From positions 106,082,001-106,146,000 of the forward strand of contig OX597818.1 in the NCBI GenBank assembly GCA_951406725.2: a stretch of DNA of 64,000 nucleotides. Direction: 5' to 3'. The notes beneath the pieces were generated by a model, which did no database searches, was not told where the DNA came from, and saw only the letters and a list, made by a program, of their open reading frames with translations. Source of the stretch: Octopus vulgaris. Taxonomy: Eukaryota. A program made the position numbers and the translations under genes. This document shows positions 1 to 64,000 of this stretch, piece by piece (within the stretch, counting starts at the first letter, position 1; every line of letters begins with the position of its first letter).

Positions 1-202
<202 letters not shown>

Positions 203-203
203 T

Positions 204-2710
204 CATCATCATCATCATCATCATTAACATCTATTTTTCCTTGTCGGCATGAGTTGGATGGTTCAACAGGAATCGGCAAGTCACACCAAACCTTGTTTTC
301 TGTTTTGGCATGGTTTCTATGGCTGGATACCATTCCTAGGCCAACCACTATATGTGTACTTTTTACATGCCACCAGCAGCAGTGAGATTACCAAGTAACT
401 TGCAAGGCAATACCCCTTAACTGAGGGATACTGTGGTATTGGAGGACAGAAAAAGAGGGTCCATGCATTCAAGGAGAAACAAGGCTGCTTCAGGTGAGAA
501 AGAAGTGGAGAGTGAGAGATGAAAGAGAGGAGATGGTGAAGATGTGATGAGGATGGGATGAGGTAGTGAGTGGGATCAGGTGAGTCGGTGAGTTCTCAAG
601 ATTGAGAAAAGAAAGAAATAGATGAAGAGGGAGATGAAGTGTGTGTGTGGGCACAGGTAGAGAGAAGGGGTACTGGGAAGGTATGTTGTGGGGAAGAGAA
701 TCGGTGGGGACATATTGTGTGTAGGTAGGTATGTGAGGGAGAATAGAGGGGAATGCAGCAGAAGGGGAGCATAGATGGGAGAGGTTTGTTGGGGGTGGTG
801 GTGATTGTGTGGAGGAAGGAGGGTCATGGACATAAAAGACATACCTTAATAGCCTTAATTTCAGTTAGCTGAACAGGTCTTTTTAATCACAGAAAATCAC
901 CAGCTATCTCAGTCCTTTGTCATCTCCTATATGAGGCTCAGTGTCTGAAGAATATTTCTTACCACTTCATTTTACATCTCCCTTGGTCACACTCTTCCAG
1001 ACATTCTTTCCACATTTAGAGATCAGCGCTTCTTTATGCAGCTGTCTTCATCCATATACATTATATGATTGTACCAGCTTAGTCTGCTTTCCTGCACACT
1101 ACAACTAATACCTTCTTATACCCAGTTTTTCTCTTGGGATATTTACACTTAGTCATACATGCACACTAGCATTGCACAATCAGCAGAACATGCTTCATTT
1201 CTTTGAAGCCTTCTTTCACATGTCCTTTGCCATCACAGCCCATGCTTCACTGCCATGTAGCATAGCTGTCCATTCACAAGCTTCATACAATTTGCCTTTC
1301 ACTCAGAGGAAAAGGCCATTTATTACTAACAAAGGTAATAGCTCTCTGCACTTATTATACTAGCAACTATGCTTTTAGAGCAACCACCTCTACTGCTAAT
1401 TTTGTTACCTAGGAAACGGACACTGTCAACTACCTATAGGATTACCCCTAGATATTTGAGGCAGTCTGTTTCCTGCACACTGTTAGTGTTCATTGTTTCT
1501 GCTCACCTGCCACACTCAAAGACTATTTTCTTTGCTAACCTTCCTGTGATTCTGCTGCACCTCTTGTGTGCACTGGGTACACTATATGGAAATGCTGCCT
1601 GCACCTCTTCTACATTCAAGCAAGACCATTTCCATGAAGGGATTAGTAATTTGTCTGCTTTCCTGCTTACTCATATTTTGGTCTTTGCTAAATTAACTCA
1701 ATTCCAGGCCTTGCTTCCATACCTGAAATTTCTTCTCTAATTCTAGCAGAGATTCAGCTATAAGAGATTCATTCGTGTAGAGGGCAACCAGTTTGCAATT
1801 CGTCCAAGGGCAACTAGTTTTCAATTTGTCTGTTATGACCTGGAGGACTATGATAAACAAGAGGGAGCTGAGAGCTAATTCTTGGTGAGCCCCCATCAGC
1901 ACACAAGTTGATTGCTATACTCATTGGTGACGTTCACCTTATTGACAGCATCTGAATACAGGACTTGGACACCAACAACTCATCTGCTCCAAGCTTCCAC
2001 AGTAACCACCAGATAAGGGAGTGAGAGACCCTGTCAAAGGCTTTCCTTATGTTAACAAAAGCCAAGTACAGTGGTTTACTTTTGGCTATATGCTTCTCCT
2101 GCTATTGCCTTACTTGAAAGATAACATCAATAATGCTTTCCCTGACACAAAATCAAACTGCATCTGATCTAGGTTTACTCACTTCCTAATTAGAAGAGCT
2201 ATGGTCCTTTCTGCAACTTCTATAACCTGGTCCAGTAATTGGATACCTCTGTAATCATGTTTGTCAAAGGCATCACCTTTATCTTTGTAGCAGTTAACCA
2301 TGTTACTAGCTGTTGGGTATGACCCCTTTCTGACCATATTCCACTCCACCAGATATTTTACTCATTTGAGTGGTAATTCCTGATGGACCAGGAGTTTTCC
2401 CTGTCTTCATATCCTTAATTGCTTTATCTACCATGCTACTATCAACTCGGATAGCTGGTCCCTCTGTTGAGTCCAAATTAGGAGGATTCTCCTTCCATGC
2501 ATTTTCCACATTTAACAGCCTTTCATTGGGGCATTTCCATACCTCTTTCTTTGTGGAATCACTAAGTGCAAGTGTACCATCATCCATCCAAACACACTTC
2601 TCTCTTACAATGTCATGATTTTCTCTGACACACTGTCCAGCAGTCTGGAACATCTCATTTTTCTGATCATCAAACCATGGAACATTGGCAACCTCTTTCC
2701 TTTCTGCTTC
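204..2710 (-). mobile_element. Old, degenerate RTE-clade LINE (3' tail, purine-rich spacer, RT region)
   Basis: (CAT)n tail at 204-225. Minus-strand peptides GPAIRVDSSMVDKAIKDMKTGKTPGPSGIT and HQELALSSLLFIIVLQ align by eye with the better-preserved copy at 7.4-9.3 kb. Many stops and frameshifts. Confidence 0.85.
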
Positions 2711-2715
2711 AAATG

Positions 2716-3016
2716 TGATTTTGATTTCACTTGCCTCAACAGGTCTTCGCAAGCAGAGTTTAGTGTCCAAGGAAGGAAAAGGTATGCATAAGCGGGCTGG
2801 TTACGCTCCTGGCATGGGCCACAGGCTATGGTCTCATTTGGCTTGCCAGGTCTTTGCAAGCACAGCATATTTCCAAAAGTCTCGGTTGCTAGTCATTTCC
2901 TCAGTGAGGCCTAATGTTCGAAGGTCGTGCTTCACCACTTCATCCCAGGTCTTCCTGGGTCTACCTCTTCCACAGGTTCCCTCAACCGCTAGGGTGTGGC
3001 ACTTTCTCACACAGCC
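2716..3016 (-). mobile_element. Younger RTE 3' fragment (end of ORF plus part of 3'UTR)
   Basis: Close match by eye to 7210-7517 (ttgcctcaacaggtcttcgcaagcagag...cttcctgggtctacctcttccacaggttcc). Confidence 0.9.
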
Positions 3017-3430
3017 ATGTGTATATATATAAATATATATTGGTATTTCTTAATTTCATCAGTTACACATGTTTCTGTGTTCAATAATCAATGATGGCAA
3101 AATATAGATGTGATTTACAAAGAGTATTTAATCACAACCCTGTTCAATGACATGCTTGGTATGATTAGATGCTCTTTGCAAATTGCATTTATAATTTGGC
3201 ATTGATTATTGAACATAGAATCATGTGTAATAGATAAAATAAAGAAATACCAAATTCACACTTCATGTTTTTCTTTCATAATACATATCCTCTTTGTATT
3301 ACATAATAGGGCTATGCTAATCACATGAATTCTCTTGAAACATATGGCAGAGTGAGTGCAACTTGAATGCTATTAATATCTGCAACCAGTATGGTGATTT
3401 TGTTGTGCACTTAGCACATCCATTTCCGCT

Positions 3431-3665
3431 TACACACACACACAAACACACACACACACACACTCACTCACACTCACACACTTACACACACATACATGCA
3501 TACATACATATAAATATATAACAGATATAGACAGACAGACAGACAGACATACAGACAGACGGACAGATAGACAGACAAACAGATAGATAGATAGATAGAC
3601 ATACATACATACATACATACATACATGCATGCATACATACATTCACAAATACATGCATACATACA
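3431..3665. repeat. Compound microsatellite (CA)n/(GACA)n/(GATA)n/(CATA)n
   Basis: Direct reading. Confidence 0.95.
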
Positions 3666-3899
3666 GGGCATCTGGCCATAAAACAGTCCTTCAGTATATA
3701 TTTATCTAACACATGCTAGCATGAAAAATAGGCATAAAGCAAACAAATGAATGAGTAAATACATTTATAAATGTACACCCTTGGTATATAATTATGGAAA
3801 ATAACATCATTTGCTTGCTTTTCAGTGACCAGACATATCCATAAATGGGTAGTCAGTTCTGTTGATAATGAAGGTTTATATCATAGTACTGTGTAATGG

Positions 3900-4110
3900 C
3901 TGCAAGCTAGCAGAATTGTTAGCATGCAGGGCGAAATACTTAGTGGAATTTCATCTGTCTTCAGATTCTGAGTTCAAATTCTGTCCCATTTCAACTTTGC
4001 ATTTCATCCTTTTCGGAGTTGATAAAATGAATACCAGTTGACTGGGGACAATGTAATCAACTTATACCCTCACCCAAATTCGCTTGCCTTGTACCAAAAT
4101 ATAAAGGTTA
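3900..4110 (+). mobile_element. tRNA-derived SINE with Meta-domain-like body
   Basis: B-box-like GAGTTCAAATT followed by caactttgcatttcatcc...gataaaatgaataccagttg. Related heads at ~12620, ~23730 and ~52345. Family assignment is from recall, not a search. Confidence 0.6.
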
Positions 4111-5448
4111 ATACCACAGTTCTGTGGCAAATTCCTAAAATTGATGCCCATCTTCTGTTCTGGCTTAAACAATTTCACCCCACTTGACCAGTTTTGAACC
4201 ATATTCAATAAACAACAAAACCCATATCTAATAAACAATAAAAGAATTAGATATTCCTTTTTGTTGTTGTCATCATTGTTGCCATCACCATCACCATCAT
4301 TATTGTCTTTGCAGTTGCCATTGCTAACAATGCTGCTGTCCTCATGGCCATTATTTACACCCCTATCCCTCACAGATCAATCCTACAAACAGGCCTATAA
4401 TAAAAACCAAACAGGCCTACAATAAAAAGCATTCTGGCTGTGATGACCCTAATATTTTAGGGGTGTGTCAAAAAGTACACAATCCATATATTTCTATTAA
4501 ATTATTTCTATTAAATTAGACTTTTATTATCAAATTTCAGAAGATTTTCATGCTTGTTCTAAGAAAATTCTGTTTCATACATGTTACTATTAAGAGGATA
4601 GCAAAGAAAAATTGAAAGTTATGGTTTAAATTCGATTATTGAAATCAAAGCTAAAATATCAATTTTAGGTGTTTGCTACAAAAACTTTTACATAGTTATT
4701 ACTGTGATTTATCTTGGAATCGCTACAGATCAATTAAAGTCCTGCTCTTCCTATAAAACTTAGAAATTCCTGACATGTTTCAAATTCACTTTGTTAAAAC
4801 TGAGTTTTAAATTTCTTGCTTGACTAACATTCACTGTACCATGTAAGTAAGAATAATATTGGGTCTGTCTGATTCTTTCCAATTTCTGATACTCTCTCTC
4901 TACTCAAGCTTTCACCATACTGCCTATGTTATGAAGATTACACTGGATGTACCCATTTTCAATCCTCTCTACTACCATCCCTGTTACTCTGTCTTTGAAA
5001 CTCATCACAAGGTATATGTTTGAGGGATTGCATTGAATCTATTTTTGTTTGTTATATCCTATCATAGCTCTTTCTGTGCTACCTATCAATACCCTGGGCC
5101 ACCTTTTATTGACATTACCTATTACTGTTTCCTTCCCTCTCTCCCCTCCCTTCTTCTCTCCCTCTCTCTCTCTCTTTCTTGCCCCTGTTACCCCCTAAAC
5201 CCCTCGCTCCCACTCCTTGCCCTTGCCCCTCACCCCTCATTCTTTTCTCCCTTTTCTCTCCTCAGCAAGCTTGTAACTGCATCACTGGTCCTCTTCTATT
5301 ACTCTCCTTCTACCACTCTCATACCAATCATTCTGTTTCTTCCATCATACTCTTACTCCATTCATCTTTAATTTTCATTTGTTGTTGCTGTCTCTTCCAT
5401 TCACCTTTTTGCATCACTCTCAAAAGTACTGGTGCTACAATAAAAATA

Positions 5449-5970
5449 CTGTAATATCTCATTTTATGAGGACCCACTTTATGAGACCCCAAGTTTATGA
5501 GTTTTATTTTTCGAGCACAAGGTCCAAATTTTGAACAAAGTGCAAAAGTTCCTACTACCTTAACGTGTTACTGAGAGATTTACAGAAAGTGAAAAAATAT
5601 TCCTTCTAAGCAAACAACTTTAGATCTGTTTTTTAAAAAGAAATCTACAAGTCCGTCTACCACTGCTTGTGAATCAGTGATCACATCTACAAGTGAGTCT
5701 AATGTGAGTGAAGGTGATTCAGAAAACGATTATAATAATAATTTGTTTTTATTTTAAATGATCTTTACATAAAATATTCATTACATTCTACTGTTGTTTT
5801 ATTGCCATTTATCTATGTGTATTATAAATTTTATAGGTGAAATATTTTTCTGGGAACAAATTATGATTTAATAACATTACTACTATGGGAAATTATTGCT
5901 CTGCTTCACAAGCTTTTACTTTGCAAGCAGTCTCTGGGAACAAATTAACTCATATATCAAGGCATTACTG
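5449..5970. mobile_element. Tigger/pogo-like non-autonomous DNA transposon
   Basis: TA dinucleotides at 5447-48 and 5971-72. Degenerate TIRs ctgtaatatctcattttatgag ... ctcatatatcaaggcattactg. Confidence 0.6.
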
Positions 5971-6254
5971 TATGCTTAATACATTCTGTAAAGTACTTGG
6001 CAAATGAATGGGGTTGAAAGAAGCATTTAGTGTTGCCGAAGAAATGATGATTTGTCTTGTGTTGGTATCACAATAAAATTCCCCCAAAATATTCTGTAAA
6101 AAGGTTGGTGTTTAGAAGGGCATCCAGTCATAGAAACCATGTCCAAAATAGAATGTGTGAGTGAGATGTGGCCCTCTGACATGTCTTCGAAGTCAGCATC
6201 TCTAAATAAGAACTGACTCATCCAATGCACAGCCATGATAAGTGGATGGAAAAT

Positions 6255-6444
6255 GGTGATGATGATGATGATGATGATGATGATGACGACGATGGTGATG
6301 GTGAATGATACTGAAGCAATAGTTTGAACATTGTCAAACAAAAAGCAAAGGATAAATAGGCTATCACCCACCCACACACAACATATGTGTGTGTGTGAGA
6401 GAGAGAGAGAGGGGGAAGAGGGAGAAAGAGAGAGTGAGAAAGAG

Positions 6445-6512
<68 letters not shown>
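6255..6512. repeat. (GAT)n RTE-type tail and (GA)n microsatellite
   Basis: Direct reading; 6100-6305 is an RTE-type 3' tail on the plus strand (gaagggcatccagtcatagaaaccatg). Confidence 0.85.
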
Positions 6513-6513
<1 letters not shown>

Positions 6514-7446
6514 ACAACCATCCAGCATAACTGAAATAAAAATAAAATTTGAGATTTGTTAGTTTTCAGTAAGAGGAAGAAATATTTGACACTTTGGTCA
6601 GAGACCAGCACTTACTCTGAAAATATTTGAATGGAATACCATTCTCTTGTTATATTTGTAATTTTGTTATTTTATCTCATGTCTATTTTAAACAACTGAG
6701 AGCTGAGGATAGCTATGTTAACTGCAAGCCAGAGTCCATAGTTCATATTGTAAGAAAGGCAGCATGTTTTATTATCTTTGACCTTTTTTTTTGAAAATTC
6801 TATAATATTGAACACTATGTTGATTATCTAACATCATCATCATCATTGTTTAACGTCTGCTTTCCATGCTAGCATGGGTTGGACGAATGACTGAGGGCTG
6901 GCATACCAGATGGCTGCACCAGGCCTCAGTCTTGATTTGGCAGAGTTTCTCGAATGGTGTCTTTTACATGCCACAGGCACGGAGGCCAGATAGCCACTCC
7001 GGCAACGATCACGATCTGATGGTGCTCTTAATACCCTACTAGCACGGCGCTCGAGTGCCAGTAAGGCAACGCTGGTAACGACCAGGCCCGATTGGTGCCT
7101 TTTAAGTGCCACTGGCATGGAAGCCGGTTAGCCACTCTGTCAATGATCACACTCGTATGGTGCTCTTTGCACCCCGCTAGCATGGACACCAGTCATCGAA
7201 TTTGATTTTGATTTTGATTTTTGAGTTCACTTGCCTCAACAGGTCTTCGCAAGCAGAGTTTTGATGTCCAAAGAAGGAAAAGGTACGCATAAGTGGGCTG
7301 GTAACGCCCCCAGCATAGGTCACAAGATTATGGTCTCATTTGGCTTTCCGGGTCTTCTCATGCATGGCATATTTCCAAAAGTCTCAGTCACTAATCATTT
7401 CCTTGGTGAGGCCCAAAGTTTGAAGGTCGTGCTTCACCACTTCAAC

Positions 7447-9180
7447 TCAGGTCTTCCTGGGTCTACCTCTTCCACAGGTTCCCTTAACTGCTAGGGTGTG
7501 GCACTTTTTCACACAGCTGTCCTCATCCATTCTCGCCACATGACCATACCAGCGCAGTTGTCTCTCTTGCACACCACATCTGATGCTTCTTAGGTCCAAC
7601 ATTTCTCTCAAGGTACTTACGCTCTGTCGAGTATGCACACTGACATTACACATCCATCAGATTATACTGGCTTCATTCATTGCGAGCTTACGCATGTCCT
7701 CAGCAGTCACAGCCCATGTTTCACTGCCATGTAGCATGGCTGTTTGTACACATGTGTCATACAGTCTACCTTTTACTTTGAGCAAGAGGCCCTTTGTCAC
7801 CAGCAGAAGTAAGAGCTTTCTGAACTTTGCCCAAGCTATTCTTATTCTAGCAGCTACACTTTCAGCGTACCCTCCCCCGCTACTGACTTGGTCACCTAGG
7901 TAATGGAAGCTATCAACTACTTCTAGTTTTCCTCCCTGGAATGTGGTGGAAGTTGTTCTCTGCGCATTGCCAGTGTTTATTGCTCTCAAGCATCTGCCAC
8001 ATACAAAAAACTATCTTCCCCATTAGCCTGCCTTTGATATTACTGCACCTCTTATGTGTCCATACCTTACACTGGGTACATCTTATAGAGTTTCTACCTA
8101 CACCTCTACTACAGATCGAACAAGGCCATCTACCTGAAGGGATTTGTGGTTTGCCTGCCTTCCTACTGATTAGGACTTTGGTTTTAGCTAGGTTGACTCT
8201 AAGGCCCTTCGATTCTAATCCTTGTTTCCACACCTGAAACGTCTCCTCTGGTTCTGATAGTGACTCAGTAATTAGAGCAAGGTCATCAGCATATAGAGGA
8301 GCTTCCAGGGGCATCCTGTCTTGAATTCCTCCATTACTGCCTGGAGGACTATGATAAATAGGAGGGGGCTGAGGACTGAACCTTGGTGGACCCCTACCAC
8401 TACCCTGAATTCTTCAGTGTACTCGTTGCCAACCCTCACCTTACTAACAGCGTCCTTGTACATGGCTCGCACAGCTCTCACTAACCATTCATCTACCCCT
8501 AGTTTCCTCATTGACCACCAGATAAGGGATCGGGGGACCCTGTCAAAGGCTTTCTCCATGTCAACGAAAGCCAGGTACAGGGGCTTATCTTTGGCTAGGT
8601 ATTTCTCCTGCAGCTGGCTTACCAGAAATATGGCATCAGTGGTGCTTTTCCCTGACACGAAACCAAACTGCATCTCATCCAAGCTGACTCTCTCCCTAAC
8701 TAGTTGGGCTATCACCCTCTCCGTAACCTTCATTACCTGATCCAACAGCTTGATACTTCTGTAATTATTTGTATCTAAAGCATCACCTTTATCTTTGTAG
8801 CAGTTGACTATTATGCTGCTACACCAGTCATTGGGTATGACTCCTTCATGTATTACCTGGTTAACTATACGGGTGACTTGGCTATAGCTGACACTACCAG
8901 ATATTTTGAGCATCTCTGCAGTAATTCCTGATGGGCCTGGGGCTTTCCCTGTCTTCATACTTCTAATTGCCTTATCTACAAAGGTACTGTCAACTCGGAT
9001 AGCTGGTCCCTCTGTTGGGTCGACATTCAGCAGACTCTCTTTCTCCCATTCATTTTCTTTATTCAGCAACCTTTCATAGTGGCTTCTCCAAACCTCTCTC
9101 TTTGCATCCTCATTTAGCGCAAGTAAACCATCATCCATGCGAACAAATTTCTCTCCCACCACATCACGATTCTCTCTCAC
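7447..9180 (-). pseudogene. RTE reverse transcriptase plus C-terminal region, frameshifted into four pieces
   Basis: KAPGPSG, NYRSIKLL, QFGF, STTDAIF, FVDMEKAFDRVPR, GVHQGSVLSPLLF, YADD, SFHYLG, LHGSETW, LRWYGHVARM, RGRPRKT. Confidence 0.95.
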
Positions 9181-9690
9181 ACACTGTCTTGCAACACGAA
9201 ATACCTCAAGTCTTTCGTCCTCATGGCGCAGAACATTGGCAAATTTTTTCTTATCTGCTTCCCCTCTGGCTAAATAAACCTGCCTCCTAGCTTCCCTTCT
9301 GGCAGTCTGATTTACTTCCCTGCTACCACTGTTCTACCAGACCTTCCAAGCCTGTTTTTTTTGTCTAATAGCCCTATCAACAACATTGTTCCTCCACCAC
9401 GTTATTGCTCCATCCACAGATCTGGTCAGTGGCTGTCAGCAGGTTGTCCCGTAGGAACCTCCAGTTGTCTTCTGTACCATGTGAAGCTATATCCCCTTCT
9501 ATTTCGTCAAAGGCTTTGTGTAATATGTCTCTAAATCTCTGTCCATATGCGGGATCTTTAAGTCTCCAGACTCTTCTTCTCCTTGCTGGTCGTCTTCTGG
9601 GCATCCATTTAGCCCTTACCCAGTAGTCTATATTGTGGGGTACCAGTCTATATTGAGGGGTACATTCTTCGCCTGGGAAGGTTTTGGCAT

Positions 9691-10434
9691 TTATAAGCAG
9701 CCATCTTTTCCTTTTTCTGGTGAGGATGTAGTCAATCTGATTAGTGTGTCTGCCCGAGTGGCAGGTTTTCTGAAGTTAGTATTGCAAACCATAAGATCAT
9801 TTGCGTCACAGAACTCCAGCAGCCTGGTTCCCTCTTCATTGCAAGAGCCCAAACCATAACCTCCATGTATGCCATGGAAGCCCCCGACATGTTGTCCAGC
9901 ATGTCCATTGAAGTCACCAGCCACAAAGAGAAGGTCCCTGTCATTCGTCAACACGGTAGTCTGCAAGAAGGTGTCATAGAATCGGTCTTTCTGTCCATTG
10001 GGTAGCCCTGGCTGAGGGGCATAGGCCGAGATAATGGTTGCTAACCCATGGTGGGGCATTAATCTAATCTTAAGTATTCTGTCGCATACTCTGACTACCT
10101 CAATTACATTATCTATCCATTTCTCCGCAAGAAGTATACCCACACCCCCAACCCCGTCAGTGTTCCCTGCCCAGAAAATCTTGTACCTGTGTTCTTTGCT
10201 TGTGGGGAACCTAGCAGAACTTCCTCTCCACCTAACTTCTTGGATGCAGCACATATCAACACATCTCCGTTCAAGCATCTCAACAATCTCACCAGACCTA
10301 CCTTTCAGTGTGCCGACGTTGAGAGTGCCAACCCTGAGGGTGTGGGAGGTATGGGCCCTTGAGACCCTGGGACGGGGGACAGCGGCATCCTGTATGTGAA
10401 AAGAGAGCTCGCATTTGGCAGAATTCATAGACAA
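9691..10434 (-). pseudogene. RTE apurinic-like endonuclease (APE) domain
   Basis: Motifs GTLNVGTL, CCIQEVRW, GVGILL, ISAYAP, AGDFNGH, NEEGTRLLEFC. Confidence 0.95.
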
Positions 10435-10684
10435 ACAACAATAGTCTTAAGTTCAACCCGCGTACACTACACTATCATATTTTGCACCGTATGATTACTA
10501 CCTTATATAGTAGGGGGTGGGGGTGGTGTAAAGCCTTTAGAAGTGTTCATGGGAGACAACCAAGGATGACAAAATAGGGAATTCCGGTACAGGTGGACGG
10601 AGTGGGAGGGCGTATTAATTTTGGAGGCAGTTTTTAAGGTTTGGTAAAGACTGTGTGAGAGGTTTAGAGCAACTCAATTTTTTA

Positions 10685-11045
10685 TCGTTTCTTTTACTTG
10701 TTTCAGTCATTAAACTGCGATCATGCTGGGGCACTGCCTTGAAGAATATTTAGTCAAATGAATCGACCCCAGTATTCATTTTTTTTAAAGCCTGATATTT
10801 AATCTATTGTTCTCTTTTTGCCAAACAGGTAAGTTATGGGGATATGAACACACCAACACCGGTTGTCAGGTAGTGATGAGGGACATACACACACACACAT
10901 ATACGATGGGCTTCTTTCAGTTTCTGTCTACCAAATCCACTCACAAGGCTTTGGTCACAAGACTGTGGTAGAAGACATTTGCCCAAGGTGCCACTCATGG
11001 GACTGTAGAAGCAAACTTCTTATCACACAGCCATGCCTCCACCTA
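10685..11045 (-). mobile_element. tRNA-derived CORE-type SINE (octopus OR-like)
   Basis: Reverse complement of the SINE at 19791-20200 (ctaccaaatccactcacaaggc, agacatttgcccaagg). Confidence 0.8.
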
Positions 11046-14000
11046 TGAGCAAGGTTTGCACTTATGAGCCATCCTGGCGCTTATCATGTGAAAACTTAAA
11101 ATGAAAAATTGCCACAGCTGTTACAGTGTTAAGTAGATTGCATTCATAGAATTTGTTCCAACTGTATGCTCTCTAAGTTCAAATCCCATTAAGGTCAACA
11201 TTTATCAACCCCTCCTCCAAAGGGAGCATCATGGTGGTGGATTGGCAGAACTGTTAGAACATTGGAGGAGATGATTGTGGTATCTGTTCCAAGTCTTTGT
11301 GTTCTGACAGTAATACTTGCTATGACACTAGCACCTAGATTTATTGGCCTGAAGGGGATGGCTTTGTCTTTGGATAAGTGATGTGGAGAGGGGAGAGTTG
11401 GATGCATGGGCAGCAACCGGTCTTCTATGAAATAAAAAATAGAACAAAAAACAGGTGTAGATATATAGACAATGCTGGTTAATGGAAGCCTTAGAATTCA
11501 TCATCATCGTCATTGTCTTTGCTTTTATATACACTTTTCCATAATTGCGTGGGTCTGACGGAATTTGTTGAGGCAGATTTTCTACAGTTGGACACCCTTC
11601 CTATCACCAACCCACAGAATATTGAAAATAAAAGACACTGCTTATATGACGGTCACATTTGTTTACAACTCTCACACGAAGTCAAAGCAAGGAAAGGAGA
11701 CAGTAACACATGCACACAATCACACACACATACACGCACATATGCATGCACGCACACACACACACATGCACACATCCGTATTCTCTACCAAATCCAGTCG
11801 CAAGGCTTTGGTAAGTCTGAAGTTATAGCAGAAGACATTTGCCTAAGAAGCTACACAGTGAGACTAAACCTGAAACTATGAGGTTGGCAAGCAAATTTCT
11901 TACCAAACAACCACACCTACATGCCTGATGGTGCAATTCAGTTATAAAAAGTTATAAAAGTAAAAAAGTTATAAAAGTAAAAAGAAATAAAATTTGAATA
12001 TTTCATTGATAAAGATGACATTGATGACAACATTTAACTTTCAAAAGACCCTGTTCACCTAATTGCAAATGGATAAATACTACGTAAGCAGCAGACGTAT
12101 TGTGTGATTTTAACACTGGGAAATGCTTCTCAACTTGGTATTTCCCATGAGTGGCATATCCTACAAGAAAATCTGTGAGGATTGAAAAAGGGATCAGTTA
12201 AATTTCCATGTATAATAAAATTTAAATGATTTTTAGTTTTAAACATGTCTAGCACCACAGAGAAAAAAAAATTTAAGTTTCCCAACTATTTTGTCTTCTC
12301 ATTAATAAAAGAGAAAAGAGAACATATTTTTTGGTATTTGTCAGGTTAAATAGCACTGCATTATGCTAAAATATCCCTTTATTTTGATGGAAACAAAAGT
12401 CACATCATCTGATAGCATTAAATTTGTTTATCAAGGTTTTAAAATATCAATAATGAACTTGAATACCATGATTTCCTGATTTATAGTTGTAAATAACTTC
12501 CTTATTGGTGTTAATCAACACTTCTAAAACTTATCAAAAATTTTTGATTTATTTTACTAAATGTAGGATGACAATTACAGAGTGGCCTACCTCTGACTGA
12601 ACTGATTGTTCAATGCTTTTGATGACATATTAGAGCACAGAGCAAAATACCTTGCAGTATTTGTTCTGGCTCTTGTGCTCTGGGTTCAAATTTTGCCAAA
12701 GTTAACTTTGCCTTTTCGTCTATTTAAGAGTCAATAAAATACCAGTAAAGGACATTGGATTGACAGAAGTGTTATAATATTAGACTAAATACCTCATGAA
12801 TTTTGTTCTGAGTCTTTACATTCAGAGTTCTGAGTTAGTAGACTTTATCTGTTGCCCAGTTTAACACCACCACCTGACATCTTGTGTGCATTTAGCAGAG
12901 CCCACTTTGTTGCAGGAATTCAGGTCACATCTCTCTGGTTTGAGGGAAATATTCTCCTTTTCTACTACCAGTTTCAGAGGCCCTGAAAAATAAAGTCATT
13001 GGTTGTACCTTTCCCTTCCTGACTAAACAGAAAATAATTAAACAAAAACAAAACAAAAGTAGTATCTGATATTTATTAATCCGCTTAAAGTATATCATAT
13101 ATGTACATATGTACAATATAATGTTTATTGGATGACAATTAAAGAAAGAAAAGTAAAGAAGATGATTTTATTCAGCAGATACAGGTGCAAATTAGTAGAC
13201 TCCTAAAGCAGAGCATGATCAATCTTTATCAATCCACTTAAAAAAGTAAAGAGCAAACTATTTTTTTTACATGTGTGCAGATTAACCAACTTCAAAAACT
13301 GTTGAAGGGATAATAGTAATAATGGTCGTTATTCAATACACATGTTTGAACCTAGAAAAAAAATAACGAGGAGGACTATCTCACAAAACGTCTCAAAATT
13401 AGACCTTTTGGAGGTATATCTACAAATCCAAGTAGAAGAATGCTCATATTTATTAACCATCAATACATACCGTGGCTTTCTTTTCAATGTAAAAGTGGCT
13501 CCTTCCATATTTCAGCAAATAATGGATACAATGCTGGGTGACTGTGATTTTGCTATCACCTAAACATGTAGAACACGTTAAAAGGGTATTCGAAAAGATT
13601 AGCTAATACAGTTTCAAGTTAACAAGATAAATGTGAGTTCTTTATGAAAAAATTAAATACTTGGGCCAGATAATAGATAAAAATGGACAGAAACCAGATC
13701 CATCCAGAGCAACTGTGATAAAAAAATATGTCCATGCTGAATAATGTGACTATGCTACAAGCATTCTTGGGTTTAGTAAATTATTACCAAATTTACATTC
13801 CCAATATACATAATGTAAGGGCCCTACTCAGTGATCTGTTGAAGAAAAATACAAAATGGTGTTGAACTGGTAAGTGCCAGAAGGCATTAGATGAGTTAAA
13901 AAGTATTTTAACATTGGATTTATCATTAATGCATTTTGATTCAAAGATGGATATTATATTGGATACAGATGCAAGTGATTACGGTACAGGAGCTGTGACA

Positions 14001-14161
14001 ATGACAATGGGAGTAAAAAGGCTATAGCCCATGCGTCATGATCATTATTACCAGCTGAAAGGAACTATAGTCAGATAGTATGGTGTGAAAAAATCCCATA
14101 GATTTATTCATGGACGAAGGTTTTGTGCACAAACAGATCATTGCCCACTACTGTCAATATA

Positions 14162-14992
14162 CCATAAATCCTCGAGTATAGTCCGCCCTTGAGTATAATA
14201 CACAGGGGATTTTTAGGGGGCTGTACCTCTGAAAAACCTCAACCTAGTGTATAATATGCACCCCTTCTCTAACTTGAGTCAAGGAGGTCTATATAACGTC
14301 CTTGGTTTGTAAAAATGTATACGGTAACGTCCTTCAGTATATGATATAACTTCAAGTTTAAACATAGCTGAATAAGATCTACGAGGCATTTTATGGGCAT
14401 GTAATGTATAAAATGTTTTATTGGAGATTAATGTACAGGTTTAAGTCCTGCTTATAAAAAACCCTAGTAAAGACCCACAGTAGTTCAAACATTTAATACT
14501 GGTATCTATTGTTTGCCATGGTGATGATGCAATCTGCCAATACAAACGGCAGGATGAACTACTTAGCGCTAGATTATTAAGCACAATTCGTGCATATTTA
14601 AGCCAGCAGTACTTAATCGAACAAATACTTCCGCACATGTGTAATATAATAATGCTGATGTTCTTAACTGTTATATGGGAATGTAAATATGTTTGCAAAT
14701 TGTTTTTGTTACATGTTGTTCTGTGTTCTGAATACTTTTATTTTAATAAATGTTGCTTCCTGCAAGTTATGGATGATTCTTTTATGACTTCATTGCTTTC
14801 AGGCTTAGCTTAAGGTATTTTCATACCCAACATCACAAAATGCATCTGAATAAACATTGCCGGACAGCAAATAGAGACTCGGACATTGCTTAGAAAATAT
14901 TTTTCATTTTTAACCTCATATATAGTATGCACTAGGGATTTTGACCTTTAAATTTTTGGAAAAAAATGCGGATTAAAGTCAAGGATTTACGG
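14162..14992. mobile_element. Tc2/pogo-like MITE inserted in Gypsy RNase H
   Basis: TA TSD (14160-61, 14993-94). TIRs ccataaatcctcgag / gtcaaggatttacgg. Removing it restores the frame TDHCPLLSIYSSKNAIPTHTANRLQ. Confidence 0.9.
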
Positions 14993-15622
14993 TACAGTTC
15001 TAAAAATGCAATACCAACACACAGCAAATAGACTACAGTGATGGAGCACCACATTATTGAATTATGATTACAAAATGGAATATTTACCATAAAAAAACTA
15101 GGGCATGCAGATGGTTTGTCCAGACTAATACTGAAACACTGCAAGCCATTTGAAGATATGGTAATCACAGCTTATGTTGAATGTGGTACGTGAATTGCCA
15201 GTAACCCTAGAAGACATAAAGTGAAATGCAGTAAAGGATAAATTCATAACAGAAGTGAAAAGAACACTGTGGTCAGGAAAAGAAAATAGGAACAGGATTG
15301 GTGTGAAAGGAAACCAAGATGTGAACCTATACTCAATCTGTGATGGTGTACTGATTGTATGCACAGAGATTAATGATACCTGAAATACTACAAAAGAAAA
15401 TGTTTAAGGGAATTTAATGTTGGATGTCCTGATATTTCGAGGATGAAAGCTTTAATGTGTAGCTACATATACTGACCAAAAAATGGATAGAAAAATCGAA
15501 AATTTAATGAAAGGCTGTAGAATTGAGCTCTAGCAACAAAATTACTGACAATGAAAATGAACCTTGGCCAAAAGTAGATGTTCCATGGTCGAGACTACAC
15601 ATTGATTTCGCTGGTCCTTTAA

Positions 15623-16716
15623 CCCTTTCGTTACCAAACCACCCAAAGCCGCCCGAAAAAAATTTTGGTTAATGTGACCAAACCGCCCAAACCCGCCCAA
15701 ACCCGCCCGTATTTACCTATTCATATTTAAATGAGAATATCAGAGCAAATCTCTTTAGTACATTCGTGAAAACACGTATTATACTTCGTAAACAGTTCGA
15801 CTACAGTTTTGTACAACAATTGAAGTGTAATTTTAATTCCGTGAATTTTGAGAGATTTTTTTCCGAAATTTGTTCCTATTGTGTTTTCAAAATTTGTAAT
15901 TCGGACAAAAAATGGATACGAATTTCATTATATCAAGCAGCGAGTCAGAATTCGAAGGATTTTCTACTGAAGACCTTGATAAATCTAACTCTATGACTGA
16001 AAAAAAAAGCACGTGGTATTTGATAATGAATCTGATGTTTCATTTTCCAAAAGTGAAAACAGTGAATCCGAGAGCTCCGACAGCGATAAAGAAAATGAAT
16101 TGGCACCTGAATGGAGTGAAAATTTAAAAACTGTTTCTTTCAGTGATTTTTCTGAAGAAACTGGACCAAGCCACAGACTTTCCCAGGAGAGTAAAGCCTA
16201 AGACTATTTCTTTTTACTTTTTCGAATGAGCCTATTTGAAATCATTACGGTGGAAACGAACCGCTACGCTGAATGTAAACAAAGCGAAAGAAAGGATAGT
16301 TTGTGGTTTCCCACACCCTTAAATGAAATTAAGACTATTTTGCCATAAATATTATTATGGGTATCAGAAAGTTACCCAGAATAACAAATTCTATTGTAAA
16401 ATTTTGTTGTATACCCAATTGAATATTAGCTAATAACCCATTTTCTATAGCGATGTTTGAACAAAATTTTAATAATTTTATATTTTGTTGAATTTACCTG
16501 TATCTACCTGCAATTAGAGTCACTTTGTGACAAAAATATAGTATAGAATTGGTTGAGAATATTTCATTAAATTATCTTCCAAAAATCAGATTAATATATT
16601 GATAAATAAAAAAGTTATAGTTGTTTAATGAAACCAGACTAAATTTATGATTATGTTAGAAATTAATTGAAACACATAAGGGGTGTATTTTGGTCAGAAA
16701 TATAGTAACGAAAAGG
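15623..16716 (+). mobile_element. Internally deleted piggyBac element inserted in Gypsy integrase
   Basis: TTAA TSD (15619-22, 16717-20). 12-bp TIRs ccctttcgttac / gtaacgaaaagg (1 mismatch). Acidic N-terminus and LFEIITVETNRYA...W..T..EIK...IIMGIRKLP transposase motifs. Excision restores HIDFAGPLNGPYYFVVVDSF. Confidence 0.93.
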
Positions 16717-17549
16717 TTAAATGGTCCATACTACTTTGTGGTAGTTGATAGCTTTTAATTTGTAAATGTAAAAAAACAACCTCCTCAACTGTGACAAATT
16801 TTTTACCTGAGCTGTCTGACAATAGAATGCAATTTGTGTCTTTTGAATTTAAAAAGTTCTGTAAAACATTTTTTGTAGAACATGTAACTATGGCACCATA
16901 CCATCCCAGATACAAGCAGAATGCTTTGTCAATACGTTCAAGAGAGTCCTAAGACAGTTGAATAAGGAAGTCATGGATGAGGTAACTCTACAACAATGCT
17001 TAAGAGTATACTGTGTGACAATAAATCCAAATACACCAGTGGAGCTGATGTTTGCGAGGAAAATAAAATCAGTTTCAACAAATTGCTACCTGGCAAAAAG
17101 AGAAAAATTGCAATGGAAAATACAGCAAGATTAGTGAAAAGGTATTTGTAAGGGCATATACAAACAGAAAACAGAGTTAGAAAGATGGCCTGATTACCAA
17201 ACGCATAGGAAAAATACTATACTTAGTAAAAAGTAGAAAAGGCATATACAAGAGACACACGAACCAACTGAAAAAAGATTCATTGAGAGCAAACCCAAAA
17301 GAATAGAAGAACCAATGGAATGGTTATATGATACTTTTCAAGTACCAAAGCTACTACAGGTAATTGAATCCAGGTGCACGAGCATAAGGAAAAGAAAATG
17401 TATGGAGTTTCTGGAAGTGGATGCCAAATGGAAAATATATTAAATGTGTAACAAAAAAAATCAACTCAAAAAAGGGAGGTGGGATGATATAAAAAGTATT
17501 GCTATTAAAAGAAATAAAATTACACTCTAAGAAAACTGAAAAGGAGATA

Positions 17550-17754
17550 TGTTGTGGGGATAATAGTAATAATGGTACACCCCTCCCATATGATGAGTGG
17601 TATGTGCTAGTTGTTATAAATAAGGCAGCATTGGTCATTATAAACAGGGAGTACATATTAGACAGTCGTAGATGGTCATGGCATTACTGGTCTAACAGCT
17701 ATACCACTATACCAGAGTGGGCATTATAACAATCCAACATTAAGGATTACAACA
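17550..17754 (+). mobile_element. Gypsy 3' LTR (205 bp)
   Basis: TGTTGT...ACAACA inverted termini, purine-rich tract immediately upstream, followed by the TSD. Confidence 0.85.
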
Positions 17755-18009
17755 AAAACAAGGTCTGTTTTCTCAGTATTAGATACAATACATTGCATGA
17801 TATTGCAATATATAGAAATTCTCAGATTTCTGGAAATTCTGGATATCTGGAAGCCAGATGAGAGGTCTGGTACTGTATATTTTATTGTTGTTGTTGTTTC
17901 TTTTGTATGTACATCCTCTGTAATATCCTGTTCCAAAGTATGAGCCAAGCCTGAAGCACTATTTTGATTGACAATCATTTCCATGTTGTCATGCAAATGG
18001 TTGGTGAAC

Positions 18010-18186
18010 TTTTCTATTCCTTCTTCAAGAGTCTTAGTACACCAATGATTATAGTATTATTTTGGTTTCATATTCTACTTTTTCCTGATATTGATTTCCA
18101 GATCTGTGTACTTGGTTAATTTCTCATTGACTCTCATGAAGTCATTTCTTTCAGAAGGTACTGCAATGTCAAAATGCAGACACCTC
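18010..18186 (-). mobile_element. R4/Dong-like non-LTR retrotransposon, restriction-like endonuclease fragment
   Basis: Hand translation RCLHFDIAVPSERNDFMRVNEKLTKYTDLEINIRKK* resembles the D-[VI]-A-V-P ... EKxxKY motif of RLE domains. Confidence 0.7.
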
Positions 18187-18716
18187 CCATCTCTGGGTAA
18201 GGTTGAATTTCTTCAGGACAAGTAGCCCATCCCACTCAAAGGGTCTTTGAATAAGGGTCATTTAAGGATGATGAATAAAACACCCATATTTCTAGAGGTG
18301 AATTATTCAAACCTCAAGAGTTCCTCTCTGCACATGACAATGAAGTTCCTTCACTACTCCTGCTCATGATCAGGGATACACATATCAGCCACTAAGGGAC
18401 ATACTCAACTGGTTAAGGTCAGTCAACTGAGAAGCAAATCTGTGGTATCAAGCAGAATATTTGCTGAAATCCATCTTTTACACCAAGTGTTAACATGTGC
18501 TGCTGTTGTTGTTGTGTCTTAACGATTAAAAGCAATGAAAATTAACTGAAGAAGGGATGTTCACTTTGACTTTGGAATTTCAGCAAGGAAGGTTGGTTGA
18601 TAAGCCTTCCTTGGAAAAACTTCAATGCTCAAAAGAACATTTAAAATTTTTTTAAAGAATGAATCAATGTATTAATATCAGTACCAAAGAAGATATATAT
18701 ACATATATATATATAT

Positions 18717-18767
<51 letters not shown>

Positions 18768-18774
<7 letters not shown>

Positions 18775-19134
18775 AAATCCGTTCTGTCTGTGTGTGTGTG
18801 TCTTCTAGGATCTCGGGCATCCTCCATCCAATTGTGCTCAAATTTGATATGTAGATACCAACAGAATCAAGGTGTGTATAAGTCTTGAAAAAATTACAAA
18901 AATCGATTCCAGATGAGAATGCGATCGATAAAGCCGTAGGAACATGCAAGTACATCAGCTGTTGTGATCGGTACTACATATATGTGAGAAAGTGCATGTG
19001 CAGTTTGTGCAAAAAAAGCCAGCTGGTTTGAAATAATGCCACAAAATGGGATGGTCAGACAAGTTGTTTTGAGAAAATTTGGTTTAAATGTTTGACAACT
19101 CAGCACTGTCCATTGGACAGGGTGCGTTTTGCTC

Positions 19135-19136
<2 letters not shown>
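18768..19136 (+). mobile_element. Non-autonomous Helitron-like element within a TA tract
   Basis: tatataaaa...gtctgtgtg start; subterminal hairpin CTGTCC-att-GGACAG (19106-19120); CTCG|T end resembling CTRR|T. Confidence 0.55.
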
Positions 19137-19179
<43 letters not shown>

Positions 19180-19790
19180 CATACATATATATATATGTGT
19201 ATGTATGTATGTATTTATCTCAATAATACTAAAACTATAGGGATGTTTGTGTGTACCTGAAATATCTCAGAAACAGAATATTTTGTCTTAATTTTTTTTT
19301 TGCATATTTATTTTCATACTTAGCTTCGGCAGTGCAGTACAAATTTTTGTGATATTTGGACCTCTATTTATTAATGAAAACAAGTAAACATAGTTTTTGT
19401 GTTTACTCATAATGTCAACACACATACACACATACAGAATACACACACATATAATGAATGTCATGGCATGTCAATCAACACAAAGACACGTCCACTATCT
19501 GTGATATATACACACACACAGTCTTCACACTCTCTAAGAAAGGAAAAAATGTCGACTTTTTGATGTGTACAATATTCTAATCATTCAGAAATATTTTTAA
19601 CTGAATGTGATTTCAAAAATGCTAGTTGTTTTGTACAGTTAGTACTTATATTTTAGCTTTCTTTAAAAAGACAATATTTTAATGTTTTTTTAATTATTTT
19701 AAAGTCATTAATTTCTGTAAAAAAATTTTATTTACTTTTGTTTTAAAGTGAAAGAGAGGAGAAAGTGAAAGATGTATGGGTATATCAAGT

Positions 19791-20200
19791 AGGCGCAGTA
19801 ATGGCTGTGTGGTAAGTAGCTTGCTTACCAACTACATGGCTCCGGGTTCATTCCCTCTGCATGGCACCTAGGGCAAGTGCCTTCTACTATAGCCTCAGGC
19901 CAATCAAAGCCTTGTGGGTGGATTTGGTAGACGGAAACTGAAAGAAGCCTGTTGTATATATGTTTATATATATGTATGTGTGTGTATATGTTTGTGTGTC
20001 TGTGTTTGACTCCCCCAACATCACTTGACAACCGATGGAGGTGTGTTTACGTCCGCGTAATTTAGTGGTTCGGCAAAAGAGACCAATGAAATAAGTACAA
20101 GGTTTCCAAAGAATAAGTCCTGGGGTCGATTTGCTCGATTAAAAGCGGTGCTCCAGCATGGCCGCAGTCAAATGACTGAGACAAGTAAAAGAGAAAAAGA
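19791..20200 (+). mobile_element. Full-length tRNA-derived CORE-type SINE (octopus OR-like)
   Basis: A-box tggctgtgtgg, B-box gggttcattcc, CORE-like gggcaagtg, central TA/TG tract, AAAAGAG tail. Many copies elsewhere in the window. Confidence 0.85.
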
Positions 20201-20442
20201 GATATAAAATGGACGTGTGTGAGTGAAAGTGAGAGAGAGAGAGAGAGAGAGAGAGAGGGGAAGAGAGAGAGTAAAAAAAAGAGAGAGAAAGGGAGTGAGT
20301 GAAGGGGTGTGTTATCATGTGTATGTACATACATCAATGCATATGCATGCATCTTTTTTGTATGTACATGTGTGTATGTGTGTGTGAGAGAGAGGGGGGT
20401 GAATGAGCGAATGTATGAGTTCTCATGCATGTGTAAGTGGCA

Positions 20443-20477
<35 letters not shown>

Positions 20478-21804
20478 CCATTTCATATACACGTTCATAG
20501 ATCTTTCACTTTCTCCTCTCTTTCACTTTAAAACATACCCTATATATATGTATGTATGTATTTATCTTAATAATACTAAAACTATAGTGATGTTTGTGTG
20601 TATCCAAAATATCTTAGAAATAGTATATTATATCTTATTTCTTTTTGCATATTTATTTTCATATATACCTTTGGCAGTGCAGTACAAATTTTTGTGTCAT
20701 TTGTGTACACACACACACATGTATGTATATATGTATATACTTCTTTTTCATACACACACGTAAAGACATACGAGAGAATTTGTTTTGGCTTCCAAATGAA
20801 AACTAAATCATTGAAAGTGGTTTCTTCTGTTTCTTGAAAGCTTAATCTTCACAAATTCAAATGCCTGCAGAAAAATTTTTCTTCCAGTTCAAGGCTGCAA
20901 TTATAATCCAGTATATGTATGTATGTATGCATGTGTGTGTGTGTATATTTGTGCGTGTGCATGCGTATGTGTGCACATGTGCAAACATTTATGTGTGATC
21001 TCTATGCATATTTCTATTCAGTATTAAAAATACTCTGAACAAGGTGTTAGAGGTATATTTCTACAACTAACATCTTTGCCTGAGAAAGATTATACGGATG
21101 AAGTGAAGAAAAGAGAACAGTATGTGGTGGTGGTGGGTGAAAGGAGGGTGAATAGAAGGCTATGTTGACAGTCTTATTCTTAACAAATTATTCTTTTTAC
21201 AAAGTGCAAAAAATTCCTGGGAATGATATTTGACTGCAGTTTCAGAAGTATTAAATGATTGAGAAAGAAACTTTCTCAACTAGTTTGGAAATAGGACACT
21301 ATTCTATCACTGCTATATACTTCAGAATTATTTTATTTTATCTACTCTTTGAAACAGTAATTTTTATTTATAGTCAATAACTTACAAGTGTATGTTTTTT
21401 TACCTACTGATATGGAGGAATGGTCAATGCTCATGACCTTTGCAGTACCTTTGAAGACAGTGAGCTTGATGTTAATGTACTGTTTAAACAGTTACAAGTC
21501 AATACTTGCAGGAAAGGCATGAGCCAGGAGAAGCTTTGAGAGTACCAAAGTTCTAGTTTTCTGGTGTCCTGGGTTGAAGAACTGGGCATAGTAGTTTATA
21601 GTAGGGCTGGGGTCAGAGTGGATGCATCAAGAGTAATTAGAGATGATGAGACAAGTGGAAGGAGGTACATAGTCAATGACTTATTGAGGGTGGAGGCTCT
21701 GCCAGGATATTTGTTTTTATGTGCTGATCAGGAGGAATGGTCATTCAAGGCCTTAGAGAACAGAGAGCTTGATGTTGTTAATATGCTGTTTAAACAGATG
21801 CTGA

Positions 21805-22145
21805 GTGAAGGCACATGGCTCAGTGGTTAGAGTGTCAGACTCACAATCATGAGGTAGGGAGTTCAATTCCCCAGATCAGGCTGTCTGATGTGTTCATGAG
21901 GAAGACACTTTATTTTATATTGCTCCAATTTACTGAGCTGTATAAGTGAGTTGCAATGTCATTGGTGCCAAGCTGTATCAGCCTTTGCCTTTCTCTTTGA
22001 TAACATCAGTGGTGTGGAGAGAGGAGGCTGGTATATATGGGTGACTGCTGGTCTTCCATAAATAACCTTGCCTGAACTTGTACTTTGGAGGATAACTTTC
22101 TAGGTGCAACCCCATGGTCATTCATGACCAAAGAGAGTCTTTCCT
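21805..22145 (+). mobile_element. tRNA-derived SINE, second family
   Basis: A-box tggctcagtgg, B-box gagttcaattcc. Related copy at 24110-24350. It interrupts a local duplication. Confidence 0.75.
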
Positions 22146-25100
22146 TCTTCCAAAAAGTTGCAGATCAATATTTGCAGGAAAGACATGAGCCAAGAGAAGA
22201 TTACCACAAGTCAATGTTCTGATGTTCTGAAGTTGAAGAACTGAGCATAGTGGTTTACATTAGGGGGTGGATACATCAAGGGTGATGAATGATGTTGAGA
22301 CAAGTTGGTCAAAGTGACTGAATGAAGGAGGTACAAGATGAACCTTTTCCAAGGAACAGAGGTTGTTATGGTTGTGACAGAAAAGACAGAGTGAGGAAAC
22401 AGTATATCCGTGGTCCAGAGGCTGGTATATGTCTGTTGGTAATTGGATGTAGTCTAAGATGACTGTGTGTGTATATGTAGCATCATAACCCTCACTTAAG
22501 CCATGTGAAGTGCCAACAGCAATTGGTGGTTGAAATATTTTCTGGCCCTAAGTTGAAGAGATAGTCTTTGGAATATGGCTCTAGCTATGTTAAGAATATG
22601 ATTTTGCTAGAAGAGATCCAATATTTGGAGTAACCATGCTCATATGAGTAAATCTTGAGTTCTTTTATTTTTTTCTTTCTATGTAGTGAATCAAGAGGAG
22701 AACGATTTCCTTTTGATACACTTCATTCAAATAAATCTTTAACAATGGATTAAAAAGTATTTTGTATCACAAATAACTCATAGGAAAATCTGGTGCCTAT
22801 TCTCTTCAATTGGCTAAACTAATCCTTTTCTTTACAAAATCTGTAACCCAAAGAGGCCATAGGTATACAGTGATAGACACAACTTCATTTTGCCCCTCTT
22901 TTCTGGTTATTAGCCTGCTTGACCCCCTCCCCCATTACCACTTTTGATTCATTATGTATTTTAAGTTTGGATGCATCTTCAAATAGTATTTCAATATGCA
23001 GATAACCTATGGTATTAGCCTCCATTTCATGCATAGTTAGTTGTTGGCTTCCCTGTGAGAGACACTTCCTCATTTGACAGGTTTTTTAAAAAATATTTAA
23101 AATTTTGTTGGACCCTCAACCTCTCACCAGTAAATGATTTGGGGCTGGTTTGAATTAAAGTGCATTGAATTAAATACCTGCAGCAAATATGAAATTATGA
23201 CCTGACAACAAAAGAAAATTTATTGAATGGATAAAATCTCAAAGGCCATTCAATCCAGTTGGAGATAACTTACAGAGCCACAGTTAACTGAGTCTGTAGG
23301 AGGACAATCCCTAGTATGAGGTTAACAGATGGATGGGTAGATGGATGGGTAGATGGATGTGTGGTTGGATGAATGGATGGATGGATTTTATCTGTCTTTT
23401 CCTCAGAAGGATGACAGGCATCTTGGTGAAGCTAGAAAAAAAGTACAAGATATTTTATCTGAAGTCAGTAGAAATATTAAAAGTCTTAATTTCTAAGTTC
23501 AAATTTGACTGGGGACAACTTAGTCTTTCAATAACAAACTTGATCTCAATAGTACCCATTTACTAAAACCTTATCTTTTCAGTAATTCCTTTTCCATCAC
23601 TTGTTAGAGAATGGCAGAGAATTGTTTAGTCCTAAGTTAGACCTGATAATAGATTAATAGATTATAGATGTCAGATTCATGATCATAGACGTTTCAGCCA
23701 TTACTTTGTCTTTTTGTTATGTATGGCAATTGAATTAGCAGAATTGTTAGAGTATGAGAAAAAAACCTTGCAGTTTTTATGCCAGCACTCTCTGTACTCT
23801 GGTTCAAATCCTGCTTTGACATTCAACCTTTCAGAGGTTGATAAAATACAATACCAATTCAGGGCTGATTGCTGTGACTATTAGAATATCAGATGAGGTT
23901 CAATGCAGTACTTGTCTCAGCTATTTGTGCTCTGAGTTCTTGGATTGTAGACTTAACCCACTGTTTGTTTAACACCATTATCTTGGATGTTACAAGCATT
24001 CAGGTTAGGATTCCAGTTTGAGAATAACTCCTTTTTTTCCCTCCCACCAATCTTAAAAATCCTGAAAAATAAAGAGTCAGGGACAACCTTTCCCTCCCTG
24101 ACTAATGGTGGAGGCACATGGTCTAGTGGTTAGGGTATTGGACTTATGATCATAAGAGCGTGGTTTTGATTTTTGGATCAAGTAATGTGTTGTGTTCTTG
24201 AGCAAAACACTTCATTTCACATTGCGCCCATCCACTCAGTCGGCAAAAATGAATAATTCTGTGATGGACCAGGTTGGGAATTTATATGCTATGGAAACCA
24301 GAAAATTGGCCCTTATTAGTTGGCATGACTCGAGAAGGTAACTTTACCTTTTTTCTCTCTTTGACTAATTGATTAAAAAGCAAAAAAAAACAACAAAAGG
24401 GCCATCCTTTTAAGGATAAAAAAAACGGAAAATATATCCTGTCTTAATTTCCAGAGACAATGCATCTAGAACTACATGATCCAAAGTGTTCATTCTTATT
24501 TATGGTAGAAGGGTGTCTTTTGAAGGATATTTGGCTGTTATTTCTAACAGATTGAGCAACTATGAGGAGGATCCCTTGTAATTAGAGTAGCAAATTATTT
24601 TTATTGCTTATTCAGAAGGGAAGAGAATGGTCTGAAAAACATGAGGTCAGGAACAACCTTTCTCTCCCTAAATAACTGGTAAAAAATACTGAAAAAGAGG
24701 ACCAGATTGAAGCATACAGTCAAGTTCAAATCTCACTAGGTTTGGCTTTGCTTATTATCCCTCTAAGGATGATAAAAAAGAAAAATTTCAAGGATCACAC
24801 TAGCCAATGTCTTCTCCACTTTCAAAACAACCAAAATGTGATTTGAGAAAGAGTGGTTGCTATTTTTAGCAGTTCAAGGAATCAAATAGAAGCTCTCTTA
24901 TTGGCTCATTCATAAGAGAGTAGAATTCAGATCCACTGACAAGAGTTTAAAATAATTGCTTTAAATGTTCAAGACCAGTAAGTCCCTACCAACATATGCT
25001 GTGACAGAATTAACAACAATATATGGTGCTAAAGTCTATAGTTCAATATACTTACTGACATTGTTGGATTTAAACATAACATAGATAATTGTTTAATGTA

Positions 25101-25164
25101 GTAGTGTAGTGTGTCAAATTGTGTGTGTGTGTGTATGATATGTATATGTCTATATATCATATAT

Positions 25165-25500
25165 ATCATTATCTTCATCATCATCATTTTATGTCTGCTT
25201 TCCATGCTGACATGGGTTGAACAGTTTGACTAGAGCTGGCTAGGCAGAAGACTGCACCAGGCTTCAGTGTCTGTTTTGGCATGGTTTTTGTTTTACAGCT
25301 GGATGCCCTTCCTAACACCAACCACTCTGCAGAGTGGACTAATTGCTATTTACATGGCACCAGCCCAGGCGTGGTCAGTTTTGGCATGGTTTTTACAGAT
25401 GGATGCCCTTCCAAATGCCAACCACTTTACAATGTGGACTGGATGCTTTTTACATGGCACCAGCACTGGCAGGGTCACCAAGTAACTTGCAAGATAAAAA
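25165..25500 (-). mobile_element. RTE 3'UTR/tail fragment followed by a purine-rich tract
   Basis: (CAT)n tail, gctggatgcccttcctaacaccaaccac motif present twice in tandem; same organisation as 204-840. Confidence 0.75.
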
Positions 25501-26187
25501 TCCTTTGAGAGGGAGGGAGCATAGGAGGAAGTGATATTGTGCCATATGATGGAAGGTTAGAGTGTGATAGAGAGACAGAAACAGGCGTCTTGCTATAGAG
25601 GAGGTACATGGCTATCCAGTTAGAGAAAGAAAGAGAGAGAGAGAGAGAGTGGGGGTTGAATGATCAAGAAAGAGGACAGAAACAGGCATGTTGCTGTAGA
25701 GGAGATACATGGTTACCCATCAACAAGGAAGTGTAAGAGAAAGAGAGAGAGGAAGTGGAAGAGAGCAAGGGTGCAAAAGAGAGAGCAGGAGAGAGATAGT
25801 GGTGAAGTGCCTGAGCATACTCACAAGGAGCGGGGATCAGAATATAAATGGGATGGTAGGGCAGAGCAACAGAGAGATAGATGGTTTTGAACTGCCTGGG
25901 AGTACCCTCAAGGTACAGGGGTCAGAATATGAATAGCTGGGTATTACCAAAGGTGCATGAGTAGGGTGTAGAGATTTTACATGAATGCCAAGAATGTGTG
26001 GGTGGGGAATGCAGTGACTGGTGAAACCTGGGTATATAGAGGGGTGGGGGATTACAGTATTTCATTGACATATTGAGCAGAGCAGTGAGGACAGGATTGG
26101 GGAGCAAGAGATAGGCATAGCATATGAAAAGAGGGAATGTGAGGAAGAATAGAGATGTAGTTTAGTTTGTTGAATATTTATATATAT

Positions 26188-28010
26188 CATCATCATCATT
26201 AAATGCCCATTGTCTATGCTGGTATGGGTTGAATGGTTTGACCAGAACTGGCAAACTGGAAAGCTGCACCAGACTCTAGTCTGATTAGGCATGGTTTCTA
26301 ATGCTAACCATTTTACAGAATATGCTGGGTGCTTTTATGTGGCACTGCACTGGCACTTTACATGGCACCATCATGAGTATTTTCACCATCAGAGGAACCA
26401 GTCTTAAAATTTCTGCTGCAGAGTACAGGTCTTCTTGAGTACAACAAGGTGCCAGGCATCATGGTCCTTTGTCATCTCACCTGAAAGGTCATTCTTCAGT
26501 ATTCCATCCCATGTCTTCTTGGGTCTCCTGTTTCCACATGTTCCATCTGCTTTGAGAGATCAGCACTTCTTTATGGAGTTGTCAGCATCCATCCACATCA
26601 CATGACCAAGCCAGCAGTCTTCTCTCTTGCACACAGCAGCTAATTCCTTTTATGCCTAACTTCTCTCTCAAAACACTAGCACTCTGTCAAATATGTACAC
26701 TTACATTACACAGTCCCTTGTGGTGCTCTGCTCTCTCTCATGTTGCAGACTCATGGCGCATGACACTCCTGCAGTGCCAAATGAAACCTTCACCACACTT
26801 AGTTGGTCTTCCTCGTCCATCTCAAGGTACAGTGCCAGTGTCCTTCCCTCCAGGTACAGGGCCATGAGACTCGCTACATCATCAATGCCTTGTAACCTGG
26901 CCACTACTTTGATCTTACAGATCCAGGCCACCTTATCTCCGCCACCATAGAAAGGTCCAATGGCATCACTGCTGATCCTTATGTTCACTGCCATCACGTG
27001 GAAGGAGATAACAATAGAGAAATATACTTTTACTCGATTGCCAAAATAACATGTTGTGCAAAGGGAAAATAAGAAACAATTCACCTACCATCTCGTTGTT
27101 TTGCTGTGCAGCTGCACTCAATCCAAAATTCATGCCTAGCTTGTGCACCTAACAATAGCAGCTGCTAGTGCCCATCCCAATCAGCTTGCTCATCTCACAA
27201 CTGCTCATTGTGAGAACCCAAAGTGAAACAGGTTGGCCACTGGTCTTCCTTCTCTCACTTCCTCTCGCACTCTTCCTGTTCCGGTCAAGCCCCTTGACCA
27301 TTGACATCACAGCCATTTCCTTCCGGCTCATCTCATCCCCACACCTTCTCATGTCCTCTGCATCCAGGGTCCATGTCTCACTATCATGTAGAATTGTTGT
27401 CCATATACATGCATCATACAGTCTTGCTTTCACCTGGAGAGAGAAGCCTTTCATGGCCAACAGAGGTAACAGTTTTTTTGAATATCCTCCATCCTATTTT
27501 TATTCTAGCTATCACACACTCCATGCAGCCTCTCCTACTACTTATTTGGTCCCCTTAGTAGCAGAAGTTATCTACTACCTCGAGTGAGCCACCAGGGCAT
27601 GTGAGAGAATCAATTTTCTGAGTCGTTAAAATTTTTATGGATCCTATGCATCTTCCATGTATGAAAACCATCTTCTCTGATAACCTTCCTACTAATCCAC
27701 TGCAGTTTTTGTGTGTCCATAGGTACTAGATACACTGTATAGAGTTGCTGCCTACACCTTTCCTACAAATCAAACAGGGCCACCTACCTGAGTGGGGTAG
27801 GGTCCTGTCAGTTTTCTTGCTTACTTGGACCTTAGTCGTTGCTATATTAACCTTAAAGTGCTTAGATTCTGGGTTTTGATTCCACACCTGGAATTTTTCA
27901 TCTAGCTCTGATCTGGAATCAGCTATGAGGGCAAAATCGCCAGCATATAGTAGTTGCCAGGGACTGCCCGTCTTGAATCCCTCTGTTTTGACATGGAGGA
28001 CAATGATGAA
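26188..28010 (-). mobile_element. Degenerate RTE LINE 3' half, interrupted by a Gypsy fragment
   Basis: (CAT)n tail; KARLYDACIWTTILHDSETW; WPCLIC and HKNC of the zinc finger; YAGD-like motif near 27945. Confidence 0.85.
26713..27343 (-). mobile_element. Gypsy-type LTR plus PBS plus gag N-terminus (truncated)
   Basis: LTR TGTGGGGA...TCCTTCCACG (27343-26997), PBS-like TGATGGCAGTG, gag-like PFYGGGDKVAWICKIKVVARLQGIDDVASLMALYLEG. Begins exactly where the RTE frame (AEDMRR) breaks. Confidence 0.75.
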
Positions 28011-29107
28011 AAGGAGAGGACTGACAGAGTGTCCAAGTTATTTTTCAAATTTTTCAAACACAGTTTATACTAGGACTATGTTATCACAAGTGATCTTCAC
28101 TTTTTTCGTAGATAGTAGAGCATGATATTAGCGATATTTAGATTCTATTTTTAACAAATTGAGACTCACCTGCCTAATTTTTTAAGGATCTACTTGTGGC
28201 CAGCAAAACTTTTAAAACAAATAGGTGCAGACAAGCAAGATGGGTTGGGTTAGGGCAATGTACTTCCTCATTTAGAAATGCCAACACCTAATTGATGTAA
28301 ACACCATTCATAAATTCAGGTCATGTTAAATGGAAATTTGATTATGAACATTTGCATAAATATGCTAAGGCCACACACACAGACACAGTTGCCCTAAATG
28401 TAAGATTATATATATATATAGAATTACTTTTTAATAAAAAAAAATAATAATAAAATATAACAATATAGCCTTTTCTTGCTTTCATCTATTTTTGTTATTA
28501 CATATATTTATTTAAATTTTGATTATTGATCAGAAATGCTGTTACTTTTTTGATCAATAGTTTTTTTCCTAGCAGCAGTTTCTGGTAAATTTCCATAAAT
28601 TTTTGATGAATGTCCAACAATAGTATCAACATTTCAAATCCTAAGGCTTTTTAAATTCAACATATCTGTGCATCTACAGAAAGATTTGAAATCATGGCTC
28701 TCAGATTAAAAGTCAGATATTCTATTGACTACCTTATGTAGGTGGAGACCAAACCATAAATTTCAAGGAATCAGAGGAAACTGGTGAAGGCCTGTGTACA
28801 CAATAACACTTAATCCAAAAGAGAGACTATAAACAATAAAGGTTTAACTGCACAATTATGATCCCTGATTTTGTTTCCTCATAACTTTCTGAAAAATCTT
28901 TATCTTTTCTCTTTTACTATGGCCAAGCTGGGGCACTGCCTTGAATTTTTTGTGGAATGAATCAACATCAGTACTTTTTTTAAAGTCTGATACTGATTCT
29001 ATTGGTCTCTTTTGCCATACCACTAAATTACAAGGATGTAAACACATCACCAGTTGTCAAGGGGTGTTGGGGATCAAACAGACCCCCCCCATATATATAT
29101 ATATATA

Positions 29108-29254
29108 TGTTGGTAAAAATGGTAAGATAATAAAAGAAAGAAAGAAACCTCAATATTATGTAAATAGAGGAAATTATATAGATTCATTTGTACACGTGTG
29201 TGAATATGTATGAGTGGGCAGTTTTAGATGTGTGCGTGTGTGCGGGCATAAGAA

Positions 29255-29299
<45 letters not shown>

Positions 29300-29922
29300 G
29301 TTTTTACTTAGTATTTTTCCTTTTTTTTTATAGTTTTTTTTGGTGGGGGGCATATGTATATTCATTTTTTGTATATGCGTGTGTGTGTATGCTTATATAA
29401 ACATGTGTGGGTATGTACATATATGGGCGTGTGTGTGTATGAGTGCATAAGGGCATGTCCGTATATGAACGTGGTTTTTATGCTTTGTATACTTCCTTAT
29501 GTTTTTTTTCTGTTACCTTTAACCATGGTTTTTCTTGTGTTTGTGCGTATATAGACGTATGTATGAACTTTTACGGTATGCGTGTATGTGTATGAGTTTG
29601 TATATATATGCGTATATATTTGGCGAAAAATGTGAGTGAAGATGTGTACATTTTCATAGTGACGTATAAGTACGCACGTGGGTCCGTGAGCGCACATGTG
29701 AGCGTATGACTAGCCATGTTTACGTGTTTACTATGAACTTTTAATCTAATTTTATATAAGTAGCAGAATTATAACACAGTAATTTTCCTTTATATAACGG
29801 TATTTTTTCATAGCATTTTTCAGATGGCCAGATAACCGAAGAGATGGTGTTGTGGATTTCCACTTCGGCTTCTGAAACTCAGAGTTTTATCTTGACTATT
29901 TAGTAATTGTAACATATTATTT
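29108..29922 (+). mobile_element. Probable Penelope-like element terminal fragment
   Basis: Lies between TA tracts and ends with a minimal hammerhead-like motif (29830-29892). No RT sequence seen. Confidence 0.5.
29830..29892 (+). ncRNA. Type I hammerhead-like motif with variant core
   Basis: Stem I AGATAA/TTATCT, core CCGAAGA, GAAA at 29874-77, stem III ACTC-A-GAGT, GUU triplet. Confidence 0.6.
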
Positions 29923-29942
29923 TATATATATATATATATATA

Positions 29943-30490
29943 TATAGCAGATACCGTTGGCTGTTCAAGTGCGTGTTATTCAATAGAAAAACAGAATGAA
30001 TCACCATAAGACATTTTTGTGTATAAATATATTGTTTATTCCGTGTTCATCTTTTGTGGTGGAAGCATGTAGTATAATTCAAAAACATGTGTGTTTATAT
30101 ACAAAGAAAGTTTTGATTTTTGTTTTTGCACTGAAAGAAGTAACATATGATATTTATATTACAGTATGTGTGCATGTGTGTAAAGAGAACAATTATTTTG
30201 AGAACGTGTGTGTGATAAAATATCTTTGTTTATGAACCATATATCTTGTGTTGAGGTGAATAGACATTCTGCATGGAGCTGCAGAGAAGACATGTGTCTT
30301 TGACCGAAACCTGGCAGGAACTGAAAGTTTTCTACAGTGTAGCTCAGAATGAGGCTGCTGTCTTAGAACGAGTCTACTGTATGAAAGTGGGGCTAGTGTA
30401 TCAAAGCGAGGTTAGCTGTCTTATTGATATTATTTGTCTGCTGTGCAGGTCGACTCACATATTACTATTGTAATATGTAGCTCTGCTACA
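29943..30490. mobile_element. Probable solo LTR
   Basis: Inverted termini TATAGCAGA ... TCTGCTACA (TG mutated to TA), flanked by TATA inside the SINE microsatellite. Confidence 0.6.
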
Positions 30491-30757
30491 TATACAACAG
30501 GTTTCTTTCATTTTCAATCTACCAAATCCACTCACAAGGTTTTGGTTGGCCCGAGGCTATAGTAAATATCACTGGCCCAAGGTACCATACAATGGGACTC
30601 AACTCGAATGTAATTTTCTACAAATAATTTTCAAATGATGTAGATAAAAAATGTACTGGAATTTGTTGGACAAAAATTTTTCAGACAAGGGAAGAGGAGT
30701 TTCAATCAATTCACACATCTTGACTTCTCATGTGTGATGAAAATATCTGATATATAC

Positions 30758-33700
30758 ATCAAATATTTTCATCAAACATTTTCAACAGATATTTTCATCA
30801 AACATTTACATCAAACATTTTCATCAATTATTTTAATCAAACATTTCATCATACACATTCATCAAACATTTTTCATCAGATATATTCCTCAAAAATTTTC
30901 ATCACACATTTTCATCAAATATTATATCACCCATTTTAATCAGGCATTTTCATCAAACATTTTCATCAGACATTTTCAGCAAACATTTTCATCAGACTTT
31001 TTCACCAAATATTTTCAAACATTTTCATCAAATATTTTCATCAGACATTTTCATTAGATATTTTCTTCAAGCATTTTCAGATATTTTCATCAGACATTTT
31101 TCAAAACATTTTTCATCAGACATTTTTATAAAATATTTTCATCAGACATAGATAATTTCATGAAACATCTCATACAAACGTTTTCATCAAATAATTTCAT
31201 CAAACATTTTTGTGAGACATTTTCATGAACATTTCTCATTGGATATTTTCATGAAACGTTTTCATCAAATATTTTCATCAAACATTTTTCATCAGACATT
31301 TTCATCAAGTATTTTCATCAAACATTTTCATCAGACATTTTCTTCAAACATTTTCATCAAACATTTTAATCAGACATTTTCATCAGACATTTTAATCAAA
31401 CATTTCATTAAACATTTTCATCAGATATTTTCATCAGACATTTTCATGAAACATTCCATCAAGCATTATCACACAACATTTTCATCAGACATTTTCATGA
31501 AACATTATTCATCAGACATTTTAATCAAACATTTTCATGAAAATCTTTCATCAAACATTCATCAGACATTTTCATCAAACATTTTCATCAAGTATTTTCA
31601 CCAAATATTTTTATCAGATATTTTAATCAAACATCTTCATTAGATATTTTAAACAGACATTTTCATCAAAGAGATTCTGAAAACAGACATTTTCATCAAA
31701 CATGTCCATCAAAAATTTACAGACATTTTCATGAAACATTTCCATCAAACATTTTCATGAGACATTTTCATGAACATTAGATATTTTTATCAAGAATTTT
31801 CATCAAACGTTTTCATCAAATATTTTCATCAAACATTTTAATCAAACATTTCATTAAACATTTTCATGAAACATTTTCCATCAGACATTTTCATGAAACA
31901 TTTCAACAAACATTTTCATCCGACATTTTCATCAAACATATTCATCAGACATTTTCATCAAACATATTCATCAGACATTTTCTTCAAACATTTTCACCAA
32001 ACATTTTTATCAGACACTTTCATCAAACATATTTCATCAAACATTTTCATCCAACATTTCAAAACATTTTCATCAGAACATTTCTCATTAGATATTTTCA
32101 TCAGACATTTTCATGAAACATTTCATCAAACGATTTCTGGAAGCATTTTCATCAAACATTTTCATCAGACATTTTCATTAGATATTTTCTTCAAACATTT
32201 TTATCAAAGATTTTCATGAAAAATTTTCATCAGACATTTAAAAAAAATTTTCATCAGACATTTTTACAAAATATTTTCATCAGACATTTTCATCATATAA
32301 TTTCATGAAACAATTCATCAAATATTTTCATCAAACATTTTCATCAGACATTTTCCTCAAACATTTTCATCAGACATTTAAAAAATTTTTTTTCATCAGA
32401 CAATTTTACAAAATATTTTCAGACATTTTCATCATATAATTTCATGAAACATTTCATCAAATAATTTTCAAACATTTTCATCAGTCATTTTCTTCAAACA
32501 TGTTCCTCAAACATTTTCATCAGACATTTTCATCACAATTTTTCATAAAATATTTTCAAACATTTTCATGAGACATTTTCATCAAACAATTTCATCAGAC
32601 ATTTTCATGAACATTTCTCAGATATTTTTATCAAGAATTTTCATCAGACATTTTCATGAAACATTTCATCAAACGTTTTCATCAAATATTTTCATCAAAT
32701 ATTTTCAAAAAAATTGTTCATGAAACATTTCATGAAACGTTTTCATCAAATATTTTCATCAAACATTTTCATCAGACATTTTCTTCAAACATGTTCCTCA
32801 AACATTTTCATCAGACATTTTCAGCAAACATTTTCATCACAATTTTTCATAAAATATTTTCATCAAACATTTTCATGAGACATTTTCATGAAACAATTTC
32901 ATCAGGCATTTTCATGAACATTTCTCTTTAGATATTTTTATCAAGAATTTTCATCAGACATTTTCATGAAACATTTCATCAAACGTTTTTATCAAACATC
33001 TTCATCAGACATTTTCTTCAAACATTTTCATCAAACATTTTCATCAGACATTTTCAAATATTTTCATCAAAAGTTTTTATCAAAGATTTTCATCAAACAC
33101 TTTCATCAGACATTTTCATCAAACATATTCATCAGACATTTTCATCAAATATGTTCATCAGACATTTTAATCAAACATTATAATCAGACATGTTCATAAA
33201 ACAATTTCATCACAATTTTTCATCAAATATTTTCATCAAACATTTTCAGACATTTTCATCAAACATGTTTCTCAAATATTTTCATCAGACATTTAAAAAA
33301 TTTTTTTTCATCAGACAATTTAAAAAAATTTTTTTCATCAGACAATTTTACAAAATATTTTCATCAGACATTTTCATCATATAATTCCATGAAACATTTC
33401 ATCAAATAATTTTCAAACATTTTCATCAGTCATTTTCTTCAAACATGTTCCTCAAACATTTTCATGAGACATTTTCATCACAATTTTTCATAAAATATTT
33501 TCATCAAACATTTTCATCAAACAATTTCATCAGACATTTTCATGAACATTTCTCAGATATTTTTATCAAGAATTTCCATCAGACATTTTCATGAAACATT
33601 TTCATGAAACATTTCATCAAACGTTTTCATCAAATATTTTCATCAAACATCTTCATCAGATATTTTCATCAAACATGTTCATCAGACATTTTAATCAAAC

Positions 33701-34319
33701 ATTATAATCAGACATGTTCATAAAACATTTTCATTACAATTTTTCATCAAACATTTTCATCAGACATTTTTCAAAACATTTTCATCAGACATGTTTATAA
33801 AATATTTTCATAAGACAGTCATTAAATATTTTCATGAAACATTTCATCAAACGTTTTCATCAAATAATTTCATCACACATTTTCATCCAACGTTTTCATC
33901 AGATAGTTTCAGACAATTTCATGAACATTTCTCATTAGATATTTTTATCAAGAATTTTCATCAGATATTTTCATGAAACATTTTCATGAATCATTTAGTC
34001 AAACGATTTCATCAAACATTTTCAGGAAACATTTTCATCAGACATTTTCTTCAAATATTTCCATCAAACTTTTTCCTCAGACATTTTCAGCAAACATTTT
34101 CATCACACGTTTTCATCAAACATTTTCATCAGACATTTTCATTAGATATTTTCTTCAAACATTTTCATCAGACATTTTAACCAAACATTTTCATCAGACA
34201 TTTTCATCAAACATTTTAATAAAACATTTTCATCAAACAATTTCAACAGACATTTTCATGAACATTTCTCATTAGATATTTTTATCAAGAATTTTAATCA
34301 GACATTTTCATGAAACATT
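30758..34319. repeat. 13-bp AT-rich satellite (CATTTTCATCARA)n with higher-order structure
   Basis: Direct reading, roughly 270 degenerate units. It generates all the KHFHQTFSS ORFs. Confidence 0.97.
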
Positions 34320-36378
34320 TAACCCTAACCCTAACCCTTACCTTAACCCTAATTTTAACACTAACCCTAACCATAATCCAAACCCTAACCCTAACTACTA
34401 ACCCTAAACCTAACCCTAACCCGAACCCTAACCCTAATTCTAACCCTAACCCGAAACCTAACAATAACCCTAACCCTAACCATAATCCTAACCCTAACCG
34501 TAACCGAAACCCTAACCCCAACCCTAAACCTAATCCAAACCCTAACCGTAACCCTAACCCTAATTGTAACCCTAAACCCTAACCCTCACCCTAAACCTAA
34601 CCCTATACCTAACCCTAAACCAAACCCTAACCCTAACACTCACCTTAACCCTAACCCGAACCCTAACCCTAACTTAACCCCTAATGCTAACACTAACCCT
34701 ATCCATAACCCTAAACCTAACCCCAACCCTAACTCTAAACCTAATTGTAACCTTAACCCTAACCTTAAATCTAACCGTAACCCTAAACCAAACCCTAACC
34801 CTAACCCTGACCCTAAACCTAACCCTGACCCTAAACCCTTACCCTAACGCTAACCCTAACCCTATTCCTAACCCTAACCCTAGCCCTAAACCTACCCCTA
34901 ACCCTACCCCTAAAGCCAGCCGTAGCCCTAGTTCTAGCCGTAGCCCTAGATCTAGCCCTAACCCTAGTTCTAGCCCTATCCCTAACGCTAACCCTACACC
35001 TAACCCTAACCATAACCCAATCCCAAACCCTAACCCTAATCCTAACCCTAAACCTAAGCCTAACACTAACCCTAAACCTAACCCTAACCCTAATGCTAAC
35101 CCTAACTCTAACCCTAGCCCTAAACCTACCCCTAAATCTAGCCATAGCCCTAGTTCTAGCCCTATCCCTAACCTCAACGCTAACCCCAACCTCAACCCTA
35201 ACCCTAACCCGAATCTTAACCGTAACCGTAACCCTAAACGTAACCATAACCCTAACCCTGACCCTAACCCTTACCCTAACCTTAACCCTAACCATAACCC
35301 TACACCTAACCCTAACCATAAGCCAAACCCTAACCCTAACCCCAACCTTAACCCTAAACCTAACCGTCACCAGAATCCAAACCCTAACCCTAGCGCTAAC
35401 CCTAACCCTAGCCCTAAACCTACCCTAACCCTCCCCTTAAAGCTAGCCCTAGCCCTAGTTCTAGCCCTATCCCTAGTTCTAGCCCTATCCCTAACCGTAA
35501 CCATAATACTAACCCTAACCCAAACCCTAGCCCTAGCCCTAGCTCTAACCCTAATCCTAACACTAACCCTAACCTTAACCCTAACCCTAACCCTAACCAT
35601 AAGCCAAACCCTAACCCTAACCGGAATCCAAATCCTAACCCTAATGCTAACACTAACCCTAGCCCTAAACCTACCCCTAAAGCTAGCCCTAGCCCTAACC
35701 CTAGTTCTAGCCCTATCCCTAGCCCTACACCTAACCCTAACTGTAACCATAATACTAACCCTACACCTAACCCTAACCCTAATCCTAACACTAACCCTAA
35801 TCCTAACCATAACCCTAACCCTACCCCTAAACCTAGCCCTAACCCTAACCCTAACCCCAACCTTAACCCTAAACTTAATTGTATCCCTAACCCTAACCCA
35901 AACCTTAACCCTAACCGTAGCCATAACCCTAAACCAAACCCTAACCCTAACCCTAAATCTAACTCTACCCCAACCCCTAACGCTAACCCTATCCATAACC
36001 CTAACCCTAACCCTGAACCTAACCCTAAAGCTTACCCTAACCCTAACCCTAACCCTAACCGTTACATTAACCCCAACCCTAAACCTAACCCTAACCCAAA
36101 ACCTAACCCTAACCTAAACCCTAACCCAATCCCTAATCCTAGCCCTAAACCTAACCCTAACCTATCCTGAAACCTAACCCTAACCCTATCCCTAAACCAA
36201 ACCGTAGCCCTAAACCTAACCCTAAACCTAATCTAACCCTAACCTTAACACTAACCCTAGCCCTAACGCTAACATTTAACCTAACCCCAACCCTAACCCT
36301 AAACCCAACCCAACCCTAACCCTTAACCCCAACCATAACCCCTAACCCCACCCTAACCCCTAACTCTAACTCTAGCCC
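34320..36378 (-). repeat. Interstitial degenerate telomeric array (TTAGGG)n on the minus strand
   Basis: Roughly 340 CCCTAA units with variants CCCTAG, CCGTAA, CCATAA, ACCTAA, TTCTAG. Confidence 0.97.
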
Positions 36379-37626
36379 AAAGATATCAAAGAGTGTGCCG
36401 AAAGAGATCAAAGAGTGTGCCGAAAGAGATAAAAGAGGGTGCCGAAAGAGATCAAAGAGGGTGCCAAAAGAGATCAAAGAGGGTGCCGAAAGAGATCAAA
36501 GAAGGTGCCGAAAGACATCAAAGAGAAGTCCCGAAAGAGATAAAAAAAGGTGCCGCAAGAGAGGAAAGAGATCAATATGGGTACCGAAAGAGATCAAAGA
36601 CGGTGCCGAAAAAGATAAAACAGGGTGCCAAAAGAGATAAAACAGGGTACCAAAAGAGATAAAAGAGGGTGCCGAAAGAAATCAAAGAGGAGTCCCGAAA
36701 GTGATAAAAGAGGGTGCCGAAAGAGATAAAAGAGGGTACCAAAAGAGATAAAAGAGGGTGCCGAAAGAGATCAAAGAGGAGTCCCGAAAGTGATAAAAGA
36801 GGGTGCCGAAAGAGATCAAAGCGGGTGCCGAAAGAGATCAAAGCGGGTTCCGAAAGACATCAAAGCGGGTGACGAAAGTCATCAAAGAAGGTACCGAAAG
36901 GGATCAAAGAAGGTGCCGTAAGACATCAAAGAGGATGCCGAAAGAGATAAAAGAGGAGTCCCGAAAGAGGCCGAAGAGTGTGCCGAAAGAGATCAAAGAG
37001 GGTGCCGAAAGAGATCAAAGAGGAGTCCCTAAAGAGATGAAAGAGGGTGCCGAATAAGATCAAAGAGGGTGCCGAAAGAGATCAAAGAGGAATCCCGTAA
37101 GAGAGCAAAGGGGGTCCTGAAAGAGATCAAAGAGGGTGCCGAAAAAGATCAGAGAGGGTGCCGAAAGAGATCAAAGAGGAGTCCCGAAAGAGATCAAAGA
37201 GGGTGCCGAAAGAGATCAAAGACGGTGCCGAAAGAGATCAAAGCGTGTCCCGAAAGAGATCAAACAGGAGTCCCGAAAGAGATCAAATTGGGTACCGAAA
37301 GAGATCGAAGAGTGTGCCGAAAGAGATCAAAGAGGAGTCCCCAAAGAGATCAAATAGGGTGCCGAATAAGATCAAAGAGGGTGCCGAAAGAGATCAAAGA
37401 GGAATCCCGTAAGAGAACAAAGGGGGTCCTGAAAGAGATCAAAGAGGGTCCCGAAAGAGATCAAAGAGTGTGCCGAAAGGGATCAAAGAGGAGTCCCGGA
37501 AGAGGTCAAAGAGGGTGCCGAAAGAGATCAAAGAGGGTGCCAAAAGAGATCAAAGAGGGTGCCGAAAGAAATCAAAGAGTGTGCCGAAAGTGATCACAGA
37601 GGGTGCCGAAGGAGATCAAAGAGGGT
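36379..37626. repeat. 22-bp purine-rich satellite (GAGGGTGCCGAAAGAGATCAAA)n
   Basis: Direct reading, roughly 57 units; bounded by CCCTAA repeats on both sides. Confidence 0.97.
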
Positions 37627-37645
37627 CCCTAAACCTAACCCTAAC
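37627..37645 (-). repeat. Short telomeric run
   Basis: ccctaaacctaaccctaac. Confidence 0.85.
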
Positions 37646-39477
37646 TACATACTAAAGGGAGATAACTACAAAATATCTTTTAGAGTTGCATATTACAATT
37701 TAATAATGTAACTCTAAAAAGGAAGACGCGACACATAACTACAAAATCCTCTAGAGTTACTTCACATCCATATAATTATTTTATCACTATTATTAAATTA
37801 TGACGATGGAAGTAAGTTTAGAAAGGCAAGGGAAGTAACCTTAGGAAGGGAGATAACTACAAAATCTTCCAGAGTTACTTCCCTTACATAAAATTACGAT
37901 ACGACTGTTATTAGATTGTAATAGAGAAGGGAAGTAACTCTATAATATAATACTCATGACGCATACACTTTTACTCTTTTCCTTGTTTAGTCATTTCACT
38001 GTGCCCATGCTGGAGCACAGCCTTTTCTAGAGCAAATAAACACCAGGACTTAATCTACGTCAGTCTAGTATTTATTCTGTTGGTCTTCTTTTCCCGAAAG
38101 GCTAAGTTAATGGAGTGTAAAAAACACCAGCATCGTTTGTCAAGCGGTTTTGGGGACACAGAAACATACATATAAATATCTATATGTATATACATATATG
38201 TCTCACTCTCTATATATATTTATATCTCTCTCTCTATATATATATCTATATCTATCTATTTCTATATCTATCTATCTATATATATATATATATCAATCTA
38301 TATACGACGGGCTACTTTCTGTTTCCGTGTACCAAATCTACTCAGAAACTTTGGTCCGTCCGAGGCTATATTGGAAGACACTTGGCCATGGGGCCACGTA
38401 GTTGGACTGAACCAGAAACCCCGTGATTGGAAAGCAAGCTACAGATGCAACCACCTTGGGTATGGGTGCACTGTGCTCACACACGTACAAACAGCCACAC
38501 GTCCGCACTCACGCATATAGATACATGCAAAGACGCAAACTCTTAGCTATTTATGTTTTAAATATGTTGACCTTAAAAATGCGACATTCTGAAAACATAG
38601 TATGAGTTTGTAGGTCAGCCGAAGAGTGTGTGAGCTTGTGCTTTCATTTCTGTCTGTGTGCGCGTGCGCATGTGTAATAGAGTGTTTCCAGTTCATACCT
38701 TTAAATGTGTGCTCGTGTAAAACTGTTTTAATTTCTGAGTGTATTTATGTGTGTGTGTGTGTATGTGTGTTTATTTCTGTGTGTGTTGTACATATATGTA
38801 TATATAAATATATAAGTACAAACACCCACACAGATTTTAAGACACTCACATACAGAACTATATATATATATACGTTAATACGCCTCTTTATCCATCGAAC
38901 ATAACGTGAAATCCGATGTTTGTGAGTTCACGTCCCCGTAACTTAGCGTTTCTGCAAAAGAGACCTATACATTAAGTACTACGCATACAAAGAATAAGTC
39001 CTGGGGTCGATTTCCTCCACTAATACACCACAATTTAATAACAATAATATAATAATATACAAGGTAAGTATATCTATATAATATTTTGTAGTTATCTCAC
39101 ACAAATATGTGGTTAACGAGAGATAGGGTAAGGGTTACTTGCATATTATATTTATTATGATTAAATTATCATAGGTAAGGGAATTAACTCTTGAAGATAT
39201 TTGGTATCATAATAAAGACGTGACACATACACTTTTTCGCTTTTCCGTGTTTTAGTCATTTGACTGTCACCATGCTGCAGCACCGCCTTTTCTAGAGCAA
39301 ATCGACACCAGGACTTATTCTTTGTAATTCTTTGTAAGCCCACTATTTATTCTATCGGTCTTCTTTTGCCGAACCGCTAACTTACGGTGACGTAAACACA
39401 CCAGAATCGGTTGTCAAGCGATTTTGAGGACACAAACGCAGACAGAAACATAGACACACACATACATATGTGTGTGC

Positions 39478-39522
<45 letters not shown>

Positions 39523-39652
39523 TACGAAGGGCTTCTTTCTGTTTTTTTCCCCACTGCCTGACATCTTGTGCAATTGTCTTCTACTATAGATCCGGACCGA
39601 ATAAAGCCTTGTGATTGGATTTGGTGGAAGGAAACTAAAATAATCCAGTCGT

Positions 39653-39728
<76 letters not shown>

Positions 39729-41914
39729 ATGTGTGTTTGTTCCCAAACATCGCTTCACAACTAATGCTAGTCTGTTTACGTCCCCGTAACTTAGAGGTTC
39801 ACAGAAAGAGACTGATAGAATAAGTACTAGGCCTACTAAGAATAAGTTCTGGGGTCGATATGCTCGGCTGAAGGTGGTGCTCAAACATGGCCACAGTCAA
39901 ATGACTGAAACAAGTAAAGGAGAGTAAAAGAGTAAATAGCGACAAAAGTCTATGACCTGTTCACTAGGGAGATAGCTGAAAATATCTCCTAGAGTTACTT
40001 CCCTAACATCATATAATACGTTTTATGTAATTTCTGTAATAGGTGTGTTCGCTTTACGCCTGCGAAAGGAGACACGACCATGCGCACACCAACAGACACA
40101 CATACACATGCAAGTAATCTGCTGGAACCTTTAACAAATAAGCATTGACTACCTAATCATTTACATTTCATTACACCCCACAAGTATATAAAGTAATAAT
40201 ATTATCTAGTACTACCATTCGGATATAATTAAGTTTCTTTTTTTGTTTTAGATAGTACATATACGTGTAGGTATATCTGTATGTGTATGTGTGTGTGTGT
40301 ATATATATATATAAAATTGTATATATACTGCTGGAGCACCGCCATTATTCGAGCACATTGTCCGCAGAACTTATTCTTTGTAAGCCTAGTATTTATTCTA
40401 ACTTATTCTTTTTTGCTGAACCGCTAAAACACAGGGAGGAAAACACACCAGCATCGGTTGAAAAATCTACAATAGCCCAGGGCCGACCAAAGCCTTGTGA
40501 TTGGATTTGGTAGATGGAAACTAAAAGAAGACTGTCATATATATATGTAACAGTAAGAGTGGCTGTGGTATGTGTGTTCCTTTTACGCCTGCGAAAGGGG
40601 ACAAGAGCATGCTGATCATTTACATTTCATTACACCCTATAAATATATAAAGTAATAATGTTTGTTGTAGCTGTAATTGTCGCACACACACAAACGAATA
40701 AAAACACACAGACGCTCACACAGAAATAAAAACATTCACGCAAACACAAACACTGAAATGAAAATACCAACACACACACAAATAAAAACAGTCCCACGCA
40801 CACAAACACTTAGAAAAAATACTCACACACAGAAATGAAAATACACAGCTACATACTACACTCAAACACGCGGACAAACACAGAAATGAAAACAGTTACA
40901 CGCACACACTCGAACACACAGAAAATAAAACACTCACACACACACATATAGAAATGAAAAATACAGTTACACATCCAAACACTCACACACTCACAAACAC
41001 ACACACACACAGAAATGAAAATAGTCACACACAAACATACGCACCCACACACAGAAATGAAACCACAGTTACACACTCACACATAAAACCCTAACCCTAA
41101 CTAGCACACACATACAATTTATTCAGAATAGAACAGGGCATTGGGTGCTTTGCACTCGCAGTTAGAATATCAGCCCCCTCCACGCCAGTATGAGAATTTC
41201 TTTTATCCACTTGTGAAATTAATACATTGTCGACATATGAGCAACATCTGAAGTCACTAAAGGTGCAATAAATTGAACTTATTTTGATTTAGTAGTTAGT
41301 GATCTGCAAATGCGGGTATCTTAGAAATGGTCAAAGTGTTTGTTGTAGTTGTAATTGTCGCGCACACACAAACAAATAAAAACACTCAGTCGTTCAAACA
41401 CGCGCGCACACACAAATAAAAACACTCTCACACACACAAACACTGAAATGAAAATACCCACACATACATTCACACACACTCATAAATAAAAATAGTCCCA
41501 CACACACAAGGAGACCCCATAGGTATATCAAAAAAGTTTCTAGTATCTTTCCTAGCCCATACTTTATTATGATAATTGAAGTTCTTATAATAAATAAGTA
41601 CCTACTAAATCAGTACAACCAACATTACGTCCCCGTAACTTATCGGTTCTGCAAAAGAGACCTATACATTAAGTAATATGCATACAAAGAATAATTCATG
41701 GGGTTGATTTGCTTGATTAGAGGCGGTGCTCCACCATGGCCACAGTGAAACAACTGAAAGAGTGTAACATCGAAAAAGTGTAAATTACGATAACTACATA
41801 CTTAAGGGAGATAACTACGGAAACTAAAAGAAGACTGTAGTATATATATGTAACAGTAAGAGTGGCTGTGGTATGTAGCTTGCTTTCCAACACACCAGCA
41901 TCGGTTGAAAAATC

Positions 41915-42167
41915 TAACCCTAACAACTACAGCCAATCGAAGATAATGACCAAACTGTCTACTCTTATCCACCACTTCCAACAAGATTTGACAAAAAATG
42001 AGACAAATTACTCGACTAGATTTGACTGCAAAGCCAATAACGTCTGTGGACTTCCCAAAATCTACAAAATGAGGCCAGAAACGTAGCCTTATAAACAAGT
42101 TAACTTCTATAGTCATAAATATTCCACACCCGAGAGATCTACGAATGAGACCAATCATGGCCGATCC
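41915..42167 (+). mobile_element. Penelope-like RT N-terminal fragment (partial second copy at 46003-46077)
   Basis: LTKNETNYSTRFDCKANNVCGLPKIYK and PRDLRMRPIMA resemble the PLE motifs FYGLPKIHK and LRPI. Confidence 0.75.
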
Positions 42168-42199
42168 AGGAATGTAGATACGGGGGGCATTGGGTGCTT

Positions 42200-42420
42200 A
42201 ACACTCGCAAATAGAATATCAGCCCTCTCCACGCCAGTATGAGAATTTCTTTTATCCACTTGTGAAATTAATACATTGTCGCCATATGATAAAAATATTA
42301 GCAATATCTGACGTCGCTAAAGGTGCAATAAATTGAACTTCTTTTCATTTAGTAGTTAGTGATCTGCAAATGTGGGTATATTAGAGATGCTTAAAGTGTT
42401 TGTTGTAGCTGTAATTGTCG
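42200..42420 (-). mobile_element. CR1-group LINE ORF2 C-terminal fragment (three local copies)
   Basis: Hand translation ILLIFLSYGDNVLISQVDKEILIL resembles the LLYGD...NK.I terminus of invertebrate CR1-group elements (recall). Confidence 0.45.
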
Positions 42421-43242
42421 CACACACACAAACGAAAAAAAACACGCAGTCGCTCAAACACACGACAGACACAGAAATAAAAACACTCACACACAAACAC
42501 TGAAATGAAAATACCCACACACACTCACATAGAAATGAAAATACACAGCTACACATTCACACACACACACATGCAGACAAACACAGAAAGGAAAACAGTT
42601 ACACACCTACACACGCACACACAAACGTACGCGCCCACACACAGAAATGAAAACAGTTACACACTCACACATAAAACCCTAACCCTAACTCGCACACACA
42701 TACAATTTCTTCAGAATGTAACGGTTTTAGGGTCAACATATATAAAGCATAAATAACTACAAATGTTCATCTTTGCATGTAACAGAGCGACAAAGTGTAT
42801 AGTACAACTACGTTTTCAAAGGAGATAACTACAAAATATCTCTAGAGTTACTTCCCTTGCATATTACAACTTAACAATAACTATAAAGCAAAGTAACTCT
42901 AGAAGATATTTTGAAATTATATCCCTTATAAATGTAGTTAGCGGGACATAACTACAACATATCTTCTACAGTTACTTTCCTTACATTTAAAGTATATTAT
43001 TACTATTATTAAATTCAGACGTGATACACTTTTACTCCTTTGACTGTGCCTATGCTGGAGCACAGCCTTTTCTAGAGCATATCGACACCAGGACTTATTC
43101 TTCGTAAGCCCACTATTTATTCTATTGGTCTCCTTTTGCCAAGTCGCAAACTTACGGTGACGTAAACACACCAGAATCGGTTGTCAAGCGATTTGGGGGA
43201 CACAAAAGCAGACAGATTAATACACACACACACACATATACA

Positions 43243-43296
<54 letters not shown>

Positions 43297-44617
43297 CATA
43301 TATACGACAAGCTTCTTTCTGTTTCCATGTATGGGTGAAACAGACTTTCGCGGTCGGTCACATTAGCCGATGAGACCACCTTGAGTATGTGTGGACTGTG
43401 CTCACACACGCACAAATACCCACACTTCCGCACTCATGCACATAGATACATGCAAAGACGCAAACTCGTAGCTATTTATGTTTCAAATATATTCATCTTA
43501 AAACCGTGACATTCTGAAGAAATGATATGAGTCTGTAGGTCAGCCAATATGTGTGTGTGTGTGTGTGCTTTCACTTCTATGTCTGTTTGCGCGCGCGTAT
43601 GTCTGTGGATTTTTGCTCACCAACAACAATGTACTGGGTTCAATCCAACAGCGTGGCACCTTCGGCAAGTGTATTCAAATATACCCCCGGGCCAACCAAA
43701 GTATTCTCAGTGGAGTTGGCAGAGGGAAACTGAAAGAAGCCCATCGTATATATGAATATCGGCGCAGGAATGGATATGTGGTAAGTAGTTTGCTTACGAA
43801 CCACATGGTTTCAGTTTCATTCCCACTGCCTCGCATCTTGTCCAACTGTCTTCTACTGTAGCTCCGGGCCGAAAAAATCCTTGTGATTGGATTTGGTGGA
43901 AGGAAACTAAAAGAATCCCGTCGTATATATGTTTAAATATATGTGTATGTGTGTGTGTTCGCACTCGAAGGGGACATGAGCATACACGCACGAACCATCA
44001 TACATAAAAATGCAAGTTCTCTTACAAGGGAAAGAACTCCCATTCTATCCCTTAAATTTTCCGAGATATATGAGTAAAATCCTTTCCTTTAACTAATTTT
44101 AGTATTATATATTTGTAAGGGAGCCAACTCTCCATACATCCCATAGAACCTATTATTATTGAAACACTAATTACGTTTCCTAATATTAAATTGTATTACT
44201 ATCAATAAAAGGACGTAACTCTTGTTATATGTGTAATTGTCGCACACACACAAACGAATAAAAACACAGTCGCTCACACACACGTACACACAAATAAGAA
44301 CATTCACACAAACACAAATTTAATAATAAACTAATATGGATGGGAAGTAACTCTAGAAGATATTTTGAAATTATATCCCTTAAATATGTAGTCAGCGGGA
44401 TATAACTACAACCTATCTTATACAGTTACTTTCCTTACATACAATTATATTATTAACGTAAGGGGTATTAGCCATCTGAATGTGGTTAGCCACTGGGGTG
44501 TTACTGATGCTTTTAGCCCCAGGCGATCAACGTCACCAGAAGGACTTTAGACACTATCTCAGTGCCCTTGTGTTATTTTCAAAGGGAGATCATCCTCCCT
44601 CGAAGACCCGAGTACTA

Positions 44618-44662
44618 CATACGGACTATAGTTTCAAGGTAATTGCCTCTCGTCAACGCATG
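44618..44662 (-). ncRNA. Minimal type I hammerhead ribozyme motif (mirror copy)
   Basis: Reverse complement of 44820-44864. Confidence 0.8.
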
Positions 44663-44819
44663 GCAAGCACCGGTCTTCGATGAAGGAGTCCCCTTGCAAA
44701 TAATATATAACGTTTTTCATTGTTTTCAGACAGTTTTTCTACATCAGTGACAGTGGTTACTGTGAAAAACGTTATATATTATTTGCAAGGGGACTCCTTC
44801 ATCGAAGACCGGTGCTTAC

Positions 44820-44864
44820 CATGCGTTGACGAGAGGCAATTACCTTGAAACTATAGTCCGTATG
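44820..44864 (+). ncRNA. Minimal type I hammerhead ribozyme motif (C3U variant)
   Basis: CATGCG-TTGACGA-GAGG caatta CCTT-GAAA-CTATAG-TC^-CGTATG; palindromic stem III ACTATAGT, GUC triplet. Confidence 0.8.
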
Positions 44865-47800
44865 TAGTACTCGGGTCTTCGAGGGAGGATGACCTCCCTT
44901 TGCAAATAACACAAGGGCACTGAGATAGTGTCTAAAGTCCTTCTGGTGACGTTGATCGCCTAGGGCTAAAAGCATCAGTAACCCCCCCCCCAGTGGCTAG
45001 CCACATTCAGATGGCTAATACCCCTTACGTTGTCGAGCGGTTATTGTTTATATCTCGTTCAGAGATTTATTATTGTTTTAATTATATTATTACTATTATT
45101 AAATTTAGACGTGACACACTTTTACTCGTTTTATTTATTTGACTGTGCCCATGCTGGAGCACAGCCTTTTCTAGAGCATATCGACACCAGGACTTATTCT
45201 TTATAAGCCCACTACTTATTCTATCGGTCTTCTTTTGCCGAACCGCTAATTACGGTGACGTAAACGCACCAGAATCGGTTGTGAAGCGAATAATGGGACA
45301 CAGAAACGTACACACATATATATTTAAATTTCTATATGTATATACATATATCTATCTATCTATATGTATATATATATATATATATCTTTATCTATAAATA
45401 TACCTGTATATACATCTACCTATATATATCTATATCTCTCTCTCTATATATATCTATATATCTCTACCAATCTATATACGACGGGCTACTTTCTGTTTCC
45501 GTGTACCAAATCTACTCAGTAACTTCGGTCTACCCGAGGCTATGTTAGAAGACACTTGCCCAAGGGGCCACGCAGTTGGACTGGAGCATAAACCCCGTGG
45601 TTGGAAAGCAAGCTAAATACCACGGCCACTCTTAATGCTATATATATACCAGGACTTATTCTTTGTAAGCCCACTATTTATTCTATCGGTCTTCTTTTGC
45701 CGAATCGCCAACGTACGGTGACGTAAACACACCAGCATCGGTTGTGAAGCGATTTTGGGGACACAAAAGCAGACAGATAAATACACAAACACATACATGT
45801 GTGTATATATATATATATATTCATATATACGACAAGCTTCTTTACTGTTTCCGCGTACCAAATCCACTCACAAAGCTTTGGTCTGTCCGAGGCTATAGTA
45901 GAACACTTGACATTAGTGCCACGTAGTGGGACTGAACCAGAAACCATGTCTTTGGTAAGCAATATACTTACCGCAAAGCACTCATACGGGTATATATTTT
46001 CACAAACAAGTTAATTTCTATAGTCATAAATATTGCACATCCGAGAGATCTCCGAATGAGACCAATCATGGCCGATCCAGTTATGTAGATACGGGGGGCA
46101 TTGGGTGCTTAACACTCGCAAATAGACTATCAGCCCCCTCCACGCCAGTATGAGAATTTCTTTTATCCACTTGTGAAATTAATACATTGTCGCCATATGA
46201 TAAAAATATTAGCAACATCTGAAGTCACTAAAGGTGCAATAAATTGAACTTCTTTTCATTTAGTAGCTAGTGATTTGAAAATGTGGGTATCTTGGAGTTG
46301 GTTAAAATGTTTGTTGTAGCTGTAATTGTCGCACCCACACAAACAAATAAAAACACTCAGTCGCTCACACACGTACACACAGAAATAAAAACTCTCTCAC
46401 ATACACACTGAAATGAAAATACCCACACACACAAACACTGAAAAAAATACACACTCACATACGCCCAAACACACACACACATAGAAATGAAAATACACAG
46501 CTACACATACAAACACTCACACACACGGACAAACACAGAAATGAAAACACAGTTACACACCTACACACACACACACTCGAACACACAGAAATGAAAACAC
46601 TCACTCACACAGGCACAAACACACACACACATAGAAATGAAAACTTAGCAACCACATGGCTTTGGTTATGTCCCACTACGTGGCACTTTGGGCAAGTGAC
46701 TTCTAATATAGCCTCGGACAGACAAAAGTTTCTGAGTGGGTTTGGTACATGGAAATAGAAAGAAGCCCGTAGAATATATGAATATATATATATGTATTTA
46801 TGTTTCTGTGTCCCCAAAACCGCTTCACAACTGATGCTGGTGTTTACGCTCCCGAAAATTGCGGTTCGGCAAAGAGGACAAATGTCTTGCAAACAACTTG
46901 CACAAGCAAGTGCTACCAGTTAAAAGCTCCGTATATCGGAAGCTAGCAAGTGTATGGGGTCATCAGGAGAGAATGCGCGCCGTTTCGGGGCCTACCTCCC
47001 GACGGCATCAATGCGCACCGAACCACCTCACTGATATGAGGCTCCGCTTGCTAGATCAGCTGGTTATGAAGAACTCAATATACTTCTAGCCATCGCTCGT
47101 CGTCTCTTTTTAACCTATAGAATAAGTCCTGGTGTCGATTAGCTCGACAAAAGGCGGTGCTCCAGCATGGGCACAGTCAACTGACACAAACAAGGAAAAG
47201 AGTAATTGTGAACGTGTCACCTCTTAAATATACAAAATACCTTGTAGAGTTACATCTCTTGCAAATTATACTTGAATGATATTACTAATATAGTCATATG
47301 CAAGGGAAATAACTCTAGAGTGCATACTGCACTTATCTCCCGTTAACTACATATTTCAGAGGTATAACTACAAATTATATTCTTGAGTTAGTTCCCTTGC
47401 ATATTCATTATTTAAATTATTATTTGTAATGGAATTAACTCTAGAATATATTTCATATTTATCTCCCCTAAATATGTAGTTATCGTAATATATACTTTGT
47501 CGCTTTGTTACATTCTTTCAGTTATTTCACTGCGGCCATGCTGGAGCACCGCCTTTAGTCGAGTAAATCAACCCCAGGACTTATTCTATAGGTCTCTTTT
47601 GCAGAACCGCTAAGGTAAGGTGACGTTATGTTCGATGGATAAACAGACATGTTAACGTGTATATGTATATACGTAGAAACACGATACACACAGATTTTAA
47701 AACTCACACACGCATACATACACACAGTTACACAGTCACGCACCGCAATGAAAACACACATCAAGTATTCATGTATATAAATATATATATGCATCTTGTA

Positions 47801-48559
47801 TATATACATATATATATATTTGTAATTATATATAAAACTTAGATATGTTTGTGTGTGTGCTCTCATTTCTGTGTCTGTGCGCGCGCACCTGTGTGACAGA
47901 GTGTTTCCAGTTCACTGTTGGTGTCTGAGCGTTTGTGTTTGTGTGTGTGAGTGAGTGAGTGTGTGCATGTGTGTTTTCATTTCTAGGTGTGTGAGTTTGT
48001 AAATGTGTGTTTTCACTTCTGTGTGTGCGCGCATCCGTTTGTTTGTGAGTGTGTTGACTAATAAAAATAAGAAATAAGTGTAAATGTTTACCGGTGAGTG
48101 TGTTAAATAATAAGGCACTAAAAGAGAATGACCCTTCCCAGACACAACAGAATATGCTTCAACACACGAACTCATATAAAGAATCTTGCAAACTAAATCC
48201 AAAAACGAAATATAGTGTTTATTCCGTTGACAAATTTAAGGGAGATAACTGGAAAACCTCTTCTACAGTTACTTTCCTTGAATATTATAATAAAGACTTG
48301 TTTCATTCTTTTGACTGTGCCCATGCTTGAGCACCACCTTTTATCGAGCAAATCGACCCCAGGACATATTCTGTGTAAGCTTAATATTTATTTTATCGGT
48401 CTTCTTTTCCGAACCGCTAAGTTATGGTGACGTAAACACACCAGCATCGGTTGTCAAGATGTACTGTGAATGATGGTTAACAATAGAAGAACGAATTATA
48501 TGATGCTTTCCGTGGTTATATTTTTCCTATTGTAGTAGATGAGGCATGATCGCACAAGA

Positions 48560-48795
48560 CATTAACCTTAGCCCTCATCCCTGCTTTTCAATGCTAAACC
48601 CGATATAAAACAGTGATCAACACTCGAAATAAACCTGTTCAATCTCTACCCTCCTCATCACCCAAAATCCTAACCCCTAGTTCAAACTTTGATCTCTTAC
48701 CTGACTATTCTCTCTAAAAACCCTTCACAAACCCCCAAGCTAACCCTAATATAGACTAAACTCTGAAAACCAATCCTAACAGCAAACCCACACCA
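48560..48795 (-). repeat. Heavily decayed telomere-like tract
   Basis: Scattered aaccttagccctc, cctaacccctag, ctaaccctaa, aatcctaac with C/A skew. Confidence 0.5.
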
Positions 48796-49477
48796 AAATA
48801 AGAAAAACCACTTACCTTTGGCCATTTGGGATCTATAATACAAGGCATGATATGCAAACAAGCAAAATATCAACCAACATTTGAAAGTCAAGTTTTCTCT
48901 ATGTGTCGAATCATGAAATACACTTGTTTAATAAATACGGTTGTCCTTACATTTACACAGTACATTGCTTCCACAAGTCATCAAACTAATCATTCTCATG
49001 CGAAATGAAATTGATGTTTTTATTTATAATATAAACAAATTAATTATTGAAATTAATATAAGACATATAATTAACGTGTATGTATGTCATCATCATTTAA
49101 CATTCGATTTTCATGTTGTCATGGGTTGGATTATTTCACACTATCTGAGATGAATTACAACACGTACCTCTAATGTCTGTTTTCACATGGTTTCTATGTC
49201 TGAGAAATGTTTTGGTAACACTGACACAAGTAAAATTAAAAAGTAAATTTCAAGGATGAGTGAATTGCTAGTAGTGAGGGCGGTGGCTTCATCCTAAGCT
49301 GTAGTATGATAGAGAGACAGGCAGAGGTGTGTTGCTGTAGAGAAAGTACATGGTTACCCTGCATATATGTATGTATATAGGTAGACATCGATTAGAGCGC
49401 TTTCTCATTGCTAATATGTTAACATATGCTTGATGTGTGCTTTAAAAATAAAGTGCTTGCACTGGCACTAATTTCTT

Positions 49478-49630
49478 CAGATGATGAAAATCACGGAAAA
49501 GACTTAATCTAGATGAGATGCAATTTGGTTTTGTATCAGGAAGAAACACCAGTCATGATATATTTCTGGTAAGAAACCCCCAGAAGTACCTAACCAAGTA
49601 TAAACCACTGTACTTGACTTTTGTTGGTAT
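49478..49630 (+). mobile_element. RTE RT fragment
   Basis: LDEMQFGFVSGRNTSHDIFLVR...KYLTKYKPLYLTFV. Confidence 0.8.
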
Positions 49631-49714
49631 CATGATTCCACTTTCTACAGTAAATAGAGTAATTTTTCAATTCACTAAACAGGAAAGTAGTCCATATCAC
49701 CTTACCCAGGTAGA

Positions 49715-50613
49715 CTAAGGCCCTCTGACAGAACACTTTGCTTTCTTAAGAGAAGTGTGTAAGATAATCCTCATTGCAAGGCCTCCAATATAGCAGAATA
49801 AGTTGATGTCAGTCCCAGAATAGCTGTCAGTTATCTCTGCAAAATTGGCTATTATGGCAGAGCAGCAAGAAAGAAGACACTGCTTTGACCAGCCAATATC
49901 AAATGGAGAAAAGATTAGACAAGTGAGATGGTAGGGAGGTCACTAGCACTTTGGGACACTGTCAAATTCTCTGATGAATCCAGATTTGCTGTATTTTCTG
50001 ACACTGGTCGAGTGTGGGTCTGGAGAATCAGTCACCAATATTTTCATGTGAATATATTGCAGCCAACATTGAAACATGTGATGGTCTGGAGAGCAATTTG
50101 GAGCAATGGTCAATCAGAAATGGTGGAGTGTGAGGGATACATAAACTCAGATAAATATGTGTCCATATTATAGAAAAATCTTCTTCCTATATCCTCCAGT
50201 GGTAAAATAATTAAAGAACACTATTTATGGAAGATAGGGCTTTCTTGCACAACTAAAAGACCCAGGATTGGTTGGAAGAGAATGGCATTAAAAAGCTTCC
50301 ATAGCTAAGCCAATCACCAGATATGAACCCTACTGAACACCTCTGAGGCATGATGGATGGGACATTTCCTAAAAAGAAAAAGAAAGCATCCTTACAGCCA
50401 GATCTTTTGATATTACTGCAAGAAACTTGGCAAGAAAATCATGAAGAGAATATTCATCAGATCAGTAGCATGCCTGATAGGGTCATTGCATTCAAAAATG
50501 CAAAGGAGCCTGTCTACTAAATATTAGATATTCACGTTATAATAATTAATAAATAACTTAGATAAATTTTAACAATTATAAGGATGTCTATTTAATTCTG
50601 TCATGTCCATGTA
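49715..50613 (+). mobile_element. Tc1 (DD34E-type) transposase remnant
   Basis: GRAARKK, WDTVKFSDESRF, RVWVWR, VMVW, LFMED, SQSPDMNPTEHL motifs with stops. Confidence 0.9.
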
Positions 50614-50929
50614 GTTTTTGAAGCAAAACACAATGGAAACATTCACAGGAAAATTAGTATTAAGACCTTTTCAAAAATCTCTCTCAAGCTTTTCATGCAC
50701 ACTAAGATTTTATTGACATTCATTCAAATTCACTCATTCCAACATGAACCAATTTTTTCCATCAAAAACTTTGTGATGTTTTCACTTTCTCTAATTTGAT
50801 CTAGATCCTCTAAGTGTCTCTAATGCATTCATGCCTTAATTTCAATTTGTTGCCTAGATTTTTCCTCAGGGCCAACTCACCAAACAGAAATTAATGAGAG
50901 ACCTAATTGCCTTTCATCTTGACCACATA

Positions 50930-51540
50930 AATACTCCCACATATTTGGTGCTCAAATACAGCATGCTCCCCACTAGGAGATTGACAGTTACCCAGTATAT
51001 GCAAAAATCAAACATCATACATTTGCAGTACTAACAAGCCATTACTATTGCATTTTCTAGCTTCATGTTTCCCAATCATATCCCAAAATTTTTTATCTCT
51101 GCAAATGCTTTCATTGAAATCACCAAGTATGAAGATTTTATAAGCAGAAAGAACACTGCACAGAAGCTTTTTTTCATGAAAGATAGAATATTAGTCTTTT
51201 TTTTCTCTTCAGAGGAACACATGGTTGGAGGGTAGACACTTACTAAGGTAACAAATCTCTTGTTTGACAATGGCATTCTCACTGACATCAAGGTAATCAG
51301 TAAATCCAAAGAGAAATCTCTCACAGTGTAGAAACTATGAAATTTTTGAACTTCTTTTTTCAAACATTGCACTGTCTACTATCCTCACCACCCAATGAAA
51401 CATATAGCCACCACAATGTATGGTGAAGTGACCCTCATTTTAGACAATAACATTATGTCTATGTTATATCACTGCAGCTCCTATGATTCAAAAACTGATC
51501 CTCTTTCAGGGAAAGTTGAAGAGGATTCATAATGTGAGAT
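50930..51540 (-). mobile_element. RTE/BovB-like APE endonuclease remnant (different subfamily)
   Basis: LMSVRMPLSNKRFVTLVSVYPPTMCSSEEKK and YNIDIMLLS. Confidence 0.75.
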
Positions 51541-53629
51541 GCATTTGTTGGTCCCTACCTATAGTCGAAGACTCTTGCCCAAACTGCCACACAATAGAAC
51601 TAGACCCCAAACCATGGCATTGGGAAACAAACATATTTTACATTTGCAAACATATATGTCTTATAGAAATTGTTCAATATACACAGAGAAACAGGTGTTC
51701 AATTTACAAACAGCTATGGTTAACTAACAGAAAACTTAATAAATTAACAAAAACATTATGTACTCGCGTGTGAAGCTTCGCATGGGGCTACTTTTTTGGT
51801 AAATTCCACATGTATAAACTGTTGTGATGAGAGTCATTTACACCCCTACGGGACTGAAAGAATGGACTAGCAAAACTCTTATAAAAAAATATTGTATTGG
51901 TTGAGATAAAGAGAGTCATAAGAGTCACTGGGAGTTCATGGAAGTTGTTGACGTTGTTCAGAGTTTGTATTTATTGGAGTATTGTGTTTAGTGGAGTAAT
52001 CTGAAGTAGGTTGTGTGAAGACAGTTGTGTCTATCCCTGCTTCGTGAAATTTGCATATCCAACATATAGAAGGATATAAAATAAACAAAAGTTCGCATGT
52101 AAACCAATAAGTGTAATCATTCATTTTTTAACCCTGAAAGTAAAAATGAAAAACATCCTAATAGTAGCGAAAGGAAAATTTTGGCTTTAATATCAGTTCA
52201 CTACTCTTTACTTGAAGTGACAAGCAGCCAAGTATTATACAAATGGAAACTTTTACATGTCTCAAGAAAGATATAAATGCAAGCAATGTGAGACCAACTT
52301 TCATTAAAACTACACAAGAAATTCATCAAAATTCATTCACAGATTTTATTCTATTAAATTTAAGATGGTGGAGAGGCACAATTGTTAGAGTGTTGGCAAA
52401 ATACCTTCCAATATTTCTACCAGCTCTTTATATTCTAGTTTCAAATCCTGTTAAGGCTAACTTTGTTTCTCCTCCTTTCATGGTTGATAAAAAAAGTGCA
52501 AGTCAAGTAATAAAATCAATTTAATCAATTAACCACTTCCTCTAAAATTTGAGGCATTCCACTGTTTTACAAACAAACATAACCAATTAATCAAATGTCT
52601 TTGGAAAAATAAATCTGCTTGTTAGGAAACAGGATAGCTTTCCTGTCATTCAAATATTCGTGAAATTTACAATATATCATAATTTCAGCAATTAACATAG
52701 TCATATTGTAGGAGATTTCATCACCATTTCACTAAAGAAGCATGCAGTAATATAGAAAAAGATATTGCCAAATCAGCTTTCCATATGAAAACTTTCATTA
52801 ATTAAGAAATCTTAACCATAACCAATATTTTTTATGCTATTTCATCAATGAGCAACAAATAAGGCAGAGTTTAAATCCATGCTTCCTTCTCCAGTTTATC
52901 ATATGCCTCTCAATCCATTCAACCATTTATTGAAAGGTCAATAATCACCAGTTTATGTTCAATGATTCCAAACAGAAATTATCTGTGTGCTTGTATGTGA
53001 GTGCCTGAGCAAGTGCATGTATATCTCTCTTGAGAACAATAGATTTCGTTGGTGGTACCTGTTATCTCAATTCTAACTTTTGGTGGCTGAGAAGAGGTCA
53101 GGAGGGTCAAGTGACAAAGATATTATTCTGCTTAGATAAGGACTCTGGTAAATTTAACTGCTGTCACTCACAGAAAAACTATTGTTTTAGCGTGAGAAAA
53201 GTGCTGTTGAACTGTTAAGTGAAATTTGGTGATCAACAATCAAATCCACGCCATGCCTGCATGAAACCACTTAATCACCTATGTCTATCCCTCTATTCAT
53301 AATCTAACCCAGTGCTACTCAACCATTTCTCACCTATGAACCACCTTAATCTCTGTTTTGCTCAGGAGGGCTCTCATAGCCAATCAGTGTTTTAAAAATT
53401 CATTATTATATTTTTATAATTGCATTTATTAGTAATTTTAAAAAGAGCTACTGAAATATTTTGTATGACACAGAAGTATAAAAAATGTTATCAACATAAT
53501 TTTTCACAACAACCCATTTTATAGACCCCCAAAGGTCAAATGGACCTCATTTGAAAAGAACTGCTTTAATTACTCATCACCTGGCACAAATCCATTTCAC
53601 TCAGTGTTACTCCCCACTCAGTTGAAGTA

Positions 53630-54170
53630 TCTTGTCTTGCAAGTTTCTTGGTAATTTCACTGCTGGTGCCACATGCAAAGCACTCAGTAGGGTACACACT
53701 ATAAAGTGCTTGGAATCAGGAATGGTAGAAACCATGCCAAGGCAGACAATAGAGCTTAGCACAGTGTTCTGAATTTGCAGCTCCTGTCAAACAGTCTATC
53801 CCTTTCCAGCATGGAAGGCAGACGTTAAATGATGATATTGATACTACAGACCATACTCATAGATATGGTGGTTTTTGAGGAAGCTAAATATAGACAAATA
53901 GTTTTTGAAATCTGCACAGGCTATGTACAAGGGTACTATCAGTAACAAGACATTTCACCATGAGTACAATGACAAATTTAGTGTACAGGTAGGTATTCAA
54001 CAGGGCTCGGCTCTCAGCCTCATCTCATTCATCATCATTCTGCAGGTCATGACAGAGGACTTCAAAACTGCCTGCCCTAAGAGCTAATATATGCTGATGG
54101 TCTCACTCCAGTAGTTGAATCTATAACACAGTGCAAAAGAAATTCCAGGTGCGGAAGCAAAACGGAACTA
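53630..54170 (+). mobile_element. RTE 3' tail followed by RTE RT fragment
   Basis: Tail ending gacgttaaatgatgat (~53835); VQVGIQQGSALSLISFIIILQ and YAD motif. Confidence 0.8.
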
Positions 54171-54499
54171 AGCAAGAAAATTAAAAAAAGATGCTACACC
54201 ATGCAGGTTAAAACGCTAAGTGCAAATAGTGCAGATATTAATTCCTTAACACAAGACGTGCAGGTCAATCACAAAAAATAGACAAGATGAGTGATGAGTA
54301 GCAATGAACAACGTAAGTATCTATCTATCGAGCAGTCTATCTTTCTAGATGTTTGATAATCGGTATGTCTATTCTTCTTCTGACTCCATCTATTTCTGTC
54401 GAATTATTTATCTATGTTACAATCTGCTTTTCTCTCTCTCTCTCCATATACATACATATATATATATATATATATGTATAGAAATTAAATATAAATTAT

Positions 54500-54800
54500 A
54501 AATTACAAAGTGGGACAAGAACGCAAAAACACACAAAGAGACGACACAAAAAAAAAAACAGACAGGTCACTCGAAGCCTCTAATTTTCAGTCGGGAACCG
54601 GATCATTTTAGCAATTTCGGCTGTTTAATCTCGATATCGCTCCGATCCGGCCAGCCCCCAAGAAAAACTAAGCCACGGGCATTAGATTTCTTGGAAAGAG
54701 GATCGAATGTATACGAAACAAGGACAGGATGCCACACGAATATAAATACAAGAAACAAAGAATAGAAATAAAAAACAAGAATAGTAAACAGGACAAAAAC
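54500..54800. repeat. Interspersed repeat, same family as the 56396-56629 foldback (possibly Penelope-like)
   Basis: gggacaagaacgcaaaa...cgaagcc...ttcagtc...accggatcat...tttcggctg shared with 56410-56517. Confidence 0.7.
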
Positions 54801-55306
54801 AATATATATATTTATATATATCTTAGCCTATCACTATTTCTATCTATCAACGTTTTTATATACTTACACAAGTTACGAAATATCACTAGGGGCAATTTTC
54901 GCCATGTCAAAGTAAATAAATCCAAAAGTAATTAACTTACGTTCGTATATTGAGTATAGAAAATAACCTTCTTTTCCAGAAACTAAATATTAAAACAACC
55001 GAGTAACTTTCCTTCAATTTTTCCAGCGACTTTCATTTAAATATGGCGCTTCGATTAATTATTGATTGCAATTTCTACGTCATATTACTTTCGTATTCGT
55101 ATCACACGAAATAACTGAATTAAGATTTATTAACAGGGAATAAAACCAGCAAAAAATATTTTAAGCTGTTTTTTATTCAACTTTATTCAAACTTGAATTA
55201 TATTCGCTTTGTAATCCGCTAATCATTGCTGTCTTAATTGTAGACGCGTTGTTTCGTATTAGGCAGAATACATATATCGTTATTTTCGTACTCTATACAA
55301 AATATG

Positions 55307-55361
<55 letters not shown>

Positions 55362-55705
55362 AAAGAAACTATTGATAGGATATTATAATTCATAACAGTC
55401 TTTCCTGATGAGCTAAAATTTAACCACGGTTCCTGGTCACTTTTCATCAAACAGACACATGATCAAAGGAATTCTGTATCCGTTTAACGGTATCATGCGC
55501 ACATTATAAACACAGCAACCATTGACTCCTTACATCTCTTCATTATATATATAATTGTATCTTTTTGTATACACACATACTACAATGAGGAAAGCGGGAA
55601 CAGTTAACAACACTAACAAAAAAAAAAAAACACCTTATATATCTCCCTAACAAGTGTGCTATATCTTCACGTCTGTTTTTTTAAACCTTTGTACTACGGT
55701 ACGGA

Positions 55706-56262
55706 ATGGTACGCCGTAATGCTGAACAGGAATACAAAATACACAAATCAGAGATCAACAGGAAAAAGCGCAATAGATCGTCCAACCATCTCAAGCAGGC
55801 GACAAAAAAGGCAGTGCTTGAATTCGAACAGCGCATAGCAACCAACCCTGACAGCAAAGTGTTCTGGAAGTATGTACATTCAAAGCAGAGACCTCACTCT
55901 CCAATTGGCCCCCTTCGCAATCCCCACACAGGCCAGATTACTGCCAATCCCAAAGAATGTACAGAAATCATTGTCGGATGCTCTGCAGGCATCTTTACTG
56001 TCGAAGATCAAAATGTTCCATCTCCATCACCTCTGACATCGGACTCTATAACTACTATGAGATTTACATCAGCAATGTTACAACACCACCTTAAGAATAA
56101 ACGTTACTATGCCTCTCCTGGTCTCGATGGTGTTACATATCTACTTCTCAAACACGGTGGGTACTTTCTTCTAAAACAACTTTCACTATTCTTTCAATTC
56201 TGTGTTGACAATGGTATTACTGCAGAGCAGTGGAAAACTGCCAGTGTTATCCCTCTGTTCAA
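55706..56262 (+). mobile_element. CR1/Jockey-group LINE ORF2 fragment (linker to RT start)
   Basis: SKVFWKYV, IGPL, FTVED, SPGLDG, WKTASVIPLF; truncated at (CA)n. Confidence 0.85.
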
Positions 56263-56395
56263 TACACACACACACACACAGACAGACATATAGATGCATA
56301 CATGCAATATTTTAGTTTGCAAATGAAAAGGAAAGAATGCTACAAACAGTAGATGGTAAACAGGATATTGTGTTCATCACTGATTATGTAAATAC

Positions 56396-56629
56396 AAAAA
56401 AATACAAACTGGAACAAGAACGCAAAACATTTAGAAGACGACACAAAAAACACAGACGGGACATTCGAAGCCTTCAATCTTCAGTCAAGAACCGGATCAT
56501 CCTCGCAGTTTCGGCTGTGCGAGGATGATCCACTTCTTGATTGAAGATTGAAGGCTTCGAATGTCCTGTCCGTGTTTTTTGTATTGTCTTCTAAATGTTT
56601 TGCGTTCTTGTCCCAGTTTGTATTTTTTT
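56396..56629. repeat. Foldback: ~112-bp inverted arms, 10-nt loop
   Basis: Arms 56396-56507 and 56518-56629 are reverse complements with about ten mismatches. Confidence 0.93.
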
Positions 56630-56630
56630 T

Positions 56631-56664
<34 letters not shown>

Positions 56665-56677
56665 TAATATGTATATC

Positions 56678-57205
56678 TACAACTGTATGCCCTTCCTAAT
56701 GCCAACCACTCCGAGAGTGTACTGGGTGCTTTTACATGCCACCGGCACGAGGGCCAGTCTGGCGGTACTGGCAACAGCCATGCTCAGATGGTGTTTTTTA
56801 CATGCCACCTGCACAGGAGTCAGTCCAGCGGCACTGGCAACGACCTCGCTCAAATGTTTTGTTCACGTGCCACTAGCACAAGTGCCAGTAGGGCGATGCA
56901 GGTAATGGTCACACTCAAATGGTGATTTTGACGTGCCTCTGGCATGGAAGCCAGATGGCTGCTTTGGCAGTGATTCCACTTGGATGGAGCCGTTAGCGCT
57001 CCACTGGCACAAGTGCCAGTCATTGAATTTGGTTCAATTTCGATTTCACTTGCCCCAACAGGTCTTCACAAGCAGAGTTTAGTGTCCAATGAAGGATGGT
57101 TGGCATTGGGTGCCAGTCGAATTTGGTTTGATTTTGAATTCAGTTTTGATTTTGATTTCACTTCCCTCAGCAGGTCTTCGCAAGCAGAGTTTTGTGTCCA
57201 AAGGA
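56678..57205 (-). mobile_element. RTE 3'UTR fragment with ~65-bp tandem units
   Basis: Matches 6950-7275; the ttgatttcacttgcc...gcagagttt segment is duplicated. Confidence 0.88.
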
Positions 57206-57309
57206 CACACATACACATGTGAGATAATAGTTTCATTATGTATATATCATATACATAGTGAAACTATTATCTCACATTACAATAGAAATTTTTTTCACTT
57301 TTGACATGT

Positions 57310-57503
57310 ATTACTGAAACAGTCTAAAAGATTGCTCCGGGCTTGCATTTGGCAAGAAGTTGAATCTTTTTTGGCCAATGAAATTCCATGGATCCTATGT
57401 AAGGCATGTGTAAAATTTGAATAAAATGGGTTGGGTAGTTCTCAGGTTTTAGTGATGCACACAGACAGACAGATGGACACATGCTCAGTTTTATATATAC
57501 AGA
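57310..57503 (-). mobile_element. Helitron-like non-autonomous fragment
   Basis: Minus strand begins A|TCTGTATATATAAAA...TCTGTCTGTCTGTGTG, resembling 18768-18860. Confidence 0.5.
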
Positions 57504-58089
57504 TTATGGATGAAGATTAAAAAAAAAATTATAATAAAGTGTAAAACTTGCAACTATTTATTTCAGTGAGACCAAAATCAGTACACCCACTTCAGAAAAT
57601 AAATCCCAGCAAGTTGGTAAGTGTCAAACTATAAATATTACCTTCACCTGAGCTATAAATATTACCTTTACCTATCAGAATGATTGGGAACAGGGCCCAT
57701 TCCTATTTTCCATTTGAAAGTAAGATGTAAAAATGATTCTATGAAATATATTGCTAAAAAAAAAATTAATAAAAAGGAAAGACAAAACTAAGAGATAAAC
57801 AGGAGTAATTATCAAGTAATTATCAAGGAGTAATTAGATGAGATAATTGCAGAATTATTAAATAGTGTATGGTGTCTGAATAGAGAGAGGAGATTTAGAA
57901 ATGTGAATCTATTTTATTGTAGACTTAAATATTGAACTATTCCTTAGTAACACTGAGAGAATATTTTAAAATGTTGACCAAAACCATTATGGTCATCAGT
58001 TGAATGTTGATGAAAGAAACGTCTCATCTCAAAATAAAAAAAATATTGTATATTAATAAAGATAAAGAAATTTTACTCATCATCATTTC

Positions 58090-59400
58090 ACTGTTGTACA
58101 TGTGCACCTTCCACACTCAAAAACTATTTTGCCAGTTAACCTTCCTTTGATATTGATGCGCCTGTTATGAGTCTATAGCTTGTACCGGATAATCTTATGA
58201 AGTTTATACCAATACCTTTCCTACAGATCGAGCAGGGCAATCTACTTCAAGGGATTTGAGATTTATCTGCTCTCCAACTTACTAAGACTTTGGTTTTTGC
58301 TAGATTAGCTCTAAGACTCTTTGACTCTAGATTTTGCCTCCATGGTTGAGATTTCTTCTCCAGTTTGGGTAAGGAATTGATTATAAGAACAAGGTCATCA
58401 GCACAGAGGATCTCCCAGTGGTAGCATGTCTTAAATTCCTCTGTTAATGCCTGCAGGACTATGATGAACAATACGGGGCTGAGGACTGATCATTGGTGAA
58501 CCCCTACTTGTACACTGGCTATACCTGTTAGTAATCTTCACCTTTCTGACAGCATCCCTGTACTTGACCTGTACAGCTCCCACCAAACACTCATCTATCC
58601 ATAGCTTCTGCATTGACCACCAGATAAGGGAATGGGGGACTCTGTCAATGGATTTCTCTGTGTCAACAAATGCCAGGTACAGAGGTTTCTTTTTGGCTAG
58701 ATATTTCTTCTGCAGTTGCCTAACTAGGAATATAGTGCTGGCACAAATCCGAACTGCATTTAATCTACTCTAATATTTCTCTCCCTAACTGATTGAGCTA
58801 TGACCTTCTCCGTGATTTTCTCCAACTTGTCCAGCAGTTTGATGCCTCTGTAATTATTCCTGTTCAAGGCGTCAACTTTGCTTTTGTAGCAGTTGACTAT
58901 GATGCTGCTAAACCAGTCGTTGGACATGAATCTCTTGTTGAAAATTTGATTAACTATATGGGTGGCATAGCTGTATAGTCCGCCAGATATTTTAAGCATC
59001 TTAGTGGAAATTCTTAATGGACTGGGGGTTTCCCCTGTCTACATGTCCTTAATTGCTTTATCTACTAAGCTACTGTCGATTCGGATAGCTGGTCCCCTCA
59101 GTTGGGTCAACATCTAGCAGAAGACTCTCTTCCTCCCTTTCAGTTTCCACATTTAGCAGTTTTAACAATGGCATTTCCAAGCCTCTTTTTTGGCAGAATC
59201 ATTACATACATGTAAACCATTATCCATGCAAACACATTGTATGACCTTATGATTTTCTCTCACAAACTGTCTTGCAATCAGTAACACTTCAAGTCTTTGG
59301 TGCTCATGTCATTTTTGCTACTCCCTTGGCTAGATATACTTGTCTCTTAGCTTCTCATCTGGCTATGTGATACAGTTCCCTGCTACCCCTATTCTTCCAC
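58090..59400 (-). mobile_element. Degenerate RTE LINE RT region
   Basis: NYRGIKLLD, CADDLVL, NLAKTKVL, LPCSIC, FECGRC. Confidence 0.9.
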
Positions 59401-59808
59401 TCTGATACAGTGCTATGATATATAAATCTTAGAAACATATTTCAGAGACTCCAATGATGGAAGAGAAGTAAGTCTGGATGGTGACAGAGGCAGTTGGTGA
59501 GTATAAATTAACAATACACAATTGATTTCCATAACGTTTACCTTCACTGAGAACAGGTCGCCTTCTTACATTCCATTTGATAGGTTAGCTGTAAAATAAT
59601 GATATTAAAGATATCACTGAATGTTCATTAAATTGAGATTAGCATTGTTGATAAAATGGATACATTAGAAGACAGAACAGAAATAATGTTGTCCTTTGGA
59701 ACAGAGAACCAAAATGTTTTATTTTAATGAAGGCCACATATTCTTTAGTCAGGTTATATACAATCTATATCAATACCTAGTATTGCTCTGTCAGTCAGTG
59801 TGCTATAG

Positions 59809-59858
<50 letters not shown>

Positions 59859-59964
59859 ATGTGTGTGTGTGTATGTGTGTGTATGTAACAGAGAGAGAGA
59901 GATGAGAGACAGATATTCCCCATATAGAATACACTTCGTAGTGCTCAAGTGCACTTGAGCAGGT

Positions 59965-60451
59965 AGAGGAGCAAATGTAAGAATAAGCAAGTTAAGCAAG
60001 ATGATAGACAAAAATATTAAATACATGTAATACAATATTGTAGAAATGTTTACATCTAAAAAATCCGACTTACACAGAAGAGAAATAATATCAGGAATTA
60101 AAGGTTTTGAATAAGAGTTTAACGAGTCTAACAGCTGTCTCTGGTGGTTTGGTGGTCCAAAATAATGATTGTAAATTGATTCCATCATCGGATAATATCA
60201 CCATCTGTCTTCAGGGAAGAATTTTACATTAGAGGTGTTGACAGAGTGAAATTTAAGTATTCCAACCCCACTGAAACAGCTGTTGGACTCGTAAAACTTT
60301 TCTTCAACCCCTTTAATTCCTAATATCATTTCTATTCTGTGTAAGTCGGACTTATTCAGTTGTAAACATTTCTACAATTTTGTATTAAATGTATTTAATA
60401 TTTTTTGCATATCATCTTGCTTAACTTGCTTATTCTTACATTTATTCCTCT
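59965..60451. mobile_element. Older Penelope-like inverted pLTR pair
   Basis: ~185-bp diverged inverted arms; hammerhead half-motif GAAACAGCTGT at ~60274-60284. Confidence 0.7.
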
Positions 60452-60684
60452 GTGTGTGTGTGTGCATGTGTGTATGTGCGTGTGTGTGCATCCACCATTA
60501 ACATGATAATTAATCTACTATTATTCATTAATTTTCTTATACCTGTATGTCTATGTAACCTTATTTTGTTATCTTCCCTCACCTAACATTTTACACCGTG
60601 TTACCTTGTATGTAATTCGATTGTTTTGTTTGGGTACAGGACCCTACAAAGTAGGATTATTCCTGTATTTATATGAAATGAACT

Positions 60685-61060
60685 GTAAAGAAAATAGACT
60701 ACATCGACTCCCAGGATGGTAAGCTAGAGGTAGTTGGTAGCTTTCTTTCTTTAGGTAGCAATGTCAATAACACATGTGGATGCTCTGAGAGTGTAGCAGG
60801 GAGAATAAGAATAAGCTGGGCAAATTTCAGAGAGCTCCTACCTCTGGTGACAACAAAGAGCCTCTCTGTCAGAGTGAAAGGTAGATTGTATGATGCTTGT
60901 GTATGAACCACTAAGCCACATGGCAGTAACGTGTGCTGTGACCGCTAAGGACATGCCTAGATCTGAAAGAAAGGAAGCTTGTAAGATTCGCTGGATGTGC
61001 AATGTCAGTGTGCCCGTACAAGAGGGAGTAAACATCTTGAGAGAAAAGTTGGGCATGTAA
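60685..61060 (+). mobile_element. RTE ORF C-terminal fragment
   Basis: GKLEVVGSF, RIRISWANFRELLPL, VKGRLYDACV, RWMCNVSV. Confidence 0.85.
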
Positions 61061-61074
61061 AATTAGGAATGTAA

Positions 61075-61765
61075 TACTTCTCGAGTTCTGATAGTGACTC
61101 AGCAATTAGAGCAAGGTCGTCAGCATAGAGGAGCTCCCAGAGGCATCCTGTCTTGAATTCCTCTGTTATTGCCTGGAGGACTATGATAAATAGGAGGGGG
61201 CTCAGGACTGAACCTTGCTGGACCCCTACCTCTACTCTGAATTCTTCACTGTACTCGTTGCCAACCCTCACCTTACTGACAGCGTCCCTGTACATGGCTT
61301 GCACAGTTCTCACTAACCATTCATCTATCGCTAGTTTCCTCATTGACCACCAGATAAGGGATCGGGGGACCCTGTCAAAGGCTTTCTCCATGTCAACAAA
61401 AGCCAGGTACAGAGGTTTAATTTTGGCCAGGTATTTCTCCTGGGAAACAAAGTCATAGTCTCTATGTATGCCATGGAAGTCCCCTGCATGTTGTCCAACA
61501 TGCCCATTGATGTTGCCAGCCACAAAGAGAAGGTCTCTGTCACTCGTAGACAAGGTAGTCTGCAAGAAGGTGTCAAAAATCAGTCTTTCTGGTCATCAGG
61601 TAGCCCTGGCTGAGGGGCATAGGCTGAGATGATGGTTGCTAATCATTTCTAATCTATTCTAAAGTATTCTATAACAAACTCTATCTTGATTACCTTATCA
61701 ACCCATTTCTCTGCAAAAGTATACCCACACCCCCGACCCCATCAATATACCCTGCCCAGAAACAT
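61075..61765 (-). mobile_element. RTE LINE with internal deletion joining APE to RT
   Basis: FVAGNINGHVG (APE) runs in frame into QEKYLAK...DMEKAFDRVPR...QGSVLSP...YADD. Confidence 0.9.
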
Positions 61766-64000
61766 CTCACCTTAATGAAATGAAATGGGCATTCTTCGTT
61801 GAAATGTCTAAGCAGAACTGAAGCGAAGGAACACAGATGGAAGGCAAAGCTTTTATCAGAACTTTCATCATAAGTTTCAAAATTCTTTTACATTCCAAAT
61901 TCCATATTGGCTGCAACTCACCCAATATCTTTTAGAACATAGTCAATTTATAAGATTTGCAGGTAAATTTCTAAATTAACATACGATCAACAGCATGTTG
62001 GTATTAATCTACCAAAGGAAAAAGGGTAAGCTTATTCATTTTTCATGTTGTAAATGTGGTTAAATGCAGAGTTTGCCCCTCTGATATCCTGTTTTTTTAT
62101 TTCCTTCATCGTTCAGTCTTGTAGAAATAATTTTCTTTTTTCCACCTTTGATAAAAAAATTTTTTTAAATTGATCATATTCCTGCTTGCATTGTATTTTT
62201 TTTATTTCTGAGAATAGTCAATGACTTGGTAAAGAAGTCAATAGGTATACAAACATACTTAGAGGAATCTTAGATATTGTTACAGAGAAACTTTAGTGTA
62301 CAAATGATATAATAGATCAATCAGGGATTAAGTCCAGTATAGTCAGGCTTGAAAACACAAATTTTCTGCAAAAAAATTAACACCACAAAGAAGGAAAAAT
62401 AGCGTACATCACAGACCATTGTTATTTCAAGACGCTCCTGTTCTGAAAGTTTCCATAATCTCAGAAATTTTGCAATGTGGAGCAAGTCTGGTTTCGTCCA
62501 CTTTCTCTCGCCCAAAATCCAATGTATTTGTGAATTTTTTTTTTTCCTTTTTTGAGACAGGCTTTGGCAATTTATGACATTGCATGCCAACAAGTTCCTT
62601 AAAGCATTCACTCAAAACATACAGAAATAATTGCATTACCAACACTGACTTTGGACGCTCAGAAGAAGTAACAGCTGAGGTGGCTGCAGCTCTCACGTTC
62701 CGACTGAATTCACCCACCTTCGCAGAATATAATCACAAAACCCTGCAAATAAACTAAAAAAGACATCTTAATCAGGTTGTCAAAGGGTTACCCCAGCATA
62801 CACTACACCTGTAGTTTCGTATTTATTACTAAGTAGCTCTGCGTAAAGTTTCGTAGCCATTCGTTAGTGTTTCGGTGACACTGTTATTGTTTATAGTTTA
62901 TCTCAAGTCATGTTTATTTGTTGATATATTTTTAAATATGGAAATTTAGGCTTAGAAAATAATATTCTGAGTAAGTGGAAATTTTTTTTGAAATACGAGA
63001 TTGCTCACGTTCAGTTTAGTGAGATTTTTCTCATATTATAGCTAAGTTACGCTATACACAAAAAAAATTAACGGAGACCCAACGAAAGATTTATTCAGTT
63101 AAATAAATACACGAAGGCGACAGCGGCTGGTTAAAAAGGAAACCTGCTTCCACGGAAGTCGAGCTCACTGGCCGGCCCGCAGCGAAGTTCCTGTATTCTG
63201 TTTGTCTAGCGTAAATCCTTGGAATTTACCCTACATACAACTTCCCCACGCCGAACTGTTGACTGTCATTGTTGGAACCAAGAAGGCGTTTTAACTGCCC
63301 TGCTTGTGTGTGTGGGCACTTTAGCTCTTTGGTGACTGTTTCTTGCCAAGGGTTTGTGTGATTTGCCTGGGGCGGTCCCTGTTTGGTGGTTCAGCTACTT
63401 GGACGGTTTCAACCCATCGATGGAAACTGTATCTTGTCATCCGCCAATTAGGAGTTGGAGCGATTTGTCAGCCGGAAATATGACTTCAGATGAGTCATTG
63501 TAGGGTGACTGGAGGGTTTTTTGTTGTGTATCATGTCGAACTGACCCAAAGTTAGCCGTGCGGAGGTCGTTTGGTAGAGATTATCTGGGTGTACCATGTG
63601 TTGACATGGGAATGCAACTGGCCCACAGTCTCTCACTTGCACGAGGTACCTTTCGGCCGAAATCAAGAAAGTACAGTGCCGCTTTTATTCTTTCTTCCTC
63701 TCTTGTCAGCTCAGTGTAATCTCTACTCTTTCTCTCTCTACTAGCAGACCGCAAATTCCTCACTATCGATTACCAACCTGTCGGCGAACCTTTTGTCACT
63801 GTCACTACGATTATTGCTGTCTTACTAACTACTTTCCGGACAAAAAAAAAAAAATTAATAATCCTTCTTTTTGTGGTGTGATATATCCACCCGGCATAAG
63901 AGCCCTTATGCACCGCAGAAACATCAACTTGATGGACTTAAAAGAATTACTGCATTCTGATTATACTTGTTCCATTAGCCGCTACAATATGATTGTTTTC

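Follow-up and report, generated by a model that had tools for sequence, protein, structure and literature searches.

The window, a stretch of 64,000 nucleotides of Octopus vulgaris DNA, corresponds to C5:106,082,001-106,146,000, on a contig of 147.5 Mb whose nearer end is 41 Mb off. From left to right, it contains satellite A, a TAACCC array, satellite B, a 16-bp TAACCC tail and a subtelomeric block. Satellite A (30757..34320, plus strand) consists, according to TRF, of 277 copies of the 13-bp unit CATCAAACATTTT and belongs to a family dispersed as islands. At the left edge of this island is a short fold-back (30730..30779), i.e., an inverted copy of the 13-bp unit, recognised as an opposite-strand self-match; a contig from sequencing run X1 covers 30609-30785 without any difference and continues 28 bases past 30757, the rule for a bridged joint being 31 bases. 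The degenerate TAACCC array (34320..36378, plus strand; TRF and unit counts) has its G-rich strand on the minus strand, pointing left. Satellite B (36375..37633, plus strand; TRF), with the 22-bp unit GAAAGAGATCAAAGAGGGTGCC, is another dispersed island family and splits the TAACCC tract. The 16-bp tail that follows (37630..37645, plus strand) was recognised by comparison with paralogous copies of the S repeat and is likely to be the root of a former telomere. The distal part of the subtelomeric block (37642..48500, plus strand), delimited by its coverage by copies at contig ends, comprises the S repeat (units GGGAGATAACTAC and GGAAGTAACTCTAG) and associated segments. The proximal part (48570..56056, plus strand), delimited by alignment to contig ends, is collinear with the end copies and carries an insertion of about 1.3 kb at 52936-54238.

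There are no N letters in the 204 kb around the locus (-70 to +134 kb). The left flank had no cover in three raw-read runs, of which about 3% of the reads were sampled. The locus is inert repeat DNA, and no function is proposed for it. No host gene spanning the site was found among 274 of the 320 non-repeat frames between -30 and +94 kb and 15 others, a search by frame that misses short exons; the frames searched gave transposon domains and repeat artefacts only. Remnants of LINEs with reverse-transcriptase and endonuclease domains occur at 907-10446 and 58100-61600, and a CCCH zinc-finger match directly before an endonuclease-like frame looks by eye like a LINE ORF1. There are also large inverted repeats at 44455-45031 (92% arm identity), 56396-56629 (90%) and 59965-60451 (77%), which are likely fold-back elements. 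A coding role for the TAACCC array was considered and rejected: its open frames of 479 and 248 amino acids give only sub-threshold, low-complexity Pfam matches.

The subtelomeric block

The telomere repeat of octopus is TTAGGG, according to a second-hand report (PMC6160780). The S repeat is present at the C22 start, C13 start, C10 end, C13 end and C22 end, and TAACCC directly abuts it at four ends (C22 start, C13 start, C10 end and C22 end). In the window, the region from 37.7 to 52.9 kb is largely covered by copies from contig ends, and the match to the C11 end runs to 56,056. In the distal block, 50-90% of most kilobases is covered by end copies, and the order is scrambled by inverted and direct duplications. 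The proximal block is collinear with the C13 start (93, 96 and 88% over 1.1, 1.7 and 1.4 kb, respectively) and its order is kept at the C22, C10, C5 and C11 ends and at the C9 start.

The distribution of the block was followed with a 600-bp marker, for which 40 of 1167 candidates were scored, leaving 37 once the window and two small contigs were set aside. Twelve of these 37 lie within 400 kb of a contig end (about 0.9% expected), and 11 of the 12 have the polarity of the window, with the telomere to the left. The remaining 25 copies are internal; several of them adjoin N gaps or telomeres with miscalls. None of seven block segments occurred in any of the 64 control stretches (640 kb). Twelve unselected contig-end stretches contained no TTAGGG array, and only one of them contained two block segments; thus, the assembly is not end-to-end. 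The block is absent to the left of the array as far as -70 kb and, on the other side, from 56 kb to +134 kb. As the left flank is free of any block, the tail marks the true outer edge of the block; near 56 kb the block fades, at the place where the end copies also become end-specific. The right flank, of about 18 kb, is the shared subtelomeric sequence of this genome, in telomere polarity. The duplications that the first-pass annotation described as subtelomere-like are indeed subtelomeric, but the array does not touch them, as satellite B (36375-37633) and the tail (37630-37645) lie between.

Subtelomeres elsewhere in the genome carry satellites of their own, one built on a 15-bp unit, AATTACCTGCCCCTG, that extends over as much as 17 kb and one on a 34-bp unit; the subtelomeres also contain short TAACCC tracts in their interior. 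The presence of these tracts and satellites in subtelomeres suggests repeated burial of old tips. About 7 kb inward of C11:99.97 Mb, and thus close to a contig end, there is an 84-bp tandem array, which by eye resembles coding sequence for C2H2 zinc fingers.

Probable live telomeres and scaffolding errors

Nanopore sequencing is described as miscalling telomere repeats as CCCTGG and TTAAAA (PMC9414165). Runs of CCTGG (on the C-rich strand) lie beyond three of the four end arrays that abut S, and runs of TTTTAA lie at two internal sites; arrays with such runs are read as live telomeres. Six internal sites consist of the block and indel-type TTAGGG, beyond which there is either an N gap or runs of CCTGG or TTTTAA: C5:55.05, C7:59.57-59.59, C19:34.91, C24:16.74, C27:22.58 and C30:9.02 Mb. 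These are probably live chromosome ends misplaced inside scaffolds. The locus in the window does not show these features. At C15:59.81 Mb and C31:9.87 Mb, internal blocks end in short TTAGGG that is joined without a gap to unrelated DNA; these are candidates for further buried ends or for chimeras. At C5:0.21-0.22 Mb, a near-pure TTAGGG array points inward, is followed by an N gap and has its root in non-S DNA; this may be a terminal contig in flipped orientation whose end was healed.

The TAACCC array

According to TRF, the 6-bp array at 34320-36378 contains 343 copies with 73% matches. Its plus strand has 128 CCCTAA and 0 TTAGGG; 118 of the 343 units are exactly TAACCC, none is in the opposite orientation, and the longest pure run is 3 units. 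This is far above chance, since the remaining 61.9 kb of the window contain just 20 CCCTAA. Thus, the one-way, degenerate array of about 2 kb noticed at first is real and, as was also stated then, there is no head-to-head TTAGGG/CCCTAA junction. The supposed uniformity of its decay did not hold: the middle is rich in TAGCCC and TAGTTC, and there are internal exact duplications of 37, 34 and 33 bp, as against 20-26 bp in 15 shuffles of the units. Five copies of a 23-base variant block lie in the array and three, with one mismatch, elsewhere in the genome. These exact duplications and the recurring variant block imply that the array was re-amplified after its variants arose.

The array diverges from TAACCC by 0.147 substitutions per base and 0.03 indels per unit. 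The cosine of its variant spectrum is 0.62-0.81 to five arrays associated with satellite B and 0.09-0.34 to seven arrays abutting S, the latter being indel-rich, with 40-86% exact units. The two words left by miscalling are practically missing from it (0 CCTGG, 1 TTTTAA). It fits a dispersed class of degenerate TAACCC satellites, which are rich in substitutions and poor in indels (TAGCCC, TAAACC, TAACAC), locally re-amplified, and in contact with satellite B. The 2-kb array therefore resembles dispersed TAACCC satellites, not terminal arrays. It has been seen as a telomere that merely decayed, a view that its amplified variant blocks and its match to the dispersed class do not support; moreover, the degeneration of the array, at 15% from TAACCC, exceeds the divergence of the block and is not explained by point decay once the end was buried.

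Satellites A and B elsewhere in the genome

The abrupt stop of the array at the 13-bp satellite lies where it had been placed, with the joint gaaacatt/taaccc at 34320, and a 27-base pattern across this joint was found once in the genome. Satellite A has matches on at least nine contigs, with several islands per contig (among the 150 of 513 matches listed). Since its islands are dispersed, the fact that satellite A touches the array says little in favour of a fusion. All 18 stretches selected for satellite A were free of a TAACCC array.

For satellite B, the 150 matches listed, out of 523, place it on at least 15 contigs. In 28 loci selected for it, it adjoins many other satellites, and in four of the 28 it is touched, in the same orientation, by a degenerate TAACCC array, some of these arrays extending past the end of the stretch examined. 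A search with the junction pattern added one TAACCC/B locus (C7:76.4 Mb), and the pair of TAACCC and 22-bp satellite recurs at five other loci. The register of the TAACCC/B joint is common to three loci (C9:114.6, C6:102.9 and C7:76.4 Mb), and that of the B/TAACCC joint to three (the window, C9:114.6 and C9:35.7 Mb). A paralog of the window module, at C9:114.63-114.64 Mb, has 4.8 kb of TAACCC, 4.1 kb of satellite B, a 90-bp tail and the private joint with S, followed by unrelated DNA.

The satellites with 9-, 12-, 13-, 26-, 34- and 59-bp units are among those that satellite B adjoins, often with fold-back inversions, and its own unit contains ATCAAAG, which we take to be a TCF/LEF-like word. 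A TAACCC/TAGCCC satellite at C7:109.340-109.356 Mb extends over at least 16 kb, has 40-45% exact units and is without S at the end examined. A transposon-borne cassette with fixed termini was rejected for satellite B overall, as the flanks of 20 B arrays have no end in common. The sharing of 40-mers among B arrays singled out neither a parent nor a daughter array. It is conceivable, though we consider it unlikely, that TAACCC-B-TAACCC cassettes were exported from this former end to at least five other sites after satellite B had split the tract; one of these sites would still carry about 230 bp of S with the private joint. If true, many of the kilobase-scale interstitial telomere-like arrays in this genome would be satellite mosaics spread from one buried end, and not scars of rearrangement.

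The joint between the tail and the S repeat

The last four bases of the tail, TAAC (37642-37645), are in register with the S repeat. In paralogous copies of S, 35 of 44 read ...GA-TAAC-TAC, whereas the window reads ...CCC-TAAC-TAC. Arrays that meet S elsewhere do so by two types of junction; the window matches neither, its block being cut inside an internal S copy. The joint is private to the window and C9:114.64 Mb, where there are about 230 bp of S and the two differ at 14 of 175 aligned bases. In-register overlap of 1-5 nt is reported to favour healing by telomerase, an overlap of at least 4 arising by chance in at most 0.39% of cases (PMC2246262); short overlaps are also left by end-joining or telomere capture (PMC11293586). 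The TAAC overlap is within the range for a telomerase-healed end; it is a single joint, and is also compatible with end-joining.

The succession of satellite B, tail and S is bridged by short contigs derived from reads of two runs. In run X2, a contig of 412 bases spans 37571-37889 without any difference, although the run may stem from the same source DNA. In run X3, which carries the label of another species, a contig covers 37570-37848 with 4 gap letters but no substitution. None of the listed pieces of run X19 crosses the tail, and run X20 covers the S side only.

Divergence and age of the block

In three proximal segments, the window differs by 2.5, 3.7 and 4.6% from the nearest sampled copy, as compared with medians of 1.4, 1.4 and 3.2% among the copies themselves; the last proximal segment is 9.1% from the nearest copy, for which one copy was available. 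In six distal segments, the window is 6.2-9.4% from the nearest copy, and the copies differ from one another by medians of 5-17%, with minima of 0-1.7%. The block in the window is thus an outlier to the end copies, i.e., not simply a misplaced live end. Thirty chromosomes are common to octopus lineages that split about 44 My ago, the fusions being placed in their common ancestor (PMC10700109; PMC9795677). A search of the literature for a neutral substitution rate in octopus returned none. To accumulate only 2.5-9% over 44 My, rates several-fold to tenfold below the usual animal neutral rates would be needed. At the usual rates, the block would not reach back beyond the split of Octopus and Amphioctopus (about 44 My), as a scar of an ancestral octopod fusion would. 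With 2.5-9% to the end copies, it is too young for fusions that are more than 44 My old; the buried end is likely to be far too young for a scar of the ancient chromosome fusions of octopuses, and the relevance to octopod fusions first suggested for the locus is not supported.

Origin of the locus

The readings taken together, there is very probably DNA derived from a chromosome end truly inside a chromosome here. The first-pass annotation had proposed an internalised end, and the subtelomeric block, the telomere polarity and the outlier divergence support it. How the end came to lie inside is a question on which our confidence is lower. The account we tentatively prefer, with not quite even confidence, is a young end that was internalised by rearrangement, e.g., a translocation or inversion, one of whose breaks fell within the telomere tract. 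Megabase inversions between octopus species have been reported (PMC10700109). The end would first have been cut short by a break inside an internal S copy and healed by the addition of TTAGGG (re-capping by telomerase). Satellite B would then have entered the TAACCC tract, 16 bp from its root. The outer tract, having lost its terminal position and no longer being renewed by telomerase, could next have mutated and been re-amplified locally, as have other satellites of this genome. A near-blunt joining, with one shared base, may have linked the tract to DNA that bore satellite A or gained it later, and the buried block would have ceased to exchange with live ends. This order of steps is the simplest.

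Several findings count against a rearrangement. In the 150 kb at the right end of C5, no satellite A was found and the left flank is matched by common repeats only, which leaves no reciprocal breakpoint there; C9:114.64 Mb carries the joint of satellite B, tail and S between unrelated flanks, which means that pieces of the module get copied without rearrangement; and at four loci satellite B touches TAACCC where there is no subtelomere. In addition, the distance to the ends is 2.5-4.6% for the proximal block and 6-9% for the distal one, and the history was therefore not one event.

An ectopic copy is possible but less probable: a terminal piece of 20-25 kb (TAACCC, B, tail and block) would have been copied, by break-induced replication or via a DNA circle, into a break in internal DNA, with chromosome order unchanged. 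C9:114.64 Mb would be an example of this on a small scale, with the same joint, and the blocks at C15:59.81 and C31:9.87 Mb, which end in short TTAGGG fused to unrelated DNA, resemble what is expected, as does the absence of a reciprocal breakpoint from the 150 kb at the right end of C5. Across the two flanks, however, neither a target duplication nor a split repeat was seen, and the block fades near 56 kb as a native end would.

A mis-join of the assembly at A/TAACCC or TAACCC/B, linking an end-like piece to internal DNA, is improbable. Both of these joints are within repeats, and the assembly appears to have put live ends inside scaffolds at the six internal sites described above. Against this are the lack of N letters from -70 to +134 kb, the 0 CCTGG and 1 TTTTAA of the array, the absence of pure telomere (the longest run is 3-4 units), the outlying position of the block relative to live ends, and the occurrence of the joint of satellite B, tail and S in independent contigs.

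Quite improbable is the landing of a satellite mosaic (A-TAACCC-B-TAACCC), by microhomology, at the edge of an internal subtelomeric copy, the TAACCC never having been the telomere of that copy. Satellite A, satellite B and the degenerate TAACCC class are each found dispersed through the genome and in free combination, and the registers of the joints are common to loci without S, as such a landing would have it. Yet the island would have had to end in TAACCC, which is seen beside satellite B in four of the 28 loci selected for B, and to arrive with telomere polarity, in register, at the exact outer edge of the block, leaving no block remnant on the other side. A scar of the ancestral fusions behind the 30-chromosome octopod karyotype is extremely improbable: the layout is like that of the head-to-tail fusion sites of muntjac, a one-way TTAGGG block against a satellite (PMC2760882), but the 30 chromosomes are common to lineages that split about 44 My ago, a divergence of 2.5-9% is too little, and satellite A is dispersed.

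Significance

On the favoured reading or on that of an ectopic copy, the locus is a datable and testable marker of a recent rearrangement or duplication involving a chromosome end, in a group with a stable chromosome number. It has no bearing on the ancient fusions between squid and octopus. It also carries a warning: long internal TTAGGG arrays in this genome cannot be taken for fusion scars, as the majority either go along with satellites or have the look of live ends that were misplaced. By-products are a shared subtelomeric block of 20-30 kb, which marks chromosome ends, and the flagging of about six likely scaffolding errors. In the literature searched, which left aside subscription papers and supplements (the latter may hold telomere maps), no description of octopus subtelomeres or interstitial telomeric sequences (ITS) was found.

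Comparison with known systems

The Indian muntjac sites IMFS1-7 (PMC2760882) have one-way (TTAGGG)n without a head-to-head junction, which abuts a different satellite and is accompanied by duplications and by DNA derived from chromosome ends. Here, likewise, a one-way block lies against a satellite, and the telomeric side is chromosome-end sequence, as judged by paralogy with contig ends. In muntjac, the satellite is centromeric satellite I, the blocks are 168-837 bp and the break in synteny was shown (PMC2760882), whereas the cap in the window is a dispersed 13-bp island family and the tract is 2 kb and split by a second satellite. In telomere-spanning arm fusions, the order is internal DNA, (CCCTAA)n, subtelomere, as it is here; a healed end is later joined to an internal site, with 0-3 nt of microhomology at the joints (PMC11293586). 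Those fusions are mostly somatic, come from human cancer, have fresh repeats and are proven by long reads (PMC11293586), whereas the locus in the window is old, common to a run with the label of another species, and reshaped by satellites.

Short ITS inserted by telomerase, and healed ends, are similar in that the root of the tract has 4 nucleotides in register; short ITS lie in ordinary DNA, comprise 2-25 units and have an orthologous site that is empty (PMC2246262), whereas the tract in the window tips a subtelomeric block. Amplified satellite-like or subtelomeric ITS, and the mosaic ITR of Arabidopsis, share with the window degenerate repeats amplified in place and the mixing of telomere-like repeats with other satellites (PMC6410037; 10.64898/2026.05.10.723265); the window differs from them in showing no sign of a centromeric origin and in that the arrays are of kilobases, not megabases, one of them being on a real subtelomere. 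The human head-to-head ITS at 2q13 also has degenerate internal TTAGGG beside subtelomeric duplications (PMC6410037), but the window has no inverted second array (0 TTAGGG on the plus strand) and no subtelomere on the left (no block as far as -70 kb). The locus is accordingly classed no further than as an interstitial telomeric sequence that has subtelomere beside it (PMC6410037), its likeness to the muntjac sites and to arm fusions being one of layout.

Follow-up and report, generated by a model that had tools for sequence, protein, structure and literature searches.

Within the analysed window, a 64,000-nt stretch of Octopus vulgaris contig OX597818.1, positions 44443–45091 hold a palindromic insertion with its flanking TSD. 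The two inverted arms, a left arm of 265 nt (44455–44719) and a right arm of 269 nt (44763–45031), are separated by 43 nt and differ by six substitutions and a 4-nt indel in a C run; this arm-to-arm drift of 2.3% is like that of other copies. The 12-mer AATTATATTATT occupies both 44443–44454 and 45080–45091, a thirteenth base (A) being ambiguous, and is present once, near 42990, in a paralogous local duplicate (42868–43207, plus strand) that lacks the insertion. The flanks of this paralogue align to both flanks of the insertion and place the empty site near 42986–43002; the TSD assignment also agrees with the family-wide test described below. An earlier note on this DNA had described the inverted arms, the 12-bp duplication, the empty paralogue and minimal hammerheads in both arms, all of which are present in the sequence, the hammerheads being of type I. 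Its count of about five substitutions and one indel is right as to the indel and has to be raised to six for the substitutions, and of the 12–13 bp given for the TSD, 12 are firm.

Alignment of the insertion together with a census of insertion ends identifies the segment at 44720–45072 (plus strand) as a full 353-nt retrozyme monomer, in line with the 353–362-nt tandem spacing seen elsewhere, the first 43 nt of which form the apparent spacer. The 48-nt tail (45032–45079, plus strand) corresponds to monomer positions 313–360 and has its outer end at a fixed site (site A), and the tail-less arm (44455–44719, minus strand) corresponds to positions 44–312, its outer end lying at a second fixed site (site B, position 312). 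The lengths reported previously for the spacer and the tail are thus correct, but the two are not separate parts, being the first 43 and the last 48 nt of the monomer. The right arm, spacer and tail together amount to one full monomer plus 7 nt, and the window copy has one monomer unit per strand.

The longest stop-free frame spans 67 codons in the insertion and 66 in a family trimer, indicating that no protein is encoded and bearing out the earlier statement that coding sequence is absent. The element has no RT plus GIY-YIG ORF between pLTRs, and its identification as an autonomous PLE was rejected on this ground. A Pfam scan of the 122 window ORFs returned pieces of LINE RT and endonuclease and two sub-threshold matches, with no host gene domain among them. 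No contig bridging the inversion junction was present among the contigs examined. A contig joint across the insertion consists of the letters of the local empty paralogue and hence gives no evidence for an empty allele. The palindrome is one product of insertion and not the repeat unit, and is judged a by-product because the arms vary across the family and the drift between them is ordinary. The copy at this locus is ordinary and probably inert.

A tandem retrozyme family and its hammerhead

A genome search with the monomer produced at least 129 matches (40 scored of 2667 candidates), many of them arranged head to tail with a spacing of about 355 nt, which are the tandem copies that the earlier note had proposed to look for. 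Tandems reach 3.5 units in the subfamily of the locus and about ten in a sister, and 68 of 159 arms are longer than one monomer. Exact core patterns occur 389 times in the genome versus six times in the reversed control, and in a second pattern search 696 times versus none, the first of these contrasts indicating that the motif does not arise by chance. The element belongs to an ORF-less, often tandem non-LTR retrozyme family of several hundred copies. Sister families with periods of 353 and 359 nt carry the canonical C3-G8 pair and have two fixed ends, as in the family of the locus. The features tested, namely a tandem monomer of 150–450 bp, a type I hammerhead in each unit, lack of coding sequence and TSDs of more than 4 bp, were all found, so that the element matches metazoan non-LTR retrozymes in each feature open to testing, and it is inserted in the fashion of a PLE. 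The proposal of a non-autonomous, retrozyme-like, PLE-type unit is upheld by the ORF-less tandem family, the PLE insertion footprint and the conserved minimal hammerhead. A literature search of limited coverage, confined to main texts, found no published account of this cephalopod family.

The hammerhead of the right arm (44820–44864, plus strand) was located by motif scan and fold. It is of the minimal type I, with stem I at 44820–44825/44859–44864, the core TTGACGA at 44826–44832, stem II GAGG/CCTT, GAAA, the palindromic ACTATAGT, stem III ACUAUAGU and a GUC site with the predicted cut after 44858; the core has a U3·G8 pair and the base of stem II a G10.1·U11.1 pair. The corresponding motif of the left arm (44618–44662, minus strand; core start 44656) would be cut between 44624 and 44623, as read from the hammerhead consensus. 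A long imperfect helix extends stem I (44779–44909, plus strand); its fold agrees with the extension described in the earlier note, and compensatory changes accompany it across 22 copies. An Rfam search detected no hammerhead family at E ≤ 5 and only hairpin-like miRNA models under their gathering scores.

In the 22 copies, which span subfamilies, 96.7% of cells are paired compared with 35–49% in slid controls, a contrast inflated by derivation of the structure from the same, related sequences, and ten of 35 pairs have changed on both sides. Stem III is palindromic in five spellings (CTATAG, CTGCAG, CCGCGG, CCGG and CTCGAG), which is what would be expected of hammerheads that act as dimers (Cervera and de la Pena 2014, PMC4209133). 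The core, the stems and the palindromic stem III are kept across subfamilies, contrary to the loss of core conservation that the earlier note had named as a possible refutation. On these comparative grounds the hammerhead fold is under selection, with helices that covary across subfamilies.

The 3-8 pair itself varies. A hand count of the first 100 of the 696 matches gave 52 U·G, 43 U-A, three C·A, one C-G and one U·U, and C3-G8, U3-A8 and U3·G8 each mark abundant subfamilies of one repeat superfamily. Six changes among four states are needed in a tree built from 49 of the 133 full-length units; since this tree is unrooted and one lineage lies on a long branch, no order of core changes is claimed. 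The construct proposed earlier as a 'U3C revertant' presupposes a C3 ancestor, an assumption at odds with the nearest sister subfamilies, which are U3-A8. The subfamily of the locus has two wobble pairs (U3·G8 and G10.1·U11.1) at positions that are Watson–Crick in its sisters. A U3·G8 core carries a catalytic cost. The two wobbles suggest that the predicted ribozyme of this subfamily may cut slowly; PMC7151607 mentions U3 variants found in nature whose rates are lower. The 5' ends of copies are neither enriched nor depleted at the predicted cut (three of 159 within 5 nt, compared with 5.0 expected), so that the main template is not a linear cleaved monomer. The coexistence of C-G, U·G and U-A cores offers a natural comparison of ribozyme rate with transposition success.

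Insertion footprint, template and candidate partner

The insertion footprint was surveyed in a census of 110 insertions, a sample biased towards the best-scoring, hammerhead-bearing copies, in which 65 are two-armed and head to head. Because some arms are over-extended in this relaxed BLAST census and at least two insertions (L044 and L088) were wrongly scored as one-armed, ends were assigned anew by motif once three duplicate loci had been removed, leaving 107 insertions. Outer ends fall at two fixed sites, position 312 (tail-less) and about 355–360 (tailed), which are 43–48 nt apart. Both ends could be classed in 35 of the 107 insertions, the other 72 having fewer than two classable ends, and a tailed end is paired with a tail-less one in 33 of the 35, the remainder comprising one insertion with two tails and one with none. 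A TSD of 10–12 bp is present at all 12 sites outside microsatellites versus 1.9% of 264 control pairings. Targets lie in TA or ATT runs in 23 of 35 cases and are AT-rich in the other 12, these being raw counts within the sample. Inner junctions are scattered, and arm lengths range from 45 to 1232 nt across the family. The head-to-head arms, one-sided tail and 10–12-bp TSDs form the known PLE footprint, likely left by PLE-type enzymes, and this layout has been described for PLE insertions (Craig et al. 2021, PMC8557442; Arkhipova et al. 2013, PMC3846280). In vitro, both strands are nicked and extended by a purified PLE protein, whose two RNA start sites delimit the tail (Frangieh et al. 2024, PMC11167929), and the two exact RNA start sites predicted here are now available for that assay.

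The locus is thus very probably an insertion of a 353-nt non-coding retrozyme with a conserved minimal hammerhead fold, likely copied in trans by a Neptune-type PLE RT/GIY-YIG enzyme. In the proposed sequence of events, tandem source loci would be transcribed and the enzyme would nick both target strands 10–12 nt apart. Each nick would prime one cDNA, starting at the tail end in one case and at position 312 in the other, and the two cDNAs would stop at variable points and join head to head to give the palindrome. There is roughly an even chance that the template would be a circle, cut and ligated by hammerheads acting as dimers, as opposed to an uncut multimer.

The alternative template, to which a little less than an even chance is assigned, is the uncut multimeric transcript, with the element and enzyme unchanged and the hammerhead not needed in each round of copying. 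Units of one insertion have subfamily alleles in common at 88 of 100 polymorphic sites and share 15 rare variants as well, the other 12 sites differing between units, and divergence is 2.0% within versus 4.0% between insertions (49 young loci). The shared alleles and the lower divergence within insertions fit one source per event, falling short of proof of a circle, and the prevalence of alleles common to all units speaks against the multimer. Mixed unit types inside arrays favour it: several arrays have variants common to only some units, and two unit types alternate in a ten-core sister array; such mixing could, however, also stem from unequal exchange after insertion. The multimer is also favoured by the lack of 5'-end enrichment at the cut site and by the wobble core in an abundant subfamily, and the anole PLE mainly used unprocessed RNA in vitro (PMC11167929). 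Two further reports count against routine cleavage, in that insertion by the anole PLE was unimpaired with hammerhead mutants (PMC11167929) and cleavage failed in eight of nine retrozyme dimers from Xenopus (Li, Clavereau and Pollet, bioRxiv 10.64898/2026.07.22.740005). Against the multimer stand the retention of the core, the stems and the palindromic stem III across subfamilies down to 67% identity and the circles that retrozymes form in coral, mussel and axolotl (Cervera and de la Pena 2020, PMC7229834). Four runs, presumed to be RNA but of uncertain type, have contigs that cover most or all of the monomer, and one joint goes back 353 nt; tandems and circles look alike in such contigs, which are uninformative on strand, ends, circles and editing. 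In these contigs A>G differences (2–4) do not exceed G>A differences (4–9).

The remaining explanations concern the nature of the copies themselves. If they were stumps (solo pLTRs) of an autonomous PLE yet to be found, the layout would match that of truncated PLEs, and the survey of such elements took in only about ten families (150 scored of 6136 GIY-YIG candidates). Monomer nevertheless runs into monomer for up to 3.5 units, with arms that often exceed one monomer, and, the unrelated hybrid described below aside, none of the 110 insertions continues upstream into homologous coding sequence, making this reading improbable. The earlier note had instead proposed a functional two-strand device, which would either cleave itself or form a dsRNA of about 265 bp that ADAR or Dicer could use. 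Both arms do contain an intact hammerhead motif, and read-through RNA would fold as a near-perfect long hairpin (−524 kcal/mol computed for the whole insertion, as a single hairpin). The head-to-head geometry, however, places the antisense arm before the ribozyme on either strand. No single RNA carries both ribozymes, and the dimer needed by minimal hammerheads (PMC4209133) is therefore impossible in cis. Together with the scatter of arm lengths and junctions, the ordinary arm drift and the lack of a host gene domain in the window, this makes the switch very unlikely, and the proposal is not retained. The locus copy is instead a predicted dead end: each strand carries a single ribozyme, which its own antisense arm would mask. 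Production of dsRNA from the locus is possible if it is transcribed, and the hundreds of hairpin-forming insertions could be incidental dsRNA sources. A fold-back artefact of the assembly, or a DNA transposon of MITE-like form bearing long inverted repeats, is scarcely credible: no contig bridging the inversion junction was seen, but the arms differ at six sites and an indel, a TSD is present with an empty paralogue, and dozens of loci likewise have asymmetric ends and variable junctions. A MITE or DNA transposon was also rejected for want of symmetric TIRs and a fixed length.

The autonomous partner of the retrozyme was sought among the PLEs of the genome, which contains several young RT plus GIY-YIG elements with open frames of 775–781 aa. 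These carry the CX2-5CxxC motif given for Neptune and Nematis (PMC8557442), and their terminal repeats have hammerhead-like motifs with a U3-A8 core, as judged by eye. The monomer showed no similarity to PLE families A–F. One insertion, a hybrid (L018; G000:C18, 60.215 Mb), joins the two kinds of element: its left arm is a full tailed monomer, followed by a fold-back of 22 nt and a stutter of 9 nt, after which comes the 3' third of family F, which ends at the tail-less site of F. Its TSD is AT-rich and imperfect, and the remainder of the retrozyme was not found downstream. Among 30 family F loci there are five two-armed copies, each pairing a tailed with a tail-less end; the F tail is about 42 nt, the arm divergence of 36/1522 (2.4%) is like the 2.0–2.3% of the retrozyme, and a near full-length, frameshifted copy exists in the genome. 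On this sequence evidence L018 identifies the Neptune-type family F as a candidate partner of matching age and tail length. Since no PLE shares sequence with the monomer, the assignment depends on one hybrid among 110 insertions; a junction search revealed no second hybrid among 40 scored of 3637 candidates, and it is possible that L018 represents two separate events at one spot. The partner search suggested in the earlier note has thus yielded a candidate through the hybrid but no PLE with monomer sequence. Two other leads were rejected: a pair of cores 3.6 kb apart is a local duplication of a 48-nt fragment rather than a pLTR-ORF-pLTR unit, and a 70% match near a PLE (L159) is a separate old retrozyme copy. 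When a family C fragment served as the query of a protein search, only active PLEs were listed.

More speculatively, and on balance doubtfully, a dimeric Neptune-type PLE enzyme might prime both target strands at once, allowing a different RNA for each arm. L018 would then combine the retrozyme and its partner in one event, with recognition by RNA shape rather than shared sequence, and the superfamily would alongside have walked its 3-8 pair through C-G, U·G and U-A while spreading. If true, L018 would directly document the joint insertion of a retrozyme and its autonomous partner, and the core-pair series a natural test of whether cleavage is needed for transposition. The link between retrozymes and PLEs in animals has so far come from co-occurrence and pLTR similarity (bioRxiv 10.64898/2026.07.22.740005); in the present family, a specific Neptune-type candidate is indicated by the insertion ends, the TSDs and one hybrid.

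Comparison with known systems

The octopus family resembles metazoan non-LTR retrozymes (PMC7229834; bioRxiv 10.64898/2026.07.22.740005) in its ORF-less tandem monomers of 150–450 bp, those of mussel being 350–390 and those of axolotl 330 or 350 in length, and also in the type I hammerhead in each unit, a GC content below 50%, TSDs of more than 4 bp and a proposed dependence on PLEs. It differs in having a minimal hammerhead like those of PLEs, in which the 3-8 pair is non-canonical and stem I has a long closed extension, and in its inverted arms and two fixed ends, which are not known to have been described for retrozymes, the word 'inverted' being absent from PMC7229834. Circles have been shown for metazoan retrozymes (PMC7229834), whereas for the octopus family they are putative.

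With the EN+ PLE insertions of the sources cited above (PMC8557442; PMC3846280), the family has in common the partial tandems, the head-to-head inverted truncated copy, the one-sided tail and the (TA)n targets, and non-autonomous multicopy derivatives such as MRC1 are also known. These PLE insertions are described with an inverted pLTR, a 30–40-bp tail and 8–10-bp TSDs, whereas the octopus element has a tail of 43–48 nt and a TSD of 10–12 bp, has no ORF and has no sequence in common with any PLE examined. The AT-rich targets are shared with the Anolis Poseidon PLE (PAc), for which nicking and extension of both strands and two RT start sites bounding the tail were observed in vitro (PMC11167929). 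PAc, however, is an autonomous Poseidon with its hammerhead at the ORF start, whereas the candidate octopus partner is Neptune-type.

Among the minimal hammerheads of PLEs (PMC4209133), a palindromic helix III implying action as a dimer and the U3-A8 variant have both been described, and pairs on opposite strands 100–700 bp apart are already in print for Schistosoma. The octopus hammerheads depart from those described there in having a helix II of 4 bp with no extra base at its 5' end, and in that C3-G8, U3-A8 and U3·G8 each typify abundant subfamilies of one superfamily. The locus itself is unremarkable, and the family is of modest importance for the retrozyme–PLE link and for the comparison of core variants. 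The retrozyme and PLE footprint classes are already known; what is new here is the three-state core-pair series and the hybrid insertion.

Cleavage site and monomer fold

Three short fragments of the retrozyme monomer (3072–3119 and 6652–6699 of sampled locus L110 and 1157–1189 of locus L006) stop precisely at position 139, where cleavage is predicted, although the L110 fragments are biased in this respect, as the search pattern itself ended at that position. In the predicted fold of the monomer, the core bases G5-A6-Y7 pair with the GUC site (window 44826–44858). This pairing could possibly represent an off state of the monomer that would be relieved upon dimer formation.

Related retrozymes and tandem units

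Sister retrozyme families (loci L225–L249, e.g. G000:C1:20002278–20004542) share 66–74% identity with the window monomer and have canonical C3-G8 cores and periods of 353 and 359 nt. Both insertion ends of the window family recur in them. Among 1068 matches in the genome (versus 22 controls) there are numerous other, unrelated hammerhead families with C3-G8 cores. An array of about ten units of a U3-A8 subfamily (L255; G000:C4:13620700–13624400) shows an alternation of two unit types, suggesting either that the template was dimeric or that unequal exchange took place later. At L112 (G000:C1:94322000–94326500), a tail-less retrozyme arm has been amplified within a 1.38 kb tandem of four repeats.

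A 385 nt contig from another organism (run X18, record 26) spans the whole monomer, aligning at window 44719–45075 with eight differences, which include A8 and C11.1. Its length is compatible with a 355 nt closed loop and also with a tandem array.

Other content of the window

Broken LINE-type elements lie on the reverse strand at 7916–10446, with reverse transcriptase (RT) and endonuclease pieces, and at 58250–58489 and 61008–61592, each with RT. The composition of 30000–38000 is heavily skewed (GC skew to −0.79, AT skew +0.43), and this region probably consists of satellite arrays.

Penelope-like elements and a hybrid insertion

The genome contains several young families of Neptune-type Penelope-like elements (PLEs; L153–L158, L159, L161, L163 and L316), the terminal repeats of which contain hammerhead-like motifs of the U3-A8 type. 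PLE family A has a 479-residue ORF, with no Pfam match, upstream of a 781-residue RT-GIY-YIG ORF. Separately, a family-C-like PLE copy at L174 is interrupted by a retrozyme insertion. In a head-to-head hybrid insertion (L018:1512–2940; G000:C18:60215365–60216790), the left part is a tailed retrozyme monomer and the other part is the tail-less 3′ arm of the Neptune-type PLE family F, the two arms being linked via a 22 nt fold-back.
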